Positions 1 through 64,000 of a stretch of 64,000 bases of DNA are shown piece by piece. The stretch comes from a bacterium (GTDB taxonomy: Bacteria; Patescibacteriota; UBA1384; 2-12-FULL-50-11), in assembly GCA_021463485.1 (NCBI GenBank), contig JAJTYJ010000001.1:139932-203931 (forward strand), given 5' to 3'. Both the position numbers and the translations under genes were made by a program. A model generated the notes under the pieces. It was given only the letters and a program-made list of their open reading frames with translations. It had not been told where the DNA came from and ran no database searches. Numbering within the stretch: the first letter of the stretch is position 1; each line of letters opens with the position of its first letter.

Positions 1-29
1 CGCCCAAAGAGGCCGCGCTTAGCCACCCA

Positions 30-51
30 GGAGCCTCACGGCTCCTTTTTT
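30..51 (+). terminator. Rho-independent terminator-like hairpin (GGAGCC-tcac-GGCTCC followed by TTTTTT) for a gene upstream of the window
   Basis: Perfect 6-bp stem, 4-nt loop and T-run, read directly from the sequence. Confidence 0.45.
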
Positions 52-98
52 AATTGATCTACCTAGACACGATAGTACGAGACCGTTAGCCTAGCATT

Positions 99-231
99 AT
101 GGAAGCTGAAGAAAATAAGCCAAAGAAAGAGAGTTTTGAATCGCTATCCAAGGACGAACAAATGGAATACCTGGAGAAGGGTATTGTTTTTGGTGACCAC
201 AAACTAAAGAAAAAACGTAAAACCAATGGCT
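99..231 (+). CDS. Possible small ORF (44 aa, Lys/Glu-rich) whose TGA overlaps the ATG of the next CDS (ATGGCTGA)
   Basis: ATG at 99 with an open frame to TGA 229-231; below the ORF-track length cutoff; no homology recognised. Confidence 0.2.
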
Positions 232-1410
232 GAGCGTAACTTTATAGTTGGCTCTTCCTTCGAAGGCGCTGAAGGAATGTTTGAACAGCCAGAAGAACAG
301 AAATCTGAGCTAACTGAAGAACAATACCGTGCCGCTCGAGAAAAGAAAGAGATTATTCCGGATATAAAGGGACGGTTTGAACAAACGCTTACTGAAAACG
401 GTTGGGAGCTCGTTCAGGATATCTCTGAGGATATACACTACCCAAGTATTGAGGAATGGCTCCGATTTAGAATCGAGCATAATCGCGGCACAAAGTTCTA
501 CCCTTGTTTTGTGCGCGATGCAAATGGTGAGGTTAGTTTTGTGAAGTTTCAGGTATCAACCGACCAAAATGCTTTGCATGGTCTGGCGCAGGAGCAGCAT
601 GTTTTTGCAGCAGGTATCCCAGAAATAATTGACTCACCTGCGATGATATCCGATGCTGCACCGGACGAATCACAGCTTGGTTATATGGAATTCGAGGCAA
701 TTCCTTACGAGGAGGGACAGGTACTAAAAACTGAAGATATTTCGCTCGAACAGTGCGATATAGTTGCGGTAAAAATTAATACGTTAGAGAATTACCCGAT
801 CGATCAACTACCAACCGAGTATCATATCCCCGATTTGCTCGGTGACAAATCGATCCAAGAAGTATTCAACGACGAACTTGCCACTATTACTGAAGGACTG
901 CAATCATTACCCGAAGATTGGGGAGTCTCCGAGCTTTTTACGCCTGAGTGGCAGCAGTCAATGAATGACTTTGCTTCGAGACTTTCGACAAGGAAAGTAT
1001 TAGTTCACGGTGATGCTGGGAGAAAGAATATAGTATTTTCACGCGACGGAACGGGAGTAAAATTTGTAGACTGGGAGTTGGCAGGTATTGGCTTTCTCGG
1101 ACAAGATGCAGGAAAATTTTTAAACGGGTTAAATGACGGCTCCCAACAACGACGACAGTTTATACAAACGTACACAAATCCGGAGAATCAATTCGATTCC
1201 GAGCGACTACATGGAATGTTTGGATCAGTAATGTTAGAAACACTGCACTCATTTTCATACAGAATGGCTAGGGTTGATCAACTTCTGAAAGGAACTGATG
1301 CTCAGCTCCAAGAGTTAAAAGAGAAGATTTACGGGTATCATCGCTCAATTTCTAAAAAAATTGAGGAGTTTAACAGCTTTATGCCGCCCGAAACTACCGA
1401 GGAACAATAG
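226..1410 (+). CDS. Hypothetical protein with an acidic N-terminal half and a C-terminal protein-kinase-like phosphotransferase domain (aminoglycoside phosphotransferase / choline kinase family)
   Basis: Motifs LVHGDAGRKNIVF (HGDxxxxN catalytic loop) and VDWELAG (D-[FW]-E metal-binding motif), typical of APH/ChoK-type kinases. Confidence 0.6.
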   Translation: MAERNFIVGSSFEGAEGMFEQPEEQKSELTEEQYRAAREKKEIIPDIKGRFEQTLTENGWELVQDISEDIHYPSIEEWLRFRIEHNRGTKFYPCFVRDANGEVSFVKFQVSTDQNALHGLAQEQHVFAAGIPEIIDSPAMISDAAPDESQLGYMEFEAIPYEEGQVLKTEDISLEQCDIVAVKINTLENYPIDQLPTEYHIPDLLGDKSIQEVFNDELATITEGLQSLPEDWGVSELFTPEWQQSMNDFASRLSTRKVLVHGDAGRKNIVFSRDGTGVKFVDWELAGIGFLGQDAGKFLNGLNDGSQQRRQFIQTYTNPENQFDSERLHGMFGSVMLETLHSFSYRMARVDQLLKGTDAQLQELKEKIYGYHRSISKKIEEFNSFMPPETTEEQ

Positions 1411-1515
1411 ACAGTACAAGACCTCTTACGAAATCACCGATGCGCGAACCATCCGGTAAAGTGTCTACTGTATATGAAGCTAGACATACCTGCGCCAGAC
1501 CGTTAGCGTAGAGGT

Positions 1516-2745
1516 ATGAGTAAAGCTCGAAAGATATTTTTCTTTCTTGTGATCCCACTTGTTCTAGTTTTTGCAATTGCCACAGCAGTTGCTGTCAAAC
1601 GAACACCGATTAACACCACAAATAGCCAGACAACCACCGAAACTAAAGATAATGAGAACGAGGCATATAAGGCTGGTAAAGCGATCAGTCGGGGCTGTGA
1701 GGGCGAAGGTTTCCCTTACAAACTAAGCAAGTTACCGATGGACGAGTCAGATTTTTCCGTTGTTATCCCGTACGGCCTAATGGTTGGTGGACACGTAACG
1801 CCGATCGATCATCAGTATTTCGCTCCAGCTGATTATATGTCGAAGCGAGACATCTACGAAGTTTACGCCATGGCCGACGCAACCATCACAGATATCGGCG
1901 AGCGAACTAACGAACGCGGTACTGAATACCGTCTCGTTTTCTCAATTACCTGCAATTATTTCTACTACTACGATCTTGTTACAAGTTTAACGCCGGAAAT
2001 AAAAAAAGTTTACGACGAAGCTAGAGGCGGCTCGCTCAGAAAGCCAATTAGCATAAAAGTTAAAGCCGGCGAACTGATCGGACGAATCGGTGGTCAGACT
2101 CTAGACTTTGCTGTTTGGGACACAACTAAGCCGCTCAAGGGTTTTATCTATCCCGAACATTACAAAGCCGAAAACTGGAAACTCTACACTGCCGATCCGC
2201 TTGACTACTATACCGATGAGTTGAAAGCAAAAATACTTGCGCGTTCTCCAAGAATAGCTGAGCCGGTTAGCGGCAAAATCGATTACGATATTGACGGAAA
2301 ATTGATTGGAAACTGGTTCGAAGAAGGCACTAATTGGTATGGCGGCAAAACTAACGGTACCGGTGGAGAATATTGGGGTGGCCATCTTTCATTTGCCCCT
2401 GATCACTACGATCCGACATACTTTATTATCTCAATTGGAGATTTTGGTGGAGAAGCGAAACAATTTACTACCGTAGCTAACACACCAGACCCTGCTATCG
2501 TTAGTCCTCAAAGCGGTTTAGTTAAATACGAGCTAGTCCAATGGGAGTACACAGACGCAAACGGCGCGCCGTGGTCAGGTAACACACTTATTAAGGGTCC
2601 AAAAGTTAAGCCACAATCGGCAGTCCACGGGTGTGCGCTTGTTCAAATGAAAGATAACCGTTCAATCCAGTTTGAATCATCCCCTAAACAATCCTGTTCG
2701 TCCGTCGTTGGGTTCTCGGCAAAAGTTAAAACTTACCTCCGCTAA
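1516..2745 (+). CDS. Secreted or membrane-anchored hypothetical protein (409 aa)
   Basis: SD AGAGGT upstream; N-terminal hydrophobic anchor MSKARKIFFFLVIPLVLVFAIATAVA; no family recognised. Confidence 0.6.
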   Translation: MSKARKIFFFLVIPLVLVFAIATAVAVKRTPINTTNSQTTTETKDNENEAYKAGKAISRGCEGEGFPYKLSKLPMDESDFSVVIPYGLMVGGHVTPIDHQYFAPADYMSKRDIYEVYAMADATITDIGERTNERGTEYRLVFSITCNYFYYYDLVTSLTPEIKKVYDEARGGSLRKPISIKVKAGELIGRIGGQTLDFAVWDTTKPLKGFIYPEHYKAENWKLYTADPLDYYTDELKAKILARSPRIAEPVSGKIDYDIDGKLIGNWFEEGTNWYGGKTNGTGGEYWGGHLSFAPDHYDPTYFIISIGDFGGEAKQFTTVANTPDPAIVSPQSGLVKYELVQWEYTDANGAPWSGNTLIKGPKVKPQSAVHGCALVQMKDNRSIQFESSPKQSCSSVVGFSAKVKTYLR

Positions 2746-2752
2746 TCACAGT

Positions 2753-2783
2753 TATAAAAAACCGCTGGGCGAACCATGCGGTT
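2753..2783 (-). terminator. Rho-independent terminator for the minus-strand gene 2797..3111
   Basis: Stem AACCGC/GCGGTT with a 12-nt loop, followed on the minus strand by TTTTTTA. Confidence 0.45.
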
Positions 2784-2796
2784 GAGTCGGAGCGAC

Positions 2797-3111
2797 TTAT
2801 CCGTCGTACTCGACATTGGCGTTGACGTGGGGGTAGAACCTGAGCACCCCCTCTTCGTCGCGCATCAGCGAAACGTTGCCGAACTTGTTGACGAAGAGAA
2901 CTGTCACCTCCTGACCTTCTCGAAGCGGCGGGTCGAACCTCTGCACAGGGATCTGTGAGTTACTGTGCTCGACGTGGTAACCGGCAACTTTGCCGTGTAC
3001 CGGGACAAACGACTTGATCTCGCCAAGAGCGAGACGACGTGCCCAGTCTTGGGCTTCCTCGAAACTAGTCTGTCCGGGTCCGAACAGACTAGCGAAGTAC
3101 AATTTGTGCAT
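2797..3111 (-). CDS. Hypothetical protein (104 aa) in a ~60% GC mini-island
   Basis: SD GGAG 6 nt upstream of the ATG; own terminator; GC content clearly above the flanking sequence; no confident family. Confidence 0.45.
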   Translation of the reverse strand: MHKLYFASLFGPGQTSFEEAQDWARRLALGEIKSFVPVHGKVAGYHVEHSNSQIPVQRFDPPLREGQEVTVLFVNKFGNVSLMRDEEGVLRFYPHVNANVEYDG

Positions 3112-3216
3112 TTGCGATCTCCACTAACTGAGCTTGCTCAATTAGTTTACGTAGTTTAGCAAAAGTCTGAGGAAAATGCAGCGCCCTGGGCTATGGCACT
3201 TCGGTTTATGCAGTTC

Positions 3217-3245
3217 TTGACAGCCCTATCCGATAAGCGTGCAAT
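3217..3245 (+). promoter_or_regulatory. Sigma70-like promoter TTGACA-N17-TGCAAT upstream of the VKOR gene (SD AGGAGG at 3254-3259)
   Basis: Consensus -35 hexamer, 17-nt spacer and a 4/6 -10 hexamer in the expected position before ATG 3264. Confidence 0.4.
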
Positions 3246-3263
3246 GACCTCAAAGGAGGCGCA

Positions 3264-3668
3264 ATGGATAATAAACTTGCGTTGGATATCGTCAAAGTGT
3301 TTGCGGTGATCGGGTTACTTGATACGTTGTATCTTATCTATCACAAACTGCGGGGAACCGACGTTTGGTGTCCGTTTTTTCCCGACGAGTGGTGTAGAAA
3401 AGTTCAAACAGCGCCTCAAAGTAAAACCTTTGGCATTCCGAATCCGATTCTCGGCTTCTTTATGTATGTAATTCTTCTTGCGATCGTTTTCTGGTACAGC
3501 GCCAACGCGCTCGGAATTGCAAAAATTGTTATCTGGATCGGCTTTGCGTTCTCGATGTACTTCACCTACGTCCAGGCATTCGTACTACGAGCGTTTTGTA
3601 CTTGGTGCGTTCTATCAGCAGTCAATTTTACCGTCATGTTTATCGCCAGTTTCTACTTAGTTTCGTAA
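3264..3668 (+). CDS. Vitamin K epoxide reductase (VKOR) family membrane protein
   Basis: Multi-TM protein with the paired cysteine motifs typical of VKOR (WCPFFPDEWC loop and TM CTWC motif). Confidence 0.75.
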   Translation: MDNKLALDIVKVFAVIGLLDTLYLIYHKLRGTDVWCPFFPDEWCRKVQTAPQSKTFGIPNPILGFFMYVILLAIVFWYSANALGIAKIVIWIGFAFSMYFTYVQAFVLRAFCTWCVLSAVNFTVMFIASFYLVS

Positions 3669-4382
3669 ATCGAAACGCTGTTCGAGCCGCATAATCGGAT
3701 CGTACCAGCCGTTATCGAGCACGAACGTTTGGAAGCTTTTGTCTAGGCCAAGTACAACAGCGACACCGGCAACAACGAGTAGTAATCCTATCCCTTTATG
3801 GAACCAGCCGTGGGGATCAGCGGCCCAACCAAGTTTCGAGACAATCGAGCGACCAAGCAGCGCGATCAGCGAGAGCGCGACCGCCAAACCTAGGGCGTAG
3901 AGAATTAAATATAACAATCCCTGGGTAAACGACGTTGGCAAGATTACGGCAACGATAAGCGCATACGTCGGACTACAGCTATTAAATACTGGCCCCAGAG
4001 CCGCACCGAGCAAAAAATCTCCCCATTTATTCCGCTGACCGCCAGCTGATTGCAACGACTGCCCAGCTTTTGCACTAAGTGGCGCTGCGAGTTTTTCCCA
4101 AAGGCCGGGAAAAAGCATAACCAGACCAAAAAACACCAACAACACTCCGGAAACGACTTGCCAGAATTGTTGCGGCACGCCTAATAAAGCTGTGGTTGCT
4201 TTAAGTAGAAGAGAAAAGACGACAACAGAGATTGTGAGTCCGAGGATAATCGTGAAAACTCTCGCGGTCTTCGATGTACCGTTCGTTGTACCAACAAGCA
4301 CAACCGGGAGTAGCGGTAAAATGCACGGCGCTAATACCGTTAAAAACCCGGCAAAAAACGATACGACTACTAGCGAGATCAT
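3657..4382 (-). CDS. ccdA: Cytochrome c-type biogenesis / thiol-disulfide transporter CcdA (DsbD transmembrane-domain family)
   Basis: LAPCILPLLP motif in TM1, second conserved Cys in a later TM, ~240 aa polytopic membrane protein; its ATG overlaps the stop of the upstream thioredoxin gene. Confidence 0.8.
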   Translation of the reverse strand: MISLVVVSFFAGFLTVLAPCILPLLPVVLVGTTNGTSKTARVFTIILGLTISVVVFSLLLKATTALLGVPQQFWQVVSGVLLVFFGLVMLFPGLWEKLAAPLSAKAGQSLQSAGGQRNKWGDFLLGAALGPVFNSCSPTYALIVAVILPTSFTQGLLYLILYALGLAVALSLIALLGRSIVSKLGWAADPHGWFHKGIGLLLVVAGVAVVLGLDKSFQTFVLDNGWYDPIMRLEQRFDLRN

Positions 4383-4861
4383 AATAGGTTGCTTTTAACG
4401 GAGTCGAAGTTAGGCTGATCGTACGCAACGTACTTCTCAACAAGGTTACCTTGTGCGTCGAGCCGAACCACCGTTGTTTGAACTGTTACGCCGTACTGTT
4501 TTCTTAAAGCTTGGTTTGAGTCGTAATCGACTTTAAAGATAGTCACACCGGATGGGATATCGCTCTGTTTAATGCTCGCATCGAGCGCTCGACACTGTGG
4601 GCACCAAGATGCATGAAAAAACAACAGCCGAGTTCCCTCGGTAGCGCTAACTGCCTCGGCGGAATAGTCCTTATACTCTCCCCCAGCAGCAGCGGTGTCC
4701 GTAGCGTCGGCTGAGCCCGAGTCTGTCGGTACGGTCGACTCTTGATTAGTCGGTGCTGTCGCGTTTTCGTCTACTGATTCTTGAGAGTTACTATTTTTGA
4801 TGAATATAACCGCAGCTCCAATCACAACTAACCCTATAACGATACCAATAATTATTTTCAT
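4379..4861 (-). CDS. Membrane-anchored thioredoxin-like thiol-disulfide oxidoreductase (TlpA/ResA-like)
   Basis: N-terminal TM (MKIIIGIVIGLVVIGAAVIFI) plus a thioredoxin fold with a WCPQC active site; start moved to the internal ATG at 4861. Confidence 0.75.
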   Translation of the reverse strand: MKIIIGIVIGLVVIGAAVIFIKNSNSQESVDENATAPTNQESTVPTDSGSADATDTAAAGGEYKDYSAEAVSATEGTRLLFFHASWCPQCRALDASIKQSDIPSGVTIFKVDYDSNQALRKQYGVTVQTTVVRLDAQGNLVEKYVAYDQPNFDSVKSNLL

Positions 4862-4937
4862 TCTTGAACTATAGCAGGAATGAGACTCAAATTGTTGAGA
4901 TGTTTCTATTGCCCCCAATTAGGTGTACATAAATACT

Positions 4938-5336
4938 ATGAGCGAGCTTGAACCGGGCTATAACCCAGAGAATAGCGAGGCTGAGCAGAAACAAGAGTTT
5001 AATCTGCCTAAGATTTTGGAGCTTCTCGGATTTCACGAATCCGAGGAGATGCAACACACGCATCATCTGCTCGCCGAAGCTATCCGAGCGAACAACGAAG
5101 AAGACCGCAAGCAATTACACAACGAGTACAGCGACCAATTAGAGGCGTTAGTCGAAAGTGTGGATTCGGCCGAAGTACGGATTGGCGCTCAGATCGCTCG
5201 AGCCAGTATTTATAAAGAAGGCGGAGATGTTAGCAGATACGTCGAAGATCTCGAGGATATTCCTGAAGCCTTAAATAGTATCGGACTGACTGAACTTGCC
5301 TGGGAGATCGAAGACGAGATCGATTCGTATAAATAA
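4938..5336 (+). CDS. Acidic hypothetical protein
   Basis: SD AGGTG 12 nt upstream of ATG 4938 (the ORF-track start at 4923 is a GTG inside the SD); no family recognised. Confidence 0.5.
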   Translation: MSELEPGYNPENSEAEQKQEFNLPKILELLGFHESEEMQHTHHLLAEAIRANNEEDRKQLHNEYSDQLEALVESVDSAEVRIGAQIARASIYKEGGDVSRYVEDLEDIPEALNSIGLTELAWEIEDEIDSYK

Positions 5337-5347
5337 TAATTAGTTAA

Positions 5348-5905
5348 TTACGAGTTGGCCGCGATCGCCAGCAACAGTATTCCTAGGGTATTTAAGACAA
5401 AAGCTATTAACGCAAGTGAGTGAACTTTTATTTTTGTGATTCCAAGAAGCGTCAATCCTAACTCATCCGGTAGCGGGGACGCGATAATCGCCGCCCCTAA
5501 GACCGGGGCAAACCAACCAAAGTAGCGAGAATTAACAATATTGATCCTCCTGTACAGATGTAATGCTTTTAACAGTGGGTTTAATTCTGCTAGTAAGCGC
5601 TCGCGAACGAAAATAAATCCGATCAAATCTCCGATAGTCGCCCCTAACCCGCCGATAATTGCCACAACTACTGGATCTGTTGTCTTGGCAAAAACAAATA
5701 ATACTGCAGCCGCCGGAACAACGGTAAAGGTAGAAACAAACAGTAACCCCGCAACAAAAATCCCAAGATACCCAAGATAACCCAGTAAGTCGACAACGGA
5801 TTGTAGAGAACCGTTCTTCAGCCCAATGATAGTAAGTAGCACGCTCACTAGTAGGATCGACAGGTTAGGATACTTCCAGTGGAACTCCTCACGAAATAAA
5901 CGCAT
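5348..5905 (-). CDS. Membrane protein, DedA/VTT-domain-like
   Basis: Polytopic membrane protein; the segment VPAAAVLFVFAKTTDPVVVAIIGGLGATIGDLIGFIFVRE resembles the DedA consensus (G-A-x-x-G-D ... G-R). Confidence 0.5.
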   Translation of the reverse strand: MRLFREEFHWKYPNLSILLVSVLLTIIGLKNGSLQSVVDLLGYLGYLGIFVAGLLFVSTFTVVPAAAVLFVFAKTTDPVVVAIIGGLGATIGDLIGFIFVRERLLAELNPLLKALHLYRRINIVNSRYFGWFAPVLGAAIIASPLPDELGLTLLGITKIKVHSLALIAFVLNTLGILLLAIAANS

Positions 5906-5951
5906 ACATCAATATTAGTTTAAAAACTCCTCGTTGCTACCGATTTGTACT

Positions 5952-5978
5952 TTACAGATTCATATATATCGCTATGAT
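5952..5978 (+). promoter_or_regulatory. Candidate promoter TTTACA-N16-TATGAT, giving a ~100-nt leader for the RRM-protein gene
   Basis: -35/-10-like hexamers read directly; spacing is 16 nt. Confidence 0.3.
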
Positions 5979-6083
5979 TACTGTTGTAGGTTCGAGAAGG
6001 TAATGAACTATTTGCAATATTGCGGGTCCATGACCGTTCGACATCAAGGTCGTCCTACGGTGAAAGTGTAAGAAAGGAACGTC

Positions 6084-6407
6084 ATGGAAGAAACAAACAA
6101 CCAAGAACAAGCCGCTTCAGGCAAGCGTCTTTTTATCGGTAACATCAGCTACAACTCGACCAACGACAGCCTCAAGGCTGCCTTTGATCAGTTTGGTACA
6201 GTTGAGTCTGCCGAGATCAAATACGATCGCGACAACCGCTCAAAGGGTTTTGCTTTCGTTGAGATGAGTACCCCAGAAGAAGCGCAAGCTGCTATCGAAG
6301 GTATGAACGGTAAAGAGCTCGACGGTCGACCGCTCACGGTCAACGTTGCTCGTCCAATGCAACCACGCGACAATCGCGGCGGTGGCAACAGTAATTGGAG
6401 CCGATAA
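6084..6407 (+). CDS. RNA-binding protein with an RNA recognition motif (RRM) and a C-terminal Gly/Arg tail
   Basis: RNP2 LFIGNIS and RNP1 KGFAFVEM motifs; SD AAAGGAAC. Confidence 0.9.
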   Translation: MEETNNQEQAASGKRLFIGNISYNSTNDSLKAAFDQFGTVESAEIKYDRDNRSKGFAFVEMSTPEEAQAAIEGMNGKELDGRPLTVNVARPMQPRDNRGGGNSNWSR

Positions 6408-6492
6408 ACAAGTAAAATTGTAGAACAGAACAGCTCCTGTTGCTTCACAGCCGGGAGCTGTTACTGTTATATAAAAGAGAATAGGAGGGGAA

Positions 6493-6711
6493 ATGTTTTG
6501 GAAAAGACAAGACAAGTCGTTCGTAGCAGTAGCATTAAGTGTTATTTTTATCGGTGCGGCAATTTTTGCGTTCGGTGTGAGCGGTTGGTTGATTAACTTC
6601 GCTCAAGAAGAGACGATCGTTGCGTTCCCATCGATTAAAGTAATGGGTGGACTCATTATTATGAGTCTCGGCTATATCCAGCTCGAACTCGGTCTACTTC
6701 GTAACAAGTAA
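6493..6711 (+). CDS. Small two-TM membrane protein (72 aa)
   Basis: SD GGAGGGG upstream; hydrophobic segments; no homology recognised. Confidence 0.4.
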   Translation: MFWKRQDKSFVAVALSVIFIGAAIFAFGVSGWLINFAQEETIVAFPSIKVMGGLIIMSLGYIQLELGLLRNK

Positions 6712-6714
6712 CCG

Positions 6715-8592
6715 ATGCGAAAAAAACTACTGATCATCGCCGGGTTTTTAGTGGTAGTAGGTATCGCCGCTTTTGTATATTTTAATCGCAGCGAAGAGAG
6801 CGGAGAGTTTGAGGCGGCGTCTGTAACAACAGATGTTAAAGCGTATCCAGCTGACTCATTCGTCGAGTCGTTTGGTCTCAACACGCACTTTAGTTACGCC
6901 GACTACAACACTAATAGTTACTTCACCGATGTTTACACTTCTGTTGTTAAGCCAAAACTAAAAGAATTAGGCGTGCGTTATATCCGAGACAGCCATGGCA
7001 CGATGGGAACAGGCAATAACTCATTTAAGCGCTACGCCGAGCGGCTATCAGAACTGAGCAACCCGACAGACGGCAGCGCACCGATTGCGGTTAACTTAAT
7101 AGTTTCTAACTCAACCACATCAACCGCTTTCCCTGGAAATAAATGTTTCCAGGTTAAAAATAAACTACTACTGCAAGGTGGGGTTATCCCGAGCGGCTGT
7201 GGAGAAGAAGTCGGACAAACCGTAACGGCTGCAGTTAAGATCGCCGCGCTTGAAGGACCAAACGAGCCCGATCACTGTTTCTCTTGGAGACCGGAGTGCC
7301 AGATCTCCGGCACTTGGTACGATAAAATTACCAACAGAAATCCAACCTGGATCGAAGATACGATCAGCGCGATGCGATCGCTGTACGACGGGCTAAATGC
7401 CGATCCGTTAACTCAGTCTATTCCGATCCTCTCACCGTCGTACGTTCACCTCGAAGAATTTAGTACCGCAAAAAAGACTAATCCTGATGGTACTACAACA
7501 GACGTTTCGGCTGAGTTAGCGAAACTTGATGTGATTAAACCATTAGTCGACACGGGTAGCTTTCACCCGTACTGCACCGGTAAAGCTCAATCTTCTTGTT
7601 TGGGGCCAAAAGTTCAAGCCTGGCAAGCGTACTTGCCCGGTAAAAAACTAACTGCGACTGAATTAGGTTGGCCTGCCGCTACGCCGGTTCAAACCGGATT
7701 AGTCTCAGAAATCCAACAAGCTAAATATCTTCCGAGATCGCTCTTCACTCACTTTACGACTTCAGTAGACGCTCAAGGTCTTTCAGCGATCGATAAAAGT
7801 TATAACTACGAACTGCTCGACGAAGTTAGCCAATCCGACACTAAACAAAAAAATTTCGGGATCGTACGCGCCAACGGCACACCGAAACCGGCATTTACTG
7901 CCGTAAAGAACATCATCTCTCTACTAAAGGACCCGGGCTCCAGCTTTACAACTGGAAACTTAAACTACTCGCTAGCCAACAGTAGCACAACGCTCCGACA
8001 CGTCCTGTTTCAAAAGCGAGACAAGAGCTTTTGGCTAGTCGCCTATAACGACGTCGCAAGCAGTACCGATACCGACTCGATTGTTCCGGCAACGCTACAG
8101 CTCGGCACAATCTCAGATGTTACCGTCTACTCGCAAGATAGCGTCTCCCCAGTTGCGAGTTACACCAAAACCCAATCAGTAGCGCTTTCCATCCCGGACA
8201 AAATTGTGCTTATAAAAATCGTTCCGTCGGTAGTTGAGGAACCGCCTCCAAGTATTTCGATGCACGTCGGCGATATCGATTCGAGTACTTCTGCAGTTCA
8301 ACGAAACGGGCGATGGTCCGGGTCGGTTACGGTGACTGCCCACGATCAAAATGAAGTAGCGCTTTCTGGTGTGGTCGTACGTGGAACTTGGACCGGCGGG
8401 TATTCTGGGACAACAAGTTGTACAACAATCAACGGTAAATGCGTTATGTCGTTCCCAACAATAAAGAAAGCCTCTGTTACATTAACTGTAACTTCGCTAA
8501 GTAAGTCTGGTTACGTCTACCAGTCTGTCAGTAACCACGATCCAGACGGGTCGAGTAACGGCACGGTTATTACCGTTCGAAAGCCAAACTAA
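6715..8592 (+). CDS. Large secreted or membrane-anchored hypothetical protein (625 aa)
   Basis: N-terminal TM/signal anchor; long Ser/Thr-rich extracellular sequence; followed by a strong terminator. Confidence 0.65.
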   Translation: MRKKLLIIAGFLVVVGIAAFVYFNRSEESGEFEAASVTTDVKAYPADSFVESFGLNTHFSYADYNTNSYFTDVYTSVVKPKLKELGVRYIRDSHGTMGTGNNSFKRYAERLSELSNPTDGSAPIAVNLIVSNSTTSTAFPGNKCFQVKNKLLLQGGVIPSGCGEEVGQTVTAAVKIAALEGPNEPDHCFSWRPECQISGTWYDKITNRNPTWIEDTISAMRSLYDGLNADPLTQSIPILSPSYVHLEEFSTAKKTNPDGTTTDVSAELAKLDVIKPLVDTGSFHPYCTGKAQSSCLGPKVQAWQAYLPGKKLTATELGWPAATPVQTGLVSEIQQAKYLPRSLFTHFTTSVDAQGLSAIDKSYNYELLDEVSQSDTKQKNFGIVRANGTPKPAFTAVKNIISLLKDPGSSFTTGNLNYSLANSSTTLRHVLFQKRDKSFWLVAYNDVASSTDTDSIVPATLQLGTISDVTVYSQDSVSPVASYTKTQSVALSIPDKIVLIKIVPSVVEEPPPSISMHVGDIDSSTSAVQRNGRWSGSVTVTAHDQNEVALSGVVVRGTWTGGYSGTTSCTTINGKCVMSFPTIKKASVTLTVTSLSKSGYVYQSVSNHDPDGSSNGTVITVRKPN

Positions 8593-8593
8593 A

Positions 8594-8619
8594 AAGAGGG
8601 GTAAAACCCCTCTTTTTAG
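8594..8619. terminator. Rho-independent terminator (AAGAGGGG-taaaa-CCCCTCTT followed by TTTTT)
   Basis: Perfect 8-bp GC-rich stem and T-run immediately after the stop of 6715..8592. Confidence 0.6.
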
Positions 8620-8643
8620 TTTTCGCAATTGCGATAACGCGAA

Positions 8644-8883
8644 CTACATTGGCTTTTGACCGCCCATGCTATTGTCGCTTGAGCCACCCTTACTAAACAT
8701 AGAGATGAGGCTCCACAGCGCCGCTAGACCAACTAGGCTGTAGATAACGCGTGAAAGCATGGAATCCATGCCGCCGAATAAACTTGCCACTAGATCGTAT
8801 TGGAAGAATCCAACAAGACCCCAGTTAAGTCCTCCGATAAACAGTAGGACCCAAACTAACATTCCCATTCCACTCATTTTCAT
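8644..8883 (-). CDS. DUF378-family small membrane protein
   Basis: GGLNWGLVG motif and two TM helices, typical of DUF378. Confidence 0.7.
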   Translation of the reverse strand: MKMSGMGMLVWVLLFIGGLNWGLVGFFQYDLVASLFGGMDSMLSRVIYSLVGLAALWSLISMFSKGGSSDNSMGGQKPM

Positions 8884-9000
8884 ACCACCTCACCTCCTTC
8901 CTCATTTTTGTTAAAACTACTCTTGTCTTTACTTTTACCGTTATTTACTCCGAGCGCAATACCCACTTGAATCGTTCTCGAATGAGCGTACGCTACAAGT

Positions 9001-9480
9001 ATGTTAAAAACACTCTACGTTATCGCGATCGGTTTATTATTTGCCGCTGTTGTTGGGTTAGGAATCGAAGCGTTCTACCCCCAACCAAAGTACCCTGAAT
9101 ACCCGAGAGAGCTAAATTACCCTGGAACTAACGGGTACACCGAAGAACAAAAAGCAGTACAAGATAAATTCGACGAAGAGAACAAAACCTTCATGAAGCG
9201 TATGGACACCTATAACCGAGATGTCTCACTAATACTTATCGGATTTGCGCTAGTAATTCTTGCTGTCTCGATTATCTGGGTCGGTAGTATTGAAGTGATC
9301 GGCGACGGGTTAACACTTGGTGGGGTCTTCACTCTGTTATACGGTCTGGGGCGAGCGTTGGCTGGCGGCGATGAAAAAGTCCGTTTTCTGGCTGTTGCTT
9401 TTGGATTAGTAGTGCTGGTCTTCCTTGCTTACTGGAAATATATTCGGCCGAACCAACAAAAAACGACTCCGCAGTCCTAA
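9001..9480 (+). CDS. Membrane protein (159 aa), hypothetical
   Basis: Several predicted TM helices; no family recognised. Confidence 0.5.
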   Translation: MLKTLYVIAIGLLFAAVVGLGIEAFYPQPKYPEYPRELNYPGTNGYTEEQKAVQDKFDEENKTFMKRMDTYNRDVSLILIGFALVILAVSIIWVGSIEVIGDGLTLGGVFTLLYGLGRALAGGDEKVRFLAVAFGLVVLVFLAYWKYIRPNQQKTTPQS

Positions 9481-9512
9481 GACGTTGGAGTCGTGACGGG
9501 CGGCGATCGCCC

Positions 9513-9815
9513 TCAGGCGTATGCCGGGATACGGGCAGTCGCTCTGGAACCTTGGAGAAGGCGGGTGTGTCGGCGAGCGACACGAAGATGGTGATGGCGC
9601 TCGATCCAAGCGCGAATCGCATCGTAGCCCTCGTAAACCGAGTTTCCGTCGACCTCAAGTCGAACCGAAACGATCGGTCTCATGTTGCGACCATCAGGCT
9701 CAGGCTGGTCATCAACGTACTCGACATTCGCGCCGTCAATGAGCTTGAGCTCCGCTTCCAATTTTGTCGCCGTAGCGACGCACGTTCCAGAATAGATTCT
9801 AAGGTTCATAAGCAT
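9513..9815 (-). CDS. Small glutaredoxin-like (DUF836-like) protein with a degenerate active site, in a GC-rich mini-island
   Basis: SD GAGGGA 7 nt upstream; pattern L-R-I-Y-S-G-T-C ... E-Y-V-D ... P-I-V ... G-Y-D-A-I-R-A-W resembles glutaredoxin-like DUF836 but has a single Cys; ~60% GC. Confidence 0.4.
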   Translation of the reverse strand: MLMNLRIYSGTCVATATKLEAELKLIDGANVEYVDDQPEPDGRNMRPIVSVRLEVDGNSVYEGYDAIRAWIERHHHLRVARRHTRLLQGSRATARIPAYA

Positions 9816-9911
9816 TCCCTCGCTTCCCCGCTGGTTGCGGGTTCTAATATTCTCCTGCTAATTTATTCCATTGACAAGTACTTTTAGCTAATTTTCTGGC
9901 ATACTAGCGAA

Positions 9912-10976
9912 ATGAACGACGTCTATTTTCTTGCCGGTGGAGTGGTGCTTGGCGCCGGTATAACCTATTTTTTACTCAAAAACAGACAAAATGACTTTAG
10001 CTCGGTAAGCGAACAGCTCCTCAACTTAGCGAAAGAAAAGCTCGGCGCCGAGAAGGAAGTAATTAAGACGGATCTCGAGGGCAAAAAAGACGCGATAAAA
10101 ACGCTCGTTGACGAGATTCGCCTTCAACTCAAAGAAACGGACGAAAAACTAAGACGAAGCGAACAAGATAGAATTTCTAGTTTCTCAGCGCTACAAGAAG
10201 AGCTTAAGGCACACAAACAACTAGCCAGCGAACTGCGAGGCTCGACCGATGGATTAAAGAACGTTCTTTCAAACAATCAAACCCGCGGTCAATTCGGCGA
10301 ACGGATCGCTGAAGACCTGTTAAAAATGGCGGGCTTTGTAATCAACCAGGATTACTTTGTTCAGCATCAATCTGGCGAAGGTCGCCCGGACTTTACAGTG
10401 GTGCTGCCAGATAAAACTAAGATAAATATCGACGTAAAGTTCCCGTATCAGAATCTTCAAAAATCAGCGGAGGCGAAAGACCCAGAGGAGAAGAAGCGGC
10501 ATTTCGCTCAATTTCAGCGTGATGTTCGCAAGAAAATTGGCGACATCGCCAATCGTAACTATATAAACCCGGACGACAACACCGTCGATTTTGCCGTAGC
10601 CTTTATTCCTAACGAAATGATCTTTAGTTACATCTACGAACGTTCGAACGACATTTGGGAAGAAGCGATGGCTAAAAAAGTGGTATTAGCTGGTCCATAC
10701 TCGTTTGTGGCGCTCCTAAGACTAATCAAGCAAGCCCATTCTAACTTTCAGATGCAGTCAAATATTCATAATGTTATCTCGCTGGTTCAAAAATTTCGCC
10801 AAGAGTACGAGAAGTTCTCGACCGAGCTAGATGCGCTTGGAACTCGTCTCGAGTCTGCCAGTAAGCAGTATCAAGTTGTTAGTAGTACCCGCAGCCGTCA
10901 ACTCGGGCGTGTGATGGATCAAATCGAGAACCAGCACGTACTAGACAAAACCGAACAGAACTTATTAGACAATTAG
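9912..10976 (+). CDS. rmuC: DNA recombination protein RmuC
   Basis: N-terminal TM, coiled coil, and conserved RmuC core (GQFGERIAEDLL ... PDFTVVLP ... IDVKFP). Confidence 0.85.
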   Translation: MNDVYFLAGGVVLGAGITYFLLKNRQNDFSSVSEQLLNLAKEKLGAEKEVIKTDLEGKKDAIKTLVDEIRLQLKETDEKLRRSEQDRISSFSALQEELKAHKQLASELRGSTDGLKNVLSNNQTRGQFGERIAEDLLKMAGFVINQDYFVQHQSGEGRPDFTVVLPDKTKINIDVKFPYQNLQKSAEAKDPEEKKRHFAQFQRDVRKKIGDIANRNYINPDDNTVDFAVAFIPNEMIFSYIYERSNDIWEEAMAKKVVLAGPYSFVALLRLIKQAHSNFQMQSNIHNVISLVQKFRQEYEKFSTELDALGTRLESASKQYQVVSSTRSRQLGRVMDQIENQHVLDKTEQNLLDN

Positions 10977-11026
10977 TTTCTTGAAAGGATCTCCTAATAA
11001 TGGGGGCTTTCAGGTAGAATCTTGGT

Positions 11027-12511
11027 ATGAGTCAGAACAAGCCTGAGGCTGAGATCCGATTAGACAAGCTAAACGAACTTAAAAAGCTCGGCATCAATCC
11101 GTATCCGAGCAGAACGCCAAGCTTTCACGTAATCGGCGAGGTTCGAAAAAAGAAAGAAGGCGAGAAGATAGCAACGGTGGGTCGGATTACAGCGATTCGA
11201 GAGCACGGCAAGTCGACCTTTTTTGACATCGAAGATCCAGAAGAAAAGCTGCAAGTTTATTTTAAGCTCGACGAAGTCGGCGAGAAGTCGTATGAGCTCT
11301 TGAAACTTCTGGACGTTGGCGATTACGTATGGATCTCGGGGGAGATGTTTATTACCAAAGCTGGCGAGCTTTCGTTAAAAGCTAAAGAATTTCAGCTACT
11401 GTCAAAATCATTACTACCAATTCCGGAGGGCTGGCACGGCCTGACGGACGTCGAAACGCGTTACCGATCGCGCTCTTTGGATTTTAAGATTAACAAATCT
11501 ACCCGAGAAATCATTAAAACCCGCAGTAACATTATTAGCGGTATTCGCGACTTTCTCGATCGCCACGGATTCATCGAAATAACCACGCCGGTACTACAGC
11601 CAATCCCAGGCGGTGCCACCGCTAGGCCGTTTATTACCCACCACAACGCGCTTGACGCCGATTTTTATCTCCGAGTTTCCGACGAGCTGTATTTGAAACG
11701 CTTAGTCGTGGGTGGCTTCGAGCGCGTCTACGAGATCGGCCCGGATTTCCGCAACGAAGGATTGTCTCACATGCATAATCCAGAGTTCACGATGTGTGAG
11801 TTCTACTGGGCGTACCAAACGGCCGAAGGGTTGCGCGGTGTTACTCAAAAACTAGTTCAAGAATTAGTCGAAAAAACAAACGGTACGTTAACTATTGAGT
11901 ACCAAGGTCACAAACTCGACTTTAGCGGTGATTTCGTAGTTAAAAAATATCGCGACCTTATTGAAGAAGAGACCGGGATTAATATCGACACCGAGAACGA
12001 TTTTAAAAAGCTTAACGCCGCTGTTAAAGCAAAAAAAATTGAATTCAAGGGCCAAGATATTAAAGTGTGGAGCGAGTTAGTTGATGAGCTGTTCAAAAAA
12101 ACCTGCCGACCCAAGATTGTTCAACCTACATTCGTTATCGATTACCCGATCGCGACCGCGCCGCTAGCCAAACGTTACGAAGATCGGCCAGAGACTGCAC
12201 AAAAGTTCCAGCTAATTGTGGCGGGTGGGTTTGAATTAGTAAATGCGTACTCAGAGCTAAACGATCCGCTCGATCAAGAAGCGAGATTCCGTGAACAGAT
12301 GGAGATGCGCGAAGAAGGTTGGGACGAAGCGCAGATGCTCGACGAAAACTACATCGAGGCTTTAAAATTCGGTATGCCGCCGACTGCCGGTTGGGGAATG
12401 GGAATCGATCGGATGACGATGATTTTGACGAACCAATATTCTATAAAGGAAGTTATACCCTTTCCTACGCTAAAACCTATCAAGAATATTGGTGAGGAGA
12501 AAACGAAGTAA
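11027..12511 (+). CDS. lysS: Lysine--tRNA ligase, class II
   Basis: OB-fold anticodon-binding N-terminus plus class II motifs (FRNEG, GGxGxGIDR) and a typical C-terminus ...SIKEVIPFP. Confidence 0.95.
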   Translation: MSQNKPEAEIRLDKLNELKKLGINPYPSRTPSFHVIGEVRKKKEGEKIATVGRITAIREHGKSTFFDIEDPEEKLQVYFKLDEVGEKSYELLKLLDVGDYVWISGEMFITKAGELSLKAKEFQLLSKSLLPIPEGWHGLTDVETRYRSRSLDFKINKSTREIIKTRSNIISGIRDFLDRHGFIEITTPVLQPIPGGATARPFITHHNALDADFYLRVSDELYLKRLVVGGFERVYEIGPDFRNEGLSHMHNPEFTMCEFYWAYQTAEGLRGVTQKLVQELVEKTNGTLTIEYQGHKLDFSGDFVVKKYRDLIEEETGINIDTENDFKKLNAAVKAKKIEFKGQDIKVWSELVDELFKKTCRPKIVQPTFVIDYPIATAPLAKRYEDRPETAQKFQLIVAGGFELVNAYSELNDPLDQEARFREQMEMREEGWDEAQMLDENYIEALKFGMPPTAGWGMGIDRMTMILTNQYSIKEVIPFPTLKPIKNIGEEKTK

Positions 12512-12594
12512 TGCTGAGTATTCTCACTAACCAGCACTCAATTAAAGAAGTAATTCCGTTCCCGACGCTTCGCCCAATAAACGAAGGAAAATGA
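12511..12594 (+). repeat. Diverged duplicate of the lysS 3' end as a 27-codon ORF (MLSILTNQHSIKEVIPFPTLRPINEGK); its TGA overlaps the pgeF ATG
   Basis: Compared with lysS 12419..12511 (MILTNQYSIKEVIPFPTLKPIKN...): ~80% aa identity but ~70% nt identity, with differences concentrated at synonymous sites. Confidence 0.6.
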
Positions 12595-13391
12595 GTACTA
12601 TGGAAGCGTATCGTTTCCAAAATCTCTCGAAATTCCCCGAATTGGTTCACGGCGTCGCCACCGCTGCCTTTGGTAATATGTCGTTTCTGTACGGGCGAGA
12701 CGACGAGGTGATCGCTAACCGATATAAGTTCTTCACCTCGCTTGACGTTAACCCAGAGAAAGTTGCTGTCGCCCAGCTCTTTCACGAAGCTGATGTTCTC
12801 GAAGTAACAGAGAAAGATCGCGGTAAGGGCGTCGAAGAGACAAGATCACTCCTGTCGGCCGATATTCTAGTAACCAATAAACCCGATGTTTTTCTGTTCT
12901 TTGTAGTCGCCGACTGTCTGGCGCTTTTCTTCTACGACCCTGTTACTGGTTGCGTAGCGCTTGCTCACGCCGGGTGGAAAGGCGTTCACCGAGAAGTTCC
13001 TCGAGTAGCGATTCAAGCTCTTCGAGAACGTTACGGCGCCAAACCTGAAAATATCCTTGTAGGTATGTCTCCGAGCATTAAGAAGGAGTCGGCTAAATTC
13101 AAAGAGATAAACCAGACAAAGTTCCCTCAGTGGCAGCCGTATATATATAGGTGCAATAAATGCACCTTCTCTGACAAAAATATTGTCAGAGATAACGAGG
13201 TTGAACACTACCATGTTGACGTTTCTCGATTTGCTTACGATCAACTACTTAGCACTGGGATTTACGAGGAACATATCGAAGAATCGCCGATCGACACTCG
13301 TACTAGCTCAGACTTTTTCTCACATCGGCGCAGCGACGAAGAGAATATTCCCGAAGCCCGCTTTGGCTGTGTAATTGGCATTAAGAAATAG
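12591..13391 (+). CDS. pgeF: Peptidoglycan editing factor PgeF / YfiH (laccase-domain, DUF152) family protein
   Basis: Conserved motifs VVADCLALFFYDP and ALAHAGWKG plus the C-terminal His region. Confidence 0.8.
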   Translation: MSTMEAYRFQNLSKFPELVHGVATAAFGNMSFLYGRDDEVIANRYKFFTSLDVNPEKVAVAQLFHEADVLEVTEKDRGKGVEETRSLLSADILVTNKPDVFLFFVVADCLALFFYDPVTGCVALAHAGWKGVHREVPRVAIQALRERYGAKPENILVGMSPSIKKESAKFKEINQTKFPQWQPYIYRCNKCTFSDKNIVRDNEVEHYHVDVSRFAYDQLLSTGIYEEHIEESPIDTRTSSDFFSHRRSDEENIPEARFGCVIGIKK

Positions 13392-13466
13392 TTTTACCCT
13401 ACCCCTTTCTAAAAAATTACTCTGTTAACCAATTAGAAATTATTCCAAAAATTCCGTCTAAACTTA

Positions 13467-13495
13467 TTGACATTTTGCAATGTTTCGGGTATAGT
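13467..13495 (+). promoter_or_regulatory. Consensus sigma70 promoter TTGACA-N17-TATAGT upstream of the GC-rich two-gene module
   Basis: Perfect -35, 17-nt spacer and 5/6 -10, ~100 nt upstream of ATG 13594. Confidence 0.5.
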
Positions 13496-13593
13496 TAGCG
13501 CCGCATCGTGAGAGTTCAGAAAACAACCACGACGCACATAAACATAACGACATTGCTACGACGGCCGGCGACGGCCCAAGGAGACACGCACCA

Positions 13594-14190
13594 ATGAAGA
13601 CTCTGAAAATGCTTCTCTTCGTCATTGTGCTCGTCGTCGGCTCAGCTTCTGCGTTCGCGCAGAGCGTCGACGAACTCGGCGGAGCGAACCCGCCGGTCAC
13701 GAGCACCGACCCAGTCGGCCAAGACCCCACGAACTTGCCGAGTCATCAACCTCCGCCCTGGGAAACTCGGGAGGGAGTTGAGGTAGCGGCTCGGAATTAC
13801 TTCGAGGCAAAAAACCAGTACAACGAGTGTCGGCATCGCGGCGACAAGCCGGGCATGGCTCGCGCCGCGAAGCGGATGCGCACTCACTCGAACGCCCTGG
13901 CTGCCTTTAAAAAGCAGCAAGCGGCGCGCGACAAGGCGCAAGACGCTAGGCTCGATGCTCACAGCAACCTCGTGTGGAAGCACGAGTCGCAGTTGAACGG
14001 CAAAGGCGGTCTTAACGACCGACAAGGCAAAACCGAAAAGCGCGTAAAAACGCTTGAGGAAGAGATGGACGCCGTGACGCCGGCAATCGCCGGCATCAAC
14101 GGAAAGTTCGACGGACTCACTTGGTGGGTTCTGATTCTCACTCTCATCGTTCTGATCGGCTTTGGCCGACGCTACTGGATCCACCGCTAA
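13594..14190 (+). CDS. Secreted protein with a C-terminal TM anchor (198 aa) in a GC-rich island
   Basis: SD AAGGAG; signal peptide MKTLKMLLFVIVLVVGSASAFA; C-terminal TM WWVLILTLIVLIGF; ~60% GC. Confidence 0.55.
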   Translation: MKTLKMLLFVIVLVVGSASAFAQSVDELGGANPPVTSTDPVGQDPTNLPSHQPPPWETREGVEVAARNYFEAKNQYNECRHRGDKPGMARAAKRMRTHSNALAAFKKQQAARDKAQDARLDAHSNLVWKHESQLNGKGGLNDRQGKTEKRVKTLEEEMDAVTPAIAGINGKFDGLTWWVLILTLIVLIGFGRRYWIHR

Positions 14191-14207
14191 GGAGTCGGGA
14201 AGAAACC

Positions 14208-14855
14208 ATGAACATCAGTGACCTCATGCTGACCACGCCCCTCGGGGCGATCCTCATCATCGTCTTGCTCGTCCTGGCCGCCATCGCGGCTTGGGGGGCA
14301 TACGCAAACCGTCCTACCGCCAGGCTGGAGACGGCACCGCCGACTCCGCCTCAGCGACCGACCCCAGCTCCGGAGCCTCCGAAGAAGGAGGAGCCGAAGC
14401 CAATCGTCGAGCAACCCCTCCCCAAAAAGGAGTCGGAACCTTGCACTTGCAAGGAAGAGGAACCGTGCGCCAAGGAGCGCGAGGAGATTAGGCGCCTAGA
14501 AGGCGAGCTGGAGACGGCGAGAGCCGACAGCAACACGAAGGAGGGTGAGAACAACGAACTCACCAAACGTCTCGCCAACGCCAACCGGCGACTCGAGGAG
14601 TCGCAGACGAATGCGAAGCTGGCCAAGCCGCAGAAGGTGACGGCCAGTAACATCCTTCCGTTGCTCGATGATCTCGGCAACATCAACTTCAGCGCTGCAA
14701 AGCAGCTTCGGGCGGAGGCCAACAAGCCTCAGCCTGAGTACGCACGGATCGAGAAGCGACTCGGAGTTTTCGCGGACTACTGCGAGCAGCGCGGCTTCGA
14801 ACGCCCCGACCCCGGCACTCTACTGCAGCTTCTGCAGGAAGCGCTCAAGCAGTAG
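14208..14855 (+). CDS. N-terminally membrane-anchored Pro-rich / coiled-coil protein (215 aa) in a GC-rich island
   Basis: SD AAGGAG 9 nt upstream; TM helix, then a PTPPQRPTPAPEPP linker and a coiled-coil region. Confidence 0.55.
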   Translation: MNISDLMLTTPLGAILIIVLLVLAAIAAWGAYANRPTARLETAPPTPPQRPTPAPEPPKKEEPKPIVEQPLPKKESEPCTCKEEEPCAKEREEIRRLEGELETARADSNTKEGENNELTKRLANANRRLEESQTNAKLAKPQKVTASNILPLLDDLGNINFSAAKQLRAEANKPQPEYARIEKRLGVFADYCEQRGFERPDPGTLLQLLQEALKQ

Positions 14856-14930
14856 CGCAACAATGAATCCACAACGGACCGTTCTCAATGGCACCAGCCA
14901 ACGAGACGGTCCTCTTTTTTTATCTAATTT

Positions 14931-17780
14931 TTATTTGATTAATTTAATTAGCTCCCGGAGCGAGATAGTATGATCGTACTGTTGGTCACCTTCATCACGC
15001 ATTAAAGTAATATTAAAGTCTATGGTCTCCGGTTCTCCAACGCCTTCTGCCATTAGTATTGAAAGCGGAGTCTCCGATAGTTTTTGCGAGCGAGGGATAT
15101 TTAATGCCTCTTTAATCTCTGCTGCTTGTTCGCTGTTATCCGCTGCTTCAGAAAAATTAATTGACTGGCCCTCGGCGAAATCGTCTGGGGTTTTACCCGC
15201 CTCTGTAATTAAATCGTACAACTCCTTGTCGGGCTCAGACTCTGACTCCGGTTCTGGCTCGGGAGCTTGGGTTAGCTGCTCTACTTGTTTTTCAGGTTGT
15301 TGAGTATGATTTGGATTTTCTTCTTCGGTTGGGGACCGATCTTGTTCTGTAACTTCCTCCGATTGAGATGATTCTAGATTTCGCCCAACTACCATTGATT
15401 CGATCGTTGAATACACAAATGGTTGAGCAATTTTGCCAACCTTAGTAACGATCGTTTGACGCTTTGAATCGACTCGATCTACGGTGATTTTTACCAAACC
15501 ATTTTCTTTCTCACCGCTTCGCAGAACAGTAGTGCCGATTCGGCTTGAATCACCCTCAGGAACTCTCAAGAAAAGTACGTCACCTTGGGCTATATCTTCA
15601 AACTTTACGCTCGCTTCGTTCTCCTCAACGCTCTTATTTGCTTCTACCCTTACAGTATTAATATTAGGCTGGCCGTTAACAGTGATGGGCACCGGTTCTT
15701 CCTTTTGAAGCTGTTTCTTGGCGTTAGCATCTTCAAACCGGTCAACAATCTCGTTAAGCAGAGCTGTCACTTCTTTGCTTGATGGGTTTGTTATAACTTT
15801 CCAACCATCTTTCTCCCGTGAATCAGTTCTACCAAGAACAATCTTAGGCGGGTTCGGCAACGGCCGCCCTTCGCGATCGTACTCTGGCTCCGGATATTCT
15901 AACTTAATAGATTGGGAGAAATTGTCTTTGTTTTTCAAGAAGATCGACGTGACCGAACGACCGTCTGGTGCTGGAGTCTTGCTCATTGTGATCCCAAATG
16001 TGTTTAACGTATCTTCGTCTAATTCAGAAGCTCCAAACGAATACAGCTTCTCAACATCTTCAACTATCGACGCAGCGTCACTACTTTCTGGTTCAACTTT
16101 CTTATCGCCTTTTTCGTTATAAGCCTCCAGGAAAGCCTTGCTAATATCCTCTTCAACACCTTCAAGGATTTCTTGATGACCAGTAGTGTCTTTTTCGGCC
16201 CACCGAACCGGTAAGTTCTTGCCATTTTCACCAGCTGGTAATTCTTTTTGGTCACGGGCGTTAAGAGCTGCTTGCTCGCCATCCGTTTTATCAACGCCCG
16301 ATTCTTCTGGTTTTTTGCGCATCGGTAACGCTTTAGCTTCGCCGCCCGGTAATGCTAGCCGATTATCATCAGATTTTGATTCAGTTGCCTTGGGTTCTCC
16401 GCCACTCTTTTTAACAGATGAAAAGAACTCAGCCAAGAACTGCAGCTGTGCCCCAGCTATTGGCACAGCTTCTTTCCAGAACGATCCGGCTAACGCAGCA
16501 GCGCGCTCAGCAAGTTCGGGATTATTTTGCACTATCAAGTTGCGGAAGATACTATCGTTGAGACCTGATAATACGTGAACTTCGCTACCATTATTTAACA
16601 CGGCTGTTGTAACTTCGGCAGCCTTATTGACGCCAAACTCAGCCGCCGCAGTTCCACCGTTGTAGTTAAAGACAAAACCTCCTGTTTTTTCGAGTTGTTG
16701 GGCAAACCCTGGATCGGCGCTAGCGATATCACTCGGGTTAATTTTTTCGACAAAATGTTGTATTCCATCTTTATCAAAATCTGCCCATACCCCACGAACT
16801 TTATCAATATCGGCATTAAGCAAGCTCTCCTGAATTGCATATCCTCCCAGCCCACCTAATATTGAACCACCTGCTGCAATAATGTCAGCTACCTTCTCTC
16901 GTTTTTTTTCAAGACGCATCTTGTCATAGCCAAGTCTTTGCGTTTCAGCTAAACCACTGAGTTCCTTCTCCACTTTATTTTCCGCATAAAGTGCCTGGTA
17001 GCTTTCATAATGAGTGAGGTCAATAAAGTATTGATGGAGTTCTGCAAGTTGTTTGTCGATTTCCACCCTTCGTTCTTCGTCGGCCTCCTCGCGCTCCATG
17101 ACTAGATCCACAGCTTGGTCTTGAAGCCTGGCTGCCTCGGCAAATACCTTAGAGCGAGATTCGATAACTTTGGTTCTACCCTCACGTTCATCCTTCTTAA
17201 AATGTCGGTAAAGCTCGAAGGCCCCTCGCGCCGCAGCACCGCCAGCCAACGCCGCTAGAAAGACAGGCGAGCCGACTGTCCCACCGAGTATTGCGGCAAT
17301 ACCTGCACCGATACCACCAGCAACACCGGTTTTTACACCAATTTTGCCGAGACGAAGTGCGCCATCACGACCTAATAATCGAAATGCTTTTTTAAGTTCT
17401 TTGGCTTGCTCTTCAGGCTTTGCATCAGCAACTCGTTCAGAGATTTTTAAGTCAGAGTATTCACCTGCAAATACAGCTTTGGTTTGCTTAATAAATCGGC
17501 TAAGTACATTACCCTCACTAATTTTATAACGCTCCGCGATCTCTTCGATACTTCGCTGTCGGGCCTGCTCAACGTAATTAATAGCGAATTTCTCGCGTTC
17601 CTGTTTATTATCGACAACCGTATCGGCGTTCTCGGGTGAAATCAGTGGAGCAGGCTCTTCCGGGGTTGGTTCGCTTTCTGGTTTTTCGGCTACTTCCTCA
17701 GTGGTATCTTTCCACTCGTCGGGGCTTAATTCATAAACTTCCGGATCTTGGCCAGCATCAGCGCCCCTCAGCTCCGACAT
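14931..17780 (-). CDS. Large acidic hypothetical protein (949 aa) with Gly/Ala-rich hydrophobic segments
   Basis: Long open frame translationally coupled to the upstream 111-aa gene; glycine-zipper-like segments GVAGGIGAGIAAILGG and IIAAGGSILGGLGG; no NTP-binding motif or known domain recognised. Confidence 0.7.
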   Translation of the reverse strand: MSELRGADAGQDPEVYELSPDEWKDTTEEVAEKPESEPTPEEPAPLISPENADTVVDNKQEREKFAINYVEQARQRSIEEIAERYKISEGNVLSRFIKQTKAVFAGEYSDLKISERVADAKPEEQAKELKKAFRLLGRDGALRLGKIGVKTGVAGGIGAGIAAILGGTVGSPVFLAALAGGAAARGAFELYRHFKKDEREGRTKVIESRSKVFAEAARLQDQAVDLVMEREEADEERRVEIDKQLAELHQYFIDLTHYESYQALYAENKVEKELSGLAETQRLGYDKMRLEKKREKVADIIAAGGSILGGLGGYAIQESLLNADIDKVRGVWADFDKDGIQHFVEKINPSDIASADPGFAQQLEKTGGFVFNYNGGTAAAEFGVNKAAEVTTAVLNNGSEVHVLSGLNDSIFRNLIVQNNPELAERAAALAGSFWKEAVPIAGAQLQFLAEFFSSVKKSGGEPKATESKSDDNRLALPGGEAKALPMRKKPEESGVDKTDGEQAALNARDQKELPAGENGKNLPVRWAEKDTTGHQEILEGVEEDISKAFLEAYNEKGDKKVEPESSDAASIVEDVEKLYSFGASELDEDTLNTFGITMSKTPAPDGRSVTSIFLKNKDNFSQSIKLEYPEPEYDREGRPLPNPPKIVLGRTDSREKDGWKVITNPSSKEVTALLNEIVDRFEDANAKKQLQKEEPVPITVNGQPNINTVRVEANKSVEENEASVKFEDIAQGDVLFLRVPEGDSSRIGTTVLRSGEKENGLVKITVDRVDSKRQTIVTKVGKIAQPFVYSTIESMVVGRNLESSQSEEVTEQDRSPTEEENPNHTQQPEKQVEQLTQAPEPEPESESEPDKELYDLITEAGKTPDDFAEGQSINFSEAADNSEQAAEIKEALNIPRSQKLSETPLSILMAEGVGEPETIDFNITLMRDEGDQQYDHTISLRELIKLIK

Positions 17781-17781
17781 T

Positions 17782-18117
17782 TTAGTTACTCTGGTGCTGA
17801 CCGCGCAGCGTCTCAGAGATAGAAGCCATCTCTACCTTATACGCAAGTGATTCTGTCGTGGCAATCTGATCAATATCAATACCGTTTTCTTCAAAGAACG
17901 CCTGAACAGCCTTGGCATCACCAGCATTAATCAGTTCTTTTAATTTATCTAGACCTTGTTCATCGAGCTGGTCGGCGACTCGCAGCATTACTCGATTCAT
18001 CACCGTCTCATACGCTTTCTGAAAAACGTCTGCCTTTTCTTCCTCAGACAGTCCCTCAAGTTCAGAAACCTCAAACAAGCTCTTCTGTAATACGTCTTCT
18101 AGCCCAATATTACTCAT
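17782..18117 (-). CDS. Small acidic hypothetical protein (111 aa)
   Basis: 36 nt downstream of rpoD with no intervening terminator; its stop lies 1 nt from the ATG of the 949-aa gene. Confidence 0.6.
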   Translation of the reverse strand: MSNIGLEDVLQKSLFEVSELEGLSEEEKADVFQKAYETVMNRVMLRVADQLDEQGLDKLKELINAGDAKAVQAFFEENGIDIDQIATTESLAYKVEMASISETLRGQHQSN

Positions 18118-18153
18118 ACTACGAGCGTAGCAAATTCGAATAACATTACAACG

Positions 18154-19275
18154 CTAGTTTAAGTAGTCTTTGAGCTTTGAGGCTTCTTCGTGTTTTTTGA
18201 GTTTTTGTAATGCTTTAGCTTCTATCTGTCGGATACGCTCGCGAGTAACACCGAACTCTTTTCCGACTTCTTCCAACGTATGGGTACGAGCTGAGCCTTC
18301 TTCAGCATCTAATCCGAAACGCATTCGTAAGATTTTTTGTTCGCGTGGCGTTAAAATCGAGAGCGACTCCTCGACGTGACCCTTCATCAACTGATAAATC
18401 GCTTGCTCTTCCGGTGAGATCGTATTTTTATCTTCAATAAACTCGCCTAGGCTCGAGTCGCCTTCGTCGCCAACAGGGGATTCAAGCGAAACTGTTTCTT
18501 GTGAGATTTTCATAATGTGTTCGAGCTTATCGAGCTCGACGCCGAGTTTTTTGGCTAACTCTTCGTGGGTTGGCTCGCGACCGAGCTCCTGTTGAAGTTC
18601 GCGTTGCGTACGCATATATCGGTTGATGGTCTCGACCATATGAACTGGGATACGAATAGTGCGAGCTTGGTCGGCGATCGCTCGGGTAATTGCTTGGCGG
18701 ATCCACCACGTGGCGTACGTTGAGAACTTAAAGCCTTTTTTGTAATCGAACTTCTCTACCGCCCGATGCAAACCAAGATTTCCTTCTTGGATTAAATCCA
18801 AAAGCGACAAACCGCGACCGATGTATTTTTTGGCAATCGAGACGACTAATCGAAGGTTAGCTTCGGCTAGTTTTCGTTTGGCCGCCTTATCACCACGCTC
18901 AATCCGTTTGGCTAATCGAACCTCTTCGTCACCAGTTAAGAGCGGGTACTGACCGATCTCACGAAGATACATACGGACCGAGTCTTCGCTTAGTCCGGTA
19001 ATATCGTCGTCTTTGACTACTTTTTTCTTGCCGGTTTCTATTTCGGGAATGTCGAGTAAGGGTTTTGGTTCGCGTAACTCAACCCCGATCGTATCTAGGT
19101 AGCGCATAAACTCATCAACTACCTCTAAATCATTTTCCGGCTCGGTGAAGCTCTGCAAGATTTCTTTATATGTTACGAATCCGTGCGCCCGGCCTTTGCG
19201 AATGAGATACATCAGCTCCTCAGGAAAATTAAGACCGACGTCTTGTTTTATTTTTTTCGGCACTGCTTTTGTCAT
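18154..19275 (-). CDS. rpoD: RNA polymerase sigma factor RpoD (sigma-70 family, group 1)
   Basis: Regions 1.2-4 are conserved ([39 protein letters not shown]); its ATG overlaps the dnaG stop. Confidence 0.95.
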
Positions 19276-21023
19276 ACGTTATTCTCCTTAGTCTGTTTTG
19301 ATAGTTCGTTTAATTCGTTCATTAACCGCTTCACTTCTGTTAAATCGCCGGCCTGCTGCGCTCGTTGAATACCACTAGCTAGCGCGGATTTTTGCTGATC
19401 GTATTGTTTTGTTGAGAGTTGAGAAAATTTTTCCTGTAGCAGCTCTTCCGTAAGCGCCGGCGAAAGCTGCTCCCATTGGGAAGAGAGCCAAAATTGCCAC
19501 GAGTCAATCTTCTCACTTATGCGTGGGTCAAGATCGGTTTTCACCTGTGAAGAAAAGCGGGACGGGTTCTTCACCAAAGTTCCATCAGTATACCACTTCT
19601 TGATTGAAGAGGCAATCAGCTCGGCGTCCATGCTCTGCCAAACTACGTCTTCAATTTTTTTAAGATGACGCTTAATCCCAGACGGGTTAGAGAGAAGTAG
19701 TGCAAGTAGCTGCTCCTCATTGGTTAGCGTGGGCGGCTTTTCGACTACTCTTGAGCTGCCAGTGTCTGGAGTTTTTGGTTGGCTCGTTTTTTTTAAGGTT
19801 GTGTATAAGCTTTCCGAGCTAACTTGTAACAGTGAGGCAAGACGCTGAACGTAGTAGTCGAGTCTTGTGGCGTCTGGAACCAGCTGCAGCGTCGGCAAAA
19901 TCATGGAGGTTAATTTCTTTTTGTTCTCGATAAATTGGAGGGAACCAACAGCTCTAACTTTCTGGTTAATAAGCCAATCGACCATTTCTGTAGCGCTTTT
20001 TAGTGTGTCTGCCCACGTCTTCGGCGCCTTTTCAAAGAGCTCGCCGGCATCTTTATACGAACCAAAACTTAACACCCGACCGCTCAGGTCATTCTTGAGT
20101 AGTAATTGAACAACTTTCTCGGTCGTACTGACGCCGGCTGCGTCGCCGTCGAAGCCGAGGACGAAATTTTGAGTGTATTTAGAGAGAATCTGAAGCTGCT
20201 GCTCGGTTACAGCAGTCCCCGAACTGGCAACAACTTCAGTAACACCAGCCTGATGCAGCGCGATAACATCCAGCTGGCCCTCAACTAAAATCACTCGATC
20301 TTCTTTTTTAATACCAGCCTTTGCCAGATGCAGTCCGTATAGAACCCGGCCTTTTGAGAATAATTGAGTTTCAGGAGAGTTGAGATACTTTGGCTGGGCG
20401 TCTCCGAGCGAGCGACCGGTAAAGGCAATAACGTTCCCAAGTACGTCGTAGATTGGGAATATAATTCGATCGAAGAATTTCTCCGGAGAGCCAGCGCGCT
20501 GTAGATCGGCGGCGGTTACCCCTTTGCTAGCCATCAATTTTTGCAACGAGATGCGTTTCGAAGCAAATCCGACACCAAACTCCTTTAACGAATCTGTTGA
20601 AATTTGACGCGACTCTAGATACGCCAAAGCCGCTTTACCTTCTGGTGTCCCAAATAAAACTTTTTGGAATATCGCTGCTGCCAGTTTATTTACTCGATAG
20701 AGCAGCTCCTTGCGACCCTGGCTTTGATGCTCAGCCGTAGTTCGCGGCTGCAACGTAACCCCAGCTTTCTGTGCTAAGAGTCTAAGAACGTCGCCGAACT
20801 CAAGGTGTTCGGCCTCCATTACGAACGTGTAGTGATCGCCGCCCTTACCGCAGCCGAAGCACTTCCAGATCTGTTTTTGCGGGCTAACCATCATCGACGG
20901 CGTTTTCTCCTGATGAAACGGGCAGACGCCTTTGTAGTTAGTACCGGCTTTCTTTAAAACGACGTACTGACTAATCAAATCAACAAGATCCAGCCGTCCC
21001 TTTATTTCCTCAACTTCGTTCAT
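19272..21023 (-). CDS. dnaG: DNA primase DnaG
   Basis: CHC2 zinc finger [13 protein letters not shown]...CFGCG, Toprim domain ([13 protein letters not shown]), C-terminal helicase-interaction region. Confidence 0.95.
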
Positions 21024-21156
21024 CGCTTACACGGAGAATAACAGATACGGGACCAGAAGAGTATACCGAGAAACTACTGGATCTTTCGGACATTTTTTAG
21101 TATCATTCTAAAACGTTTCCGCAAAAACGGAGGCGAACATCGGAGGGTAATGCACA

Positions 21157-21447
21157 TTGCAACTCAGTAACTGTAAGAACGAACGGCAGCTCATGGTAGC
21201 TGCTGCCCAACACATCGGGGCAAACCCGAGAAGTAGGACCATCAATCAGGTCTACCGCGCCGTGCAAAGGTCGGGCCGACTGCTCGACAAACCGCACAAG
21301 ACGCTTCAGCGGATCGACGCGACCCGGGAGGGAATCGCCGAGCTGAAGAAGGACGGTCACGACCATCACATTCCGCGCTACGTCCGACGCGCTCTGGTGG
21401 ACGGGCAGCCCTGCCCCAAGAAGTTCTTGCAATCCGTCGTCGGCTAA
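21157..21447 (+). CDS. Possible small orphan CDS in a GC-rich segment; strand and start are uncertain
   Basis: Open frames on both strands (21157..21447 + with a TTG start, 21103..21432 -); GGAGGG SD-like sequence at 21142; ~60% GC; no homology. Confidence 0.2.
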   Translation: MQLSNCKNERQLMVAAAQHIGANPRSRTINQVYRAVQRSGRLLDKPHKTLQRIDATREGIAELKKDGHDHHIPRYVRRALVDGQPCPKKFLQSVVG

Positions 21448-21527
21448 TTGCCGACCTGCCCACTCGTGCGATGAGTGGGCATATTTTTTTGCATTTTTCA
21501 GGTAAAATTACCAAGAACATAGATTTA

Positions 21528-21617
21528 GGAAGAGTCGCCTAGTGGCCTATGGCGCCGCCTTGGAAAGGCGGTTTATCCGCAAGGGTATCGTGGGTTCGAA
21601 TCCCACCTCTTCCGCCA
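21528..21617 (+). tRNA. tRNA-Ser (anticodon GGA), type II with a long variable arm and encoded CCA
   Basis: Acceptor GGAAGAG/CTCTTCC, D arm, anticodon stem CCGCC/GGCGG with loop TTGGAAA, long variable arm, T arm GTGGGTTCGAATCCCAC, 3' GCCA. Confidence 0.9.
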
Positions 21618-21689
21618 GTTTTAGATAGACAAGTTGTTAGACATCCCTTATCGTATACAGGACTAACTAACTACTAGCGAGGTGAGCTA

Positions 21690-22067
21690 ATGAGTAAAAA
21701 TAGAGTTGTCCATTTCGAAATCGGCGCAGAGGATCCGGAGAAGTTGTCTGAGTTTTATAAGAAAGCCCTGGGTTGGGAGATTAACTTGTGGCCAGGCAGC
21801 GACTATTGGATGGTTGGCAAGACAGAAGATAGAGCAGAGGGAGCAATTTTTGGCGGCATCATGAAACGTTACGAGAGCGAAAAAACCATCAACACCATTG
21901 AAACCGAAGATATCGCCGCCACAATTAAAGATATTGAGGCTAACGGCGGGAAGGTTGTTAAACCGCTGGCTGATATGCCGATGGGGCCAGAAGAAATTAT
22001 GCGCTGGTGCTACTGCGAAGACCCACAGGGCAATATCTTTGGCCTGATGCAAGCCATCAAAAAGTAA
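21690..22067 (+). CDS. VOC (glyoxalase / bleomycin-resistance / dioxygenase) family protein
   Basis: SD GAGGTGAG; VHFEI...DPEKLSEFYKKALGWE at the N-terminus and a conserved Glu/His pattern, ~125 aa. Confidence 0.8.
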   Translation: MSKNRVVHFEIGAEDPEKLSEFYKKALGWEINLWPGSDYWMVGKTEDRAEGAIFGGIMKRYESEKTINTIETEDIAATIKDIEANGGKVVKPLADMPMGPEEIMRWCYCEDPQGNIFGLMQAIKK

Positions 22068-22119
22068 AAAATTGTTATCTCGACCTGACAATCTCTATAG
22101 CTTTTGCTATGTTGGCTTC

Positions 22120-22860
22120 ATGGATGAATTGCCATCCCCGAACCAACAAACGGTTAACCCAGTAGTAGCCGAGAGGCCAAAGCCTAAACGATTCTGGCTT
22201 ATAATAACTGTGGTTCTTTTATTTCTTGTCGGGGTAGTAGTAGTGTTATCATATGGTAAACAAGATCGTGCTGGCCAATTGGAGCTGAACAATCAAACAA
22301 TGACAGTATCTACATCAGGGGATGTTAGTTGGGCAGATTTTTTTCCTAGACTAAGTTCGTATGGTTCACTAGTAAACAATCGGCCAGCAATACCGAGCGG
22401 TTACGAAAGATTTGCTATGCCAGCCCAAGCTGATCCGCTGCAATCGATCATCTGGGGTATGCCTGCTGATATCAAAAAATTATCTGATGACCCTGAAGGG
22501 TTTAGCTACTCTGAATCAAGTGCGGGGATGTTTGAGGTTAACATTTCTATGAACGTCGGCGTCAACGAGCAAGGCCAATTTGAATCATCAGATGGGACAC
22601 TTTCCGAAGAAAAGCTTTCTAAGCAAGACGGAATAACTGATGTACGGCTTATCGAAGGGACACTCGCTGGCACTTCCAACATACCGGTAGCCGCTGTTAC
22701 CGCAAATCTGTCGGGAAAGCCTATTTACCTTGCCTACGTCGGTATTGGCAAAATAACAGACGAGAATACCGTGATGATGATTTCGTTCAAAGGTGGGCAA
22801 GCATCAGACAAGAACACTATTTGGCAGGAATTTACTAAGAGTCTCGGCATCTCTAATTGA
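22120..22860 (+). CDS. Membrane-anchored hypothetical protein
   Basis: Single N-terminal TM (FWLIITVVLLFLVGVVVVL) and an extracellular domain; the ORF-track start at 22072 is TTG, so the first ATG (22120) is used. Confidence 0.5.
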   Translation: MDELPSPNQQTVNPVVAERPKPKRFWLIITVVLLFLVGVVVVLSYGKQDRAGQLELNNQTMTVSTSGDVSWADFFPRLSSYGSLVNNRPAIPSGYERFAMPAQADPLQSIIWGMPADIKKLSDDPEGFSYSESSAGMFEVNISMNVGVNEQGQFESSDGTLSEEKLSKQDGITDVRLIEGTLAGTSNIPVAAVTANLSGKPIYLAYVGIGKITDENTVMMISFKGGQASDKNTIWQEFTKSLGISN

Positions 22861-22864
22861 CTTA

Positions 22865-23434
22865 ATGGAGCGGTGTAGCTGGCCGGGTAAAAACGAGCTG
22901 ATGGTTCGTTATCACGACGAAGAGTGGGGGGTGCCGTGCTATGACGATCAAAAGCTGTTTGAGTTTGTAGTTCTCGATACATTCCAAGCTGGCTTAAGTT
23001 GGGCAATTGTATTGAATAAACGAGAGGGTTTTCGCCAAGCTTTCGATAACTTTAACCCTCAAAAAATCGCCAATTATTCTGAGAAAAAAATTGAGGAGCT
23101 GATCCAAAATAAAAATATCATTCGGAACAGATTAAAGATCCGGGGGACAGTTAAAAATGCCCAGGCATTCCTGAAAGCTCAGAAGGAGTTCGGCAGCTTC
23201 GCTAGTTATCTTTGGGGATTCGTGAATGATCGGCCAATTATTAATCGTCATGTTCAAGATTCTGATATTGGCGCAACCAGCCCTGAGTCTGACGCAATGA
23301 GTAAAGATATGAAGAAAAGGGGTTTTACGTTTTGCGGCTCGACCGTTTGTTACGCTTTTATGCAGGGCGCTGGTTTGGTTAACGACCACGTTGTTAGTTG
23401 CTTCCGATATAAAGAAGTCCAGGGTATAGTTTAA
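22865..23434 (+). CDS. tag: DNA-3-methyladenine glycosylase I
   Basis: MERCSWPGKNELMVRYHDEEWGVP ... FQAGLSWAIVL ... CYAFMQGAGLVNDHVVSC aligns along its full length with E. coli Tag. Confidence 0.9.
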   Translation: MERCSWPGKNELMVRYHDEEWGVPCYDDQKLFEFVVLDTFQAGLSWAIVLNKREGFRQAFDNFNPQKIANYSEKKIEELIQNKNIIRNRLKIRGTVKNAQAFLKAQKEFGSFASYLWGFVNDRPIINRHVQDSDIGATSPESDAMSKDMKKRGFTFCGSTVCYAFMQGAGLVNDHVVSCFRYKEVQGIV

Positions 23435-23437
23435 GTG

Positions 23438-24187
23438 ATGATTCCTCGAGTAACTATTATTTGTTCAACACTACTTGTGCTTACATGTAACGTTCTGGCT
23501 AACATACTGCCATTTAACGGCATAACCACTGCTGCTGTTTCTGATTCGTTTGACGTCTTTTTTGTGCCGGCAGGATACGTGTTCAGTATCTGGGGAGTGA
23601 TATATCTACTATTGATAAGTTTCACGATCTACACCTTCTTAGATCGATCCGACGACAATGGACGAATTTCTCGAATAGCACCCTGGTACCTGTTAAGTTC
23701 TGTCGCAAATAGTGCCTGGTTATTAAGCTGGCACTACCAACAATTTGGATTGAGCGTAGTCTTAATGGTGGTTCTGCTACTCTCACTAATTCGAATCTAT
23801 ATGCTATCACGACCCGCCCTAGATAAACGTGAGTATTGGATGAGCAGTCTACCTTTTAGTGTTTATTTGGGTTGGATATCAGTGGCTACAATTGCCAACG
23901 TCGCTGCGTACTTGGATTACGTCTCTTGGAACGGCTTTGGAATTATCGAGTCAGCTTGGGCTTCGATAATGATAACTATTGCTGGACTACTTGGCATTAT
24001 CTTTGCATTACGACTTAGGGACGCCGCCTACACACTGGTTATTCTTTGGGCGATCGCTGGAATCTGGGTGAATTTTCCACTTCAAAAAAGTATCGTCACG
24101 GCCGTACAGGCTGTCGGCATACTGCTAGTAGTTGCTGTCATCTTTGCGGTTACTAAACAGAAGCCAACCAATGCAGCAACTAACTGA
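23438..24187 (+). CDS. Polytopic membrane protein, TspO/MBR-like (family assignment tentative)
   Basis: The segment [19 protein letters not shown] resembles the TspO consensus; ~7 TM segments; at 250 aa it is longer than a typical TspO. Confidence 0.55.
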
Positions 24188-24560
24188 GGATCAATGGAAA
24201 GAAAGTCTAACCCCCGAGCAGTACGAAGTATTGAGGCTAAAGGGAACTGACGCACCGTTCTCGGGAGAGTACGTCGATTTTCACGAAAACGGTGATTACG
24301 TCTGCGCAGCCTGTAACAATAAGCTATTTAACTCGGAAACAAAGTACGACTCACACTGCGGCTGGCCGAGCTTTTTTGATATTGCTAAACAAGGAACCAT
24401 AGAATTACACGAAGACCGATCACACGGAATGGTTCGCACTGAAGTAACGTGCGCTAATTGCGGTGGTCACCTAGGACACGTTTTTGACGATGGCCCCAAA
24501 GATAAAACCGGTAAACGGTACTGCATAAACTCCACTTCGCTAAAATTCAAAGCGAGATAG
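24171..24560 (+). CDS. msrB: Peptide-methionine (R)-S-oxide reductase MsrB
   Basis: SelR domain with CxxC ... CxxC zinc site and catalytic RYCINS motif; it overlaps the end of the preceding gene. Confidence 0.9.
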
Positions 24561-24561
24561 C

Positions 24562-25551
24562 ATGAAAAAAATTGTGTTGTGGGCTGTACTCGTCGCAATA
24601 CTACTCGTGAGCGCATTAATTCTCTTTAAAAGAGCGAAACAACCTAGTGCAAATACAGAAACAACCATAAGTTACGACCAACAGAGGTTAAGGGGCGTAA
24701 GTTGGTCGCCAAAATCAAGTAGCATGGCCGACCTCAATGCTTTCTTCCAACTCGTTCCAAGCATCGGCAACGCGCTTAGCTGGGCGGGGAATTATCAAGA
24801 TTTAGCAAAAACAACCGGTAACGCCGCCCGAACTGTCATCGAACAATCTAGGAAGTATAATATTACCCCCATCATTATTACCGGCCCGAACAACAACGAA
24901 GTGCTCGATGGCATCGGTCAAAAAAACTTTCGGAATGCAGTATTGAACTTTGTTAAAGAGAACGACGTTCCCTATATCGGGTTAGGTAACGAGATCGATG
25001 AGATATATTTAGAGTCGCCAACTCGTTACGAGAATTTGATCAGAATAATCGAACAGCTGGCAGTCGATGTTCGGGTTGCTTCACCCGACACTAAAGTATT
25101 TACAATCTTTCAGCTGGAGCGAGTAAAGGGCATGCGTGGCGGTCTATTCGGTGGGAAAAACGATCCCAGTATAAATAGTTGGCCCCTAATTGCCGAGATC
25201 AAGAATCTGGATTTCGTGGCGTTTACCAGCTATCCGTGTTTAATTTACAAGAGCCCTGCCGAAATTCCCGACGAGTACTACTCAGAAATTGCTAATTATA
25301 CGTCGCTACCAGTCATTTTTACTGAAATCGGATGGTTCCGTGAAACTCCGACTACCGGCTGGGAGAGCTCAGAAGCAGAGCAGGCTCAGTTTGTACAACA
25401 ATTTAAACAATTGACCGAACGCATTGCGCCAAGCATTGTAATCTGGCCGTTTTTGTACGATCAAGATATCGCTACCCCATTTAAACAAATCGGACTACTT
25501 GGGCAAGAATCAACAACTTCACTCGGCTACGAAGCTTGGAAAAACTACTAG
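24562..25551 (+). CDS. Membrane-anchored putative glycoside hydrolase (clan GH-A / GH5-like TIM barrel)
   Basis: N-terminal TM; candidate acid/base motif GLGNEIDE and nucleophile motif IFTEIGW, spaced as in GH5/GH26 enzymes. Confidence 0.55.
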   Translation: MKKIVLWAVLVAILLVSALILFKRAKQPSANTETTISYDQQRLRGVSWSPKSSSMADLNAFFQLVPSIGNALSWAGNYQDLAKTTGNAARTVIEQSRKYNITPIIITGPNNNEVLDGIGQKNFRNAVLNFVKENDVPYIGLGNEIDEIYLESPTRYENLIRIIEQLAVDVRVASPDTKVFTIFQLERVKGMRGGLFGGKNDPSINSWPLIAEIKNLDFVAFTSYPCLIYKSPAEIPDEYYSEIANYTSLPVIFTEIGWFRETPTTGWESSEAEQAQFVQQFKQLTERIAPSIVIWPFLYDQDIATPFKQIGLLGQESTTSLGYEAWKNY

Positions 25552-25593
25552 TATTTTGCAAATATTGACTCAATTCGCTATGTATTAGAAATA

Positions 25594-26274
25594 ATGCATG
25601 AGATACAGCAATACGTCATTAATCAGTTAATAAAACAGGACTTCTGTCGGTACCGAGACATTAAGCCGAAAGACATCGAGGGGAACTTATTTATGTATCA
25701 CCTGCGGAAACTAATTCGTGACGGATTTGTCGAGAAGGTAACGGCCGGTTACAGGCTCACTCGAAAAGGGTTGCGTATGGTCGATACGTTGAGTCTAAAA
25801 AATATGCAGCCCCGAATTCAACCAAAAATTGTTACGCTTATCGCTTGCCAAAATGAGCGGGGAGAGTGGCTGCTTTACCGCCGGACTAAACAACCGTTCT
25901 TCGGGCTGATCGGCTTTCCGTACGGTAAAATTCACCTTGGCGAACATATCCAAGACGCCGCGAACCGAGAGCTTGAGGAAAAAACTGGACTAACCGCCGA
26001 GCTCAGACACGCGGGAGACGTCTATCTAACCGTTGAAGACGAAGAGTCGTTGTTAACTCATATGCTCTTCCACGTTTTTCACGGCACACAAACTACTGGA
26101 TCGCTCAAAACCGACTCTGTCATAGGCGAATGTTTTTGGATGAGAGCTAACGATATTAAACCCGAAGAACTAATGCCCGGTTTTGCGGAAATTATCGAGC
26201 TGATTATGACTAAAGGCAAACACTTTTTTGCTGAATACAGCTTTTTGCTACCTGTTAACGAAGTTCGTACGTGA
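25594..26274 (+). CDS. NUDIX hydrolase with an N-terminal winged-helix domain
   Basis: Nudix box GFPYGKIHLGEHIQDAANRELEEKTGL (GX5EX7REUXEEXGU). Confidence 0.8.
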   Translation: MHEIQQYVINQLIKQDFCRYRDIKPKDIEGNLFMYHLRKLIRDGFVEKVTAGYRLTRKGLRMVDTLSLKNMQPRIQPKIVTLIACQNERGEWLLYRRTKQPFFGLIGFPYGKIHLGEHIQDAANRELEEKTGLTAELRHAGDVYLTVEDEESLLTHMLFHVFHGTQTTGSLKTDSVIGECFWMRANDIKPEELMPGFAEIIELIMTKGKHFFAEYSFLLPVNEVRT

Positions 26275-26992
26275 TTGTTATCGAAAAACTTACCTCTTGT
26301 TCGCCGGGTAGAATAATTGGGGAGGTTACCGCGTCAGCGCTGCCGACCTTGCCTTCTAACGGAATAATTCCGCCGCCCCACTGAACTTCTGAGACTTTCT
26401 GAACTTTTCCGAGTTCTACGCCGAGGGTATCGGCTGTTTCTAGCGCTTTCTTTTTCCCGTCAGCTAGGGCAAGCGTTCGTGCTTTCGCTTCAAGTTCTTT
26501 ACGAGTCTTATTACTGAAGCCGTATTGCGGAGTAACTGTGTACTGTACCGGAGTAGTGGCAATGTAATCGGTCACTTTCTGAGCGAGCGTTTTATCGTTG
26601 ACAATCGCCGTTAGGGTGAAAATCGCCGTTAGCGAAGAGTTGTCTTTTCGCAGCGTATCCTCTGAAATAGGCATACCAGGCTCGTAGTAACCGACGCCGG
26701 TACTAATATTGGTGGTGATCTTCTTCTCTTCAACTCCAAGTTCTTTTAGTTTTGTCACAACATCGTTACCGAGCGTGGACACTGCCGCGATCGCTGTCTT
26801 TCGTTCTGAAGCCGTTTTCTGATACGTGGCGTTAAATGTAAACTCATCTGGCTCAGCAGTCAGCTCTGCTTGGCCGGTCACTTCGATCGTTCGGGTTTTT
26901 GTTTTTTCCCAGGGCCGCCAGAGCCCAAACATAACGAGAATCATAACCACCAGCGCTATTACCAGGAGCTTTAGATCGAGCTTAATTGTCAT
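26255..26992 (-). CDS. SIMPL-domain (DUF541) secreted/periplasmic protein
   Basis: N-terminal TM anchor then IEVTGQAELTAEPDEFTFNATY..., characteristic of the SIMPL/DUF541 family. Confidence 0.65.
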   Translation of the reverse strand: MTIKLDLKLLVIALVVMILVMFGLWRPWEKTKTRTIEVTGQAELTAEPDEFTFNATYQKTASERKTAIAAVSTLGNDVVTKLKELGVEEKKITTNISTGVGYYEPGMPISEDTLRKDNSSLTAIFTLTAIVNDKTLAQKVTDYIATTPVQYTVTPQYGFSNKTRKELEAKARTLALADGKKKALETADTLGVELGKVQKVSEVQWGGGIIPLEGKVGSADAVTSPIILPGEQEVSFSITITYELR

Positions 26993-27018
26993 ACAAGAAT
27001 AATACTACTTCACTTCCG

Positions 27019-27047
27019 TTGATTCCACTGGTGTATTTACCTATAAT
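27019..27047 (+). promoter_or_regulatory. Sigma70-like promoter TTGATT-N17-TATAAT upstream of 27080
   Basis: Perfect -10, 4/6 -35 and a 17-nt spacer, read directly. Confidence 0.45.
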
Positions 27048-27079
27048 TGAGCGGTCACGTTTTCGGTGCACCTACTATC

Positions 27080-28207
27080 ATGAAGAGAGAACATATCGGC
27101 TTTCTTATCAACATCCCCGCTAAGGGCGGGCACGGCGCAAAAGAAGCGCTAAAGCTACGCAACGGCCTACTTGGAAGAGTTATCCGAGAAGATACAGCCG
27201 AACAGTTCGCGATCGGACTCAAGTCGTCGCAATGCTACTTCGGTCCTTCCCCGGTAATAACTTGTAGCGACGGTGTCGAGATTGTGGTTCACATTCTCGG
27301 AGTTCCGGCAACTTCTGCAGCGCTACTCGACCAAAAACACCCGCTGCATCACCTTGCTATCGACCGTCTGCTAGCGGCACCAGAGGAACTACGCAAGCTC
27401 GCCAAAACCAGCTTGAGCGTACTTGGTCTTGGGGCGGCAACGGCCATTGCGGCTGGGCACGGCCGTTCGGTATTTCAGCAGGCTCGTTCGCTACCCGATC
27501 CGTACCTCGTCGTTACCTCAGGCAATACCGTTACAAGCGGGCTCTCGGTTGAGATTGCGAAAAAAGTTGTGGAGCAAGCGAGAATCAGCTATCCGTTCTC
27601 GATCGGGGTATTGGGCGGATTCGGCTCCACAGGTTCTCGGGTTGTCACTATGGCCGCTGAGGCTTTTAAACCACAGCGTATCGTAATAACCACAGGAACG
27701 TCAGAGCAAGACCACAGCAAGGAGTTATCCCGATATCGCGAGTGCCACCCACACACCGAGTTTGTCGTTGGAGATCTCTGCCAAGCAGTTGGCTGCCGGT
27801 TATCGTTTCTAGCGACTTCGAGCGTCTCAGCCTTAGCGATTAACCCAAACTGGGTTGCTCGTAACGCGATAATGATCGACATCGGTAAGCCGCTAAACAC
27901 CGAGCTGTCGCTGGCTCTTGCCCGACCCGACGTCACAATCGTTGACGGCTCGCTAGCGCTACTGCCAGAAGGCACCTATTGGAACGACCTTTGTCGACAG
28001 ATGAGCTTAGTAGCCAACATTGTGTTTGGCTGTTTAGCCGAGACAATCTTTCTCGGACATGAAGAAGCCGTCGGCAAACTCCTAGACTTTCACGGTAAAA
28101 CGACGTTCATCGGTCGTCCCGATGGAGAGTTGGCCCGGTCGATGGTCGATGGTTTAAAGAAGATCGGTCTCAACCCGCATGTTGTTCCCGCACATCGTCC
28201 ACACTAA
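27080..28207 (+). CDS. Rossmann-fold hypothetical protein (shikimate/quinate dehydrogenase-like?)
   Basis: Two glycine-rich dinucleotide-binding-like motifs (VLGLGAATAIAAGHG, IGVLGGFGSTGSRV); GC slightly above local background; the ORF-track TTG extension was removed. Confidence 0.55.
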   Translation: MKREHIGFLINIPAKGGHGAKEALKLRNGLLGRVIREDTAEQFAIGLKSSQCYFGPSPVITCSDGVEIVVHILGVPATSAALLDQKHPLHHLAIDRLLAAPEELRKLAKTSLSVLGLGAATAIAAGHGRSVFQQARSLPDPYLVVTSGNTVTSGLSVEIAKKVVEQARISYPFSIGVLGGFGSTGSRVVTMAAEAFKPQRIVITTGTSEQDHSKELSRYRECHPHTEFVVGDLCQAVGCRLSFLATSSVSALAINPNWVARNAIMIDIGKPLNTELSLALARPDVTIVDGSLALLPEGTYWNDLCRQMSLVANIVFGCLAETIFLGHEEAVGKLLDFHGKTTFIGRPDGELARSMVDGLKKIGLNPHVVPAHRPH

Positions 28208-28229
28208 CCCCGCTTGCGGGGTTTCTTTT
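28205..28229. terminator. Hairpin terminator (CCCCGC-tt-GCGGGG followed by TTTCTTTTT) between convergent genes
   Basis: GC-rich palindrome plus T-run directly after stop 28207; it also lies after the ppsA stop (28244) on the other strand. Confidence 0.5.
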
Positions 28230-28243
28230 TACCCAACATGGGA

Positions 28244-30568
28244 CTAGGTATCGATCGCCTGTGCAAGGAGAATTTTCTTTTCAACTGACGCGATTAGCTT
28301 GCGCGTAGAAACAGCGACGTCGGGCGCCACCGAAACGCTAGTAGTACCGGCCTTCACCATCGCCTCGGTAATTTCTGGGTAGACGCTTGGCGCCTGGCCG
28401 CAGATCGAACAAGTAACGTGACGCTTGCGACAGGTTCGGACGACATGAAGAATCGAGTTTAATACCGCCGGATATCGCTCATCGAACTCAGCCGCTAATT
28501 TCGCCGAATCTCTGTCGATGCCAAGCGTTAGTTGTGTTAAGTCGTTTGAGCCGATCGAGACGCCGTCGATGCCTTCTTTGATATACTCTTCGAGTTCAAG
28601 TACTGTTGACGGCACTTCCACCATGATCCAAAGCTTAAAGCCCGGCCCTTGGCGCAAGTTATTCTCATGCATCAGATCTCGGACCTTACGAAATTCTTCG
28701 ACAGTGCGAACAAATGGAATCATTACATGAAGGTTTTTAAGATCCATTCCGTCGCGTACTTGCTTGATCGCTTCGATCTCAAGTGCAAACTCGTCCGGCT
28801 CGGCGATGTAGCGTGACGCACCTCGATAACCAATCATCGGGTTATTCTCTGGCTGCTCAAATTTTTCGCCGCCCTTAAGCGACTTGTATTCGTTGGTCTT
28901 GAAATCAGTAAAACGATAGACGACCGGTCGCGGATGAAACGCTTGGGTGATAGTAGCGATACCTTGCGAGAGTTTCTGAACGTATTCCTTACTACGACCA
29001 GCTTCGATCATCGCTCGCGGATGTTCACCGATACCAGCGATAATAAACTCGGCTCGCAATAACCCGACGCCATCAACTGGTAATCCGGCGTACTCTTCGG
29101 CTTTTTCTGGCTCTGCTAGATTCAAATACACCTTTGTAGCCGTAACCGGTACTGTCATAAGTGCCTGTGAAGCAGTTAATTTAGTTGGAGCAGCTGCCGA
29201 CACCTCAGAAGAACCGACCTTACCTTTGTAAATTTTACCGGACTGTCCGTCGACTGTTACCACTTGACCGGTTTTAAGCGTTGCGGTGGCGGTACCGGTA
29301 CCAACAACACACGGAATGCCAAGCTCCCTGGAAACGATCGCGGCGTGAGAGGTTCTGCCACCAGTGTCGGTTACGATCGCCGAGGCGCGACGCATCGCCG
29401 GTACGTAGTCGGGAGAGGTCATCTCTGTCACCAATACGTCGCCCTGGAGTACTTTATCGATCTCGCTCGGTTTATGGATAACTTTGACCGGACCGCTCCG
29501 CAGCCCAACTGACGCCGCGGCGCCGCTCAACAAAACTTCAGCTTTACTTAAATCCGTTGCTGGCTCCGAACTACTCTCGGGTGTTATCTCGTTAGCTTTT
29601 TTCTCGCCAAGAGTAGTAACTGGTCGGGCCTGGACCATGAAAAAACTACCGTTCTCGAACGCCCACTCAGTATCTTGTGGCTTACCGTAATGCTTCTCAA
29701 CCTGAGCACCAATTTTCGCTAGCGCAATAATCTGCTCGTCTGACAGCTTCGGATTCTTTTTCTGTTCGTCCGTTAGATTCTTGTGAATATTCTTGCCGTC
29801 GGTATCTCGAACAAACATCCAGGCTTGCGGCTGAATCTCTTTACTGACGATCTCCATTTTTTCTTTATCGACGACGTAGTGGTCGGGGGTTACGGAACCA
29901 GAAACGATCGCTTCACCTAGACCGAGCCCTGCGTCGATAACGATCTTGCCGGTGTCCTCACTAACTGGGTCGACGGTAAACATTATCCCGGAAACCTCGC
30001 TCTGAACCATTTTCTGAACTGGCACAGCGATACCGACTTTCATATGATCGAATTTATTAACTGTCCGATAGTAGATCGCTCGTGCTCCAAATAGCGACGC
30101 CCAACACTCTCGGATAGCTTTAATAAGCTGCTTTTTCCCCTCAATATTCAAAAATGTTGCTTGCTGCCCAGCGAACGAAGCATCAGGTAGATCTTCGGCG
30201 GTTGCGCTCGAACGAACAGCAACCGGACCCTCGTGCATCTCTTCGTAGGCTTTTTCAATTTGCTGCTGCAGTGCCTTTGGTAACTCGTTCTCTTTGATGG
30301 CCTTTTGTAGCGCTTCGGCAATGACATTTAGTTTCTTTGAATCTTCAGGATCGAGATTTTTTGTCTCTTTCTCGATAAAACTATCAAGTTTATGATCTTT
30401 GATGAAAGCAAAATAAGCGTCCGCTGTCACAATAAATCCTTGTGGCACCGGTAGGCCAGCTCGGCTCATCTCGCCCAAATTTGCCCCCTTACCTCCAACT
30501 AACGGAATATCGGTGCGGCCGACTTCGCTAAACCACACCACTAATTTTTTCTTTTCCCCTCCAAGCAT
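28244..30568 (-). CDS. ppsA: Phosphoenolpyruvate synthase (pyruvate, water dikinase)
   Basis: N-terminal ATP-grasp domain, central phospho-His mobile domain GGRTSHAAIVSRELGIPCVVG, C-terminal PEP-utilising TIM barrel; 774 aa. Confidence 0.9.
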   Translation of the reverse strand: MLGGEKKKLVVWFSEVGRTDIPLVGGKGANLGEMSRAGLPVPQGFIVTADAYFAFIKDHKLDSFIEKETKNLDPEDSKKLNVIAEALQKAIKENELPKALQQQIEKAYEEMHEGPVAVRSSATAEDLPDASFAGQQATFLNIEGKKQLIKAIRECWASLFGARAIYYRTVNKFDHMKVGIAVPVQKMVQSEVSGIMFTVDPVSEDTGKIVIDAGLGLGEAIVSGSVTPDHYVVDKEKMEIVSKEIQPQAWMFVRDTDGKNIHKNLTDEQKKNPKLSDEQIIALAKIGAQVEKHYGKPQDTEWAFENGSFFMVQARPVTTLGEKKANEITPESSSEPATDLSKAEVLLSGAAASVGLRSGPVKVIHKPSEIDKVLQGDVLVTEMTSPDYVPAMRRASAIVTDTGGRTSHAAIVSRELGIPCVVGTGTATATLKTGQVVTVDGQSGKIYKGKVGSSEVSAAAPTKLTASQALMTVPVTATKVYLNLAEPEKAEEYAGLPVDGVGLLRAEFIIAGIGEHPRAMIEAGRSKEYVQKLSQGIATITQAFHPRPVVYRFTDFKTNEYKSLKGGEKFEQPENNPMIGYRGASRYIAEPDEFALEIEAIKQVRDGMDLKNLHVMIPFVRTVEEFRKVRDLMHENNLRQGPGFKLWIMVEVPSTVLELEEYIKEGIDGVSIGSNDLTQLTLGIDRDSAKLAAEFDERYPAVLNSILHVVRTCRKRHVTCSICGQAPSVYPEITEAMVKAGTTSVSVAPDVAVSTRKLIASVEKKILLAQAIDT

Positions 30569-30735
30569 TCTTCTATGATACCCAGCTACTCAGGTTTCGC
30601 CTAGGGTCGTGTGGGAATTTTTAGCGCGTTATTTCATTCATACGCCTTTGCCAGCCAACTGTGCAAGTCGACTCTGCTCGACTTGAACGACTCTACATCT
30701 CGGCGCAAAACAGTAATGCGGGAGGGGTACCTTAC

Positions 30736-31125
30736 ATGCAAAATTATTCAGATACGATCGGCCTATTTAGGCTACCAGACTCGCGAGCGAGTCGTGCGAT
30801 TACTGCTATGGTTGAGGAGATACAGCAGATGGGCGACCAGCCGTCACCGATCGTGTTTTTCGGCCGCCAGAAGCAGAACGGGATTTCGATCCCAACGATG
30901 TTGGTGGTCGATCTGTATAATCGAGCCACGTACGTTTCGTTAGACGGGTTTGCACCTGTCTGCTCACACCTCGCTCCAACTTGGGCGATCAAGCGAGCTA
31001 GACGGCTTAGCAAGATGCTACTTAGGCAGTATCTCGCCAAGAACGGTCGACGAAAGGTCTCGTGCGCGCCGCAACACCGGATCGAACCAGCCTTTCAATT
31101 TGCCTGCTCGCCCATACAGGCCTAG
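30736..31125 (+). CDS. Orphan hypothetical protein in a GC-rich island
   Basis: SD GGGAGGGG 9 nt upstream of ATG 30736; terminator downstream; ~58% GC; no homology recognised. Confidence 0.3.
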   Translation: MQNYSDTIGLFRLPDSRASRAITAMVEEIQQMGDQPSPIVFFGRQKQNGISIPTMLVVDLYNRATYVSLDGFAPVCSHLAPTWAIKRARRLSKMLLRQYLAKNGRRKVSCAPQHRIEPAFQFACSPIQA

Positions 31126-31139
31126 GACGGGCCAACTCA

Positions 31140-31170
31140 AATTGCCACACGGATGTGGCAATTTATTTTT
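31140..31170 (+). terminator. Rho-independent terminator (AATTGCCAC-acggat-GTGGCAATT followed by TATTTTT)
   Basis: 9-bp perfect stem plus T-run; the recX stop codon lies in the 3' arm. Confidence 0.55.
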
Positions 31171-31612
31171 CTATGGCTTGACGAATAGTTGCTCCGCTAA
31201 AGCCTCGTCGTTGGAGTAGTGAGACTGATCGCTCAAATCGTTGCCGATCTGTTAATTGTCGCCATTGCCGGGTCTTACTCTCCAGCAGGCTTCGGGCCGC
31301 CTCTAGTTCGACCTCTGAGTTAATATTTTTTGTTACTTCCTGAATCAGCTCTTTATCGATACCTTTTTGTAGCAGCTCAAGCGCGATACGATGTCGGCCT
31401 CGACGATATATCCGTACCTTATCCTCAGCGTAAATCTTCGAGAATATTACATCGTCAATTAAACGATTCTTTTCGAGTTGAGAAACTGTAGCCGCAATCT
31501 CCGACTCCGGATACTCTTTGGCTCGCAATTTCTCGACAATCTCGCGCTTAGAGCGCGCTTTGCGACCGAGTAAGTACAGCGCGTAGGCGGTAGCGCTACG
31601 CTTGGGCATCAA
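31163..31612 (-). CDS. recX: Recombination regulator RecX
   Basis: RecX three-repeat helical architecture ([23 protein letters not shown]...); it overlaps recA by 4 nt. Confidence 0.85.
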
Positions 31613-32655
31613 ACCTCTTCCACTGAGATAGTAGTGAGCGGCCCTTCGGCGGCGCTGCGGATTTTAGCTTCGAGCTCGTTCATTAGCTTTGCGTCAGCAC
31701 GGAGAAAAGCTTTGGCAGCCTCCCGTCCCTGCCCAAGCTTCTGTTCTCCGTACTGAAACCATGACCCAGCTTTTTCGATCAAGCCTGACTTTACACCTAA
31801 CTCTAATAGGTCACCTTCTTTAGATATACCGGAATCAAACATTAAATCAAACTCAGCCGTTCGAAACGGCGGCGCAACTTTATTCTTAACTACTTTTACT
31901 CGAACTCTATTCCCGATCGGATTTTCACCGTCTTTAATTTGCTCGCTCCGACGGATATCCAATCTTACCGAGGCGTAAAATTTAAGCGCATTACCGCCCG
32001 AGGTCGTCTCTGGGTTACCGAACATAACGCCGATTTTCATACGAATTTGATTAATGAAGATTAAACAAGTTTTCGACTTAGAAACTGCGCCAGTCAGCTT
32101 GCGTAACGCCTGGCTCATTAAGCGGGCTTGAACGCCGACCATCGCGTCGCCCATCTCGCCCTCGATCTCTGCTCTTGGTACTAACGCCGCTACCGAGTCG
32201 ACAACGATAACGTCAACAGCATTCGAACGAACTAACGTTTCAACAATTTCCAGTGCCTGCTCGCCAGTGTCTGGCTGTGAAATTAATAGCGAATCGAGAT
32301 CAACGCCAAGTTTGGCGGCGTAACTTGGATCGAACGCGTGCTCAGCATCAACCAACGCACCGAGCCCGCCGCCCTTTTGAACCGAGGCGATCGCCGAGAG
32401 CGCTAACGACGTTTTCCCAGAGGATTCAGGGCCGTATATTTCAACAATTCGACCTCGAGGGAAGCCACCCGCACCGAGCGCGATATCAAGCGAAAGCGAA
32501 CCGGTCGAGATCGTCTCGACTTTCAAGTGGCTTTGTTGCCCGAGACGCATAATTGAACCTGCGCCAAATTGTTTCTCAATCTGAGAGAGCGCGGCCTTTA
32601 AGGCCTCTTCGCGTCCAGAATTCTTTTCGGGAGCCGGAGTTTTTTCTTTTGCCAT
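31609..32655 (-). CDS. recA: Recombinase RecA
   Basis: Walker [14 protein letters not shown]1/L2 loops, ...[37 protein letters not shown]. Confidence 0.97.
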
Positions 32656-32699
32656 CTCTCCCTTTCTACTGCCTCACGGCTAGTTTTGCAAGCGACTGG

Positions 32700-33428
32700 T
32701 TACGGAGTAATTTGTGGCGCTGTAGTACCTAAATCTACTTTGGCAACGTCTTGTTTATAGAGAACCTTAACTGTTGTGCGCGACTCTTTCTGAGCGCGAT
32801 TGCGCGCCATTACAACAATTTGATTTAACCCAGGAGAGAGCTGAACTTCTTGAGAGAAGTCGCCCGCAGAGCCGACCGAAATCGGTTCGGTGTTCATCGA
32901 TACGATCACGCCTTCGTCCGTTCGACCGTTAATCGTAACGGTGTCCCGATTGCTCGTGAATTCGTTTGGCACATTCATAACCAACTGCGGCGGCTCGGCA
33001 AATTTACGAACTTGAAGATAGATATAACTAGCGATACCACCAAATAACAAAACCATTCCTACCACCGCAATAAGCTTGGGGGTAATTAAAAAATTCCAGT
33101 CGCCGAGCGTACGCGGACGCAGCTGAACGGTATCGTTACAATCGGTAAATCGGTGCTTCGAGCGCTCTTCTCGATACTGGGCAACGATTTTTTCGGGGTC
33201 GAGTTTCAAAGTCTCGGCGTACCGACGGACAAACCCAATATTGTAAGCCTCAGCTGGTAGTAAATGATATGCGCCCTGTTCGAGCGCCTGTAGATGCTTA
33301 GCTGGGATGTGGGTCTGCTGCTCGACCGCTTCGAGGGTGAGGTCGGCTTTTGTACGCGCGGATTTTAGTATAGAACAAAGCGATCGCGCTCTGCTTTTTG
33401 AGATTTTTTTCGTGACAAATCCAGTCAT
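32700..33428 (-). CDS. HTH (XRE-type) domain membrane protein, RodZ-like
   Basis: N-terminal HTH (LKSARTKADLTLEAVEQQTHIPAKHLQALEQG), one TM, extracytoplasmic C-terminal domain; ATG 33428 is preferred to the upstream GTG. Confidence 0.6.
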   Translation of the reverse strand: MTGFVTKKISKSRARSLCSILKSARTKADLTLEAVEQQTHIPAKHLQALEQGAYHLLPAEAYNIGFVRRYAETLKLDPEKIVAQYREERSKHRFTDCNDTVQLRPRTLGDWNFLITPKLIAVVGMVLLFGGIASYIYLQVRKFAEPPQLVMNVPNEFTSNRDTVTINGRTDEGVIVSMNTEPISVGSAGDFSQEVQLSPGLNQIVVMARNRAQKESRTTVKVLYKQDVAKVDLGTTAPQITP

Positions 33429-33526
33429 GCCCTGTAATTTCCACCGTACGCCAAACGGCACGTACGGTCAATTCGAGTATATACTACGACTTCAAGCAAT
33501 ACTTACTTATTGTTCGTTTATTTGCT

Positions 33527-33587
33527 CTATGGCCCCAAATAATACTCACTACTATTCACTTACTTTTGGCCTACGGCCCCAAGTAAT
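33527..33587 (-). repeat. Two copies of a 17-mer (15/17 identical) spaced 44 nt apart: ATTACTTGGGGCCGTAG at the ftsK stop and ATTATTTGGGGCCATAG downstream
   Basis: Read directly; copy A encodes the ftsK C-terminus ...YLGP*, copy B could also encode YLGP*. Confidence 0.4.
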
Positions 33588-35610
33588 CGTCAGGCTGGAT
33601 CAGGACGTCTCGTGGTTTTGCACCATCAGCTGGGCCGATAATACCCTCAGCTTCGAGAAGATCAAGCAATCGCGCGGCTCGCGCGTAACCGACTTTCAGT
33701 CTTCGCTGCAAGAGCGAGGCCGAGGCCTTACCTGCTTGGATTACCAGCTCGCGAGCTTCGTTAAATAGTTCGTCGTCGTCACCGCTACCGGCTACACCGG
33801 CGTGACCGTCTTTAATTCCGCCTCGATACGACTGGATCGAGTCGTCGTACGCTGGCGGCGCTTGTTTCTTCACAAACTCAGTCACAGCACGTATATCTTT
33901 GTCTTTTAAGAATACCCCTTGAACGCGTCTCGGCTGCGGTTGGTCGGAGCTAAGAAAGAGCATATCACCCTTACCGAGTAACTTCTCAGCGCCACCCTGA
34001 TCAAGAATTGTACGAGAGTCGGCCATACTTGGCACGGCAAAAGCGATACGAGCTGGGATGTTGGCTTTGATTAGACCGGTAATTACATCAACTGACGGTC
34101 GTTGTGTTGCGACGATTAAATGCATACCGACCGCACGTGCCATTTGCGCAATCCGGACGATCGACGACTCAACTTCATTGGCGGCTTGAGTCATAAGGTC
34201 GGCTAATTCGTCGATAACAACAACAATATACGGAAGCTTGTCGAGTCCTTCCGGTGGATTATCGTTAAACGCATCGATATTCCGACGGTTGTTCGACGCC
34301 AGAACTTGGTAACGACGTTCCATTTCTGCAACTGCCCAGCGAAGTGATGAGATTGTTTTATCTGTCTCGGTTACCACGTTAGTTAATAGATGGGCGATCC
34401 CATTGTACTCAACAAACTCTACTCGCTTCGGATCGATAAGAAGTAGTCGTAGATCGTTCGGTGAGTTCTTGTACAAAAGATTCACTAAAATTGCGTTCAT
34501 GCAAACAGACTTTCCGGAACCGGTCGCACCAGCGATTAACAAATGTGGCATTTTCTTTAAATCTGCTGCCATCACCTTGCCAGCTACGTCACGCCCTAAA
34601 CCAAGTGAGAGATTGGATTCTATATCTTTGTAGTCCGGAGCTTCTAAAACTTCCCGCAAACTAACTGTGGCAGAGACTTTATTTGGTACTTCGATACCGA
34701 CTAACGACTTACCGGGGATCGGCGCCTCGATTCGTATCGGGTGAGCTGCTAGAGCCAGGGCGATATCGTTGGAACGTGCGGTTATTGTGTTTAGCTTAAC
34801 GCCCTCTGATGGCTTTAATGTGTACTGCGTTAACGTTGGGCCGACATTGACCTCACTCATCGCTACTTCAATACCGAAGTCCTTAAGCGCTTTTTTGATC
34901 GTCTCGACGTTCTTACCAATATCGCCCGCCTCAGCACGAGTCGAGCTGCTGTATTCGATTAGGTCGAGCTGCGGGAACTGCCAGTCACCGGACGCCGAGA
35001 CCAGTGAAACTGGGTTGACGCCGCCCTTCTCTTGTTTCATGGTTCGAATCGGTACGCGCGGCGTATCGTTGATTTTAACTCCTGCTTCACGCTCGCCGAG
35101 TCTTAAATGACTTAGCAGCTCTCGGACCGAGGCGTTAAACGCAAGGAGCAACGCAATAACAACTGTGCCTAATATCGCTAAATAGCCGGCGACGGTTCCA
35201 AGTACCGAGGTATACACATTAGCAACGCCGCCACCGATTGAGCCGCCTTGAGCGCCGAACATCGCCGGCACAACAAAAAAGAGCAAAAGCACACCGATCA
35301 TACTACTTGCCCTAATGAACTCGCTCTTTAGAAAAAGAAGCTTAACGCCGCTGTAGATAAAAACAAACGGCACAACGTACGCCAGTAGCCCAAATAGCGT
35401 TGTTGATAATTTAAGAAATGTCTCGCCGAACGACCCAGCTAACCGGAAAAGTCCGAGAGCAAACAATAACCCAAAAATAAGCAGGAGAAACGCGAAAATC
35501 TCCCTGGCGGTGTCTGGCTCAACTGCCCAAACCAGATTATCCCAGAATGTTTCTACTCGTCTTCGACGGCGAGAGCCGTAACGTCGACGGCGCTTTCCAA
35601 AGAGTCCCAT
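33571..35610 (-). CDS. ftsK: DNA translocase FtsK/SpoIIIE
   Basis: N-terminal TM domain, motor domain with Walker A GATGSGKS and Walker B VVVIDELADL, C-terminal gamma winged-helix domain. Confidence 0.95.
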   Translation of the reverse strand: MGLFGKRRRRYGSRRRRRVETFWDNLVWAVEPDTAREIFAFLLLIFGLLFALGLFRLAGSFGETFLKLSTTLFGLLAYVVPFVFIYSGVKLLFLKSEFIRASSMIGVLLLFFVVPAMFGAQGGSIGGGVANVYTSVLGTVAGYLAILGTVVIALLLAFNASVRELLSHLRLGEREAGVKINDTPRVPIRTMKQEKGGVNPVSLVSASGDWQFPQLDLIEYSSSTRAEAGDIGKNVETIKKALKDFGIEVAMSEVNVGPTLTQYTLKPSEGVKLNTITARSNDIALALAAHPIRIEAPIPGKSLVGIEVPNKVSATVSLREVLEAPDYKDIESNLSLGLGRDVAGKVMAADLKKMPHLLIAGATGSGKSVCMNAILVNLLYKNSPNDLRLLLIDPKRVEFVEYNGIAHLLTNVVTETDKTISSLRWAVAEMERRYQVLASNNRRNIDAFNDNPPEGLDKLPYIVVVIDELADLMTQAANEVESSIVRIAQMARAVGMHLIVATQRPSVDVITGLIKANIPARIAFAVPSMADSRTILDQGGAEKLLGKGDMLFLSSDQPQPRRVQGVFLKDKDIRAVTEFVKKQAPPAYDDSIQSYRGGIKDGHAGVAGSGDDDELFNEARELVIQAGKASASLLQRRLKVGYARAARLLDLLEAEGIIGPADGAKPRDVLIQPDDYLGP

Positions 35611-35695
35611 GTGTTTACTCTAGCAATTAGGGGGTTATCTTGAAAGCAGCTTGCGAATAATTATTTGCCGTCTACAATCGGCCTGTGAGGTCCAT

Positions 35696-35893
35696 ATGCA
35701 CATTCAGTTCAGAAAAAGTCGTAACCACCCCAGCGACTGGGAGGCGTTCTTTGTCGGTAGCGAAGAGATCTACTCGACGGGCAAAACGATCCCCGAAGCG
35801 ATCGGGTCGCTAATGCAAGAGCACGGCGAACACTTTGGTGTGGTGGTAGAGGACGTTACGCCCTCCGATCAACTCGTTCCGTTCCCCGGCTAA
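35696..35893 (+). CDS. Possible small protein (65 aa), HicB/UPF0150-like fold? (tentative)
   Basis: ATG 35696; the segment WEAFFVGSEEIYSTGKTIPEAIGSLMQEHGEH loosely resembles the HicB antitoxin N-domain pattern; no adjacent HicA; weak. Confidence 0.3.
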   Translation: MHIQFRKSRNHPSDWEAFFVGSEEIYSTGKTIPEAIGSLMQEHGEHFGVVVEDVTPSDQLVPFPG

Positions 35894-35903
35894 GCCGGGA
35901 TTT

Positions 35904-37970
35904 TTATACTTGGATCACCGCGCTGATTACCATTGGAGTGCGTTGCGTTTTCTGAAAGAGAAAATCGCTCATATCGTCGCGAAGAGCCTTCTTGAAGGCG
36001 TCCCATTTAATCGGGCGCTTGGCGGTAAACTGACCGTGAAGTTTTCGCGAGAGCGCTCGGGCGCCACCGATCAGTTCTTCAGACTCTTTCATATAGACGA
36101 ACCCTCGAGAGATAACGTCAGGCGAGCTCACGAGGCGACCGGTTTTACGATCAACCGTCAGGATTATAAGAAAGACGCCGTCTTTAGCCATCGTTTGGCG
36201 GTCTCGCAAGACGATCTCACCGACATCGCCAACACCCGAGCCGTCGATAAGCACTTGACCAACCGGTACGCGCTCGTCAGAGATGCGACCGCCCTTCTCA
36301 TCGAACTCTGCGACGCTACCGTTCTCGAGAATAAGACAGTCTTCGTACTTCATTCCAGCGCTAGTAGCTAATTTCGCGTGCTCAACAAATCGCCGATAAT
36401 CACCGTGGATCGGGATGAGATACTTTGGCTTAATCAGCGAGATCAACAATTTCATTTCCTCGCGATTAGCATGTCCCGACGAGTGAATGTCCAATTCCTT
36501 ATTAGTGATTACTTCGGCACCGAGACGGTAAAGGTTATTAATTGTCTGATCGATACCGCGCTCGTTACCTGGAATCGGTTTGGCTGAAACCACAACCGTA
36601 TCACCGGATTTAATCTTAATATGACGATGTTCGCCGTTAGACATACGAACAAGCGCTGAATACTCCTCGCCTTGCGAACCGGTACACATGACAACAACTT
36701 TATCGTCGGGCGCGCTATTGATCGTTCGAATGTCGCTGATAACGCCCTTTGGCGCCTTGAGGTAGCCGAGCTCCATAGCGATGTTGGCGTTACGCTCCAT
36801 CGAGCGACCAGCTAGCGCCAAGCGGCGGCCGGTATTAGCACAAGCTGTAACGACGTGCTGAATTCGATCGATTCGACTAGAGAACGAGGAGACAATAATT
36901 CGCCCCTTAGCATTTAGGAAGATCTCTTCGAGAGTTCGGCTAACAACTTGTTCGCTCATCGTATAACCAGGCTCAAGAACGTTAGTTGAGTCAGAGAGAA
37001 GTACGGTAACACCGCGCTCCGCTAGCTCAGCCAACTTGGCAAAATCGGTTGACTCGCCGAATGCTGGCGTAAAATCAAATTTCCAGTCGGTGGCGTGATA
37101 GACCAGCCCCGCCGGGCAAGTAATAGCTAGACCAAGAATATCAGGGATTGAGTGCGTCATACGAACTGGTTCGATCATGAACGCACCGATCTGAACTTTA
37201 TCGCCTGGCTGGATAATACGAAATTCGTAACCCTGGATACCGTGTTCTTCAAACTTAGCTTTAATCAGCCCCGCTGTTAGCGGAGCGGTGTAAATCGGAA
37301 CCTGGAATTTTGGCCAGATGAACGGAAATCCACCGATATGATCTTCGTGACCATGGGTAACAACAAACGCCCGGATTCGTTCTTTATTCTCCTCGAGATA
37401 CGTTGTATCGCAAATGACGTAATCGATTCCCGGCATCGAAGCATCAGGGAATTGAATACCGGCGTCGACAATAATAATGTCGTTGTCGTATTCGAATACC
37501 AGCATGTTTTTTTCGCCGATCTCTTTCGAGCCGCCGAGCGGGATAATCCTTAAGTTTTTACTCGGAGCGCGTCGGATGACTGTCGGCCGCGGGTCTTCCT
37601 CTTTGGCTCTCGGGGGACTATAGCGAGGTCGGCGTGGTAGACGATTTTTTTTAGGACGCGGTCTATCTTCTACTGGGTTCGCTACCGTCTGAGGCTCTGG
37701 GGTGCCAGACGTGTTTTCCTGATAACCGCGATTACGACTACGGTTCCGATTTCTTCGGGGACGGCCGAACGGTTTCTGGTTACTCTGTGGGTTACTGTTT
37801 GGTTTTAGTACTGAACCAGCGTCTGATATATCGACGGCTTCGCCTCTGAAAGCTTCCGCTCTACCATTTGGCAAAGAGTCGCTAGCGATTATATCTTTCC
37901 GAGCTGGAAGGTTGTTCTGATTAGGAGTTGGCGCAGTGTCGGGCGAGTTGCCCGTTGAATTTTCTGTCAA
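35904..37970 (-). CDS. rnj: Ribonuclease J with a ~135-aa Arg/Pro/Asn-rich low-complexity N-terminal extension; apparent TTG start
   Basis: Metallo-beta-lactamase HxHxDH (VTHGHEDHIGG), beta-CASP and C-terminal domains; the canonical N-terminus ...KNLRIIPLGG is at residue ~136 with no ATG; SD AAAGGA before TTG 37970. Confidence 0.85.
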   Translation of the reverse strand: MTENSTGNSPDTAPTPNQNNLPARKDIIASDSLPNGRAEAFRGEAVDISDAGSVLKPNSNPQSNQKPFGRPRRNRNRSRNRGYQENTSGTPEPQTVANPVEDRPRPKKNRLPRRPRYSPPRAKEEDPRPTVIRRAPSKNLRIIPLGGSKEIGEKNMLVFEYDNDIIIVDAGIQFPDASMPGIDYVICDTTYLEENKERIRAFVVTHGHEDHIGGFPFIWPKFQVPIYTAPLTAGLIKAKFEEHGIQGYEFRIIQPGDKVQIGAFMIEPVRMTHSIPDILGLAITCPAGLVYHATDWKFDFTPAFGESTDFAKLAELAERGVTVLLSDSTNVLEPGYTMSEQVVSRTLEEIFLNAKGRIIVSSFSSRIDRIQHVVTACANTGRRLALAGRSMERNANIAMELGYLKAPKGVISDIRTINSAPDDKVVVMCTGSQGEEYSALVRMSNGEHRHIKIKSGDTVVVSAKPIPGNERGIDQTINNLYRLGAEVITNKELDIHSSGHANREEMKLLISLIKPKYLIPIHGDYRRFVEHAKLATSAGMKYEDCLILENGSVAEFDEKGGRISDERVPVGQVLIDGSGVGDVGEIVLRDRQTMAKDGVFLIILTVDRKTGRLVSSPDVISRGFVYMKESEELIGGARALSRKLHGQFTAKRPIKWDAFKKALRDDMSDFLFQKTQRTPMVISAVIQV

Positions 37971-38070
37971 AGTAAATCCTTTCTATTTTTATGAATTCTG
38001 TTGTTCGGCTGCCTTAGGGGAGTTCGGCAATCGAAGATTTATATACAAATAGTATACCGGACTCTGGTAA

Positions 38071-38691
38071 TCAGGTCAACGACTCGGTCGAGATCCGATC
38101 CATGTACTCAGGTATTTTCTGAAAATCGTCAACTAACGTTTGGCGCATCCCGCCGTTGTAGAGAGCGGCAGCTGGATGGTAAAGCGGTAGATACCACTGA
38201 TTATCTTTTCGGATGAGTTGGCCGTGAACCTGGCTTATAGTGAGTGGCTTGCTGTCTAGCGGTAGCTTGTCGCTACTTGTTGCCTGACTATAACCGGGGA
38301 GTAGAGCATTATATGAGTGGCGCCCCAGAAAGCAGATCAATTTCGGCTTAATAATCGCGATCTGTTTAAGTAAGAAAGGTAGTTGAAACTGAATTTCTTC
38401 TGGGAGTGGATCGCGGTTGCCTGGCGGCTGATATTTAATAATGTTAGCGATAAATACATCCTGACGCTCGAGTCCGATTGAGTTAAGCATCTCCTCTAAG
38501 AACTTACCGGCAGCGCCGACAAACGGCCGACCGGTCTCGTTTTCTTTAGCGCCAGGCGCCTCGCCGATAAACATAATCTGGGCGTCTGGGTTTCCTTCCC
38601 CGGGTACCGGGTTCTGATCTGGGTAATACTTGCACCGCTCGCACTCAGCGATTCGTTTTGCGACAGCAAGAAGCGCTTCCTCCTTGGTCAT
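38071..38691 (-). CDS. Uracil-DNA glycosylase, family 4
   Basis: Fe-S cysteines (CERCKYY...), motif A GEAPGAKE and motif B near the C-terminus. Confidence 0.85.
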   Translation of the reverse strand: MTKEEALLAVAKRIAECERCKYYPDQNPVPGEGNPDAQIMFIGEAPGAKENETGRPFVGAAGKFLEEMLNSIGLERQDVFIANIIKYQPPGNRDPLPEEIQFQLPFLLKQIAIIKPKLICFLGRHSYNALLPGYSQATSSDKLPLDSKPLTISQVHGQLIRKDNQWYLPLYHPAAALYNGGMRQTLVDDFQKIPEYMDRISTESLT

Positions 38692-38766
38692 ATCAGGTTA
38701 TGTATACCAGATAAAAGAAAAGGACCCAAGCGCTTGTGCGCGAGGGTCCGATAGAGTTTGGCGAGA

Positions 38767-39750
38767 TCATGCTGCCAGGATTCTTTGGAGAAGGGCGGCT
38801 TCCGGCCGGAACGAGAACAGGATGCCGTTCTCAACAGATTGCGCCACTTCTTTAAGCGTCAATTTGGTCGGTTCGACGCCGGTGGCAGTCAGCGAGCCGT
38901 TCAAGCACATCCCGGTTTCCACCTGGAAGTGCCACTTCGGCATCCCGGAGATCGCCGCCTCTCCAAATAGGCGAGGATCCAGCGGCTCGATGGCGAGCCC
39001 GGCAAGCTTGGCCTCAGCCAGACGAATCCGGCCAACGACGTGCGGCATCAGAGCTGCCAGATCTTGGCGCGTCGGCAGGACCTGAATATTACCGCTGGAG
39101 CGCTCGATAATCAGGATTGAGATTCCTCGACCGTGTTTAGCTGAGCGCGCCACGCTCAGTAACTGATCGTTATCGCTGCGAATCGTAGCGATCCGCAGCT
39201 TTCTGCCGCTTGGCAGCTTAACGACTTGAGTCCTGGCTCTCGCGAGCTCGGGAACTGCGCTAGTGTGAAACCGGCGCTGTGCCCGGAGATGGGTCACAAT
39301 CTCCTCGATCGCCCACTCCAAAACTTTCTGGTCGCTCTGGCCGTCCTGGTACTTTGTTCGCATTGAGTGCGCCAAATCCATCATCGAGCTCCGACCCTGC
39401 AGGTCGTTTGCCTTAATCCAGTTAAGGACGTAGGCAACTTCCGGCCTATTGGCGACGCCGAGCGCCTTAGCGACCAGGGTCGCGCAGGTCTCGTTTTCGG
39501 TGCGGGCAGCAGTGTCGGTGGCGTGCTCGTTGAATCGTCCCGAACCGACGCCGACCTGTAGAATCCCTTGAGCTTCGAGCTCTTTAGGATCTTTGCCTTG
39601 GTAGTTCTGATACCCAGAGTCGATGAAGACAATCTGAGCATCTCGAGAGAGATTGAGTTGGTCGCCGCCGTACTCGCGCAACAGCGCGATCGCGGCGGCT
39701 TCGTCCGGGTGCGGACGACGATGAGTGACGATGTTATTGAATTTTCTCAA
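38767..39750 (-). CDS. GC-rich gene for a putative metal-dependent hydrolase, MYG1/UPF0160-like (tentative); TTG start with a GGAG SD
   Basis: The N-terminus IVTHRRPHPDEAAAIALL parallels the MYG1 pattern THxGxFHxDEALAxxLL; later VGVGSGRFNEH and a C-terminal G-x-x-x-NGSLTATG pattern; ~60% GC. Confidence 0.5.
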   Translation of the reverse strand: MRKFNNIVTHRRPHPDEAAAIALLREYGGDQLNLSRDAQIVFIDSGYQNYQGKDPKELEAQGILQVGVGSGRFNEHATDTAARTENETCATLVAKALGVANRPEVAYVLNWIKANDLQGRSSMMDLAHSMRTKYQDGQSDQKVLEWAIEEIVTHLRAQRRFHTSAVPELARARTQVVKLPSGRKLRIATIRSDNDQLLSVARSAKHGRGISILIIERSSGNIQVLPTRQDLAALMPHVVGRIRLAEAKLAGLAIEPLDPRLFGEAAISGMPKWHFQVETGMCLNGSLTATGVEPTKLTLKEVAQSVENGILFSFRPEAALLQRILAA

Positions 39751-39849
39751 ATACTTCTCCTGTTTCCCTGAATAAAGGGTGCGAATTGGGCGAACTGTAC
39801 CAGAAAAACCTGGAAAAATCCAGGGTTTAAGCTCTTAATCTAGCGGTAA

Positions 39850-41946
39850 TTAAACGCGCACTAACGAGATCCGACCGCGCTCCGGGTCGACGTCCTTAAC
39901 GCGAACCTTCACAGTCTCACCAACCGTCACAACGTCAGAGACGTTTTTAACAAACTGGCCGTTACCGAGTGCCGAGATGTGAATCATTCCGTCACGATTC
40001 GGCGTTAGCTGAACGATCGCACCGATGTCTTTACCGGAGTTGCGATCTTTCATAATCTGAACGACTTCCCCAGTAAACTCTTGACCAACCTCGATCGGCT
40101 TGCCGATACCTTCAACTATCGCTTTTACCTGAGCAGCCACGTCAGCATCCACGGTCGTAATCATTACAATACCGTCGTCGTCGATATCAATAAGCACAAC
40201 GTCTTTACCGCCGAAACTATCGATAATACCGTTGATCGTTTTACCGCCCGGTCCGATTAACTCGCCAATCTTTTCTGGATCGATTTTGGTTGAGATGATT
40301 TTCGGCGCGTACTTAGACAATTCTTTGCGCGGCTCTGAAATTACCTTCAACATTTCTTTCATGATTAGCTCTCGACCCTTCTTGGCGTCAGTAAAGGTTT
40401 GGTGGATCATCTCGGCGGTTAAACCTTTATTCTTTACGTCAAGCTGAATAGCAGTAATACCTTTTTCGGTGGCTGCGATCTTAAAGTCCATCTCGCCAGC
40501 AAAATCCTCGAGTCCCTGTAGATCGGTTAGAACTTGGAAATTATCGTCGGATTCGCTAACTAATCCCATCGCAATACCCGCGACTGGGGCTGTAATCGGC
40601 ACACCTGCGTCCATCAACGCTAATGTCGAGCCACAGGTTGCGGCCATCGAACTCGAGCCGTTCGAACCGAGCGTCTCTGAGACGAGTCGGATCGTGTACG
40701 GGAATACTTCTCGAGGCGGAATAACGGGAACGAGCGCTTTTTCGGCAAGTGCGCCGTGTCCGATCTCGCGGCGATTACCGCCGCCGAGACGCTTAACTTC
40801 GCCGGTTGCGTACGGAGGAAAATTGTAATGGTGGATGTAGCGCTTCTTACCGATCTCTTCGACTGTTTCGACCCACTGCTCTAAACTCGGTGCTCCGAGC
40901 GTAGCGATCGTTAAAGCCTGCGTCTCCCCGCGATTAAATAAACCGGAGCCGTGAACACGGGGAAGTAAACCAACCTCGATCGAAATCGGACGAACCTCAT
41001 CCATCTTGCGACCGTCTGGTCGTTGCTTCTTCTCCAAAATCAGTGATCGGACTGCTTTAAGGAACACAACATCCAACGCTTCCTTAACTAACGATTCTTC
41101 AAATTGTTCCAAAAAATGGGCCGTGGTCTCTTCGGTCAGTTTTAGTAAAAGTTCGTCTCTTTTTTGCAGATCGATTTCTGAAACAACGGACTCCATTTTT
41201 TTATAGGAATAGTCTTTGACAGCGGTCCAGTGTTCGGGTTCAACAAAGTCTACCTTCTCTTTATCTGCTCGGATCAATGCCCGTTGTGGCTCGATCGCTG
41301 CAGCGATCGCTTTCTGAGCAAATGCCAGCGCCTCCTCCATCTTCTCTTCGCCGATTTGGTTTGCTAGTACCTCGATCATGGTGATCTTTTTCTCGGTTCC
41401 AGCTGCAAGTAAGTCGAGCTCACTACTCTCCATCTGCTCGACTGTTGGGTTAAGGACGAAAGATCCGTCAACCAATCCAACCCGAACAGCAGCGATCGGC
41501 CCTTCGAACGGAGCGTCTGTTTGCAGTAACGCTGCCGAGGCACCGATTACCGCAATCGCAGTTGGATCGTGAGACTCGTCGTAGGAAAGTGTTGTAATAA
41601 TTACTTGAACGTCGCGACGGAACCCTTTGGGAAACATCGGTCGGATTGAGCGGTCAACGATGCGACTCTTGAGAATGGCTTCATCGGAAGGTCTACCCTC
41701 GCGCTTCATAAACTTAGAGCTAGAAATTTTACCGGCAGCGTACATTCGCTCTTCGTAATCAACTGTGAGAGGGAAAAAGTCTGTTCCTTCACGCGGTTCT
41801 TTTGCTAGCCCAACCGCAACTAGAATTACCGTCTCGCCGTAAGTAACTAACACGGAACCCGCCGCTTGTTTAGCGAGCTTGCCAGATTCGATTTTTAGTT
41901 CTGTCTCACCAAAGGGGATTGCTGCAGATAAGAGTTTGGCACTCAT
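39850..41946 (-). CDS. pnp: Polyribonucleotide nucleotidyltransferase (PNPase)
   Basis: Two RNase PH domains, KH and S1 domains (FTGEVVQIMKDRNSGKDIGAIVQL...). Confidence 0.95.
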   Translation of the reverse strand: MSAKLLSAAIPFGETELKIESGKLAKQAAGSVLVTYGETVILVAVGLAKEPREGTDFFPLTVDYEERMYAAGKISSSKFMKREGRPSDEAILKSRIVDRSIRPMFPKGFRRDVQVIITTLSYDESHDPTAIAVIGASAALLQTDAPFEGPIAAVRVGLVDGSFVLNPTVEQMESSELDLLAAGTEKKITMIEVLANQIGEEKMEEALAFAQKAIAAAIEPQRALIRADKEKVDFVEPEHWTAVKDYSYKKMESVVSEIDLQKRDELLLKLTEETTAHFLEQFEESLVKEALDVVFLKAVRSLILEKKQRPDGRKMDEVRPISIEVGLLPRVHGSGLFNRGETQALTIATLGAPSLEQWVETVEEIGKKRYIHHYNFPPYATGEVKRLGGGNRREIGHGALAEKALVPVIPPREVFPYTIRLVSETLGSNGSSSMAATCGSTLALMDAGVPITAPVAGIAMGLVSESDDNFQVLTDLQGLEDFAGEMDFKIAATEKGITAIQLDVKNKGLTAEMIHQTFTDAKKGRELIMKEMLKVISEPRKELSKYAPKIISTKIDPEKIGELIGPGGKTINGIIDSFGGKDVVLIDIDDDGIVMITTVDADVAAQVKAIVEGIGKPIEVGQEFTGEVVQIMKDRNSGKDIGAIVQLTPNRDGMIHISALGNGQFVKNVSDVVTVGETVKVRVKDVDPERGRISLVRV

Positions 41947-41951
41947 CGCCG

Positions 41952-42329
41952 TTACTTACGTAGTCCGAGGCTGGCGATTAGTTTTTTATATTGTTCTGGT
42001 TGCTTTCTCTCTAAATAACCAAGAAGGCTGCGACGATGGCTAATCATTTTTAGTAAGCCCATACGAGAGTCGTTGTCTTTTTTGTGAGACGAGAGATGGG
42101 AAGATAATTGAGCGATCTTCTCGCTTAGAACTGCCACCTGTACCTCTGTTGAGCCGGTGTCTTTGGCGTTTCGCTGGAACTTCTTAATTGCGTCGCTCTT
42201 TTTTGATGGTTTTTTAGCAACTTTAGGCTCTGCTTTAGGTTCAACAGCAACAACCTCTTCGGTCTTCTTAGTTTTCTTAGTAGCTTTTTCGACTACCTCA
42301 GGAGTTTCTTTTGTAGTTTTCTTTGGCAT
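41952..42329 (-). CDS. rpsO: 30S ribosomal protein S15 with a Lys-rich N-terminal extension
   Basis: The C-terminal ~85 aa match S15 (GSTEVQVAVLSEKIAQLSSHLSSHKKDNDSRMGLLKMISHRRSLLGYL); the preceding ~40 aa are K/E/T-rich; ATG 42329 is preferred to the ORF-track TTG. Confidence 0.9.
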   Translation of the reverse strand: MPKKTTKETPEVVEKATKKTKKTEEVVAVEPKAEPKVAKKPSKKSDAIKKFQRNAKDTGSTEVQVAVLSEKIAQLSSHLSSHKKDNDSRMGLLKMISHRRSLLGYLERKQPEQYKKLIASLGLRK

Positions 42330-42354
42330 TAGTGATAAAAGTTTACCAAATTTG

Positions 42355-43554
42355 CTACTTCTGTTCAAGGATCGTCTCAGGGAGTATCAGCGAGCCTTTC
42401 GCCGATTTCGATCGAACGAACTCGGTAATCTTGCGAATAATTTGCTCTTCCTGTTGATCGAGCGTGCCGTTAAGCGCGAAACCGGCAGCAGGGACATGGC
42501 CGCCGCCGCCGAAAAGTTTTGCGATCTCAGCAACGTTATAAGAAGGCTTAACTGAGCGTAAGCTTCCGTGAATCTCTTCACCTTTCTCACTTAACAGAAA
42601 AACGAAGTCGACGTTGGCGATACTCTTTAGTAGCTCATCAATAAGACCGCCCTTTGACTCATCTGGATCTGCTCCGACTTCGCGCATCTCGCTCTCTCGA
42701 AGCGTCGCCCAGGCAAATCGGAGTTCACGGTTCTCTTGGATATTTGACAGAATCTTTCCCCAGAGTTTCAACGTGATAAAACGCTTTGTTCGGTAAATCT
42801 TCTCAACGATCTCTTGCTGGCGAGCTCCGGCTGCGATCAACTGCGCGGCGACCGTTAGAGATTTCGGTGTCGTATTCATATTTTGGAAACTATCGGTATC
42901 GGTAATGAGGCCGGTTAGTAAGCAGGTGGCGATATCGGCATCCAGCAGCGTCTCTTGACGACCGAGCGATTCGATAAGTGAAACCAGCATCTCTGCCGTG
43001 GAGGTCGAAGTCATATCGACCCAGTTCACTTTGGCAAAGTACGAATTTGTTGGATGGTGATCGATAGAGATCGTTGGTGTTTCGTATAGTAAATCGGGAA
43101 AATCGGCGAGAATATCTCCCAGCAAGCTCAAATCAGCGGTGTCGAGAACGATAACCAGATCGTACTTAGGTCCGGATCTGGTAATAGTAACGTCTTCCGG
43201 CACCAACGTACCGCGTTGCGGCGAGATAATAATAGTTACCCGATGGTCTTCTGCCGACTTTTTATGGCCGAGTCGCAAATCTTCACCGGTCGAACGCGTA
43301 TCAATTGTAAGTAGTAAGTCGCTGCTGGCTTCAAGCTTCTTTGATAACAAACTCACCCCAGGCAAAAACTCGAGGCTTGGATTTAACCGACCTGAGATGG
43401 CGACATCCGCTGTTTTTTCGATTTTCTTTAGTGCCGCTTGCAGAGCCAGTGCCGAGCCAAGAGCGTCGCCGTCTGGATCTTGGTGGGTCAGGATGAGGAT
43501 ATTCTGCGAGCTGCGGATCAGTTCAACTGCTTGGGCTTTCGGTGTTAATTCCAT
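42355..43554 (-). CDS. nrnA: DHH-family phosphoesterase, NrnA-like (oligoribonuclease / pAp phosphatase)
   Basis: DHH motif ILTHQDPDGDALGS, IDHH and the DHHA1 GGGGH motif; the ORF-track 5' extension was removed because rpsT lies opposite (start = MELTPKA, ATG 43554). Confidence 0.8.
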   Translation of the reverse strand: MELTPKAQAVELIRSSQNILILTHQDPDGDALGSALALQAALKKIEKTADVAISGRLNPSLEFLPGVSLLSKKLEASSDLLLTIDTRSTGEDLRLGHKKSAEDHRVTIIISPQRGTLVPEDVTITRSGPKYDLVIVLDTADLSLLGDILADFPDLLYETPTISIDHHPTNSYFAKVNWVDMTSTSTAEMLVSLIESLGRQETLLDADIATCLLTGLITDTDSFQNMNTTPKSLTVAAQLIAAGARQQEIVEKIYRTKRFITLKLWGKILSNIQENRELRFAWATLRESEMREVGADPDESKGGLIDELLKSIANVDFVFLLSEKGEEIHGSLRSVKPSYNVAEIAKLFGGGGHVPAAGFALNGTLDQQEEQIIRKITEFVRSKSAKGSLILPETILEQK

Positions 43555-43678
43555 CGCGATGCTCCAGGGTTTCTGTCGACTTTCATACTGGGGACAGTAT
43601 ACCGCAAACGCTATGAGGTTCAAGAAGCTAACCGCCGTCTTTACCGAGCAGAATAAATCAGGTACAATTTGCTTCGAA

Positions 43679-43966
43679 ATGCCAATTAGTAATAGCGCCA
43701 AAAAAGCCTTGCGTAGCGCAGAGCGAAAGACATCACTTAATCGGTACCGTAAAGCTCGTCTTAAAGACGCGCTTCGAGTTACGGAAGACAAACAGGTTAA
43801 TACCGCTGTTTCGCTCATCGACAAAGCCGCCAAATGGGGGATTATCCACCCAAACAAGGCAGCTCGGCTAAAATCGCGCCTTTCGAAAAAATTCAGCTCA
43901 ACAAGTACCGCCGAAACAAAGAAAAGCGCGCCCAAAAAACCTAAAACTGCAGCCAAGAAGAAATAA
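43679..43966 (+). CDS. rpsT: 30S ribosomal protein S20
   Basis: MPISNSAKKALRSAERKTSLNRYRKARLK...AAKWGIIHPNKAARLKSRLSKK matches the S20 family. Confidence 0.85.
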   Translation: MPISNSAKKALRSAERKTSLNRYRKARLKDALRVTEDKQVNTAVSLIDKAAKWGIIHPNKAARLKSRLSKKFSSTSTAETKKSAPKKPKTAAKKK

Positions 43967-44004
43967 CGCTCGTCAGAGCGCTTAGTTCGTCGTAGACTAG
44001 TCGT

Positions 44005-44553
44005 ATGGGCGAGTCACGATTTTCCGGATTTTCGATTAATTTATTTAGCTTAATTCGAGCGGCGCTGTTGGTGGTAATCGGCGCAGCGATCTTTGTTGTC
44101 TTTATCGGTTTACCGTTGTTTGTGAGCGGCCAGAGCATGGAACCTAACTTCGAGTCGCGTGAGTTAATTTTCGTTGAGAAGCTAAGTTACGCCAACGACG
44201 GTGAGATTAGACGATTCGACGTCGTCGCTGCCAAGTTTCCAGCCGACCCGGACAAAACCAGACTCATTAAGCGAGTTATCGGTCTACCCGGAGAAACAGT
44301 TCGAGTTAGTAACGGAACGTTTACGATTAATGGCACGCCACTAACCGAACCATACTCGATAACATTAGGCGAGATGCCGTATACGGAGCTTGAAGAGGTT
44401 GAATTAAGAACTGGTGAGTACTTTCTAGCCGGCGATAACCGACCTGGTTCGAGCGACTCAAGGCTCTGGGGAGCGGTGCAGCGAAGCGACATTTTAGGAC
44501 GAGTTTGGGCGATCCTTCTGCCGATGAACAAGGCCCGGGTGCTAGTACGTTAG
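44005..44553 (+). CDS. lepB: Signal peptidase I
   Basis: N-terminal TM, catalytic Ser motif GQSMEP, box KRVIGLPGE, GDNRPGSSDSR. Confidence 0.9.
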   Translation: MGESRFSGFSINLFSLIRAALLVVIGAAIFVVFIGLPLFVSGQSMEPNFESRELIFVEKLSYANDGEIRRFDVVAAKFPADPDKTRLIKRVIGLPGETVRVSNGTFTINGTPLTEPYSITLGEMPYTELEEVELRTGEYFLAGDNRPGSSDSRLWGAVQRSDILGRVWAILLPMNKARVLVR

Positions 44554-46079
44554 CGCGCTGCAGGTTGAGAGCTTGAGGCTAGTATATGAGATAAGTAGCC
44601 AAAAAGCGGGAATACTTTATTAGCAAACTGGTCGATTGTGGCGATATTTGCGGCGACATACCAATTCGGTTGGATAAACGGCAACTCATAAAAGCTCTGT
44701 GTCCATTCTACTTCGACGCCGAAAATAATTGCGTACGGCAGATAGCTTAAGTACTTCTCCTGGCTATGCGAGGCGAAGTTCGCCGGAGCCTTACTGCTAA
44801 GATACCTGCCAAAAGCGAGCCATTTAGCCAATTCACGATCACCAAAAACGGTGCGACTCGGTAGCGATTTCGCGAAGTGGGTAACAAACATCGCTGAGAG
44901 AATCATGCCGATCCAAAAGAACAGAAGACTCGGGATAGCGGTAAATACAAACAAATTACTAAAGAATCCGACCACCCCAAGCAGAAAGAGGAAGATACCA
45001 GCGTATTGGTAGCGTCGATGCAACCGCAGCGGATTGGTATAGAAGAACCCAAGCGCGTTAATTTTTCGGTAGGCAAGAATAAACGATTGACTAACTCGCT
45101 TACTAAAAACCTCTTGAGCTAGCGAGAAACTAACCTCGTCTGAGCTTGCCCGATTCGCAGACGGCCCGAAAATTTGCTCGAGCAGTACCTTCTCGAAGTC
45201 CTCCAGTTTTTCTTGGCTCTCAAGCCGCCGAAATCGATAATCGTCCACCGAGTAGTGGTGAATCGCCAAATGACCGCGACGCGCTAAATCTAATAGCGTC
45301 GCCGCTAGCTCCCTACTTGTGAGCCGACCGCGCAGCAGAATACCGACCAACGCCGGAGCTAAACGGCTCGGCGGGGCAGTCACCTCCTCTTTTAACGGAC
45401 TTACTCGTCTCGATCTGGCGACCGCGAGTACGAGCAATAGTAAGATTGTTAGCGCCGGTAACGCAATTGAGACACTTGTCCAAAGCGCGCTCGGAAGTTC
45501 TGACGCGCGCTCCTGTAGGGCAAAAAGCGCCGATCTCTGAATGAAATTCTTCGGAATCTCAAACTCGATCGCTAGCTGTGACTCTGTACCGACGTCCAGC
45601 GCCGTGAAATATATCACCTGTGATTCGATTAATTCGCTACTAGTACTTAAGGCGCCGCCGTTATTAATAAAACGGTGTCCGATCGTTTCTTCGGTACCAC
45701 TTTCTGGCAACCAAACTGCAGCAGCAATTTCGCTAGTAAACTCGGTTGGTCGGTTCACTACCTGCAATCGGTAACGGTACGTGGTCTCGGTACTAAATAC
45801 TTCTGGCGATTGTTTGGTTTTGCCGAAAATTAACGATCCGTCTTTCGTTAAGGTGTAAAGCAAGAGCGAGTCGCTTTGGAGTCTCGGATCGGCTGGTAGC
45901 ACCGGATCCTCTGCCCGAAGCGCAGAGCTCTGCAGGTAAACTCCGCCGCCAAGAAGCGTTAAACCGATTATTAGGAAAAAACCGGCAGAACGTCGGTACA
46001 GACCGATCTGTCCTAATAACTGAAAAAACCAGTTCGGTTGTTTAACTATGCGTGTATCTCCTCCCATACTTGTTCCCAT
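44550..46079 (-). CDS. Membrane protein (509 aa), hypothetical (DUF2207-like topology)
   Basis: N-terminal TM/signal, large extracytoplasmic domain and a C-terminal cluster of TM helices. Confidence 0.55.
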   Translation of the reverse strand: MGTSMGGDTRIVKQPNWFFQLLGQIGLYRRSAGFFLIIGLTLLGGGVYLQSSALRAEDPVLPADPRLQSDSLLLYTLTKDGSLIFGKTKQSPEVFSTETTYRYRLQVVNRPTEFTSEIAAAVWLPESGTEETIGHRFINNGGALSTSSELIESQVIYFTALDVGTESQLAIEFEIPKNFIQRSALFALQERASELPSALWTSVSIALPALTILLLLVLAVARSRRVSPLKEEVTAPPSRLAPALVGILLRGRLTSRELAATLLDLARRGHLAIHHYSVDDYRFRRLESQEKLEDFEKVLLEQIFGPSANRASSDEVSFSLAQEVFSKRVSQSFILAYRKINALGFFYTNPLRLHRRYQYAGIFLFLLGVVGFFSNLFVFTAIPSLLFFWIGMILSAMFVTHFAKSLPSRTVFGDRELAKWLAFGRYLSSKAPANFASHSQEKYLSYLPYAIIFGVEVEWTQSFYELPFIQPNWYVAANIATIDQFANKVFPLFGYLSHILASSSQPAAR

Positions 46080-46897
46080 TGTAGCCGATAACCTGTCGGA
46101 TCGGGTAGGTAACGTCGTAGAAGCGCGATCGCGTCTTCCTCCTCAACAAGACCAGTTTTTAGCGCCAAATCGAAGTCAGCCAAGAGCTCGACTCTTTGGA
46201 GTCGATCCTCGATATTAGCTCGCGACCGCCGCAACGCCGAGGCGATGGCGCCGATAAGCATCTCGATCGGCTTACCCGAGCGATACTCCTCAACCAGAGC
46301 GTCGGCGACACTGCCCCATCGTTGTTGGTCGACAAAACGGAAAAGGGCAAATCGTTCCAATTCCCGACTATTACCACCCATACTTGACGCCTTCCCACCG
46401 CTAATTCGCGTGAAGATCGCGCTCTCAAGCGCCCACAAATCCGAACCGTTTTCTGCGATTAACTCTTTGTAGACTCCCAGCTCAAACGGCTCCGCACCAA
46501 GTTCTTTAGTAATACTTCGTAGTAGTGCCATTAGTTCGCGCTCATTCGGGTGATTGGCGAGAACTACTTTCGAGGCGCTATTTGCCACCGCCAACAACTG
46601 CTCGCCGAGTTTTTTACCGTCCCAGATCGCCACCACAGTAGTCGGTGGTAAAGCTTCGAGCGTTCGAGCCAGGCCCTCTTGTAGTTCGGCTGAGAGCAAC
46701 CCGGCGCGCTGGATAACAACCAAACGGCTGGAGGCAAAAAGAGGGACAGCCAACAAATCGGCCCAAGAGGTAATGCGCGAATCGCTGTCGAGCTCTAGTA
46801 ACTCTGCGTCGCTGTTTTTTGCTAAATATTTAGCTTTAATTTGCTTGATCGATCGCCTGGCTAAGTACTGGTTCTCGCCCGTTATAAAAATCAGCAT
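46046..46897 (-). CDS. holA: DNA polymerase III delta subunit-like (HolA/YqeN), tentative
   Basis: The N-terminus MLIFITGENQYLARRSIKQIKAKYL resembles the delta-subunit N-domain; ~285 aa; its ATG overlaps the polA TAA (TAATG). Confidence 0.5.
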   Translation of the reverse strand: MLIFITGENQYLARRSIKQIKAKYLAKNSDAELLELDSDSRITSWADLLAVPLFASSRLVVIQRAGLLSAELQEGLARTLEALPPTTVVAIWDGKKLGEQLLAVANSASKVVLANHPNERELMALLRSITKELGAEPFELGVYKELIAENGSDLWALESAIFTRISGGKASSMGGNSRELERFALFRFVDQQRWGSVADALVEEYRSGKPIEMLIGAIASALRRSRANIEDRLQRVELLADFDLALKTGLVEEEDAIALLRRYLPDPTGYRLQWEQVWEEIHA

Positions 46898-49596
46898 TAG
46901 TTTTGTTTTGAATCCATATCCGCCCAATTCGGACCGTACTTAATATCCACTACCAGAGGCACTTTAAGCTCGGCGATCGTACTCATAACCGCTCGGATGT
47001 GTTCACCTGTTTTCTCCACTGCTTTTGCATCAACCTCAAAAAGTAGCTCGTCGTGTATCTGTAATAGCATCGCCGCTTCGCTTGGTAAGCCATCGACAAT
47101 TCTGATCATCGACATCTTCATTAAATCGGCGACTGTTCCTTGGCACGGCATATTAACAGCCATGCGTTCAGCGGCTGAGCGTAGCATCATGTTCGGAGCG
47201 TGTATATCTGGTAAATACCGACGACGACCAAACAGCGTCGAGACGTAGCCTAAATCAGCAGCTTCGCGTTTCTTAGCCTCAATAAACGCCCTAACTCCTG
47301 GGAACGTTGTGAAGTACTTATCAATAAATGTTCTGGCTTCGGTTGACGATATATCTAAGTCGTTCGCTAACGCGTTAGCGCCGAGTCCGTAGATAATACC
47401 GAAATTAATTGCTTTGGCAGAGCGGCGATCAACGCCAAGTTGGGCGGCGACAGCGGCGTGAAAGTCTTCGCCTTGCTGGAAGGCGTCGATGAGACCCGCG
47501 TCTTCTGAGAGATGCGCCAGCACTCTAAGCTCGGCCTGTGAGTAATCGGCTCCGAGTAGCACTTTACCGGGCGCAGCGACAAACGCCCGCCGAACGCGGT
47601 TACCGAGTTCGGTTCGGATCGGGATATTTTGCAAGTTCGGCTCAGTTGAGGCTAACCGGCCGGTAGCAGCACCGATTTGGACAAACGAGGTATGGATACG
47701 GCCGTGCTCGTCGGTTTGTTCGGGTAACGTCTCAACGTAAGTGTTAAGTAGTTTTGCTAACTCTCGGTACTCTAGGATTTTTTGAATAATCGGGTGCGCG
47801 CCTTTAAGCTTGGTTAGCGAATCGGCGTCGGTTGAGTAACCGGACTTGATTTTTTTGATGCCGGTGGCTGGCAACTTTAGGTTGGTGAATAATACCTGCT
47901 GCAACTGAGCAGGGGAGGCGATATTAAACTCCCTGCCGGCGAGTTCGTGTGTTTTCTTTTCGATCGATCGCAAGTCCTCTCGTAATTTCTCCCCCAAACT
48001 TCTTAAGTACTCTCGATCGAGTTGGATACCGACGCGTTCCATCTTTTCCAAAATCGGCAGCAGCGGCATTTCGATCTCATAAAATACGCGTTTAATCGAC
48101 GGCTCTTCTAGGCTCGGCATAAGCTTATCGAACAGCCGCCAAGTAACAATTACGTCTTCGCAAGCGTAGGCCGCCAAATCGTTAACCGGTGCCTCGGTCA
48201 TAACCAAACCCTTATCACCCTTTATTAGTAGTTGTGATGTGGGAATTTTTTTGAAGCCAAGCTCCGAGAACGCCAGCGCATCAAGTCCGTGGCTGTAGAG
48301 CTGGGTGTTCACTAACTGCGACGCGATCATCGTGTCAGCCCAAATGTTCTCTACCTCGAACCCTGAACGCGCTAGCGCTGTCAGATCGTACTTAATATTA
48401 TGGCCAACCTTCTTTATCGCCGGGTTGCCGAGAATCTGCTGGACTGTCGTTCGTACTGTTTCGATGTCGAGACCGTCTTTGTAGGCTGGGGCGAGTGGCA
48501 AGTAGGCAGCGTCAGTAGCGCTCCAGCAAAAGGCAATGCCTATCAGCTCACCGTTAACGTCAACTGTTTCGGTGTCAATAACCAGCAACGGCTGCTTATT
48601 GAGAAACACGGCCAGCTCGTACCAACGCTTAATTGTAGTTACTGCCTCCCACGGCAGCGTTGGCTCAACCTTCACTGCTTCTCGCTTGGTACTGGTTGAG
48701 CTAAACAGCTCTACTTGAACTGATTGCGCCGATTGCGGCAGTTTACTGAGAAGCGACTTAAAATCTAGTTCATGAAAGAGCGTGACTACTTTTGAGAAAT
48801 CAAAGTTCGCGATATCAGCCGCCTCAAGATCTAAGTCGATCTCAAGATCGCACTTTATCTGAGCTAGCTCTTTACTCATATACACCTGGGACTTGTTATC
48901 GGTGAGTATTTGTTTAGTGCGTTCTTTGAGTTCGTTTAGATGCGCGTAGACGTTATCAAGCGTCTGATACTTTTCGAGAAGCTCGATAGCCGTTTTCGGT
49001 CCGATGCCCGGTGCGCCTGGGATATTGTCTGACGAGTCGCCGGCGAGCGCCTTATAGTCGACGATCTGCTCGGGATACACACCCATTTTTTCTTTTACAG
49101 TTGTTCGATTGTATGTAAGTGTATCAGTCACCCCTCGTCGCAAGCTGTAGACACTCGTTGAGTCGTTCACAAGCTGCAACGCGTCGTTGTCGCCGGTTAC
49201 GATCACCGATTGAATACCTTTCTTCGCAGCGATCTTAGTAAGCGACCCAACTAAGTCATCTGCTTCAACACCTTTCTGACCAAATAGCGGGATATTCAGC
49301 ACTTCAACGATCTCACGAACCCGAGGGATTTGGAGTGTTAATGCTTCGTCTGTTTCTTTACGGTGTGCTTTATAGCCATCAAAGATTTTATTGCGAAACG
49401 TTTCGCGCCCGACATCAAAACATGCCACGACGTAATCCGGCTTTTCGTCTTTGATCGCTTTTAGGAGCGTACTAGCGAATCCGAATACAGCGTTTACCTG
49501 TTCGCCTTTCGGCGTCGTTAACGGCGGGAGAGCGTGGTAGGAGCGGTGAATTAGGGCGTTCGAGTCTAATAGTAGGATTTTCGGTACTCGGCTCAT
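46897..49596 (-). CDS. polA: DNA polymerase I
   Basis: 5'-3' exonuclease domain (LLLDSNALIHRSYHAL), 3'-5' exonuclease-like domain, polymerase motifs A (DYSQAELR) and B (RRSAKAINFGIIYG), motif C QIHDEL. Confidence 0.95.
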   Translation of the reverse strand: MSRVPKILLLDSNALIHRSYHALPPLTTPKGEQVNAVFGFASTLLKAIKDEKPDYVVACFDVGRETFRNKIFDGYKAHRKETDEALTLQIPRVREIVEVLNIPLFGQKGVEADDLVGSLTKIAAKKGIQSVIVTGDNDALQLVNDSTSVYSLRRGVTDTLTYNRTTVKEKMGVYPEQIVDYKALAGDSSDNIPGAPGIGPKTAIELLEKYQTLDNVYAHLNELKERTKQILTDNKSQVYMSKELAQIKCDLEIDLDLEAADIANFDFSKVVTLFHELDFKSLLSKLPQSAQSVQVELFSSTSTKREAVKVEPTLPWEAVTTIKRWYELAVFLNKQPLLVIDTETVDVNGELIGIAFCWSATDAAYLPLAPAYKDGLDIETVRTTVQQILGNPAIKKVGHNIKYDLTALARSGFEVENIWADTMIASQLVNTQLYSHGLDALAFSELGFKKIPTSQLLIKGDKGLVMTEAPVNDLAAYACEDVIVTWRLFDKLMPSLEEPSIKRVFYEIEMPLLPILEKMERVGIQLDREYLRSLGEKLREDLRSIEKKTHELAGREFNIASPAQLQQVLFTNLKLPATGIKKIKSGYSTDADSLTKLKGAHPIIQKILEYRELAKLLNTYVETLPEQTDEHGRIHTSFVQIGAATGRLASTEPNLQNIPIRTELGNRVRRAFVAAPGKVLLGADYSQAELRVLAHLSEDAGLIDAFQQGEDFHAAVAAQLGVDRRSAKAINFGIIYGLGANALANDLDISSTEARTFIDKYFTTFPGVRAFIEAKKREAADLGYVSTLFGRRRYLPDIHAPNMMLRSAAERMAVNMPCQGTVADLMKMSMIRIVDGLPSEAAMLLQIHDELLFEVDAKAVEKTGEHIRAVMSTIAELKVPLVVDIKYGPNWADMDSKQN

Positions 49597-49614
49597 GTGC
49601 CGAGTATACCAACT

Positions 49615-50961
49615 TTAACGGACTTGGTATTTAACCAATAGCTCTTCAAGAACGGCTTTATCGCTCCACGGCACCAATCTATCACCGACAGCCATAACTT
49701 TTTCGGCGCCCTTACCAGTAACTAGGACAACGTCTTGCGGCCTCGCCATCGAGAGTGCCTTAGCGATCGCTTCACGACGATCTAGTATCCTCCACCACCA
49801 AATGTCCTCGCCGGAGTCTTTGTATTTGAACGGCACCTCAGATTCTTTATTAACTTTCATCCGACCACCGCGGTTCGGTCGCCCGCGCGGAACGCCGGCG
49901 GCAACGGCATCGATAATATCGCCCGGGTCTTCGTCGTACGGATCCTCGTTAGTTAAAATTACAAAGTCTGCGTATTTACCTGCAAGCGCCCCCAGAATCG
50001 GTCGCTTAGTTTTATCGCGTCTGCCGGTTGCACCAAGTACTGAGATCAGTTTGCCTCGAACAGTTGGTTTAATCGTTTCGTAAACCTTTTGCAGCGCGTC
50101 CGGGGTGTGAGCGTAGTCAACGATAACGGTAAACGGCTGACCGACTTCGATTACTTCCATCCGTCCCGGAATCGGTCGGATATTGCGCAGTCCTTCAATT
50201 ACGTCTTCGATACTGATGTTAAGCCCGATACCGACCGTCGCTGCCGCTAACGCGTTATAGACGTTAAACATTCCCGGTAACGGCAGGTTAAGTGCCGCCT
50301 GGCGCTGGCCGACCACCAAGATAAAGTCTGTCCCACCCGGTCTGGTTAGTACTTTTTTGGCAGCGATAAGCGAGCTGTGTTTTAGACCGTAGGTCAGCAG
50401 ATGGTCTGCGGGATACTTAGCGAACTCCTGAAAAGCCGGGTCGTCGCTATTAACAACCGAGAAGACCGGATGGCTGGCAAATAGCGCTTCTTTAGCAAGC
50501 CGGTACTGCTCCATCGTTTTATGATAATCGAGGTGATCGTGAGTAAGATTAGTAAAAACAGTCGTGTGAAAATCAATCCCCAAGAGCCGATGTTGATCGA
50601 GCGCAATTGAGGTCACTTCAATAACCGCGTCCTGACAACCGGCATCAACCATCTGCCGAAGCATTTTTTGCAGTAAAAACGGGCTGACGGTCGTCATCTT
50701 TAGATTATTCTCGAATCGACTCTCGCCAACCTGGAAGTTAATAGTCGTGGTCATCCCTACTTTCCGCCCCGAGGCTTCGAGCACTGCGGTAATCATATGA
50801 CACGTCGTAGTCTTGCCATTTGTCCCGGTTACACCGATCACTCTCAGCTGTCGTGACGGAAACCGATATAGCACGTTAGCCAGAATCGCCGTGGCTAAGT
50901 GGTAGTAGTTAATGGTTTTTTGCGAGAAGACCTTTCGACCGAGTTTTTTGAGTATATTCAT
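49615..50961 (-). CDS. Mur ligase family protein (MurE-like UDP-N-acetylmuramoyl-tripeptide ligase; short N-terminal domain)
   Basis: P-loop IGVTGTNGKTTT at residue ~45, Mur ligase middle and C-terminal domains. Confidence 0.75.
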   Translation of the reverse strand: MNILKKLGRKVFSQKTINYYHLATAILANVLYRFPSRQLRVIGVTGTNGKTTTCHMITAVLEASGRKVGMTTTINFQVGESRFENNLKMTTVSPFLLQKMLRQMVDAGCQDAVIEVTSIALDQHRLLGIDFHTTVFTNLTHDHLDYHKTMEQYRLAKEALFASHPVFSVVNSDDPAFQEFAKYPADHLLTYGLKHSSLIAAKKVLTRPGGTDFILVVGQRQAALNLPLPGMFNVYNALAAATVGIGLNISIEDVIEGLRNIRPIPGRMEVIEVGQPFTVIVDYAHTPDALQKVYETIKPTVRGKLISVLGATGRRDKTKRPILGALAGKYADFVILTNEDPYDEDPGDIIDAVAAGVPRGRPNRGGRMKVNKESEVPFKYKDSGEDIWWWRILDRREAIAKALSMARPQDVVLVTGKGAEKVMAVGDRLVPWSDKAVLEELLVKYQVR

Positions 50962-50970
50962 CGTTATTAG

Positions 50971-51879
50971 CTAGCGCAGCGCCTGTCTGCGTCGACGCTC
51001 TGCGAACTGGTATACGGTATACCAAAACGGTTTGCGGATAAAGTCCCAACTCCCGAGTAATCGCACCGACTCGCCTCCAAACTGCGTTTTAAAACGGGTG
51101 AGACTGGCGTAAGAATGGTTCGGTCTGTCTGGCGGAGCGATCGCTAATAAGTCGTAAATCCGACAACCCCTCTCTCTCGAGCGTTTCATCGCCGCCCAGT
51201 GCATTAGATACGGAGCCATTAAGTTTCGATCGCCGCCCGACGCTCCGTACAGAAAACTACCGGCGCCGCCCCAGTACAAAAATATCCCGGCAGAAAGCGC
51301 CGTACCGTTCTTTGAAACAACGAGCACCTCGCCGACGCCTTCTTTGGCTAAAAGCTTAACTAGCCCCTCAAAGTAACCGAGCTCGCGACCCTGGAACCGG
51401 TTTCGCTCCGATGTCTGTTGATACAGGCCGAAAAACTGTCCGACGGCCGATCGGTCGGTTGAAAAGTGTATTTGCAGATGATTGCGCTCAGCGACCTTGA
51501 TGTTATAGCGACCTTTCGGTTTCATCTCACTTAAAAGTTCCTCGTCGGACCTATCAAGATGAATCCACTGTCGGTATTCTGGCTGTACTTCCTCAAACGA
51601 CTTTCTCAGGCCGATGCCTTGCAGTTTCTCTACCGTCTCTGGCGAGTATCGTTCGAGAAATTCAAATCGAGTGAATATATCTGGTACCGCAGCCGCGCAC
51701 TCAGCCTTAACTTCCTGCAGTACTTCTTGAGAATAAGGCAGTTCCGGCCAGTACTCGAGCGATAGACCGAGCGGTAACTCCTTACGCAGGGCTAAGTGCT
51801 CGCCAACACGTCGCGGTCGCCAGCCACTTTTTTGCTTAAAATTCGCCCAAGCATCAGTCTGAAAGAAGGATGTAATCAC
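50971..51879 (-). CDS. FemAB-family peptidoglycan interpeptide-bridge aminoacyltransferase-like protein; apparent GTG start
   Basis: Length and C-terminal region MAPYLMHWAAMKRSRERGCRIYDL resemble FemAB/FemX; the first in-frame start is GTG at 51879. Confidence 0.6.
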   Translation of the reverse strand: MITSFFQTDAWANFKQKSGWRPRRVGEHLALRKELPLGLSLEYWPELPYSQEVLQEVKAECAAAVPDIFTRFEFLERYSPETVEKLQGIGLRKSFEEVQPEYRQWIHLDRSDEELLSEMKPKGRYNIKVAERNHLQIHFSTDRSAVGQFFGLYQQTSERNRFQGRELGYFEGLVKLLAKEGVGEVLVVSKNGTALSAGIFLYWGGAGSFLYGASGGDRNLMAPYLMHWAAMKRSRERGCRIYDLLAIAPPDRPNHSYASLTRFKTQFGGESVRLLGSWDFIRKPFWYTVYQFAERRRRQALR

Positions 51880-51930
51880 CTTATTAGTATACCCTGCCCG
51901 AAACAGGCTAATCCAGGTAAAATATAAGGG

Positions 51931-52017
51931 ATGAAGATACTTGCCATCGAAACTAGTTGTGACGCTTGCGAATCGTCCGAAGGACGCGGGAACATCCCGA
52001 GCAGGAGAATACCATGA
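51931..52017 (+). other. 28-codon upstream ORF whose first 11 codons (MKILAIETSCD) duplicate the tsaD N-terminus; its TGA overlaps the tsaD ATG (ATGA) and its 3' end carries the tsaD SD (AGGAG)
   Basis: Read directly: copy atgaagatacttgccatcgaaactagttgtgac versus tsaD atgaaaatactagccattgagacctcctgcgac; every difference is synonymous, including an AGT-to-TCC Ser codon-family switch. Confidence 0.5.
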
Positions 52018-53027
52018 AAATACTAGCCATTGAGACCTCCTGCGACGAAACAGCGGCAGCGATCGTTGAAGATCAAAATTACCGTCCGGTTGTACTAAGC
52101 GAAGTAGTCGCGTCTCAGATGGAGGTTCACGCCGAAACTGGTGGCGTCGTTCCCAATATCGCCGCTCGTCTTCACACTGAAGCTCTGCCGCAAGTACTCG
52201 CTCAGGTCACCAATAAGAAACGGCTGGACTTTGATGCCGTCGCTGTAACTGTTGGCCCGGGGCTAATCGGCTCGCTACTAGTGGGGGTTGCTGCGGCCAA
52301 AAGTATCGCTATGAGCAAAGACCTACCGTTTTTCGCGATTAATCACCTCGAAGGACATATTTACTCGGCTTGGCTTAACGAACAGTTGCCAGAGTTGCCG
52401 GCGATTATTGTGATAGTTTCTGGCGGTCACACCGAACTTGTCTTAATGGAACGACACGGAGTTTATCAGCACCTCGGCTCAACTCGCGACGACGCCGCCG
52501 GCGAGGCCTTCGATAAGGTTGCCAGACTACTCGAGCTAGGGTACCCGGGTGGACCGGAAATCGCGAAACTGGCGCTTCACGGCGCTCGTGACGCTTACCA
52601 ATTCCCAATCGGACTCGACGAGCGCGACAGTCTAGAGTTTTCGTTTAGCGGTCTAAAGGCATCTGTTTATTCGCTCCTTCAAAAGTTACCCACACCGCTA
52701 CCAGAGCATACAAAAGCCGATATTGCAGCCAGTTTTGAGCATACCGTTGCAGCTACGATCGCTCGCAAAACCGTAACAGCAGTCGGCCACTACCCAGGAT
52801 TACGCTCGGTCTGTTTGGTTGGCGGGGTCGCAGCCAATCGCTATTTGCGAACCTATCTCGAACAAACACTCAACCAGCGTCGACCGGACGTTCGCTTCTC
52901 GATCGCACCGCTCAACTACTGCACCGACAACGCAGCGATGATTGGAGCAGCGGCTGTCTATCACCATCTTTTTGGTAAACCTGATTCTTGGTATGCTAGT
53001 CAGGCTAATCCAAGCCTAGAGCTCTGA
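52014..53027 (+). CDS. tsaD: tRNA N6-adenosine threonylcarbamoyltransferase TsaD (Kae1/Gcp family)
   Basis: MKILAIETSCDETAAAIV N-terminus, HxEGH metal site (NHLEGH), C-terminal SGGVAAN; its stop overlaps the valS ATG. Confidence 0.9.
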   Translation: MKILAIETSCDETAAAIVEDQNYRPVVLSEVVASQMEVHAETGGVVPNIAARLHTEALPQVLAQVTNKKRLDFDAVAVTVGPGLIGSLLVGVAAAKSIAMSKDLPFFAINHLEGHIYSAWLNEQLPELPAIIVIVSGGHTELVLMERHGVYQHLGSTRDDAAGEAFDKVARLLELGYPGGPEIAKLALHGARDAYQFPIGLDERDSLEFSFSGLKASVYSLLQKLPTPLPEHTKADIAASFEHTVAATIARKTVTAVGHYPGLRSVCLVGGVAANRYLRTYLEQTLNQRRPDVRFSIAPLNYCTDNAAMIGAAAVYHHLFGKPDSWYASQANPSLEL

Positions 53028-55111
53028 TGAAAGAAATACCAACTCGCTACGACCACACCACCGAGCCTGCAACCTACGACGAGTGGGAGAAGTCTGGATT
53101 GTTCTCGCCGAAAGGCAAGGGTGAACCGTTTAGTATGATCATGCCACCGCCTAACGTTACCGGCGACCTCCACCTCGGTCACGGTTTAACTTATGCAGTT
53201 CACGATACCATTGCCCGCTACCAACGACGTCTCGGTAAAGACGTTCTAATTCTGCCGGGTGCCGACCACGCAGCGATTGCCGTTCAGGCCCTAGTCGAAA
53301 AGAAAGTCCAAAAAGAGCAGGGTATGAGCCGAACACAACTAGGTAAAGAAAAGTTCCTCGAAGAAGTTTGGAAATGGATCGAGTATTACATGCCTCGTAT
53401 GAAAGTATCACTTCGTCGATTTGGCCTATCGGCCGACTGGACTAAATTTCGTTTTACGATGGACGAGCACTCCCAATACGCCGTTCAGACAGCGTTTATC
53501 GAGCTCTATAAAAAGGATTTGATCTATCGGGGCAATTATCTGGTTAACTGGGACCCAAAACTACAAACCGCTATTTCCGACGATGAAGTTGTCTATCAAG
53601 AAGTGCCCGGTAAGCTGTATTGGATAAAATACGGGCCGATTACGTTGGCAACCGTTAGACCCGAGACAAAATTCGGCGACACCGCCATTGCCGTTCACCC
53701 AGAAGATCATCGCTACAAAAAATACGTCGGAACAGAAATTGAAGTAACACTGGTAACCGGCGAGAAGAAGAAAATCCCCGTTGTCGCCGACGAAGCCGTC
53801 GACCCCGAGTTTGGCACCGGCGCGGTTAAAGTTACACCGGCTCATGACCCGGCCGATTTTGAGATTGCTAAGCGCCACAATCTGCCGGCGATCGAAGTGA
53901 TTGACCAGTACGGCAAACTCACGGCCGTTGCCGGTGAGTTTGTTGGCCTTAAAGCCAGCGACGCTCGTGAAATCGTAGCGAAAAAATTAGAAGAGATGGG
54001 CCTTCTCGAAAAAACAGAAGACTACACGATCCGCCAACCGATTAGTGAACGAAGCGGTGCCGTCATCGAGCCACGTCTTTCGACGCAGTGGTTCATGAAA
54101 ACAACAGAACTAAAGAAAGAGGCGCTAGCGGTCGTTCGATCAGGTAAAATTACGTTTTTCCCAAAGAGTATTGAGAAAACGTATGAACACTGGCTAAGCA
54201 ACCTCCACGACTGGTGTATCTCACGTCAGCTCTGGTGGGGACACCCTATCCCAGCATACTACGACGAGAAAGGTAACATTTTCGTAGCTGATTCGCTCGA
54301 GTCAGCCCAAAAAGAAGCTGGCAAAGACGTCAAATTAACTGCCGATCAAGATGTTCTCGATACCTGGTTCTCGTCAGGGCTCTGGCCGTTCTCAACGCTC
54401 GGCTGGCCGAACGCTGAGGCACCAGATCTAAAACGGTACTTTCCTACTAGCCTACTAGAAACCGGCACAGATATTCTTTTCTTTTGGGTGGCCCGGATGA
54501 TTATCTTGAGTCTTGCCTTGCAAAAAGAAGTGCCCTTCAAGCAAGTCTACTTTCACGGTCTTATTTTGGACGAAGACGGTAAAAAAATGAGTAAAAGTAA
54601 GGGTAATGTTCTTGACCCGCTGATACTTATTGATAAATACGGCGCTGATGCGTTCCGGATGAGCGTAATCGGTGGCAATTCGGTCGGACAGCCGCAAAGA
54701 TACTCCGAACAAAAGATCATTAAGTATCGAAATTTTGTTACAAAAGTGTGGAACGCAGCACGGTTTGTGGCTATAACCGCCGACAACACTAAACCAGTAA
54801 AGCCAACTAAACTCGACCGAACTGAAACCGAGTTTTGCCAAAAACTAGAGCGTCTAACTCAAGACAACCAAAAGTTCTTCGCTAACTACCAACTCGGAGT
54901 GGCGTTAGAAGAATTGTACGAGTTTTTCTGGCACGAATTCGCCGATAAACTAATCGAATATGAGAAGAAAGTGATCCAAGAAACTACCGACGTCGAGCGA
55001 GCCAAGGAGGCCAAAGCCTTCTTAAGTTGGGCGCTGCAAGAACAGCTACCGCTCCTTTCCGACTTTGCGCCGTTTCTTGTTGATCGCATCAAGAAGGAGA
55101 TGTTTCAATGA
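53027..55111 (+). CDS. valS: Valine--tRNA ligase (short form, no long C-terminal coiled coil)
   Basis: Class I HIGH region PPPNVTGDLHLGHG (ValRS-type), CP1 editing domain, WCISRQLWWGHPIP, KMSKS (KKMSKSKGNV). Confidence 0.85.
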   Translation: MKEIPTRYDHTTEPATYDEWEKSGLFSPKGKGEPFSMIMPPPNVTGDLHLGHGLTYAVHDTIARYQRRLGKDVLILPGADHAAIAVQALVEKKVQKEQGMSRTQLGKEKFLEEVWKWIEYYMPRMKVSLRRFGLSADWTKFRFTMDEHSQYAVQTAFIELYKKDLIYRGNYLVNWDPKLQTAISDDEVVYQEVPGKLYWIKYGPITLATVRPETKFGDTAIAVHPEDHRYKKYVGTEIEVTLVTGEKKKIPVVADEAVDPEFGTGAVKVTPAHDPADFEIAKRHNLPAIEVIDQYGKLTAVAGEFVGLKASDAREIVAKKLEEMGLLEKTEDYTIRQPISERSGAVIEPRLSTQWFMKTTELKKEALAVVRSGKITFFPKSIEKTYEHWLSNLHDWCISRQLWWGHPIPAYYDEKGNIFVADSLESAQKEAGKDVKLTADQDVLDTWFSSGLWPFSTLGWPNAEAPDLKRYFPTSLLETGTDILFFWVARMIILSLALQKEVPFKQVYFHGLILDEDGKKMSKSKGNVLDPLILIDKYGADAFRMSVIGGNSVGQPQRYSEQKIIKYRNFVTKVWNAARFVAITADNTKPVKPTKLDRTETEFCQKLERLTQDNQKFFANYQLGVALEELYEFFWHEFADKLIEYEKKVIQETTDVERAKEAKAFLSWALQEQLPLLSDFAPFLVDRIKKEMFQ

Positions 55112-55461
55112 CGCCGAGAGCGTTGTTTTGGATCGGCGCGCTCATCGCCTTTAGCGCAATTGTTAGTTTGTACTCAGCCGAGCGCGCAAAAATTTCCAGA
55201 GAATTACTCCAACAACAAGAACAGTTCCAGCAAGCTCAGGTAGAAAGTATGAAAAATTTTCTACAAGAACAAAAGGACGGCAAAAAACTTATTGGACTTG
55301 CTAAGCGCTTACCGAGCGAAAACGCCGAGTTGATAAAATTGGTGGTGCTACGCGCTTACGAGCTAGAGCCAAATAGTCGAGATATCGCCGTGCTTGCCAG
55401 CGCTTACGACCCCGGCGCTAAGGCTCGGGTTAAAGAGATCGACCCGCTTTACTCCGAATAA
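55108..55461 (+). CDS. Small N-terminally anchored hypothetical protein (117 aa)
   Basis: Its ATG overlaps the valS stop; one TM; no family recognised. Confidence 0.5.
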   Translation: MTPRALFWIGALIAFSAIVSLYSAERAKISRELLQQQEQFQQAQVESMKNFLQEQKDGKKLIGLAKRLPSENAELIKLVVLRAYELEPNSRDIAVLASAYDPGAKARVKEIDPLYSE

Positions 55462-55465
55462 AAAA

Positions 55466-55485
55466 TTGGGCCAAGGTTGGCCCAA
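55466..55485. terminator. Palindrome TTGGGCCAA/TTGGCCCAA between convergent genes; an A/T run on the minus-strand side
   Basis: Read directly; most plausibly terminates the minus-strand gene 55490..56113. Confidence 0.35.
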
Positions 55486-55489
55486 CGAG

Positions 55490-56113
55490 TTATTCCCCCT
55501 TTTGCCAGAGCAGGGGTTTTGCTCTTGTCGTATCGTCCCAGACGTGGAAACGTGCGAGCGCCTCTTTGAAGTCTGCTGCGAACATCGGTTTGCCAGCTGA
55601 GACGGTAAGAGAAATTGGTTGTGCGCTTTTCCAGCCGGTCTGATCACCCCAACAGAGTAGAGTCGCAGTACATCGAGGCGATGTGACGCTCACCGACCAG
55701 TAGGCGCCGGGCCTAACCGTCTCTGTGAGGTACTCAACGGATCGCTGGCTTTCCTGACCGAAAAGACGCAATAGCTCCTCGGGTACCGGGACGCTTTTTG
55801 TGAGCTCTATGAAACCAATATTGAGCTCGGGCTTGGTTCCAGTCCCGCTTTCGACCAGGCTAACCACGAGGTTCTCTCCCTGTGATTTATTAACAGCCAG
55901 ATCCACTGTCTTGAAGCGGTAACGACCAAGCAACGAGTGCAACTCAGAGTTGCGACGAGCTGACGGGGCGTCGGTCTCAACCGGCTTTCCACCAGCTAAC
56001 ACAGCTTCGTTTTTCCCCTGTAGGAAGTCAGCTACTCGCTGCTCTACTAGGGTTGTTGTGGCTTCGCCGAGCGACAAGCCAGACATGACAATTGCGAGTA
56101 ATGCGCTATACAT
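55490..56113 (-). CDS. Secreted hypothetical protein (207 aa)
   Basis: N-terminal signal peptide MYSALLAIVMSGLSLGEA; no homology recognised. Confidence 0.55.
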   Translation of the reverse strand: MYSALLAIVMSGLSLGEATTTLVEQRVADFLQGKNEAVLAGGKPVETDAPSARRNSELHSLLGRYRFKTVDLAVNKSQGENLVVSLVESGTGTKPELNIGFIELTKSVPVPEELLRLFGQESQRSVEYLTETVRPGAYWSVSVTSPRCTATLLCWGDQTGWKSAQPISLTVSAGKPMFAADFKEALARFHVWDDTTRAKPLLWQKGE

Positions 56114-56202
56114 AAAGCACCTCTGTTAATGAACTGGCCACAGTATATCACGAAATCCGGCTAGTTAATTAAAAAATCCTCCGAGAATGCTATGCTAAAG
56201 AT

Positions 56203-57687
56203 ATGCGCGCGAGGGGAAACTTGGCCTGGTTACTAGCTCTGTTTATGTTGCTCCAATTATTTCCTGTGCCTGTCCTAGGACAGGCGGGAGAAGTTCGAGA
56301 AGGGGCTTTCGGCCAGGCTTGTACCGCAGATTATTACCGCGAGGGGATCAACGTTACAAAAAGCACGTTTAGGGTGGAAGAGGCAGAAAGCGGATCAGTA
56401 CCGAACAAGATCTACCTCTTTATGACCACCAACCGCGGCAGAACTTGCCGTGATATTCTTAGACCAAAGAACGACAACATCCCTCGTAGCGAGTTTGAAA
56501 ACCCGAGTAGCCTAGGCAGTGGGACTCGGTTTACGTCATTTCAGAGTGGAATAATGCCCAAATACTTTGTGTTGCATGGTCGCCGCGCAACTGGACAAAG
56601 GATCGAAAAGAATTTTGAAGTTTCCATCATAGTTGATACCGACCCTAACTCTTCTACGTACGCGTACACAAGGGGTGTTTACCTGAGAAATGAAAGTAAT
56701 GATGTTTTACCTTGGTTGGGCTTGGGCGGCTTTCATGAGGTAATTAACGGCCCGTATATGGATTGGCCCACTTTTAAGAGTAGGTATAACGAGAACAATA
56801 TGGCTAACGATATCTCGCGCGAGCATTTCCGAACTTTCAAACCGATACTTGACGGCTTGCACTCGATGACGGGAAGGCTTGTTAAAGGGCTCACCCTCGG
56901 GGAAGAGACCACTAATAACGTTAAGCTGGAGGGTAACCTAGATATTGACTTTACTGGTTCGGAGTTAGAGGCAGCCAACGTCCGGGATGACGTTGGCCCA
57001 TTTAAGGGATTACGGGATCGGCTGCCAAACCTCGGCGATGGTGAGTTAAAAATCGCGCTTTGGTTCCGTAATCCAGATTACTTCCTTGGCTACTCATTAA
57101 AGGAAACAATAAGTATTCCTCTTCGAGCCGGCGAGAAGTCGACTGGAAAGTTTTCTCTTAATAAAAAACTTTTAACCGGCGAGTATTTCGCAACGGGCGC
57201 TGTAGACATAAAGACCGATGCAACCGTCCAAGCAGCTGGGGAGACTCTATTAGTCGAACCGATTGGTAAACCAATAGACCTATCGCAATACGAACGCCAA
57301 CTTTCAGAAGTCGAAGCTAGTCTGACCAACGATAACGTCTCTCAATACTACGTCGGGATAACAGGAGAAGGTCGTACAGCAGTGTTCTTTGGTTTAGATA
57401 AGTTCACCGTCGAGAAGGAGACAACTCAGATTACCACTAACCCAGTTATGAAATTACTAAGCGAAACCCCTTCGGACGGCTCCTTGACTGTTGGGAATGA
57501 CGAGTGCGGTATCTTCAGTATTATCGCCGCGGGTGACATCGGGGAAATTTTCTCAAAAATGATCGACTGTATGTTCAAGAGAGTCTTTAGACCTATGATC
57601 GACTGGGCAGCTGATCTTGTTCAGAAAGCGGCTGGTGTTTCTTGGGGTCCAGAGCCTGCAATCCATCGAAAGCAATTATTAGTATGA
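56203..57687 (+). CDS. Secreted hypothetical protein (494 aa), first gene of the T4SS-like cluster
   Basis: Signal peptide MRARGNLAWLLALFMLLQLFPVPVLGQ; its stop overlaps the next ATG (ATGA). Confidence 0.6.
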   Translation: MRARGNLAWLLALFMLLQLFPVPVLGQAGEVREGAFGQACTADYYREGINVTKSTFRVEEAESGSVPNKIYLFMTTNRGRTCRDILRPKNDNIPRSEFENPSSLGSGTRFTSFQSGIMPKYFVLHGRRATGQRIEKNFEVSIIVDTDPNSSTYAYTRGVYLRNESNDVLPWLGLGGFHEVINGPYMDWPTFKSRYNENNMANDISREHFRTFKPILDGLHSMTGRLVKGLTLGEETTNNVKLEGNLDIDFTGSELEAANVRDDVGPFKGLRDRLPNLGDGELKIALWFRNPDYFLGYSLKETISIPLRAGEKSTGKFSLNKKLLTGEYFATGAVDIKTDATVQAAGETLLVEPIGKPIDLSQYERQLSEVEASLTNDNVSQYYVGITGEGRTAVFFGLDKFTVEKETTQITTNPVMKLLSETPSDGSLTVGNDECGIFSIIAAGDIGEIFSKMIDCMFKRVFRPMIDWAADLVQKAAGVSWGPEPAIHRKQLLV

Positions 57688-59846
57688 AGCGAAGTGTGAC
57701 TAAGCCATACATTTTTTACCTGGTATTTTTCATTTTGCTAATCTTGCCTATCACCGTGTTCGCCCAAGATTCTGGTGGTAGCACTACTGGGCCAGCAGGG
57801 TTTGGGAGCCCGCTCGGTGCGTTAATCTCAGAAGAAACCGGCTTCGTTTACCAGGCCTGGCGAGTAACTAGAAGCGTCATCAATATATTGCTTATTATCG
57901 CCCTATTCGCGATTTCTTTTTCCAACATTACTCGTATCAATATCGATACTTACACTATTAAAAAAGCGTTACCAAACTTAATTATTGGGATAATTCTGGC
58001 TAACGCCAGTCTATATATCATCAGGTTTATGTCCGATATCACCACCGTAGTTACCTACTTTTTTGTTAACCAAGTTGGATCAACGACATTTGCCGATTTC
58101 ATTGGTGACACAGCCGAGTTAATAGGAAGAAACACCCTCGAGACAATTGGTTGGGGAGTCGGATTGCTCGCACCGCTGTTAATATTCTTGTTCGCTCTTG
58201 TTACGATTATTGGTTTATTATGGCTAGCGTTTCTGCTCTACTTCCGGCTAGTAGCAATCTACCTGCTCACAATTCTCTCTCCGCTAGCATTCGTCTCTTA
58301 CGGTATTCCTGGTTTCGACAAGTACTTTAAACAGTGGTGGCAGCAGTTTACTAAGTGGTTATTTATCCTTCCGGCAATGTCGGCCGTTTTCTGGCTAATG
58401 CTGGTTATTGGGGAGGCTGGGGAGAACGAAAGTATCGCGCGTCTCCTTATCATGTATGTTCTGTTTTTCACCGCTTTAACGTTGCCAAGCAAGATGGGTG
58501 GCGCTGTCATCGATAAAGCTTCAAAGGCGTTTATGAAATATACGGGTGCCGGCGCAGCAAAACAGGGGGCGATAGAGACGGCTGGGCGTACTGGGCAACA
58601 GCTAGCGCTCCGAGCACCGCTATACGGTCGACTTAAAAAGTCGATGGAATTTGCAAAAAAAGCGCAGGAACAAGATATAAAAAATTTACAAACATCTGCT
58701 GAAAGTAAGGCAATGCGGGGGCGCAATTACCGGAAATTCGCCCGTACAACCAAACGCGGCGAGGAGTTATCTAACTACTTGGCAGCCGAACAAGCTAAGG
58801 CGAACACAAAGGCTGGGGAGGGCAAGCTTGCCAACTTCTTAGACCGACTGCAGCGCCGAGGCGGTTCTCTACCAGAGCGCCAAATATCCTCTGCCTACAA
58901 CAAAGGTTTGGAAGAGGCTCGAGAAAAGATAGAGATGAATCGAAAAAGAGTTGCCTTTACCAAAAACGATGACAACAAGAAACTCATGGAGCAATTCGCG
59001 GCAGCAAGTTCTAAAGACAAAGCATTTGCTGACGCAGTACAGAGCGCTGAGCGTGAAGTTACTGGCATCTACACAACGGGGCGCAAGGACGTTATTAGTA
59101 AGCTTCGAGAGGCTGGCGATATCGCTGGAGAAATCGACAAGATCGAGAAGAAACCAGAGTCCGAACGAACCGATGAAGAAAAGGGCGATTTAACTTTCTG
59201 GAAATCTTACCACTCCGAGTTATTAGCAGACCTAGAGAAGCTTAAGGTCGGTCACGACGACTTGGCCGGCATGAGCGCCGAAGATATGGTACAGAAATAT
59301 CAAACCGATAAAACCTTCTCGACTCTGGTGAAGGCTGAGGAGAAACGGCAGGCCAAGGCCTTTAATGAAGGGATTAAAGCTCAGAACGAGGACACGCTCG
59401 CCGATGGGAGCGTTAAAAGTATCCTTAAGGATATCAACGAAGGCCTTAAGGATCTTAACGAGACTGAACGCGCTAATCTTAAAAAGAAGTTCTTTAACAG
59501 CGACACAATTGGAATGGATGCAAAGTTCCAAAACACGTTAATTAAAAACATCCAAGCGCTAAAAGATATCGGCAAAAATCAGCGCGACACCCGAAGCCCA
59601 GAAGCACTGCGGGAACTCGCTAGCATGATTATGAAAGATGGCGAGAAACCAATCGTTGTTAAGAGCAGAACAACTGGCGAAGAACACACGTTTGATAATT
59701 TTGATGAATTCCAGTCGAAACTATTTAGTGGTGATAAGGATAAGAAGCTAACCACACAAGATATGAAAAACGCCGTACTATCCCACGACTCAGTTTCTGG
59801 CACCCCGGCTTCACATCTAGGAAAGGTCCCAAAGAAAGATGACTGA
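57684..59846 (+). CDS. Polytopic membrane protein with a long charged C-terminal tail; VirB6/TrbL-like T4SS channel component (tentative)
   Basis: Signal/TM then ~6 TM helices over ~300 aa, then a ~400-aa K/E-rich hydrophilic tail; position upstream of VirB3-like and VirB4 genes. Confidence 0.55.
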   Translation: MKRSVTKPYIFYLVFFILLILPITVFAQDSGGSTTGPAGFGSPLGALISEETGFVYQAWRVTRSVINILLIIALFAISFSNITRINIDTYTIKKALPNLIIGIILANASLYIIRFMSDITTVVTYFFVNQVGSTTFADFIGDTAELIGRNTLETIGWGVGLLAPLLIFLFALVTIIGLLWLAFLLYFRLVAIYLLTILSPLAFVSYGIPGFDKYFKQWWQQFTKWLFILPAMSAVFWLMLVIGEAGENESIARLLIMYVLFFTALTLPSKMGGAVIDKASKAFMKYTGAGAAKQGAIETAGRTGQQLALRAPLYGRLKKSMEFAKKAQEQDIKNLQTSAESKAMRGRNYRKFARTTKRGEELSNYLAAEQAKANTKAGEGKLANFLDRLQRRGGSLPERQISSAYNKGLEEAREKIEMNRKRVAFTKNDDNKKLMEQFAAASSKDKAFADAVQSAEREVTGIYTTGRKDVISKLREAGDIAGEIDKIEKKPESERTDEEKGDLTFWKSYHSELLADLEKLKVGHDDLAGMSAEDMVQKYQTDKTFSTLVKAEEKRQAKAFNEGIKAQNEDTLADGSVKSILKDINEGLKDLNETERANLKKKFFNSDTIGMDAKFQNTLIKNIQALKDIGKNQRDTRSPEALRELASMIMKDGEKPIVVKSRTTGEEHTFDNFDEFQSKLFSGDKDKKLTTQDMKNAVLSHDSVSGTPASHLGKVPKKDD

Positions 59847-60612
59847 TCGAATTTGGAACGAAACCGAGGATCAGGTTATCCTACAAATCCAACAACTGCT
59901 TTACTACGGCGACGGAGATATTTTTACTCAGGTCCAAACGCTATTGGGTTCGGTTGGCGACGAAGTCAGACAAGAGCTGTTTGAGTCCGCGTTGTCACAA
60001 GTTAGATATGAGCAGGCAGAGCGTAGGAGGTTTATTTGCGAACAATATCTATTTAACAGCGAACAACTTAATCGAACACAACAGGAAGGATTTATTAGAA
60101 GTTTATACGGAACCGGGATTGATCAGCCGATACCAACAACAGAATCGAATATTGTAGCGCCAGGCGGCCAATTAAAACAAAGCACAATAACAAAAAATGT
60201 GTTTGAGCAGCTAGCGTTATATCAAAGGGTGGAAGATAACATCGCGAACTACTACCAGCGCAAAAATAGCCTCGAGCTTGTTGCTCCCTACTATAACTCT
60301 CTAAAGCAGGCAACAAAGGAGCAGCGCCTCGCTCTTTACGGTGGAATCGAACAATTCTTTTCTGGGTTAGCAGCCTACGGCAACAACCCGCCATTTAACC
60401 ATATCACCATACCAAATAGTTTAGTGGCGATGCTAGAATCCTTAGGTTTAGCAGGCTCCCTCGAACGATTTGAGATGTTCGGTGAACAGTTAAACTTTTT
60501 AGTTCGGCTAAAACGCATTATTGAAGCGCTTGATGCGGTAGAGAATAAACAAGTCTCCGAGGAAACCGCAATCACCGCAACTGGTCTCTACTTACAACAG
60601 TACGGTAGCTAA
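59839..60612 (+). CDS. Soluble hypothetical protein (257 aa) within the T4SS-like cluster
   Basis: Overlaps the previous gene by 8 nt; no family recognised. Confidence 0.55.
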   Translation: MTDRIWNETEDQVILQIQQLLYYGDGDIFTQVQTLLGSVGDEVRQELFESALSQVRYEQAERRRFICEQYLFNSEQLNRTQQEGFIRSLYGTGIDQPIPTTESNIVAPGGQLKQSTITKNVFEQLALYQRVEDNIANYYQRKNSLELVAPYYNSLKQATKEQRLALYGGIEQFFSGLAAYGNNPPFNHITIPNSLVAMLESLGLAGSLERFEMFGEQLNFLVRLKRIIEALDAVENKQVSEETAITATGLYLQQYGS

Positions 60613-60658
60613 CTGGCGCCTAGTATACTGATACGGTAGATTGTAACTATGGGGGGAA

Positions 60659-61075
60659 ATGCAATTTAAAGTTCCTCAGAATATAGATATGCAGGACCGA
60701 ATTATTGGTCCGCTAACCTTGAGCCAATTTTTCTACTTACTCTTTGGCGGACTAATTATCTATATTTTATTTAGCAAATTAGTTCTAAGCGGCTTCTCTT
60801 TTCTCTTTTGGATTTTAGCCATCCCGATCGGGGTATTTAGCTTCTGTATGGCGTTTATAAAGATACAAGACCGGCCGTTCCCTGTTTTCTTTATGGCGAT
60901 GGTTCGCTACATGTCTCAGCCTCGAGCTCGAGTTTGGCAACACTACACCCCGGCGCAACAATCTCGACCAGTAAAACAAACTAAAAAAGTTGAGCAACAA
61001 CCAAAGAAAGCGCTTGATCCGATTCGGGTTAACGAACTAGCTAGTGTTTTGGACGATCCGGAGACTAAACAATAA
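60659..61075 (+). CDS. PrgI / VirB3-like small membrane protein
   Basis: ~138 aa with two TM helices, directly upstream of and nearly abutting the VirB4 ATPase, as in Gram-positive T4SS loci; strong SD GGGGGGAA. Confidence 0.55.
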   Translation: MQFKVPQNIDMQDRIIGPLTLSQFFYLLFGGLIIYILFSKLVLSGFSFLFWILAIPIGVFSFCMAFIKIQDRPFPVFFMAMVRYMSQPRARVWQHYTPAQQSRPVKQTKKVEQQPKKALDPIRVNELASVLDDPETKQ

Positions 61076-61077
61076 CG

Positions 61078-63699
61078 ATGGCGAAAAAACCACAAATCGC
61101 TCCAACACAGAAGTATCTACAGATCGAACGAATTCGAGACGGTATTATCATCCTTAAAGACGGGCGCCTGCGAAAAGTAATTAAAGCCGTACCTGTTAAC
61201 TTCGATTTGAAAAGCGAGAACGAGAAAGAAGTGGCGGTTTATCAGTATCAAAGTTTTTTAAATTCGCTCAAGTTTCCTGTGGAAATTGTCGTGCAGTCAC
61301 GACGAGTCGACTTAGCGGCGTATATCGATAAAGTTGAACGCGCTAGTGCCGGCGAGATTAATGAGTTACTCCAAAGACAAGCTAAGGACTATTTAGATTT
61401 CGTCAAAACTCTAAGTGAGCAGATTAACATTATGGAGAAATCGATCTATATCGTTATTAGTCACACCGCTAAAGGCGCTGTCGAGAACGAAACGCTTATC
61501 GACAAAGTACTCAAACGAAAGAAGGTCGGCGTTACTGCGATCAGTGACGACGAATTTAAGGGTTATAAAGAAATACTCGAGGAGCGATCGCGCACAATTA
61601 GCGGTCGTCTGAACTCACTCGGCGTCACTACTAAAGAACTAGATACTAAAGAGATTATTGAACTCTTTTATAACACCTATAATCCAGAAGAATCGTATAC
61701 CCAGCACCTAAAAGACCCTGAGCAGTTTACGGCCCCAATCTTGGAGCACGGCCAAAAACTGCTCGAGGAAGCGACGAATAAAAACGCACCGCAATCCGAC
61801 GTTAAGTTACAACAAGCGCAAGCGGCACCAAACCCAGAAAAAACGGCAAACGCTCCGACTAAGGAGGAGATCGAGCTAGCTAACCCGTCGGCGATGAAAA
61901 AGACCACCGTCAGCGAGATATTCGGCAAGTTGGGCGTCAAGCATAGCGACCCAACGAGTACCGATGAGGTGTTACGTCAGGGTGTAGCTAGCGTGTTAGA
62001 CATTATCGCACCAGGCGGTATGAATATCACGCCGAACTATATCCAGCTCGGCAGCTTCTTTGTTCGAACGCTTTTTGTCTACACGTACCCACGATACTTA
62101 CAGGCAAACTGGCTTTCACCGATTATTAACTACGACGCAACGCTCGACATTAGTATGTTTATTTATCCGATCGAGACGAACGTGTTACTCGGACAGCTTC
62201 GTCGAAAAACTACGCAGCTCCAGTCGAGCTTACAGATAGAAGCTGAGAAAGGACTTGTGAGAAATCCTGAGCTTGAGACTGCCGTCGGCGATATCGAAGA
62301 GCTTCGCGACACATTACAAAAAGGTGAGACTCGGCTTTTCCAGATGAGTCTTTACTTCACTTTGTACTCCACCTCGATCGACGAACTAAATAAAATGTCT
62401 AAGCAATTCGAGGCGATCCTAGGTGGGCAACTAATTTACACCAAACAAGCGCTCCTACAGATGGAGCAGGGCTTTAATTCGACGTTACCGCTCGGCGACG
62501 ACCAATTGGATGTTGTTCGAAATCTCGACACCGCTTCACTCTCAACAACGTTTCCGTTTACCTCAGCTGAGCTGTCTCACCACGACGGCGTACTGTACGG
62601 CATTAATCTCCATAACAGCTCGTTGGTACTATTTGACCGCTTCAAAATGGAGAACGCTAATCAGGTTGTCTTCGCCAAATCCGGTGCCGGTAAATCGTAC
62701 GCCGTGAAGCTTGAAGCGATTAGATCGCTGATGCTTGGCTCTGAAGTAATCGTGATCGACCCAGAAAATGAGTACAAATCTTTAGCAGAAGCTGTCGGCG
62801 GCACCTACATTAACCTCTCGCTCAACTCGCAGCAAAAAATTAACCCATTCGATCTGCCAAAGTATCGAGAAGGAAGCGACGAGACCGGCGAGCAGCTCCT
62901 GCGTGCCACAGTAACGTCAGTTCATGGACTGGTTGCGCTAATGGCAGGAAGCCTATCCCCAGAGGAAGACAACCTACTGGATAAAGCGCTCTACGAAACG
63001 TACGCCCTTCGCGACATCACCACCGACGCCGCCACCCACTCAAATACTCCCCCCACACTGAGCGACCTTACGACAGTCCTACAAAATATGACGGGTACCG
63101 AGTCGCTCGTGAACCGGCTCGCTAAATACACCGACGGGAGCTTTGCCAGTCTCTTCAACGCCCAAACTAATATCGATATGAACAATAAAGTCACCGTCTT
63201 CTCGATTCGGGATATGGAAGAGGAGCTGCGGCCGATCGCGATGTATATGGCGTTAAATTACATCTGGAGCCGCGTTAAAAGCGATCTCAAGAAACGGATG
63301 ATGATTCTAGACGAGGGCTGGATTATGATGCGCTACGAAGATTCGGCGAAGTTTGTTAATGCGATCGCTAAACGCGCGCGTAAATACTACCTTGGTTTAA
63401 CTGTTATTAGCCAAGACGTTGAGGATTTTTTGAGCTCCAACTACGGCCGGTCGGTCGTTAACAACTCTTCGACGCAACTACTACTCGGGCAATCTACCTC
63501 CGCCATCGATAAAATTGCAGAGACCTTCAAGCTTACTGATGGCGAAAAGTTCTTTTTGACCGAAGCTGAGGTTGGGCAGGGGTTGTTCTTCGCTGGCAAT
63601 AATCGCGCTGCCATTCAAATCGTATCGTCGTACACCGAAGACCAGATTATCACCACCGATCCAAAGCAATTATTAGAGCTCTACGGAATAAGTGAGTAA
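61078..63699 (+). CDS. virB4: Type IV secretion system ATPase VirB4 (TrsE/PrgJ/CagE family)
   Basis: 873 aa; Walker A VVFAKSGAGKSYAVK, Walker B RMMILDEGW, conserved VirB4 N-terminal region. Confidence 0.9.
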   Translation: MAKKPQIAPTQKYLQIERIRDGIIILKDGRLRKVIKAVPVNFDLKSENEKEVAVYQYQSFLNSLKFPVEIVVQSRRVDLAAYIDKVERASAGEINELLQRQAKDYLDFVKTLSEQINIMEKSIYIVISHTAKGAVENETLIDKVLKRKKVGVTAISDDEFKGYKEILEERSRTISGRLNSLGVTTKELDTKEIIELFYNTYNPEESYTQHLKDPEQFTAPILEHGQKLLEEATNKNAPQSDVKLQQAQAAPNPEKTANAPTKEEIELANPSAMKKTTVSEIFGKLGVKHSDPTSTDEVLRQGVASVLDIIAPGGMNITPNYIQLGSFFVRTLFVYTYPRYLQANWLSPIINYDATLDISMFIYPIETNVLLGQLRRKTTQLQSSLQIEAEKGLVRNPELETAVGDIEELRDTLQKGETRLFQMSLYFTLYSTSIDELNKMSKQFEAILGGQLIYTKQALLQMEQGFNSTLPLGDDQLDVVRNLDTASLSTTFPFTSAELSHHDGVLYGINLHNSSLVLFDRFKMENANQVVFAKSGAGKSYAVKLEAIRSLMLGSEVIVIDPENEYKSLAEAVGGTYINLSLNSQQKINPFDLPKYREGSDETGEQLLRATVTSVHGLVALMAGSLSPEEDNLLDKALYETYALRDITTDAATHSNTPPTLSDLTTVLQNMTGTESLVNRLAKYTDGSFASLFNAQTNIDMNNKVTVFSIRDMEEELRPIAMYMALNYIWSRVKSDLKKRMMILDEGWIMMRYEDSAKFVNAIAKRARKYYLGLTVISQDVEDFLSSNYGRSVVNNSSTQLLLGQSTSAIDKIAETFKLTDGEKFFLTEAEVGQGLFFAGNNRAAIQIVSSYTEDQIITTDPKQLLELYGISE

Positions 63700-63701
63700 A
63701 A

Positions 63702-64000
63702 ATGGCCGGAGGGGATCCAAAAACACTACCACCACTAACACCAGAAGAGGAGTTCGACGATACCCCAGAGGAGCTCGTCGGACAGCTTAATGAACAAGAA
63801 GAGTCCGAGCCTGATCTTCAACAAGTCTGGGACGAGATTAGACAGCGCCGCAGCACTGAGTCGCCTACTAAAACGGACCCGATAGAAGCGACTAAGCGTC
63901 AGGAGTTGCATCAGAAGGAACTAGAGCGTTCTCAGCAAATAGCCGACAAAGTGAAAACCGGCAAGCAAGTTGCCCAGAAAACTGTTACTAAGGGCTCGGA
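63702..64000 (+). CDS. Acidic hypothetical protein, 3'-truncated by the window edge
   Basis: ATG 2 nt after the virB4 stop; open to the window end. Confidence 0.4.
   Translation, partial: MAGGDPKTLPPLTPEEEFDDTPEELVGQLNEQEESEPDLQQVWDEIRQRRSTESPTKTDPIEATKRQELHQKELERSQQIADKVKTGKQVAQKTVTKGS

Follow-up and report, generated by a model that had tools for sequence, protein, structure and literature searches.

The open reading frame (ORF) of 27 codons that follows the lysyl-tRNA synthetase (LysRS) gene lysS in the window, a stretch of 64,000 nucleotides of patescibacterial DNA, is most probably (with an estimated probability of about 0.75) an earlier 3' end of lysS that has been displaced. It would comprise the last 24 codons of that gene and belong to an array with a 98-nt period, which consists of one, two, or three units. 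In the proposed arrangement, each unit would begin at the Ile466 codon, include the stop codon, and end just short of the next unit or of the pgeF ATG; the first unit alone would be read as part of LysRS, the later ones being out of frame. The features of the locus are listed in Table 1.

A second lysS end between lysS and pgeF

Table 1. Features of the lysS-pgeF region, in window coordinates
Feature	Coordinates	Strand	Basis or remarks
lysS, class II lysyl-tRNA synthetase, 494 aa	11027..12511	+	ORF list, Pfam; TAA at 12509-12511
Motif-3 codons (…AGWGMGIDRMTM), 38 nt	12384..12421	+	Directly 5' of the unit boundary
Unit B, functional K-type 3'-terminal unit (ILTNQYSIKEVIPFPTLKPIKNIGEEKTK, stop), 98 nt	12422..12519	+	8 post-stop bases (TGCTGAGT)
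Stub ORF, 27 codons (MLSILTNQHSIKEVIPFPTLRPINEGK, stop)	12511..12594	+	ORF list; frame differs from that of lysS
Unit C, displaced R-type 3'-terminal unit, putative former lysS end	12520..12599	+	Comparison of relatives
pgeF/yfiH (Cu-oxidase_4 family)	12600..13391	+	Pfam PF02578, 8.5e-49

The product of lysS is a class II LysRS with the catalytic domain (tRNA-synt_2; 7e-85) and the OB anticodon-binding domain (tRNA_anti-codon; 3e-14) found in Pfam searches, as well as the C-terminal ...GIDR...SI[KR][DE]V..FP... segment. More than 100 homologues of this protein were found in Patescibacteria. A clade motif present in more than 100 homologues, ILT[ND]Q[HY]SIKEVIPFPTL[RK]P, fits both the functional tail of LysRS and the product of the short ORF, which is referred to below as the stub. 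The lysS-pgeF neighborhood is kept across the clade, including a P0055 fusion call.

The final codons of lysS (12422-12508) recur, in a different frame, at positions 12520-12591 (24 codons), with a repeat period of 98 nt (12422 to 12520), and the duplicated unit extends beyond the lysS stop codon. In a codon-by-codon comparison of 12422-12481 with 12520-12579, 18 of 20 residues are identical; 15 of the 20 codon pairs differ synonymously, two differ nonsynonymously (Y/H and K/R), and three are the same. A degenerate two-tail pattern matches the window once and has no match in 100 shuffles, and the similarity between tail and stub is not a chance one. The original prediction, made from the sequence of the window, had described a second copy of the lysS tail in a different frame, with differences that were mostly synonymous; it holds on both counts, and all the codon pairs that it listed were verified. 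Its argument against a recent tandem slip is borne out as well: the copies are only 67% identical at the nucleotide level and differ at 16 of 20 third positions, i.e., synonymous sites are saturated, which rejects recent replication slippage. It had also placed the second copy closer than the first to the canonical LysRS C terminus, in agreement with the 68 nearest homologues with a motif-matching tail, 60 of which have ...FPTLRP and 7 ...FPTLKP. The H/Y and R/K differences distinguish the stub peptides MLSILTNQHSIK and EVIPFPTLRPINEGK from those of the LysRS tail.

Two other candidate sources of this pattern were rejected. A diversity-generating retroelement would confine the differences to adenine positions of the template, whereas they fall on third positions of codons and affect every one of the four bases. 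Nor can the codon-position pattern be traced to an antisense ORF (12480-12785), which lacks a Pfam match and is broken by stops in every relative.

The ATG of the stub shares one base with the lysS TAA (TAATG). Unit C contains the stop codon TGA (12592-12594) and its native 5-nt spacer GTACT, followed by the pgeF ATG. The pgeF start kept in relatives (MEA/MEV... in L088, L100, and L101; L numbers designate the loci compared here) aligns with the ATG at 12600, 5 nt past the stub stop, and a second in-frame ATG, at 12591, overlaps the stub TGA. The pgeF start at this locus is ambiguous, and the overlap with the stub, which had been part of the original prediction, depends on the start codon used: it stands for the ATG at 12591 and fails for the conserved start at 12600.

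No promoter or terminator was found in the lysS-pgeF interval and the tails; for RNA elements, the region had no credible Rfam match and a fold z-score of -1.5. An AGGAG motif lies 11 nt 5' of the stub ATG, which is weak evidence because Shine-Dalgarno (SD) use is rare among the ORFs of the window, with SD-like motifs in just 9 of 37 long ones. Upstream of each stub, 5 to 8 of ~12 to 14 nt match the motif-3 codons or the end of the neighboring unit (8/14, P ~0.01), and the first three codons of the stub align about equally well to the motif-3 codons (ATGACGATG) and to the pre-pgeF spacer (ATGAGTACT).

Number and order of tail units in relatives

Three Logan runs contain the double-tail form with exactly the sequence of the window, a 98.6%-identical JGI contig has it too, and contigs of four separate runs agree base for base in the triple-tail form. 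Because the same structure appears in independent runs, neither form is an assembly artifact. The unit boundaries are the same in all relatives compared, with one unit in L098, L100, and L088, two in the window, L091, and L101, and three in L085. Among the units, 17 to 19 of the 19 core residues are identical, and no gene lies between them, the distance from the stop codon to the next unit being 8 nt in the window and 14 nt in L085.

In L098 (~80% nucleotide identity), the functional lysS tail is of the R type (ILTNQHSIKEVIPFPTLRPIQEGK before the stop; …TLRPIQEGK at the very end) and abuts pgeF without a stub, an arrangement that appears to be the undisplaced state. Synteny comparison provides a relative in which lysS ends directly before pgeF, and does so with a stub-type tail. 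This tail is the closest relative of unit C: it differs from the window stub at 10 of 57 nucleotides and none of 19 residues, whereas 19 of 57 nucleotides differ between the functional tail and the stub of the window itself.

L085 has three tails in tandem, namely, its own functional tail (unit A), the functional tail of the window in the form of a stub (unit B), and the stub of the window (unit C). Its stub B differs from the functional tail of the window by a single nucleotide, which is nonsynonymous (GGT>GAT), and its unit C differs from the window stub by 4 nt; its units A and B differ from each other at 14 of 57 core positions. Compared with the window, rmuC of L085 is 96% identical, other syntenic blocks are 89 to 96% identical, and units B and C are 93 to 98% identical; the lysS body is 80.4% identical, without gaps over 1,395 nt. 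The locus is thus a mosaic, with a ~20%-diverged lysS allele in an otherwise ~5%-diverged genome, which is 93 to 96% identical elsewhere. The 38-nt motif-3 stretch has one mismatch between the window and L085, even though the lysS bodies are 80% identical. Three small ORFs without a Pfam match lie between rmuC and lysS in L085.

L101, with ~76% nucleotide identity (77% in the lysS body and 75% in pgeF), has a functional tail of the B type and a stub of the R type, which meet at the same junction (…TGAGT/AT…, the slash marking the junction). Its stub keeps 17 of the 19 core residues of the window stub and differs from it at 16 of 57 nucleotides. Unit B of the window is colinear without gaps, and identical in length (98 nt), with both unit B' of L101 and unit A of L085. 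The presence of the same stub in L091, L085, and L101 refutes a recent scar private to the lineage of the window and leaves the origin of the stub by displacement unaffected. In distance matrices of lysS and pgeF, L098 and L088, with one unit each, fall among the genomes with several, which calls for the assumption of lost units or additional transfers.

We propose that recombination with DNA of a related lineage adds units to the array, the incoming lysS end being joined ahead of the resident one instead of replacing it in register. The joining could proceed by one-sided homologous recombination combined with illegitimate joining or by out-of-register exchange between arrays; the latter is favored because units A, B, and B' are colinear over 98 nt up to the junction. 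The last unit would have to stay, because the native junction of lysS stop and pgeF start lies on it. The R-type end would have been installed first, then B, and then A. This polarity of events in L085 is the likely one, an alternative being the import of a B+C patch behind lysS-A. The derivation of the stub from a different, protein-constrained lysS allele, left as a scar of gene replacement, had been put forward in the original prediction; it gains support from L098, where the stub-type tail is functional, and from L085, which provides a second event.

Searches for further copies returned little. A LysRS-based scan of genome contigs revealed a second tail in none of 80 loci, the best match being 50% identical and generic peptide patterns being dominant. 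The degenerate two-tail DNA pattern had no match in JGI metagenome contigs, a weak null result because L091, a JGI contig that fits the pattern, was not returned either and the samples lie outside that collection. A pgeF-based scan of metagenome contigs yielded only two relatives, with 22 to 24% identity, and an exhaustive phmmer search of 1.84 billion representatives with the stub-frame peptide retrieved only stub B of L085 and one unrelated case. Donor genomes were not found among the relatives searched, and no junction could be traced to a source.

Possible constraint on the stub and competing explanations

The stubs of the window and L085 differ by four synonymous substitutions and no nonsynonymous ones (pS of 0.22 versus a genome baseline of ~0.16), whereas 7 to 13 nonsynonymous differences would be expected under neutrality (probability of observing none, 1e-3 to 2e-6). 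When L091 is added, the stub orthologues show five substitutions, all of them synonymous (P ~1e-3), and these five make up the whole within-lineage test. Between the window and L101, the stubs differ at 15 of 24 third positions and at 7 of 48 first and second positions, a comparison that counts for constraint only if the two stubs are orthologous. The window, L091, L085, and L101 all keep an open frame whose start codon abuts or overlaps the stop before it, in the form of TAATG in the first three, ATGA in stub B of L085, and GTGA in L101. The stub seems to evolve like a coding sequence and may be a translated mini-ORF; the earlier suggestion of a retained functional peptide finds some support in the five synonymous substitutions and is compatible with the stub being a replacement scar. 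Such selection would be mimicked by repeated gene conversion, with functional R-type alleles of relatives as donors to the stub.

The stub could plausibly be translated through coupling to lysS termination at TAATG and would then hand ribosomes to pgeF, 5 nt past the stub stop, with its peptide being under purifying selection. As a tentative extension, the displaced lysS end might be regarded as a new, selectively maintained gene for a microprotein of 27 residues, derived from the leftover of an allele replacement, translated through coupling between lysS and pgeF, and conserved as far as L101 (~25% nucleotide divergence), with the junction being a standing array of isofunctional tails in which the copy number changes by unequal exchange. 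It is somewhat unlikely that the stub is, instead, a neutral fossil, untranslated, unconstrained, and too young to have decayed, with a synonymous bias produced by chance or conversion. Such a fossil would be consistent with the small number of substitutions in the lineage of the window (just five), with the nonsynonymous nature of the sole change in stub B of L085, with the rarity of SD use in this genome, and with a stub peptide that lacks motif 3 and any obvious function of its own. It fits poorly with five of five synonymous substitutions (P ~1e-3) and no nonsynonymous ones against 7 to 13 expected, with the 17 of 19 core residues that the L101 stub keeps at a shared junction despite 16 changes in 57 nt, and with the retention of the ORF and its start codon in all four stub-bearing genomes.

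The head-to-tail units, their fixed 98-nt period, and their alignment beyond the stop codon could also result from an ancient tandem duplication of the last ~98 nt in situ, through one slipped or unequal exchange, with both copies under selection, synonymous sites saturated, and no foreign allele at the B-C junction of the window. The apparent constraint on the stub agrees with this origin, as does the age of the B-C junction, which is old, being common to the window and the distant L101. Still, we consider it unlikely: B differs from C at 19 of 57 positions and the L098 tail from C at 10 of 57, so that the B/C split predates the split between the window and L098, and a duplication in situ therefore needs the loss of unit B in L098. 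Moreover, the sole datable event, the placement of A before B in L085, cannot have been a duplication in situ: the two units show 14 differences in 57 core positions in a lineage that is ~5% diverged, and A is accompanied by a lysS body only 80% identical. Highly improbable is an att-site scar of the icd/icdC-e14 type, in which an element integrating in the lysS 3' end brought a replacement end and its body was later deleted. The icd/icdC pattern is indeed that of a replacement 3' end that differs from the displaced original next to it at mostly synonymous sites, but only 8 nt (window) or 14 nt (L085) lie between the units at two independent junctions, no integrase or mobile-element domain was found among the flanking ORFs scanned, and units B and C share no identical stretch longer than 5 nt, hence no crossover core. 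A scan of IMG/VR with the tail motif gave a single, fortuitous match, antisense in the tape-measure gene of a phage, and no evidence of attP in a phage or other element. As for programmed frameshifting into the stub frame, which would generate an alternative LysRS C terminus, the stub does lie in the -1 frame directly 3' of the lysS stop; however, a TGA in the stub frame at 12493-12495 leaves only 12496-12508 for the shift, there is no slippery heptamer within that interval, and the product would hold the C-terminal strand twice, which makes the chances of this mechanism negligible.

Comparison with known displacement systems

The proposed displacement of a former lysS end by an incoming one has its closest parallels in rhs loci, where orphan tips are stacked 3' of the intact gene by C-terminal displacement (Jackson et al. 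2009, PMC2935791). As in rhs and cdiA, a new 3' end is found on a conserved body, the old end is shunted directly downstream, arrays are formed, and displaced tips are conserved; the stacked ends also vary in number between strains (1 to 3 units). In contrast to rhs tips, which are nonhomologous toxin domains that come with immunity genes and change the function upon displacement, the lysS units are homologous, encode the same C-terminal strand of LysRS, belong to an essential housekeeping gene, and have no immunity gene. The rhs orphan tips bear a clear core fragment, whereas lysS units have at most ~12 nt of weak similarity upstream, and the unit size is ~98 nt in lysS versus kilobases in rhs.

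In the T6SS effector genes of Vibrio cholerae, sequential displacement occurs by homology-facilitated illegitimate recombination (Kirchberger et al. 2017, PMC5361080). The mechanism proposed for lysS would be similar, with a homology anchor on one side, an illegitimate join, retention of the downstream resident, and growth of arrays. However, Vibrio keeps whole immunity genes, for an obvious selective reason, and the lysS locus keeps a gene end of 24 codons.

In Escherichia coli, icd and the pseudogene icdC flank prophage e14, and also phage 21 (Hill et al. 1989, cited in PMC13626634). According to that secondary account, this is likewise a housekeeping gene with a mainly synonymous replacement 3' end and a displaced C-terminal fragment nearby, but in E. 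coli the two copies are separated by a 15-kb prophage with its integrase and are rejoined by site-specific excision. Unlike these, the lysS copies are contiguous, without an element, an integrase, or a shared crossover core.

Aminoacyl-tRNA synthetase genes are often exchanged horizontally, and their replacements in situ normally leave no physical trace. The L085 locus resembles such allelic displacement in having a lysS body that is 20% diverged in a genome that is 5% diverged, with conserved rmuC-lysS-pgeF synteny; it departs from the usual replacement in that, with each lysS event, the former gene end would stay in the DNA as a marker that can be dated. Thus, whereas replacement of housekeeping genes is usually inferred from phylogenetic conflict alone, here the order of events can be read from the DNA. 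It suggests that uncultivated, genome-reduced Patescibacteria swap alleles of an essential synthetase across ~20% divergence while the rest of the genome differs by ~5%. The locus also makes a case for the retention of a gene remnant, which may even turn into a translated mini-ORF, on account of the context that it provides for initiating translation of the next gene. For genome annotation, it is a warning that short ORFs beside conserved genes can be displaced gene ends instead of noise, and that the annotated start of pgeF next to such an end is ambiguous. The putative C-terminal displacement here, in a housekeeping gene, would be a new variation on that known from the rhs and cdiA loci.

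Tandem lysS 3' ends in the window and in related genomes

As originally predicted, the lysS gene is followed in the window by a second copy of its own end in another frame, with mostly synonymous changes, which is borne out by a codon alignment and a shuffle test. Positions 12422-12481 and 12520-12579 encode ILTNQ[Y/H]SIKEVIPFPTL[K/R]PI, with 18 of 20 residues identical; 15 of the 20 codons show synonymous-only differences, 16 of the 20 third positions are changed, and nucleotide identity is 67%. A degenerate pattern covering the two tails has a single match in the window and none in 100 shuffles. The sequence repeats with a 98-nt period, the first unit taking in 8 bases past the lysS stop (TAA, 12509-12511), which has one base in common with the ATG of the stub (TAATG). 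The TGA of the stub had also been said to overlap the pgeF start; this holds for the ATG at 12591, but in alignments with relatives the conserved start falls on the ATG at 12600. We refer to the ~98-nt segments as units, K-type (...TLKP) or R-type (...TLRP), to the functional tail of the window as B, and to its stub as C.

Features of the lysS region in the window
Feature	Position	Length	Description
Inverted repeat	8586-8622	37 nt	92% identical; reverse-strand self-match in the comparison of L001 with the window
rmuC	9912-10976		Upstream of lysS
lysS	11027-12511	494 aa	Class II tRNA-synt_2 domain (E 7e-85) and OB anticodon-binding domain
Possible hairpin	12491-12532		End of tail B (GGTGAGGAGAA) pairs with stub start (TTCTCACTAACC); lysS stop and stub ATG inside loop
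Stub ORF	12511-12594	27 codons	Other frame than lysS, directly behind its stop
pgeF	ends 13391	263/266 aa	Cu-oxidase_4/YfiH-PgeF family gene, downstream of lysS
PgeF insertion	~13150-13195	15 residues	CNKCTFSDKNIVRDN; missing from PgeF of L085, L088, L100, and L101 (247-250 aa)
ORF, minus strand	14931-17780	949 aa	No Pfam match; 1134 aa in L094

The closest LysRS homologues are all from Patescibacteria (CPR), and ILT[ND]Q[HY]SIKEVIPFPTL[RK]P is nearly invariant in the >100 nearest of them, so that a synonymous-only pattern would be expected between any pair of lysS genes from this clade. The pattern that was taken as a sign of a foreign allele is therefore real but not diagnostic by itself, and the question of origin has to be decided from the relatives. 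The R-type tail is the commonest form in the clade (60 of the 68 nearest homologues). A partial LysRS from an unrelated organism (P0164, 247 aa) carries a near-perfect in-frame tandem repeat of ~72 residues, which starts at the motif-3 GIDR and covers the tail and a C-terminal extension; its left edge is like that of the window array, but the repeat is recent and in frame.

The gene order rmuC-(small ORFs)-lysS-pgeF is kept across the clade. In the relatives L100 and L088, a single tail is followed directly by pgeF, as it is in L098, a relative ~80% identical to the window and syntenic over 8890-17252, where the functional lysS ends in ILTNQHSIKEVIPFPTLRPIQEGK* with no stub. The JGI contig L091, 98.6% identical to the window, has the same lysS-stub-pgeF arrangement, the sole difference in the stub being a synonymous ACT>ACG. 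L101 (identity to the window, 77% in the lysS body and 75% in pgeF) has a B-type functional tail, B' (...TLKPIKNVGEEKTNHR), then an R-type stub (IMTDQHSIKEVIPFPTLRPLSEQK), with a junction (...TGAGT/AT...) identical to that of the window and the pgeF start 4 nt past the stub. The genome represented by L085 and L094, with contigs from four independent runs that are base-identical across the lysS locus, shares 93-96% identity with the window across rmuC, rpoD/dnaG, and further syntenic blocks (89% in one block), whereas the lysS body shows 80.4% identity, ungapped over 1395 nt. It has three tandem lysS tails before pgeF: its own functional tail A (...TLKPIQKTGSEK*), a stub 14 nt behind A that is 1 nt different from tail B of the window, and C with 4 nt differences.

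The surroundings of the tails also vary. The whole stretch from the rmuC 3' end to rpoD (window 10945-18154; L094 8313-17509) differs between these two otherwise 93-96% identical genomes, with lysS and pgeF ~80% identical and everything downstream of pgeF nonhomologous, the 949-aa minus-strand ORF included. A 1.65-kb insertion between rmuC and lysS of L085 (1313-2963) contains three short ORFs on the minus strand (89, 83, and 167 aa), none with a Pfam match; there is no small ORF in this gap in the window and one unrelated small ORF each in the relatives L092 and L093. At ~3925 of L098, the conserved pgeF ATG reads ATA (ATAGAAGCGTATCG), which could be start-codon loss or a noncanonical start in use; the gene caller begins PgeF 26 codons later (222 aa). 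P0055, a 742-aa protein of a relative at 67% identity, joins LysRS and PgeF in one product (...FPTLRPIKWIMSEVTKF...); it comes from a Logan contig of 2615 nt and is either a natural fusion or the result of a gene call reading through the lysS-pgeF junction.

Array structure and probable allele replacement

From these comparisons, the lysS 3' locus is made up of lysS 3'-terminal units arrayed head to tail. Units A, B, and B', all K-type, measure exactly 98 nt each and can be aligned without gaps as far as the base preceding the next unit. The unit boundary has therefore been inherited rather than created anew in each event, which is why both L085 stubs and those of the window and L101 all start with the Ile466 codon, right behind the motif-3 codons. 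The stop codons of the K-type units have been shifted by point mutation: unit B' stops at the terminal TGA, B has a TAA two codons before that TGA, which is still in frame behind it, and the TGA of A lies four codons earlier. Where both types share a locus, the K-type is functional and the R-type adjoins pgeF.

Units A and B differ at 14 of 57 core positions, which, together with the 80%-identity body, excludes in-situ duplication as the A-before-B event in L085. This event is best read as allelic replacement by the lysS of a lineage ~20% away, with the former end left in place; it postdates the separation of L085 from the window lineage (~5% divergence). By analogy, stub C would be the previous R-type lysS end of the window, with the single unit of L098 showing the corresponding undisplaced arrangement: the stub differs from the L098 functional tail at 10 of 57 core nucleotides and no residues, and from tail B at 19 of 57. 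The predicted scar of lysS allele replacement is thus supported by the L085 event and, by analogy, by L098. Ancient in-situ duplication is possible for the older junction between B and C but needs loss of the first unit in L098. The joining itself might have combined homologous recombination on one side with an illegitimate event, a mechanism proposed for T6SS effector arrays (PMC5361080), or it might have been an out-of-register exchange between arrays already holding two units. The 98-nt colinearity and the resemblance of the post-stop end of A to the end of B (8/14 match; P about 0.01) point to out-of-register exchange.

Other sources of the repeat were rejected. Recent slippage is at odds with the 67% identity of the copies. 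An origin as the scar of an integrative element, as at icd/icdC-e14 (PMC13626634), is at odds with the lack of anything between the units, which have no core of more than 5 nt in common. There is no integrase in the scanned ORFs flanking the locus, and a search of viral sequences with the tail gave no match beyond one by chance. Differences that are not adenine-specific exclude a diversity-generating retroelement; a stop in the stub frame at 12493-12495 and the lack of a slippery site exclude a frameshifted alternative LysRS C terminus. Identical structures across independent runs exclude an assembly artefact.

Probable coding constraint on the stub

The window and L085 stubs differ by four synonymous and no nonsynonymous substitutions, the pS of 0.22 being in line with a genome baseline of about 0.16 (rmuC, 0.14). 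In unconstrained DNA, 7 to 13 differences at nonsynonymous sites would be expected for this pair (P for none, 1e-3 to 2e-6); with L091 added, all 5 substitutions are synonymous (P about 1e-3). Between the stubs of the window and L101, 15 of 24 third positions but only 7 of 48 first and second positions differ, a profile matching that of the functional lysS body (0.50 vs 0.09). Every stub has its start codon overlapping or directly adjoining the stop before it (TAATG, ATGA, GTGA). An antisense ORF as the source of the codon pattern was ruled out, being interrupted in all relatives. From these data, a small sample, it is more likely than not that the stub is translated and under constraint, or was so until recently; gene conversion by functional alleles in relatives could produce the same picture.

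No terminator, promoter, or Rfam element was found in the tail/stub region, and the local RNA fold is not significant (regional z-score, -1.5). Only 9 of the 37 long ORFs of the window have any Shine-Dalgarno-like motif 3-14 nt from the start codon, and translation initiation in this organism appears largely Shine-Dalgarno independent; because most window genes are without such motifs, Shine-Dalgarno evidence for the stub is weak. What is certain is the importance of the stub's 3' end, which is the native lysS-stop/pgeF-start junction. The leftover lysS end may have turned into a small coding ORF.

Comparison with known displacement systems

The locus is well explained as a physical record of serial allele replacement of an essential gene in CPR bacteria. 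A limited literature search turned up no account of an array of this kind at any aminoacyl-tRNA synthetase gene. The closest described process is C-terminal displacement at rhs/cdiA loci, where the gene acquires a new 3' end and its former end is pushed downstream, so that arrays build up in which the displaced tips remain conserved (PMC2935791). The scale differs, with lysS units of about 100 nt compared with kilobases in rhs/cdiA. Two defining rhs/cdiA features are also missing, as the lysS tips do not differ in function and no immunity genes accompany them; the lysS locus behaves as a displacement array, yet it is not a polymorphic-toxin locus.

Follow-up and report, generated by a model that had tools for sequence, protein, structure and literature searches.

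The mRNAs of abundant envelope proteins can be stabilised by structures of their own, as is known for the E. coli ompA message with its 5′ stem-loop and for the leaders of S-layer genes, and mosaic or dimorphic surface-protein loci, such as pneumococcal pspA and cbpA, are maintained by recombination. A deviation in GC content, for its part, is routinely taken as horizontal transfer. The g1-g2 operon analysed here lies in a 64-kb stretch of DNA (the window, by which we mean the whole stretch that was analysed) and can be compared with each of these systems. Like a genomic island, it appears as ~1.4 kb of sharply deviating GC content and codon usage with a promoter and a terminator of its own; unlike an island, it is present in all the relatives found and carries no integrase, tRNA or direct repeats, its deviation has outlasted the saturation of synonymous sites, and its bounds match those of a transcript. 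With the ompA and S-layer mRNAs it shares a strong promoter, a hairpin that begins within 1-2 nt of the predicted 5′ end, a hairpin on the side of the Shine-Dalgarno (SD) sequence, a strong terminator and envelope products, but it is unrelated to them in sequence, and GC enrichment and over-folding extend here to the coding body of g1-g2.

An earlier note on this DNA had described a GC-rich island at this position, and sliding-window analysis bore this out. Positions 13500-14900 have a GC content of 60.0%, compared with 48.3% for the whole window (z = +4.2), and top all 1.4-kb sliding windows, the runner-up reaching 56.3% at ~38.5 kb. The edges of the tract, at ~13500 and ~14900, are sharp in GC profiles of both 200 nt and 50 nt. 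The GC content is 0.32 in the intergenic region that carries the promoter, 0.55 in the 5′UTR, 0.59 in g1, 0.62 in g2 and 0.56 in the 3′UTR with the terminator; beyond the terminator it falls to 0.11, and the two neighbouring genes have values of 0.45 and 0.41 over their last 200 bp. The boundaries of the GC-rich tract coincide with those of the transcription unit (Table 1). The codon usage proved to be atypical as well, with a GC3 of 0.71 in g1 and 0.77 in g2 where the genes of the window average 0.50 (sd 0.06), and the shift is towards G3 and C3 alike in nearly all amino acids. Such excursions are not typical of secreted-protein genes within the window: its other genes for secreted or membrane proteins have an ordinary GC3 (0.43-0.49), so that the excursion is confined to the g1-g2 operon. 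Amino-acid composition was rejected as an explanation; an enrichment in Pro, Ala and Arg slightly raises GC1 and GC2, but most of the excess lies in GC3. Expression-linked codon bias was rejected as well: among the genes of the window only rpsO is clearly highly expressed, and its GC3 (0.37) is the lowest, so that a high GC3 does not as a rule accompany high expression in this DNA.

Table 1. Features of the g1-g2 operon (positions in the window)
Feature	Position	Strand	Description
Sigma-70-type promoter	13467-13495	+	TTGACA 13467-13472, 17-nt spacer, TATAGT 13490-13495
5′UTR	13502-13593	+	55% GC
5′-terminal hairpin	13503-13535	+	begins 1-2 nt from the predicted TSS
Second hairpin	13563-13576	+	GGCCG-GCGA-CGGCC, directly 5′ of the g1 SD
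SD of g1	13578-13583	+	AAGGAG
g1	13594-14190	+	198 aa, type I membrane protein
g1 signal peptide	13594-13659	+	cleavage AFA↓Q
g1 C-terminal TM	14116-14166	+	L175-G191, then cytoplasmic RRYWIHR tail
SD of g2	14189-14194	+	AAGGAG, overlaps the g1 stop codon
g2	14208-14855	+	215 aa, single-pass membrane protein
g2 N-terminal TM	14241-14303	+	
g2 Pro/Lys/Glu-rich linker	14304-14465	+	with CxC...C motif
g2 two helices	14466-14615	+	
g2 C-terminal head domain	14625-14852	+	small, helical
Dimorphic recombining module	14644-14792	+	~150 bp in the g2 head domain, aa ~146-195
Intrinsic terminator	14876-14921	+	14-bp interrupted stem (14876-14912), then T-run

The tract is preceded by the near-consensus promoter that the earlier note had pointed out, from which a transcription start site (TSS) at ~13502 and a transcript of ~1.4 kb are predicted. 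This TTGACA-N17-TATAGT motif is the sole match at ≤1 mismatch in the 64 kb, where 0.26 would be expected by chance, but since 24% of shuffles contain at least one match the motif is not significant by itself. The real support for the promoter call comes from the conservation of its position and of both hexamers across the relatives, the hexamers and their spacing being kept in L001, L002, L010, L012, L011, L016, L019, L020 and L017. In the 5′UTR, the second hairpin is contained in an invariant 16-mer, ACGGCCGGCGACGGCC (13561-13576), and is swapped in distant lineages for GGCC-GGAA-GGCC (L016) or GCCC-GGAC-GGGC (L015), whereas the overall fold of the 5′UTR is not significant alone (z -1.4). Strong SD sequences lie ahead of both genes, as had been claimed. 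The intrinsic terminator has a dG of -22.6 kcal/mol (z -5.0), with 0 of 200 shuffles equally stable; it is conserved in L001, L002, L010 and L012, and an analogous hairpin with a T-run is found in L016 and L023.

The g1-g2 pair occupies one locus in every relative recovered, from strains of 98% identity to a g1 match with E=1.6e-6. The gene order lysS/(pgeF)-g1-g2-><-big-DUF5663-rpoD-dnaG, in which the 'big' gene encodes a 949-aa protein and is convergent to g1-g2, was found in L001-L012, L016, L019, L020 and L023. All the loci were recovered via g1 or g2, so that relatives lacking the operon would be undetectable by this approach; two scans of JGI metagenomes that used DUF5663 and the 949-aa protein as anchors yielded no loci. 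Among 1.84 billion representatives there were 13 homologue matches, and all the contigs that were fetched carry the same syntenic locus, four weak matches (P0019-P0022) being left without a traced locus. No homologue beyond the clade was found among these representatives or among 5.8 billion clusters, and searches of 50,697 phage genomes and of IMG/VR were negative for phage or viral homologues. The neighbouring genes are lysS, pgeF, DUF5663, rpoD and dnaG, which confirms that no mobility gene is adjacent; there is no integrase and no adjoining tRNA (the only one is 6.6 kb away), and the repeats are only short and at chance level.

The earlier note had read the segment as a horizontally acquired surface module, perhaps a phage or plasmid remnant. 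The horizontal origin in this reading fails, because all the relatives recovered through g1 or g2 have the pair at one and the same place, i.e., the segment is conserved in all of them. What stands of the original description is the promoter, the two ribosome-binding sites, the two anchored proteins and the lack of a mobility gene; what falls is the foreign origin. The GC-rich tract is best explained not as foreign DNA but as a bicistronic operon that is ancestral in a small clade of Berkelbacteria-like Patescibacteria and has been passed on vertically. A 100% match to BOKZ01000001.1 places the window in 'Patescibacteria group bacterium BroJett034', for which a literature search gave no result. 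A recent island, or the relic of a phage or plasmid (for example a lysis cassette whose two proteins would be XhlA-like or spanin-like), is scarcely credible and is effectively refuted by this synteny, in spite of the GC deviation. The weak PHROG echoes of an XhlA-type 'hemolysin' in g1 (E = 0.39) and of Rz-like spanins in g2 (E = 0.7-0.9) would suit a lysis cassette, but every PHROG match is non-significant (E = 0.39-0.92), g1 has no lipobox, and no endolysin or holin lies nearby; the negative phage and IMG/VR searches and the absence of repeats, tRNA and integrase speak against a phage remnant as well.

The GC excess is found in most of the relatives. The GC content of the cassette is 0.60-0.61 against 0.42-0.50 in the flanks in six lineages, 0.59-0.62 against 0.43-0.51 in L020, 0.55-0.56 against 0.46-0.51 in L019, and 0.62/0.69 against 0.34-0.44 in L023. 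L016 is the sole lineage without an excess, its cassette and flanks being similar in GC content, so that the family can exist without it. When the window was compared with L001/L010, pS was 0.44-0.52 in the cassette and 0.60-0.77 in the flanks, and the dN of the cassette was 3-6 times that of lysS, ~2-4 times that of pgeF and similar to that of the big gene. These values bear on a second explanation by transfer, namely an ancient acquisition from a GC-rich donor, or a repeated replacement out of a GC-rich reservoir, at the base of the clade, followed by incomplete amelioration. The composition and codon usage are indeed strongly atypical and the mRNA folding bias is like that of genes of GC-rich genomes, but neutral amelioration should have erased such a signal, because the synonymous sites of the flanks are saturated (pS ~0.75), and yet the GC3 of the cassette is >0.7 in all the lineages compared. 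The compositionally normal version in L016 would fit a replacement in the other lineages; however, the high GC3 extends even to L020 and L023, where protein identity is down to ~37% or an alignment is barely possible, the flanks have ≤51% GC in every context recovered, no homologue occurs outside the clade in either of the large sequence collections, and mobility signatures are absent. On this evidence we regard an ancient acquisition as quite unlikely.

In a genome that is richer in AT, a GC-rich tract is often the sign of a structural RNA. The possibility that the tract is a structured non-coding or dual-function RNA with incidental ORFs, or that an antisense ORF is the real gene, appears very improbable: although the tract folds above the level of shuffles and its UTRs are GC-rich as well, both g1 and g2 carry a coding signature (differences by codon position in the order 3>1>2, triplet indels, dN/dS of 0.2-0.34), and the signal peptide, the TM segments and the SD sequences are conserved. 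A search of the window against Rfam 15 gave no match at the gathering score except tRNA, and none at E≤1 in 13300-15000, nor is there covariation support. An antisense gene overlapping the cassette was rejected, since neither the frame nor the length of the antisense ORFs is conserved; the gene caller chose an antisense ORF in L010, but this 179-aa call is a shadow ORF.

We then consider the folding of the mRNA. Relative to dinucleotide shuffles the cassette has a mean z of -1.81, against -0.28 (p = 7e-5), and this excess is also observed in L001, L011 and L020, is graded in L019 and is absent in L016. With codon-preserving shuffles the folding z of the cassette was -6.1 and -5.0, and that of pgeF -3.25. 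With periodicity-preserving shuffles it was -2.3 and -2.2 against 0 to -0.4, and in L023 the values of this type were -3.2 and -1.65 against -0.4; a periodicity artefact was rejected, as the excess survives position-class shuffles. The structure relaxes near the start of g2, with z ~0 around its SD (windows 14120 and 14180). RNAalifold with six lineages gave no net covariation for specific helices (covariation term +7.5), so that no defined RNA architecture is conserved. The antisense strand too folds beyond chance (z -1.33), and the other GC-rich gene of the window shows a folding excess (z -1.4). In prokaryotic coding sequences generally, the folding excess rises with GC content (PMC7063772); in view of this trend, and of the values for the other GC-rich gene and for pgeF, the folding may be a correlate of the high GC content and not its cause.

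Our preferred reading, to which we would give a probability of roughly one half, is that the GC content of this ancestral operon is kept by transcript-level selection for a stable, strongly expressed mRNA. The near-consensus sigma-70 promoter would drive a transcript of ~1.4 kb with a 5′ hairpin, a hairpin adjoining the ribosome-binding site and a strong terminator, and selection on synonymous and untranslated positions would hold this transcript at 60% GC over deep evolutionary time. The likeliest target of such selection would be a heavily base-paired, nuclease-resistant, long-lived mRNA with a high output of two envelope proteins; judging from these correlates in the sequence, selection for mRNA stability and high expression are probably both involved. 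Against this reading count the low GC3 of rpsO, the lack of net covariation, the folding of the antisense strand, the general rise of folding with GC content, and L016, which has the genes but no GC excess. That the RNA itself is the conserved object, for reasons of compactness, nuclease resistance, localisation or a non-coding role, with the fast-evolving proteins being secondary, we hold to be unlikely.

As to the products, g1 is a signal-peptide protein with a C-terminal TM anchor and g2 an N-terminally anchored protein with a Pro-rich linker followed by helices, in agreement with the earlier description. In g1, the stretch that follows the signal peptide is variable and of low complexity, and the ectodomain contains a conserved helical hairpin (WETREG...YF.AK...RGD..GM...FKKQQAARD), the AF2 model having a pLDDT of 85-95 over residues 60-135. 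No sorting signal (LPXTG, PEP or similar) precedes the TM segment, where the conserved sequence is GKFDGLTWW, and a lipobox is absent, the signal peptide ending without a Cys. The AF2 model of g2 has a pLDDT of ~90 for residues 140-215 and of <50 for residues 33-84, and the positive-inside rule favours a cytoplasmic location for most of g2. Of the surface-interaction cassette that the earlier note also suggested, the ectodomain of g1 would thus be the more likely surface part. Neither protein scored above noise with Pfam, PHROG, NCBIfam or PADLOC; with the PADLOC defence models g1 had no match and g2 only coiled-coil noise (E = 0.015-0.065), and a Foldseek search of the PDB with both AF2 models gave nothing below E = 0.4, i.e., only generic helical hairpins. 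An N-terminal TM segment, a Glu/Lys/Pro-rich spacer and a small C-terminal head make g2 similar to the TonB/TolA or ZipA tethers, and it would be ZipA-like if its C-terminus is inside and TonB-like if it is outside. Unlike TonB/TolA, however, the head of g2 is all-helical and has no match in the PDB, no ExbBD/TolQR genes lie nearby, and the NCBIfam scores for TonB (19.8 bits; cut-off 265) and TolA (15.5; cut-off 59.45) come from the Pro-rich region only. The two proteins would probably form one trans-membrane complex.

The head domain of g2 contains a module that exists in two forms of ~60% nucleotide identity, with sharp boundaries and conserved sequence on either side. Type A is found in the window, L010, L012 and P0008, and type B in L002/L003 and L001. 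Within the module, only 3 informative sites support the genome tree and 51 group the window with L010 and L002 with L001, whereas outside it ~500 sites follow the genome tree, with ≤1 per 200 bp for each alternative. Since the two forms cut across the genome phylogeny, these results indicate that the module has been exchanged between lineages via recombination; homologous recombination would swap the two forms. Both alleles were found in several independent samples, and they coexist in one species-level population, a pattern suggestive of some partner that exerts frequency-dependent selection on the module. As in pspA/cbpA, two deeply diverged forms are shared across lineages and coexist in a population; unlike in those loci, the module of g2 is only 150 bp long, belongs to an unrelated family and lies in a domain that may be cytoplasmic. 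The targets of diversity-generating retroelements (DGRs), which are common in CPR bacteria, offer a further parallel, a membrane-anchored protein whose hypervariability is confined to a stretch near the C-terminus. A DGR was rejected here, as no template repeat was found in the 64 kb; g2 has two discrete alleles and not a cloud, with differences at all four bases that are not adenine-specific. When the cassette was compared by BLAST with the whole window, only chance matches of 13-23 nt were obtained, and no reverse transcriptase was present among the genes adjoining the operon.

Recombination also underlies the main rival to transcript-level selection, in which the locus would be a recombination hot spot: its frequent homologous exchange between lineages, with GC-biased gene conversion, would give a lower pS and a higher GC3 without selection on the RNA. 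We consider this possible but doubtful. An association between recombination and GC3 has been documented in bacteria (PMC4450053) and counts for this explanation. Inter-lineage recombination is demonstrated within g2, but the cassette outside the 150-bp module fits the genome tree. The lower pS of the cassette relative to its flanks and the rise of both G- and C-ending codons, which is a compositional and not a tRNA-type signature, would be accounted for, yet the GC content steps abruptly at the TSS and at the terminator, and the neighbouring genes are compositionally normal at their 3′ ends, 76-200 bp away. In a study of recombination and GC3 in bacteria, GC3 reportedly rose by only a few points in recombining genes, and the excess of +25 to +40 points observed here is far above such values. 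Gene conversion alone, moreover, leaves the folding beyond composition-matched shuffles unexplained.

Whichever force maintains its composition, the g1-g2 operon is a clean counter-example to the routine equation of GC deviation with horizontal transfer, because what looks like a textbook 'island' is among the loci of its clade with the most stable position. It raises the question of what holds GC3 25-40 points above that of the genome, within one transcript and past synonymous saturation. It also defines two clade-restricted families of membrane proteins, g1 and g2, which, because of their strong conserved expression signals and the recombining dimorphic module, are good candidates for roles in the envelope or in host or phage interaction in uncultured ultra-small bacteria. 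If the RNA were itself the conserved object, this would represent a previously undescribed compositional selection on a bacterial protein-coding transcript, and one that would act in organisms whose machinery for RNA decay and regulation is minimal.

The GC-rich tract is the transcript. GC content at 13500-14900 is 60.0%, compared with 48.3% for the 64-kb window, and this segment ranks first among the 1.4-kb windows of the stretch (z = +4.2), as the earlier note had seen. The step at the borders of the cassette, i.e., the transcription unit of g1 and g2, was sharp in both the 200-nt and the 50-nt profiles (see the table). GC at third codon positions (GC3) is 0.71 in g1 and 0.77 in g2, against 0.50 ± 0.06 in the 46 other genes of the window, and the codon shift is towards G-ending and C-ending codons alike for nearly every amino acid. 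The idea that such excursions typify secreted-protein genes did not hold, since GC3 is ordinary (0.43-0.49) in the window's remaining genes for secreted or membrane proteins. A simple expression-linked codon bias was rejected because no gene in the window has a lower GC3 than that of ribosomal protein S15 (0.37).

Features of the cassette, its signals and other loci in the window
Feature	Position	Strand	GC	Description
Short ORF, putative gene	2797-3111	-	0.56	no family match
VKOR - DsbD_2 - thioredoxin cluster	3264-4918
Indel between lysS and pgeF	12427-12590			~75 nt, relative to L002/L003
Last 200 bp of pgeF			0.45
Promoter intergenic region	13392-13501		0.32
Right half of palindrome	13403-13421			CCCTACCCCTTTC
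Promoter	13467-13495	+		TTGACA-N17-TATAGT; sole site in the window with at most one mismatch to consensus
5′UTR			0.55
16-mer	13561-13576			directly 5′ of g1 SD
g1	13594-14190	+	0.59	198 aa; signal peptide ending AFA|Q; C-terminal TM, then RRYWIHR
g2	14208-14855	+	0.62	215 aa; N-terminal TM, Pro/Lys/Glu-rich linker, then helices
3′UTR plus terminator			0.56
Intrinsic terminator	14876-14921	+		dG -22.6 kcal/mol, z -5.0, 0/200 shuffles as stable
Sequence past T-run			0.11
Convergent gene	14931-17780	-		949 aa; Gly/Ala-rich hydrophobic segments; no family match
Last 200 bp of 949-aa gene			0.41
Short ORF, putative gene	21103-21432	-	0.58	no family match
Second compositional outlier	38767-39750	-	0.58	327-aa ORF; GC3 0.67; no Pfam or NCBIfam match
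PrgI-family protein, then VirB4/TraG-like P-loop ATPase	60659-63699	+		ATPase of 873 aa

A tRNA-Ser adjoins one of the two short GC-rich ORFs. The PrgI and VirB4/TraG-like genes at the window edge resemble a cluster for type IV secretion or a conjugation-like process.

The segment resembles a genomic island in its atypical composition, but every other tested defining feature is absent: the cassette has no integrase, in agreement with the lack of an adjacent mobility gene reported before, and neither a tRNA boundary nor a meaningful direct repeat was found there. Every contig recovered, each of them reached via g1 or g2, carries the order lysS-(pgeF)-g1-g2, followed in convergent orientation by a protein of ~800-1200 aa, DUF5663, rpoD and dnaG. 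This synteny is kept in near-identical strains (L002-L009), in a sister lineage (L001, L010) whose synonymous divergence is saturated, in a Candidatus Berkelbacteria MAG that is the nearest named relative (L011), and in the progressively more distant L016 (GCA_964408575.1), L019 (GCA_034680565.1), L020 and L023, the last with a g1 match of only E = 1.6e-6. Since the pair is syntenic in every contig recovered, it is conserved throughout these relatives, an outcome that the earlier note had itself named as refuting its reading of a horizontally acquired island; that reading is wrong. Flanking-gene-anchored scans of JGI metagenomes returned no locus, and no g1 or g2 homologue was found in the phage genomes and IMG/VR searched; a recent island or phage remnant is scarcely credible. 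The window itself is 100% identical to BOKZ01000001.1 ('Patescibacteria group bacterium BroJett034'). The 949-aa protein (76% identity in L001, 99% in L002) is always linked to DUF5663-rpoD-dnaG and the cassette. In L002/L003, lysS and pgeF lie 5 nt apart. In the ~7000-15000 region, gene orientation changes from + to - at the g2/949-aa junction, and cumulative GC skew has its maximum at 7-13 kb and then declines over 40 kb, a pattern that could reflect gene strand bias or a nearby replication terminus.

The GC excess is an old one and has been maintained. Cassette GC is 0.60-0.61 in six lineages of the window's clade (flanks 0.42-0.50), 0.59-0.62 in L020 (0.43-0.51), 0.55-0.56 in L019 (0.46-0.51) and 0.62 and 0.69 in L023 (0.34-0.44); among the lineages compared, only L016 has a compositionally ordinary cassette (0.52 and 0.48, flanks 0.47). 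Between the window lineage and L001/L010, synonymous divergence (pS) is saturated in the flanking genes (0.60-0.77) and only 0.44-0.52 in the cassette, the nonsynonymous divergence (dN) of which is 3-6 times that of lysS. Had the cassette been a neutral foreign insert, it would have ameliorated long ago, and an ancient foreign origin of this compositionally atypical unit is improbable. The synonymous sites of the cassette are being kept at G or C, with slowed turnover. Biased gene conversion, the main rival, accounts for a low pS and for codons that end in S, but neither for the size of the effect nor for its sudden end where the transcript ends, and we consider it unlikely. A transcript-shaped GC excess, deeply conserved in a protein-coding operon, is unusual.

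The promoter described before is present and its hexamers are kept in all lineages compared, although the motif alone is little proof, because about 0.26 sites with at most one mismatch are expected by chance in the window. An AAGGAG site precedes each gene, and the two membrane-anchored proteins were likewise borne out. One leader hairpin starts 1-2 nt past the predicted TSS; a second, GC-rich one lies within a 16-mer (ACGGCCGGCGACGGCC) adjoining the SD, and in distant lineages other 4-5-bp GC hairpins take its place. This 16-mer does not vary among six lineages, and one of the six, L011, has it in a leader that cannot otherwise be aligned; it may act as a hairpin or as a binding site for protein or RNA. 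In L001 (9725-9790), L010 and L012, the stretch from pgeF to the promoter contains a GC-rich palindrome, GAAGGGGGTAGGGG...CCCCTACCCCCTTC; only its right half is left in the window.

Both g1 and g2 are real protein-coding genes: across relatives, their differences follow the codon-position order 3>1>2, their indels preserve the reading frame, and dN/dS lies at 0.2-0.34. Antisense ORFs in the cassette are conserved in neither frame nor length. The public call for g1 in L010 (9445-9984, - strand) is a 179-aa antisense shadow ORF, whereas g1 itself runs on the + strand; annotation artefacts of this kind are typical where tracts are GC-rich. No Rfam family matched the cassette even at E≤1, and a dual-function or non-coding RNA, for all the folding described below, is very improbable. 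Neither protein had a match above noise in Pfam, PHROGs, NCBIfam or PADLOC; each forms 5-7 clusters among 5.8 billion, and a g1 profile search gave 13 hits among 1.84 billion representatives. Both are uncharacterised, clade-restricted families. AF2 gave confident helical models of the g1 ectodomain (residues 60-135) and the g2 head (residues 140-215), but Foldseek gave no PDB match better than E = 0.4 for them. Homologues of g2 are highly plastic (133 to 414 aa), with up to three head-like modules in L019. None of the tested features of a diversity-generating retroelement (DGR) target, TonB/TolA, a spanin/XhlA cassette, a PADLOC system or an Rfam family was found.

Folding of the sense transcript exceeded chance against three kinds of shuffle. 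With dinucleotide shuffles in 120-nt windows, mean z was -1.81 in the cassette vs -0.28 in lysS+pgeF (p = 7e-5). The excess was also seen in L001, L011 and L020; L019 showed it more weakly and L016 not at all, so that the effect tracks the GC excess. Codon-preserving shuffles gave z of -6.1 (g1) and -5.0 (g2), and those keeping codon-position composition -2.3 and -2.2, vs 0 to -0.4 in the flanks (-3.2 and -1.65 vs -0.4 in L023). Pairing is relaxed around the g2 start. Selection for a compact mRNA would agree with this signal but is not proved by it, because the antisense strand (z -1.33), pgeF (-3.25, codon shuffles) and the 327-aa ORF (-1.4, periodicity-preserving shuffles) also score, RNAalifold found no net covariation, and among prokaryotes at large folding bias is known to scale with GC (PMC7063772).

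Outside 14489-14789, where identity drops to 57-75%, L002/L003 match the window at 96-100% identity. Within 14644-14792, 51 sites group the window with L010 and L002 with L001, vs 3 that fit the genome tree; outside it about 500 sites fit that tree, and no more than one per 200 bp departs from it. The L002 module is 96% identical to that of L001 and 61% to that of the window, whereas the L002-L001 flanks are about 78% identical. Because these patterns and identities contradict the genome tree, the g2 head (aa ~146-195) has two forms that recombination passes from lineage to lineage; within one species-level population, each form was seen in several independent samples. A DGR target was rejected, since the window holds no template copy of the module and the differences are not adenine-specific.

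The locus is thus a conserved, self-contained bicistronic unit encoding two oppositely anchored single-pass membrane proteins. Its GC excess is confined to the transcript and has long been maintained, and its head module can be exchanged. An analogue is known in abundant envelope proteins, whose mRNAs are stabilised: on the most likely reading, the g1-g2 transcript has been selected for GC-richness and heavy pairing, so that a stable, productive mRNA results. The helical hairpin of g1 would be displayed outside the cell. By the positive-inside rule, g2 is more likely N-out/C-in, with tether and head in the cytoplasm, because its homologues carry 0-1 K/R ahead of the TM and 1-4 directly behind it. 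Contact between g1 and g2 is probably made via their TM segments. The disulfide cluster, which suggests extracytoplasmic disulfide-bond formation, bears on the conserved g1 and g2 Cys if those regions are extracellular. The dimorphism suggests frequency-dependent selection by a partner, e.g., a phage, host or selfish element. In its apparent mode of working the unit resembles stabilised envelope-protein operons and mosaic surface-protein loci, and in place of a horizontally acquired island it presents a testable puzzle rather than an established new mechanism.

What the first reader, a model, noticed from the sequence alone, without database searches (positions are those of the whole stretch)
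14931..21023. dnaG-rpoD macromolecular-synthesis operon extended by two uncharacterised genes (111-aa acidic protein + 949-aa protein)
dnaG and rpoD overlap (ATGA). 36 nt after rpoD, with no hairpin or T-run, a 111-aa acidic protein begins, and its stop lies 1 nt from the ATG of a 949-aa acidic protein. The latter has glycine-zipper-like hydrophobic segments (GVAGGIGAGIAAILGG; IIAAGGSILGGLGG) but no recognisable catalytic motif, signal peptide or known domain. Co-transcription with the primary sigma factor and primase is an unusual, potentially informative context (replication or transcription-coupled function, or a membrane-tethering factor). The small-acidic-plus-large pairing resembles chaperone/cargo pairs, though that is speculative.
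Basis: partly seen in the sequence, partly recalled or inferred. Interest (0 to 1): 0.55.

Follow-up and report, generated by a model that had tools for sequence, protein, structure and literature searches.

The report
CPR-specific membrane protein plus DUF5663 partner
The two unknown genes after dnaG-rpoD are real, but they look like a separate gene pair with its own promoter (a small DUF5663 protein plus a large membrane protein) that recurs across the ultra-small CPR/Patescibacteria bacteria, and DUF5663 genes are needed for growth in the one cultivated relative tested.

Summary
The window comes from Patescibacteria bacterium BroJett034.

The "operon extension" reading is weakened:
- The 36-nt rpoD-to-111-aa gap holds TTGTAA-16-TGcTACGCT, ending exactly 6 nt before the ATG.
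- This leaderless-promoter geometry occurs at 12 of 56 gene starts in the window (p about 1e-9) and in 7 of 8 orthologous loci.
- Two relatives have an intrinsic terminator just upstream of the pair.

The conserved unit is the pair, not its link to rpoD:
- The 111-aa protein belongs to Pfam DUF5663.
- A large Gly-zipper-hairpin membrane protein lies next to DUF5663 in 20 of 20 informative loci (Berkelbacteria-like, Saccharimonadales and unnamed lineages).
- rpoD linkage is confined to one clade.

The 949-aa protein belongs to a rare family (29 representatives among 1.84 billion proteins) with no Pfam, PDB or fold relative.
- Its conserved 458-aa N-terminal module is a helical bundle, a TM hairpin, a coiled coil, TM3, an Asp/His-rich loop domain and a marginal TM4.
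- Its tail is variable.

Published Tn-seq in Southlakia epibionticum calls a DUF5663 gene and its large neighbour essential.

Function is unknown. My best guess is a membrane-anchored complex with DUF5663 as a dedicated partner.

The parts
19272..21023 (-). dnaG (DNA primase, 583 aa)
   Evidence: Pfam Zn_ribbon_DnaG, DNAG_N, Toprim and DnaB_bind. A GGTATACT -10-like box lies about 37-44 nt upstream of the ATG.
18154..19275 (-). rpoD (primary sigma factor, 373 aa). It overlaps the dnaG stop by 4 nt (ATGA) and has an AAGGAG Shine-Dalgarno 8 nt upstream.
   Evidence: Sigma-70 regions 1.1, 1.2, 2, 3 and 4. Best matches are NCBIfam RpoD equivalog models at E = 2e-146, 489 bits, below the 555-bit curated cut-off. 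Upstream sequence.
18146..18151 (-). -35-like hexamer TTGTAA, 16 nt upstream of the -10-like hexamer
   Evidence: Read from the sequence. Also present in L001.
18124..18132 (-). Extended -10-like element TGcTACGCT, ending 6 nt before the ATG of the 111-aa gene. Predicted promoter of a leaderless mRNA.
   Evidence: The TGnTAnnnT-N6-ATG arrangement is kept in 7 of 8 orthologous loci. TAnnnT sits at offset -12 in 12 of 56 window gene starts, against 2.0% of all ATGs (binomial p = 1.2e-9). This is the published leaderless signature (PMC3160421).
17782..18117 (-). 111-aa acidic, probably helical protein of the DUF5663 family, probably cytoplasmic
   Evidence: Pfam PF18908 at E = 3e-4. Orthologues carry PF18908. 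Alignments A3 and A5.
14931..17780 (-). 949-aa membrane protein of an uncatalogued family. Its start is 1 nt after the DUF5663 stop (translational coupling).
   Evidence: No Pfam, NCBIfam, PADLOC or PHROGs hit. 29 representatives at E <= 1e-3 among 1.84 billion proteins.
17370..17636 (-). aa 49-137: conserved cytoplasmic helical bundle (motif R-Y-G...G...A-x-x-A-G-E)
   Evidence: AF2 block-mean pLDDT 88-95 for aa 71-130. Conserved Y85, G90, G106 and E107.
17199..17369 (-). aa 138-194: glycine-zipper transmembrane hairpin with a conserved Pro172 turn and basic flanks
   Evidence: Hydrophobicity. Flank net charge +4 and +2 across 27 sequences. Helices 138-164 and 172-194. K150, P172, R185 and E189 are conserved.
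16893..17195 (-). aa 196-296: cytoplasmic antiparallel coiled-coil hairpin
   Evidence: AF2 helices 196-232 and 235-256 with block-mean pLDDT 94-96 for aa 201-250.
16821..16892 (-). aa 297-320: third hydrophobic Gly-rich segment (TM3, in to out)
16521..16799 (-). aa 328-420: small beta-rich loop domain, predicted outside the cell. Conserved D334-x-D336-x-D338-G...H342 and H402 (candidate metal site).
   Evidence: AF2 strands 331-403 with block-mean pLDDT 86-92 at aa 341-370. Conservation counts: D 21/27, D 19/27, D or N 21/27, H342 26/27, H402 24/27. Net acidic.
16404..16520 (-). aa 421-459: long helix with a marginally hydrophobic fourth segment (TM4?). This decides whether the tail is inside or outside.
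   Evidence: Mean Kyte-Doolittle hydropathy 1.12 and ambiguous flank charge. Low pLDDT.
14934..16403 (-). aa 460-949: variable acidic tail with disordered linkers and two confidently folded alpha/beta domains (aa 566-693 and 852-949)
   Evidence: AF2 full-length model, block-mean pLDDT 73-86 in the two domains. Only the last ~100 aa are weakly conserved, with P0004 (E = 8e-4) and P0022 (E = 3e-5). The rest aligns only to the 75%-identical P0002.
14876..14912 (.). Hairpin between the convergent genes, with an A-run on one side and a T-run on the other. Probably a bidirectional terminator.
   Evidence: -25.9 kcal/mol, z = -4.7, matched by 0 of 200 shuffles. Sequence.

Best explanation
dnaG-rpoD is an ordinary primase/sigma operon. 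The two genes behind it form a separate two-gene module that is the real conserved unit. It consists of a small acidic, probably helical cytoplasmic DUF5663 protein and a large membrane protein.

Expression. In this organism the module is most likely expressed mainly from its own promoter in the 36-nt gap, as a leaderless mRNA that starts at the A of the DUF5663 ATG. The large gene is then translated by termination-reinitiation, because its ATG lies 1 nt after the upstream stop.

Anatomy of the large protein (inferred):
- Its N-terminus is cytoplasmic.
- A glycine-zipper helical hairpin dips into or through the membrane and returns to the cytoplasm.
- A roughly 100-aa coiled coil follows.
- TM3 then carries a small Asp/His-rich, probably cation-binding domain to the outside.
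- A marginal TM4 would bring the long, lineage-variable acidic tail back inside.

Mechanism (inferred). DUF5663 binds the conserved cytoplasmic part of the large protein as a dedicated adaptor or chaperone-like partner. The complex would be a membrane-anchored scaffold with a housekeeping role specific to CPR cell biology. The position next to rpoD is inherited synteny in one clade, not a functional coupling to transcription or replication.
For: Shown:
- ORFs and junctions are as described.
- The DUF5663 gene and a large Gly-hairpin protein are adjacent in 12 of 12 loci reached through the large protein (window, L001-L005, L007-L011, L021, L022).
- They are also adjacent in 8 of 8 informative loci reached through DUF5663 (L012-L017, L019, L020).
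- In the loci reached through the large protein, gaps are 1-13 nt or overlaps (L010: 159 nt); L013 also overlaps (ATGA).
- The promoter-like element sits at a fixed 6 nt from the ATG in 7 of 8 orthologous loci.
- TAnnnT at -12 marks 12 of 56 gene starts, all with an upstream gap of at least 18 nt, against a 2% background (p = 1.2e-9). This matches the published leaderless signature (PMC3160421; PMC12340547 and PMC3898074).
- Intrinsic terminators lie directly upstream of the pair in L004 and L002.
- rpoD has its own Shine-Dalgarno, while the DUF5663 gene has none.
- The topology is supported by hydrophobicity and the positive-inside pattern across 27 sequences, and by an AF2 model of the N-module (pLDDT 73, pTM 0.56).
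- The conserved Asp/His cluster is documented.

From the literature (PMC10633639, Tables S1 and S2):
- In Southlakia epibionticum the syntenic locus is S1-IF2-SEML1_0161 (767 aa, unannotated)-SEML1_0162/0163 (both DUF5663)-fmt, the same order as my L019.
- Tn-seq calls it essential: 0161 and 0162 are GD/ES/ES across T0/T1/T2, and 0163 is NE/GD/GD.
- The DUF5663 genes are flagged there as a Patescibacteria-enriched core family.
- The AF model of 0163 resembles the trigger-factor C-terminal and LTXXQ helical folds (TM-score 0.87, DPAM 0.86).
Against: - No transcript data exist. The promoter is a sequence inference, and the window has no terminator after rpoD, so read-through co-transcription remains possible.
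- Physical interaction of the two proteins is inferred only from adjacency and coupling. I could not run a complex prediction.
- The large partners in Saccharimonadales-type loci are not demonstrably homologous to the window's protein (hhalign probability 3%, hairpin only). The Tn-seq result therefore transfers strictly only through DUF5663.
- TM4 is marginal, so the position of the tail (inside or outside) is undecided.
- The hydrophobic Gly-rich segments could be re-entrant or amphipathic rather than membrane-spanning.
- Fold searches gave only generic helical matches, so "scaffold" is a default reading, not a positive identification.
Confidence: 0.45

Rival explanations
1. One reading: a true functional extension of the dnaG-rpoD operon. 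The pair is co-transcribed with primase and sigma and acts on transcription or replication, for example as a membrane tether or anti-sigma-like regulator of RpoD or of the second sigma factor found in relatives.
For: - The gene order is conserved in 9 loci down to E = 1.7e-40 relatives.
- No terminator follows rpoD in the window.
- In L002, L004 and L005 an extra sigma-70 (regions 2-4) gene sits directly upstream of the pair.
- There are weak Sigma70_r4-like hits in both proteins (E = 0.099 and 0.067).
Against: - The pair has its own conserved leaderless-type promoter.
- Intrinsic terminators separate the upstream sigma gene from the pair in L002 and L004.
- The pair occurs without any sigma gene nearby in L009, L010, L012-L017 and L019-L022.
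- In S. epibionticum, dnaG-rpoD is followed by a convergent gene.
- No anti-sigma domain is detected, and the r4-like hits are far below threshold.
Confidence: 0.12
2. A surface or host-interaction protein. TM4 is not a real transmembrane helix, so the whole variable acidic C-terminal half (aa 460-949) is displayed outside the cell of an episymbiont. DUF5663 would be its cytoplasmic export or insertion chaperone (the chaperone/cargo reading).
For: - TM4 is only marginally hydrophobic and its flanks are not clearly basic.
- The tail evolves fast and is modular, as expected of host-interaction proteins.
- A published fold hint for DUF5663 points to chaperone-like helical cradles.
- Many essential S. 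epibionticum genes are envelope or host-interface functions (PMC10633639).
Against: - Some relatives carry enzyme domains in the tail: PF00149 Metallophos in P0025 and P0028, whose motifs look PPP-type by eye, and a DHH-like motif seen by eye in P0035. From general knowledge these are usually cytoplasmic.
- The hydrophobic TM4 segment is clearer in distant relatives.
- No secretion genes lie nearby.
- No sorting or cell-wall anchoring motif was seen.
Confidence: 0.15
3. A glycine-zipper oligomer that forms a channel or shapes the membrane. The hairpins pack through GxxxG-type contacts, as in Mic10 or other Gly-zipper pores. The outside Asp/His site would gate or bind cations, and DUF5663 would regulate the assembly from the cytoplasm.
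For: - The Gly-zipper pattern and the Pro172 turn are conserved.
- A DxDxDG-like loop and two near-invariant histidines lie in the outside domain.
- Hairpin flanks are basic and the hairpin is followed by a coiled coil.
Against: - No Pfam Gly-zipper, channel or transporter family is hit.
- The hairpin has no conserved polar or charged pore-lining residues.
- The huge variable tails are atypical of channels.
Confidence: 0.1
4. The small gene is a spurious ORF call, or the pair is a pair of fast-evolving ORFans with no shared function.
For: Low-complexity acidic composition. The large family is rare.
Against: - Protein-level conservation extends down to 21-31% identity with conserved motifs and start positions.
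- The small protein belongs to a Pfam family.
- Relatives show an essentiality phenotype.
Confidence: 0.02

Closest known systems
Pfam PF18908 (DUF5663); Patescibacteria-enriched core family; SEML1_0162 and SEML1_0163 of Southlakia epibionticum (PMC10633639)
   Same: The 111-aa protein aligns over its full length with PF18908-annotated proteins from Berkelbacteria, Saccharimonadales, Parcubacteria and unclassified Patescibacteria MAGs. It shares the G-L-E-x-L-S-x-E-E-K motif, the size and the acidity. It also lies next to a large unannotated Gly-hairpin protein, as in L019, which is syntenic with the SEML1_0161-0163 locus; I never saw the SEML1_0161 sequence.
   Different: - The window protein scores 2 bits below the Pfam cut-off.
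- Here the DUF5663 gene is single and upstream of the large gene. In Saccharimonadales it is duplicated and downstream.
- The family has no known function.
Macromolecular-synthesis operon (rpsU-dnaG-rpoD of E. coli; the dnaG-sigA operon of Bacillus), from general knowledge
   Same: dnaG and rpoD are adjacent, overlapping and co-oriented. rpoD has an internal Shine-Dalgarno.
   Different: No rpsU lies upstream. The downstream pair has its own promoter-like element and is found elsewhere without dnaG-rpoD.
Small helical accessory protein plus membrane sensor pairs (CpxP-CpxA, ZraP-ZraS; the LTXXQ/Spy family) and trigger-factor C-terminal-like chaperone arms
   Same: - A small all-helical protein is genetically paired with a membrane protein.
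- The conserved L-S-x-E-E-K motif looks like LTXXQ.
- The published AF model of a DUF5663 member matched LTXXQ and trigger-factor C-terminal folds (TM-score 0.85-0.87, DPAM 0.864).
   Different: - DUF5663 has no signal peptide, so it would act in the cytoplasm, not the periplasm.
- No sequence-level hit to LTXXQ or Trigger_C at E <= 1.
- The large partner has no kinase domain.
- I did not test the fold here.
Membrane-anchored anti-sigma factors encoded next to their sigma gene
   Same: A membrane protein with a cytoplasmic N-terminal helical domain is encoded directly after one or two sigma genes in this clade.
   Different: No anti-sigma domain is detected. The protein has a hairpin plus further hydrophobic segments rather than a single pass. 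The linkage to sigma is lost in most lineages, and terminators intervene in relatives.
Glycine-zipper hairpin membrane proteins (for example Mic10 of MICOS, or the Gly-zipper 2TM families), from general knowledge
   Same: Two adjacent Gly/Ala-rich helices joined by a short Pro-containing turn and flanked by basic residues.
   Different: No detectable homology. The protein is far larger and has a coiled coil, an extra domain and a long tail.

Membership tests
Pfam PF18908 (DUF5663), 111-aa protein | Score at or above the Pfam gathering cut-off (23.7 bits) | tested here: not met
   21.7 bits, E = 3.1e-4, covering aa 20-78 (profile positions 7-65 of 84). This is 2 bits short of the cut-off.
Pfam PF18908 (DUF5663), 111-aa protein | Full-length homology to proteins that do pass the Pfam model | tested here: met
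   Orthologues at 65-95% identity carry PF18908. A profile built from the family retrieves 31 proteins, most of them PF18908-annotated and some named "DUF5663 domain-containing protein".
dnaG-rpoD (macromolecular-synthesis) operon extended to four genes | No promoter between rpoD and the next gene | tested here: not met
   TTGTAA-16-TGcTACGCT-6-ATG lies in the gap. It is conserved in 7 of 8 orthologous loci and matches a pattern seen at 12 of 56 gene starts. This is sequence inference only.
dnaG-rpoD (macromolecular-synthesis) operon extended to four genes | No terminator between rpoD and the next gene | tested here: inconclusive
   - The window has none by the scan.
- It has only a weak hairpin that looks unconserved in L001 by eye.
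- Relatives L004 and L002 have clear intrinsic terminators at this junction.
dnaG-rpoD (macromolecular-synthesis) operon extended to four genes | Linkage conserved wherever the pair occurs | tested here: not met
   The pair is linked to rpoD in 9 loci of the close clade only. It is unlinked in L009, L010, L012-L017 and L019-L022 and in S. epibionticum.
dnaG-rpoD (macromolecular-synthesis) operon extended to four genes | Co-transcription shown by RNA data | not testable with these tools
   No transcriptome data are available.
Membrane-bound anti-sigma factor | Recognisable anti-sigma domain at the N-terminus | tested here: not met
   No Pfam or NCBIfam hit in the window protein or in 30 family members.
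Membrane-bound anti-sigma factor | Consistent adjacency to a cognate sigma gene | tested here: not met
LTXXQ/Spy/CpxP-like or trigger-factor C-terminal-like helical chaperone (DUF5663) | Sequence match to the family models | tested here: not met
   These families are not among the Pfam hits at E <= 1. The PDB sequence search found nothing significant.
LTXXQ/Spy/CpxP-like or trigger-factor C-terminal-like helical chaperone (DUF5663) | Fold similarity | not tested
There is only a published lead for SEML1_0163 (TM-score 0.87, DPAM 0.864).
EF-hand / DxDxDG calcium-binding loop (loop domain, aa 334-345) | D-x-D-x-D-G with an acidic residue at position 12 | tested here: inconclusive
   - The window has DFDKDGIQHFVE.
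- Across the family, position 1 is D in 21/27 and position 3 is D in 19/27.
- Position 5 is D or N in 21/27, and the G is present in 11/27.
- H342 is present in 26/27.
- The motif sits in beta strands, not a helix-loop-helix.
- Pfam reports no EF-hand.
Glycine-zipper / 2TM hairpin families | Match to Pfam Gly-zipper models | tested here: not met
   No hit at E <= 1 and none in 30 relatives.
Anti-phage defence or phage protein | Match to PADLOC or PHROGs models | tested here: not met
   Only chance-level hits (E >= 0.006).

The most novel reading that the evidence does not exclude
DUF5663 plus a large glycine-zipper-hairpin membrane protein is a previously undescribed machine. It would be present across much of the CPR/Patescibacteria and essential. 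Its membrane-embedded core would carry an outside cation-binding domain, a dedicated cytoplasmic partner, and lineage-specific effector tails (for example phosphatase or DHH domains). It would perform a core envelope, division or host-interface function that other bacteria achieve with different proteins.
Probability: 0.3. Interest if true: 0.75.

Novelty: new variant of a known kind. Interest (0 to 1): 0.5.

Why it matters
CPR/Patescibacteria make up a large share of bacterial diversity. Most of their lineage-specific essential genes have no assigned function (PMC6744442; PMC10633639).

What this analysis adds:
- It ties a catalogued but unexplained family (DUF5663, Patescibacteria-enriched, essential in S. 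epibionticum Tn-seq) to a constant genomic partner. That partner is a large membrane protein with a glycine-zipper hairpin that standard family clustering misses because it diverges so fast.
- That gives a concrete two-protein hypothesis. It can be tested in the genetically tractable Saccharibacteria by depletion, localisation, pull-down and topology mapping.
- It removes a misleading lead: the neighbourhood of rpoD and dnaG is synteny, not evidence of a role in transcription or replication.
- As a by-product, it indicates that this Berkelbacteria-like organism starts about one third of its transcription units as leaderless mRNAs. This matters for gene calling and operon prediction in such genomes.

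Tried and rejected
1. Pfam, NCBIfam, PADLOC and PHROGs on both proteins, and Pfam on 30 family members, gave nothing for the large protein except Metallophos in two relatives.
2. PDB sequence searches with profiles A2 and A3 gave only chance hits: calmodulin at E = 0.05 on a non-loop region, and ExbD at E = 0.8.
3. The full-length AF2 model built from 8 sequences was poor (pLDDT 44.5). Its Foldseek search of the PDB gave a best E of 0.16.
5. I considered the weak Sigma70_r4 hit at aa 74-92 as an HTH or sigma mimic. I rejected it because E = 0.099 and the stretch overlaps a clade-specific insertion in the family alignment.
6. I considered and rejected the anti-sigma and defence-system readings (see the membership tests).
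7. jackhmmer with the tail segments within the family shows that only P0002 shares them.
8. Profile-profile comparison of the window family with the Saccharimonadales-type large proteins gave probability 3%. I therefore do not claim orthology with SEML1_0161.
9. The genome-contig scan found only the source genome and one Berkelbacteria MAG. I therefore could not make a radiation-wide count.
10. The hairpin in the rpoD-DUF5663 gap (z = -3.0) looks unconserved in L001 by eye (no fold or alignment run), so I judged it unlikely to be a terminator.
11. Full-text literature searches for DUF5663 and for BroJett found nothing.

Full report
**1. The observation**

The four ORFs exist as described, all on the minus strand:
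- dnaG, 19272-21023, 583 aa
- rpoD, 18154-19275, 373 aa
- a 111-aa ORF, 17782-18117
- a 949-aa ORF, 14931-17780

Pfam confirms a complete primase and a sigma-70 with regions 1.1 to 4. rpoD's best NCBIfam matches are RpoD equivalog models, below their curated cut-offs.

The junctions are as stated:
- dnaG and rpoD overlap by ATGA.
- 36 nt separate rpoD from the 111-aa gene.
- 1 nt separates the 111-aa stop from the 949-aa ATG.

Both unknown products are acidic, with net charge -13 and -61. The two quoted glycine-rich stretches are the most hydrophobic parts of the large protein.

The window comes from contig BOKZ01000001.1 of "Patescibacteria group bacterium BroJett034". The nearest named relative is a Candidatus Berkelbacteria MAG.

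**2. The small protein is a DUF5663 member**

- It hits Pfam PF18908 at E = 3e-4, 2 bits below the curated cut-off.
- Its orthologues at 65-95% identity are PF18908-positive.
- A family profile retrieves proteins named "DUF5663 domain-containing protein" from Saccharimonadales, Parcubacteria and unclassified Patescibacteria.
- The family shares the motif G-L-E-x-L-S-x-E-E-K and is small and acidic.

**3. The large protein belongs to a rare, uncatalogued family**

An exhaustive profile search of 1.84 billion cluster representatives found 29 proteins at E <= 1e-3. Twelve of these are at E <= 1e-30.

Pfam scanning of 30 members found only a Metallophos domain in the tails of two. NCBIfam, PADLOC, PHROGs and PDB sequence searches found nothing.

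The conserved unit is the N-terminal 458 aa, and the C-terminal half varies in length and content.

An AF2 model of the N-module from 27 sequences reached pLDDT 73 and pTM 0.56. It shows:
- a confident helical bundle (aa 49-132)
- a helical hairpin (138-164 and 172-194)
- an antiparallel coiled coil (196-256)
- a long helix that contains the third hydrophobic segment (276-327)
- a small beta-rich domain (331-405)
- a final long helix (421-459)

Across the family the charge pattern runs as follows:

| Segment | Net charge |
|---|---|
| Before the hairpin | +4 |
| After the hairpin | +2 |
| Before TM3 | +1.3 |
| After TM3 | -1.7 |
| Loop domain | -3 |

This supports an in-in hairpin, with TM3 crossing outward and the loop domain outside. 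The fourth segment is marginal, so the side on which the tail lies is undecided.

Residues conserved family-wide include K150, P172, R185, E189, E198 and E295. They also include a D334-x-D336-x-D338-G...H342 cluster together with H402 in the loop domain. I read that cluster as a candidate cation site, which is an inference.

The full-length model also shows two confidently folded alpha/beta domains in the tail, at aa 566-693 and 852-949. The last of these is weakly conserved at the extreme C-terminus of P0004 and P0022.

**4. The conserved unit is the pair**

In every locus reached through the large protein, a DUF5663 gene lies immediately upstream of it. These loci are the window, L001-L005, L007-L011, L021 and L022. 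The gap is 1-13 nt or an overlap, except 159 nt in L010.

In loci reached through distant DUF5663 proteins, the DUF5663 gene again abuts a large unannotated protein. That protein lies downstream in L012 and L013 and upstream in L014-L017, L019 and L020. In each case it shows the same hallmark:
- a basic-flanked Gly/Ala-rich hairpin of 40-50 aa
- then a charged, probably helical stretch
- then a second Gly-rich hydrophobic segment

Homology of these distant large partners to the window's protein is significant for L012 (E = 1e-19) and marginal for L016. It is not demonstrable for the Saccharimonadales type. For those loci I claim shared architecture and a shared partner, not orthology.

**5. 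The link to rpoD is clade-specific, and the pair probably has its own promoter**

The order dnaG-rpoD-(DUF5663)-(large) holds in 9 loci of the close clade, including a relative at E = 1.7e-40. In L002, L004 and L005 a second sigma-70 gene is inserted before the pair.

Elsewhere the pair follows rplJ-(rplL)-tgt (L009, L021), secDF (by eye, L013) or infB (L019), or lies in other contexts with no sigma gene nearby.

The 36-nt gap of the window reads TTGTAA-16 nt-TGcTACGCT-6 nt-ATG. The TGnTAnnnT-N6-ATG arrangement is retained in 7 of 8 orthologous loci although the rest of the gap diverges.

In the window, TAnnnT sits at offset -12 from the start codon in 12 of 56 long-ORF starts. Every other offset has 0-3 cases, and the background over all ATGs is 2.0% (binomial p = 1.2e-9). 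All 12 genes have an upstream gap of at least 18 nt.

This is the published signature of leaderless genes, a TANNNT box about 12 bp upstream of the start (PMC3160421; see also PMC12340547 and PMC3898074). By contrast:
- rpoD, an internal operon gene, has an AAGGAG Shine-Dalgarno.
- dnaG has a GGTATACT box about 37-44 nt upstream.
- In L004 and L002, canonical intrinsic terminators sit at the stop of the upstream sigma gene, directly before the pair.
- The consensus promoter scan missed the window element only because TACGCT matches 3 of 6 positions.

I conclude that the pair is most likely an independent leaderless transcription unit. Read-through from rpoD is not excluded, because the window has no terminator there.

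A strong hairpin at 14876-14912, flanked by an A-run and a T-run, ends both the pair and the convergent gene.

**6. Outside evidence**

Wang et al. 2023 (PMC10633639) list, for the cultivated Saccharibacterium Southlakia epibionticum, the locus SEML1_0159 (S1), 0160 (IF2), 0161 (767 aa, no annotation), 0162 and 0163 (both PF18908), 0164 (fmt, opposite strand), 0165 (def) and 0166 (priA). My locus L019 has the same order.

Their Tn-seq results (columns):

| Gene | Calls at T0/T1/T2 | Insertions: input, T0, T1, T2 |
|---|---|---|
| SEML1_0161 | GD/ES/ES | 99, 12, 0, 0 |
| SEML1_0162 | GD/ES/ES | 27, 1, 1, 1 |
| SEML1_0163 | NE/GD/GD | 19, 7, 12, 6 |

SEML1_0161 and 0162 therefore fall in the paper's class II essential group. 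SEML1_0162 and 0163 are flagged as a Patescibacteria-enriched core family.

In that organism dnaG-rpoD (SEML1_0062 and 0063) is followed by a convergent gene.

Their structure-based table gives the following for SEML1_0163:
- TM-score 0.85 to a DUF2059 protein
- DPAM score 0.864 to an "LTXXQ motif family protein"

This is a lead toward a chaperone or adaptor-like helical fold. I did not test it.

**7. Interpretation**

My best reading (confidence about 0.45) is a self-contained, translationally coupled two-gene module. It would encode a membrane-anchored protein and its dedicated cytoplasmic DUF5663 partner, with a housekeeping role specific to CPR biology. The position next to rpoD would be inherited synteny.

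| | Items |
|---|---|
| Shown | The genes, the pair's conservation, the promoter-like element and its statistics, terminators in relatives, absence of known domains or folds, and the Tn-seq phenotype of DUF5663 genes in a relative |
| Inferred | Leaderless transcription, topology, metal binding, physical interaction, and the scaffold or adaptor function |

Rival readings:
- a genuine transcription- or replication-coupled function (0.12)
- a surface-displayed host-interaction protein with DUF5663 as export chaperone (0.15)
- a Gly-zipper channel or membrane-shaping oligomer (0.10)
- spurious ORFs (0.02)

**8. Novelty and score**

DUF5663 is catalogued, and its essentiality in one species is tabulated. 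In the library I searched, the word DUF5663 appears in no main text, although DUF5663 genes are flagged in that paper's supplementary tables.

Four points are new here, as far as I could find:
- the constant pairing with a Gly-hairpin membrane protein
- the definition of the window's large-protein family
- the leaderless promoter
- the demotion of the rpoD context

I rate it a new variant of a known but uncharacterised kind, with interest 0.5. The most novel reading still open is an undescribed essential membrane machine found across much of the CPR. I put that at about 0.3 probability, and it would deserve about 0.75 interest if true.

Noticed in passing
window, 12 gene starts: 1516(+), 5905(-), 9001(+), 11027(+), 18117(-), 26992(-), 30568(-), 35610(-), 44005(+), 49596(-), 51879(-), 56203(+): A TAnnnT box, often TGnTAnnnT or GGTATACT, lies exactly 6 nt before the start codon in 12 of 56 long ORFs. 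That is 12 of the 36 ORFs with an upstream gap of at least 18 nt. About one third of transcription units in this CPR bacterium therefore look leaderless. Other genes (60659, 56113, 19275) have Shine-Dalgarno-like leaders. I found no report of this for CPR.
   Followed up: partly
L002 6752-7612; L004 2531-3322; L005 476-1330: In the relatives at 42% identity, a second sigma-70 gene (regions 2-4 only, 263-286 aa) is inserted between rpoD and the DUF5663 gene. It is followed by a canonical intrinsic terminator.
   Followed up: partly
P0025, P0028 (C-terminal ~300 aa); P0035 (C-terminal part): Distant members of the large-protein family carry enzyme-like tails. P0025 and P0028 have a Metallophos domain (PF00149) whose motifs (GDTHGD, GDYxDRG, GNH[DE]) look PPP-type by eye. 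P0035 has a DHH-like "IDHHAAD" motif seen by eye. The conserved membrane module therefore seems to act as a platform for varied effectors.
   Followed up: partly
L021 8492-11386; L009 8964-10541: In the rplJ-tgt-linked clade a further large protein with no Pfam hit (964 and 525 aa) starts at or right after the stop of the Gly-hairpin protein. It may be a third component in that lineage.
   Followed up: no
L019 6001-6357 and 6366-6767; L022 4127-4987: DUF5663 is tandemly duplicated in the Saccharimonadales locus, as in S. epibionticum SEML1_0162 and 0163. In L022 it is part of a longer 286-aa protein.
   Followed up: no
N-termini of the large proteins (window 17763-17780 and P0002-P0041): Nearly all family members begin with a similar short motif, M-[PSA]-x-x-[EG]-G (MSELRG, MAVERG, MPETEGG, MPSPEGG, MPGPEG and so on). 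Such a conserved extreme N-terminus hints at a processing, recognition or modification signal.
   Followed up: no
window 13594-14190(+) and 14121-14855(+): Two ORFs with no Pfam hit converge on the large gene and share its hairpin terminator. ORFs of similar size (about 210-230 aa, no Pfam hit) sit in the same position in L001-L004. The block RmuC / class II aminoacyl-tRNA synthetase / Cu-oxidase_4 beyond them is syntenic too.
   Followed up: no
window 21457-21481 and 21528-21617: A tRNA-Ser(GGA) lies upstream of dnaG on the opposite strand. Next to it is a strong terminator-like hairpin (11 pairs plus a T-run) that follows a 96-aa plus-strand ORF (21157-21447) overlapping minus-strand ORF calls. 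Which strand is coding there is unclear.
   Followed up: no
window 17782-18117, aa 23-28: The most conserved DUF5663 motif (L-S-x-E-E-K, within G-L-E-x-L-S-x-E-E-K) looks like the LTXXQ motif of Spy/CpxP-type helical chaperones. This fits the published DPAM hit for SEML1_0163, but no HMM-level match exists.
   Followed up: partly
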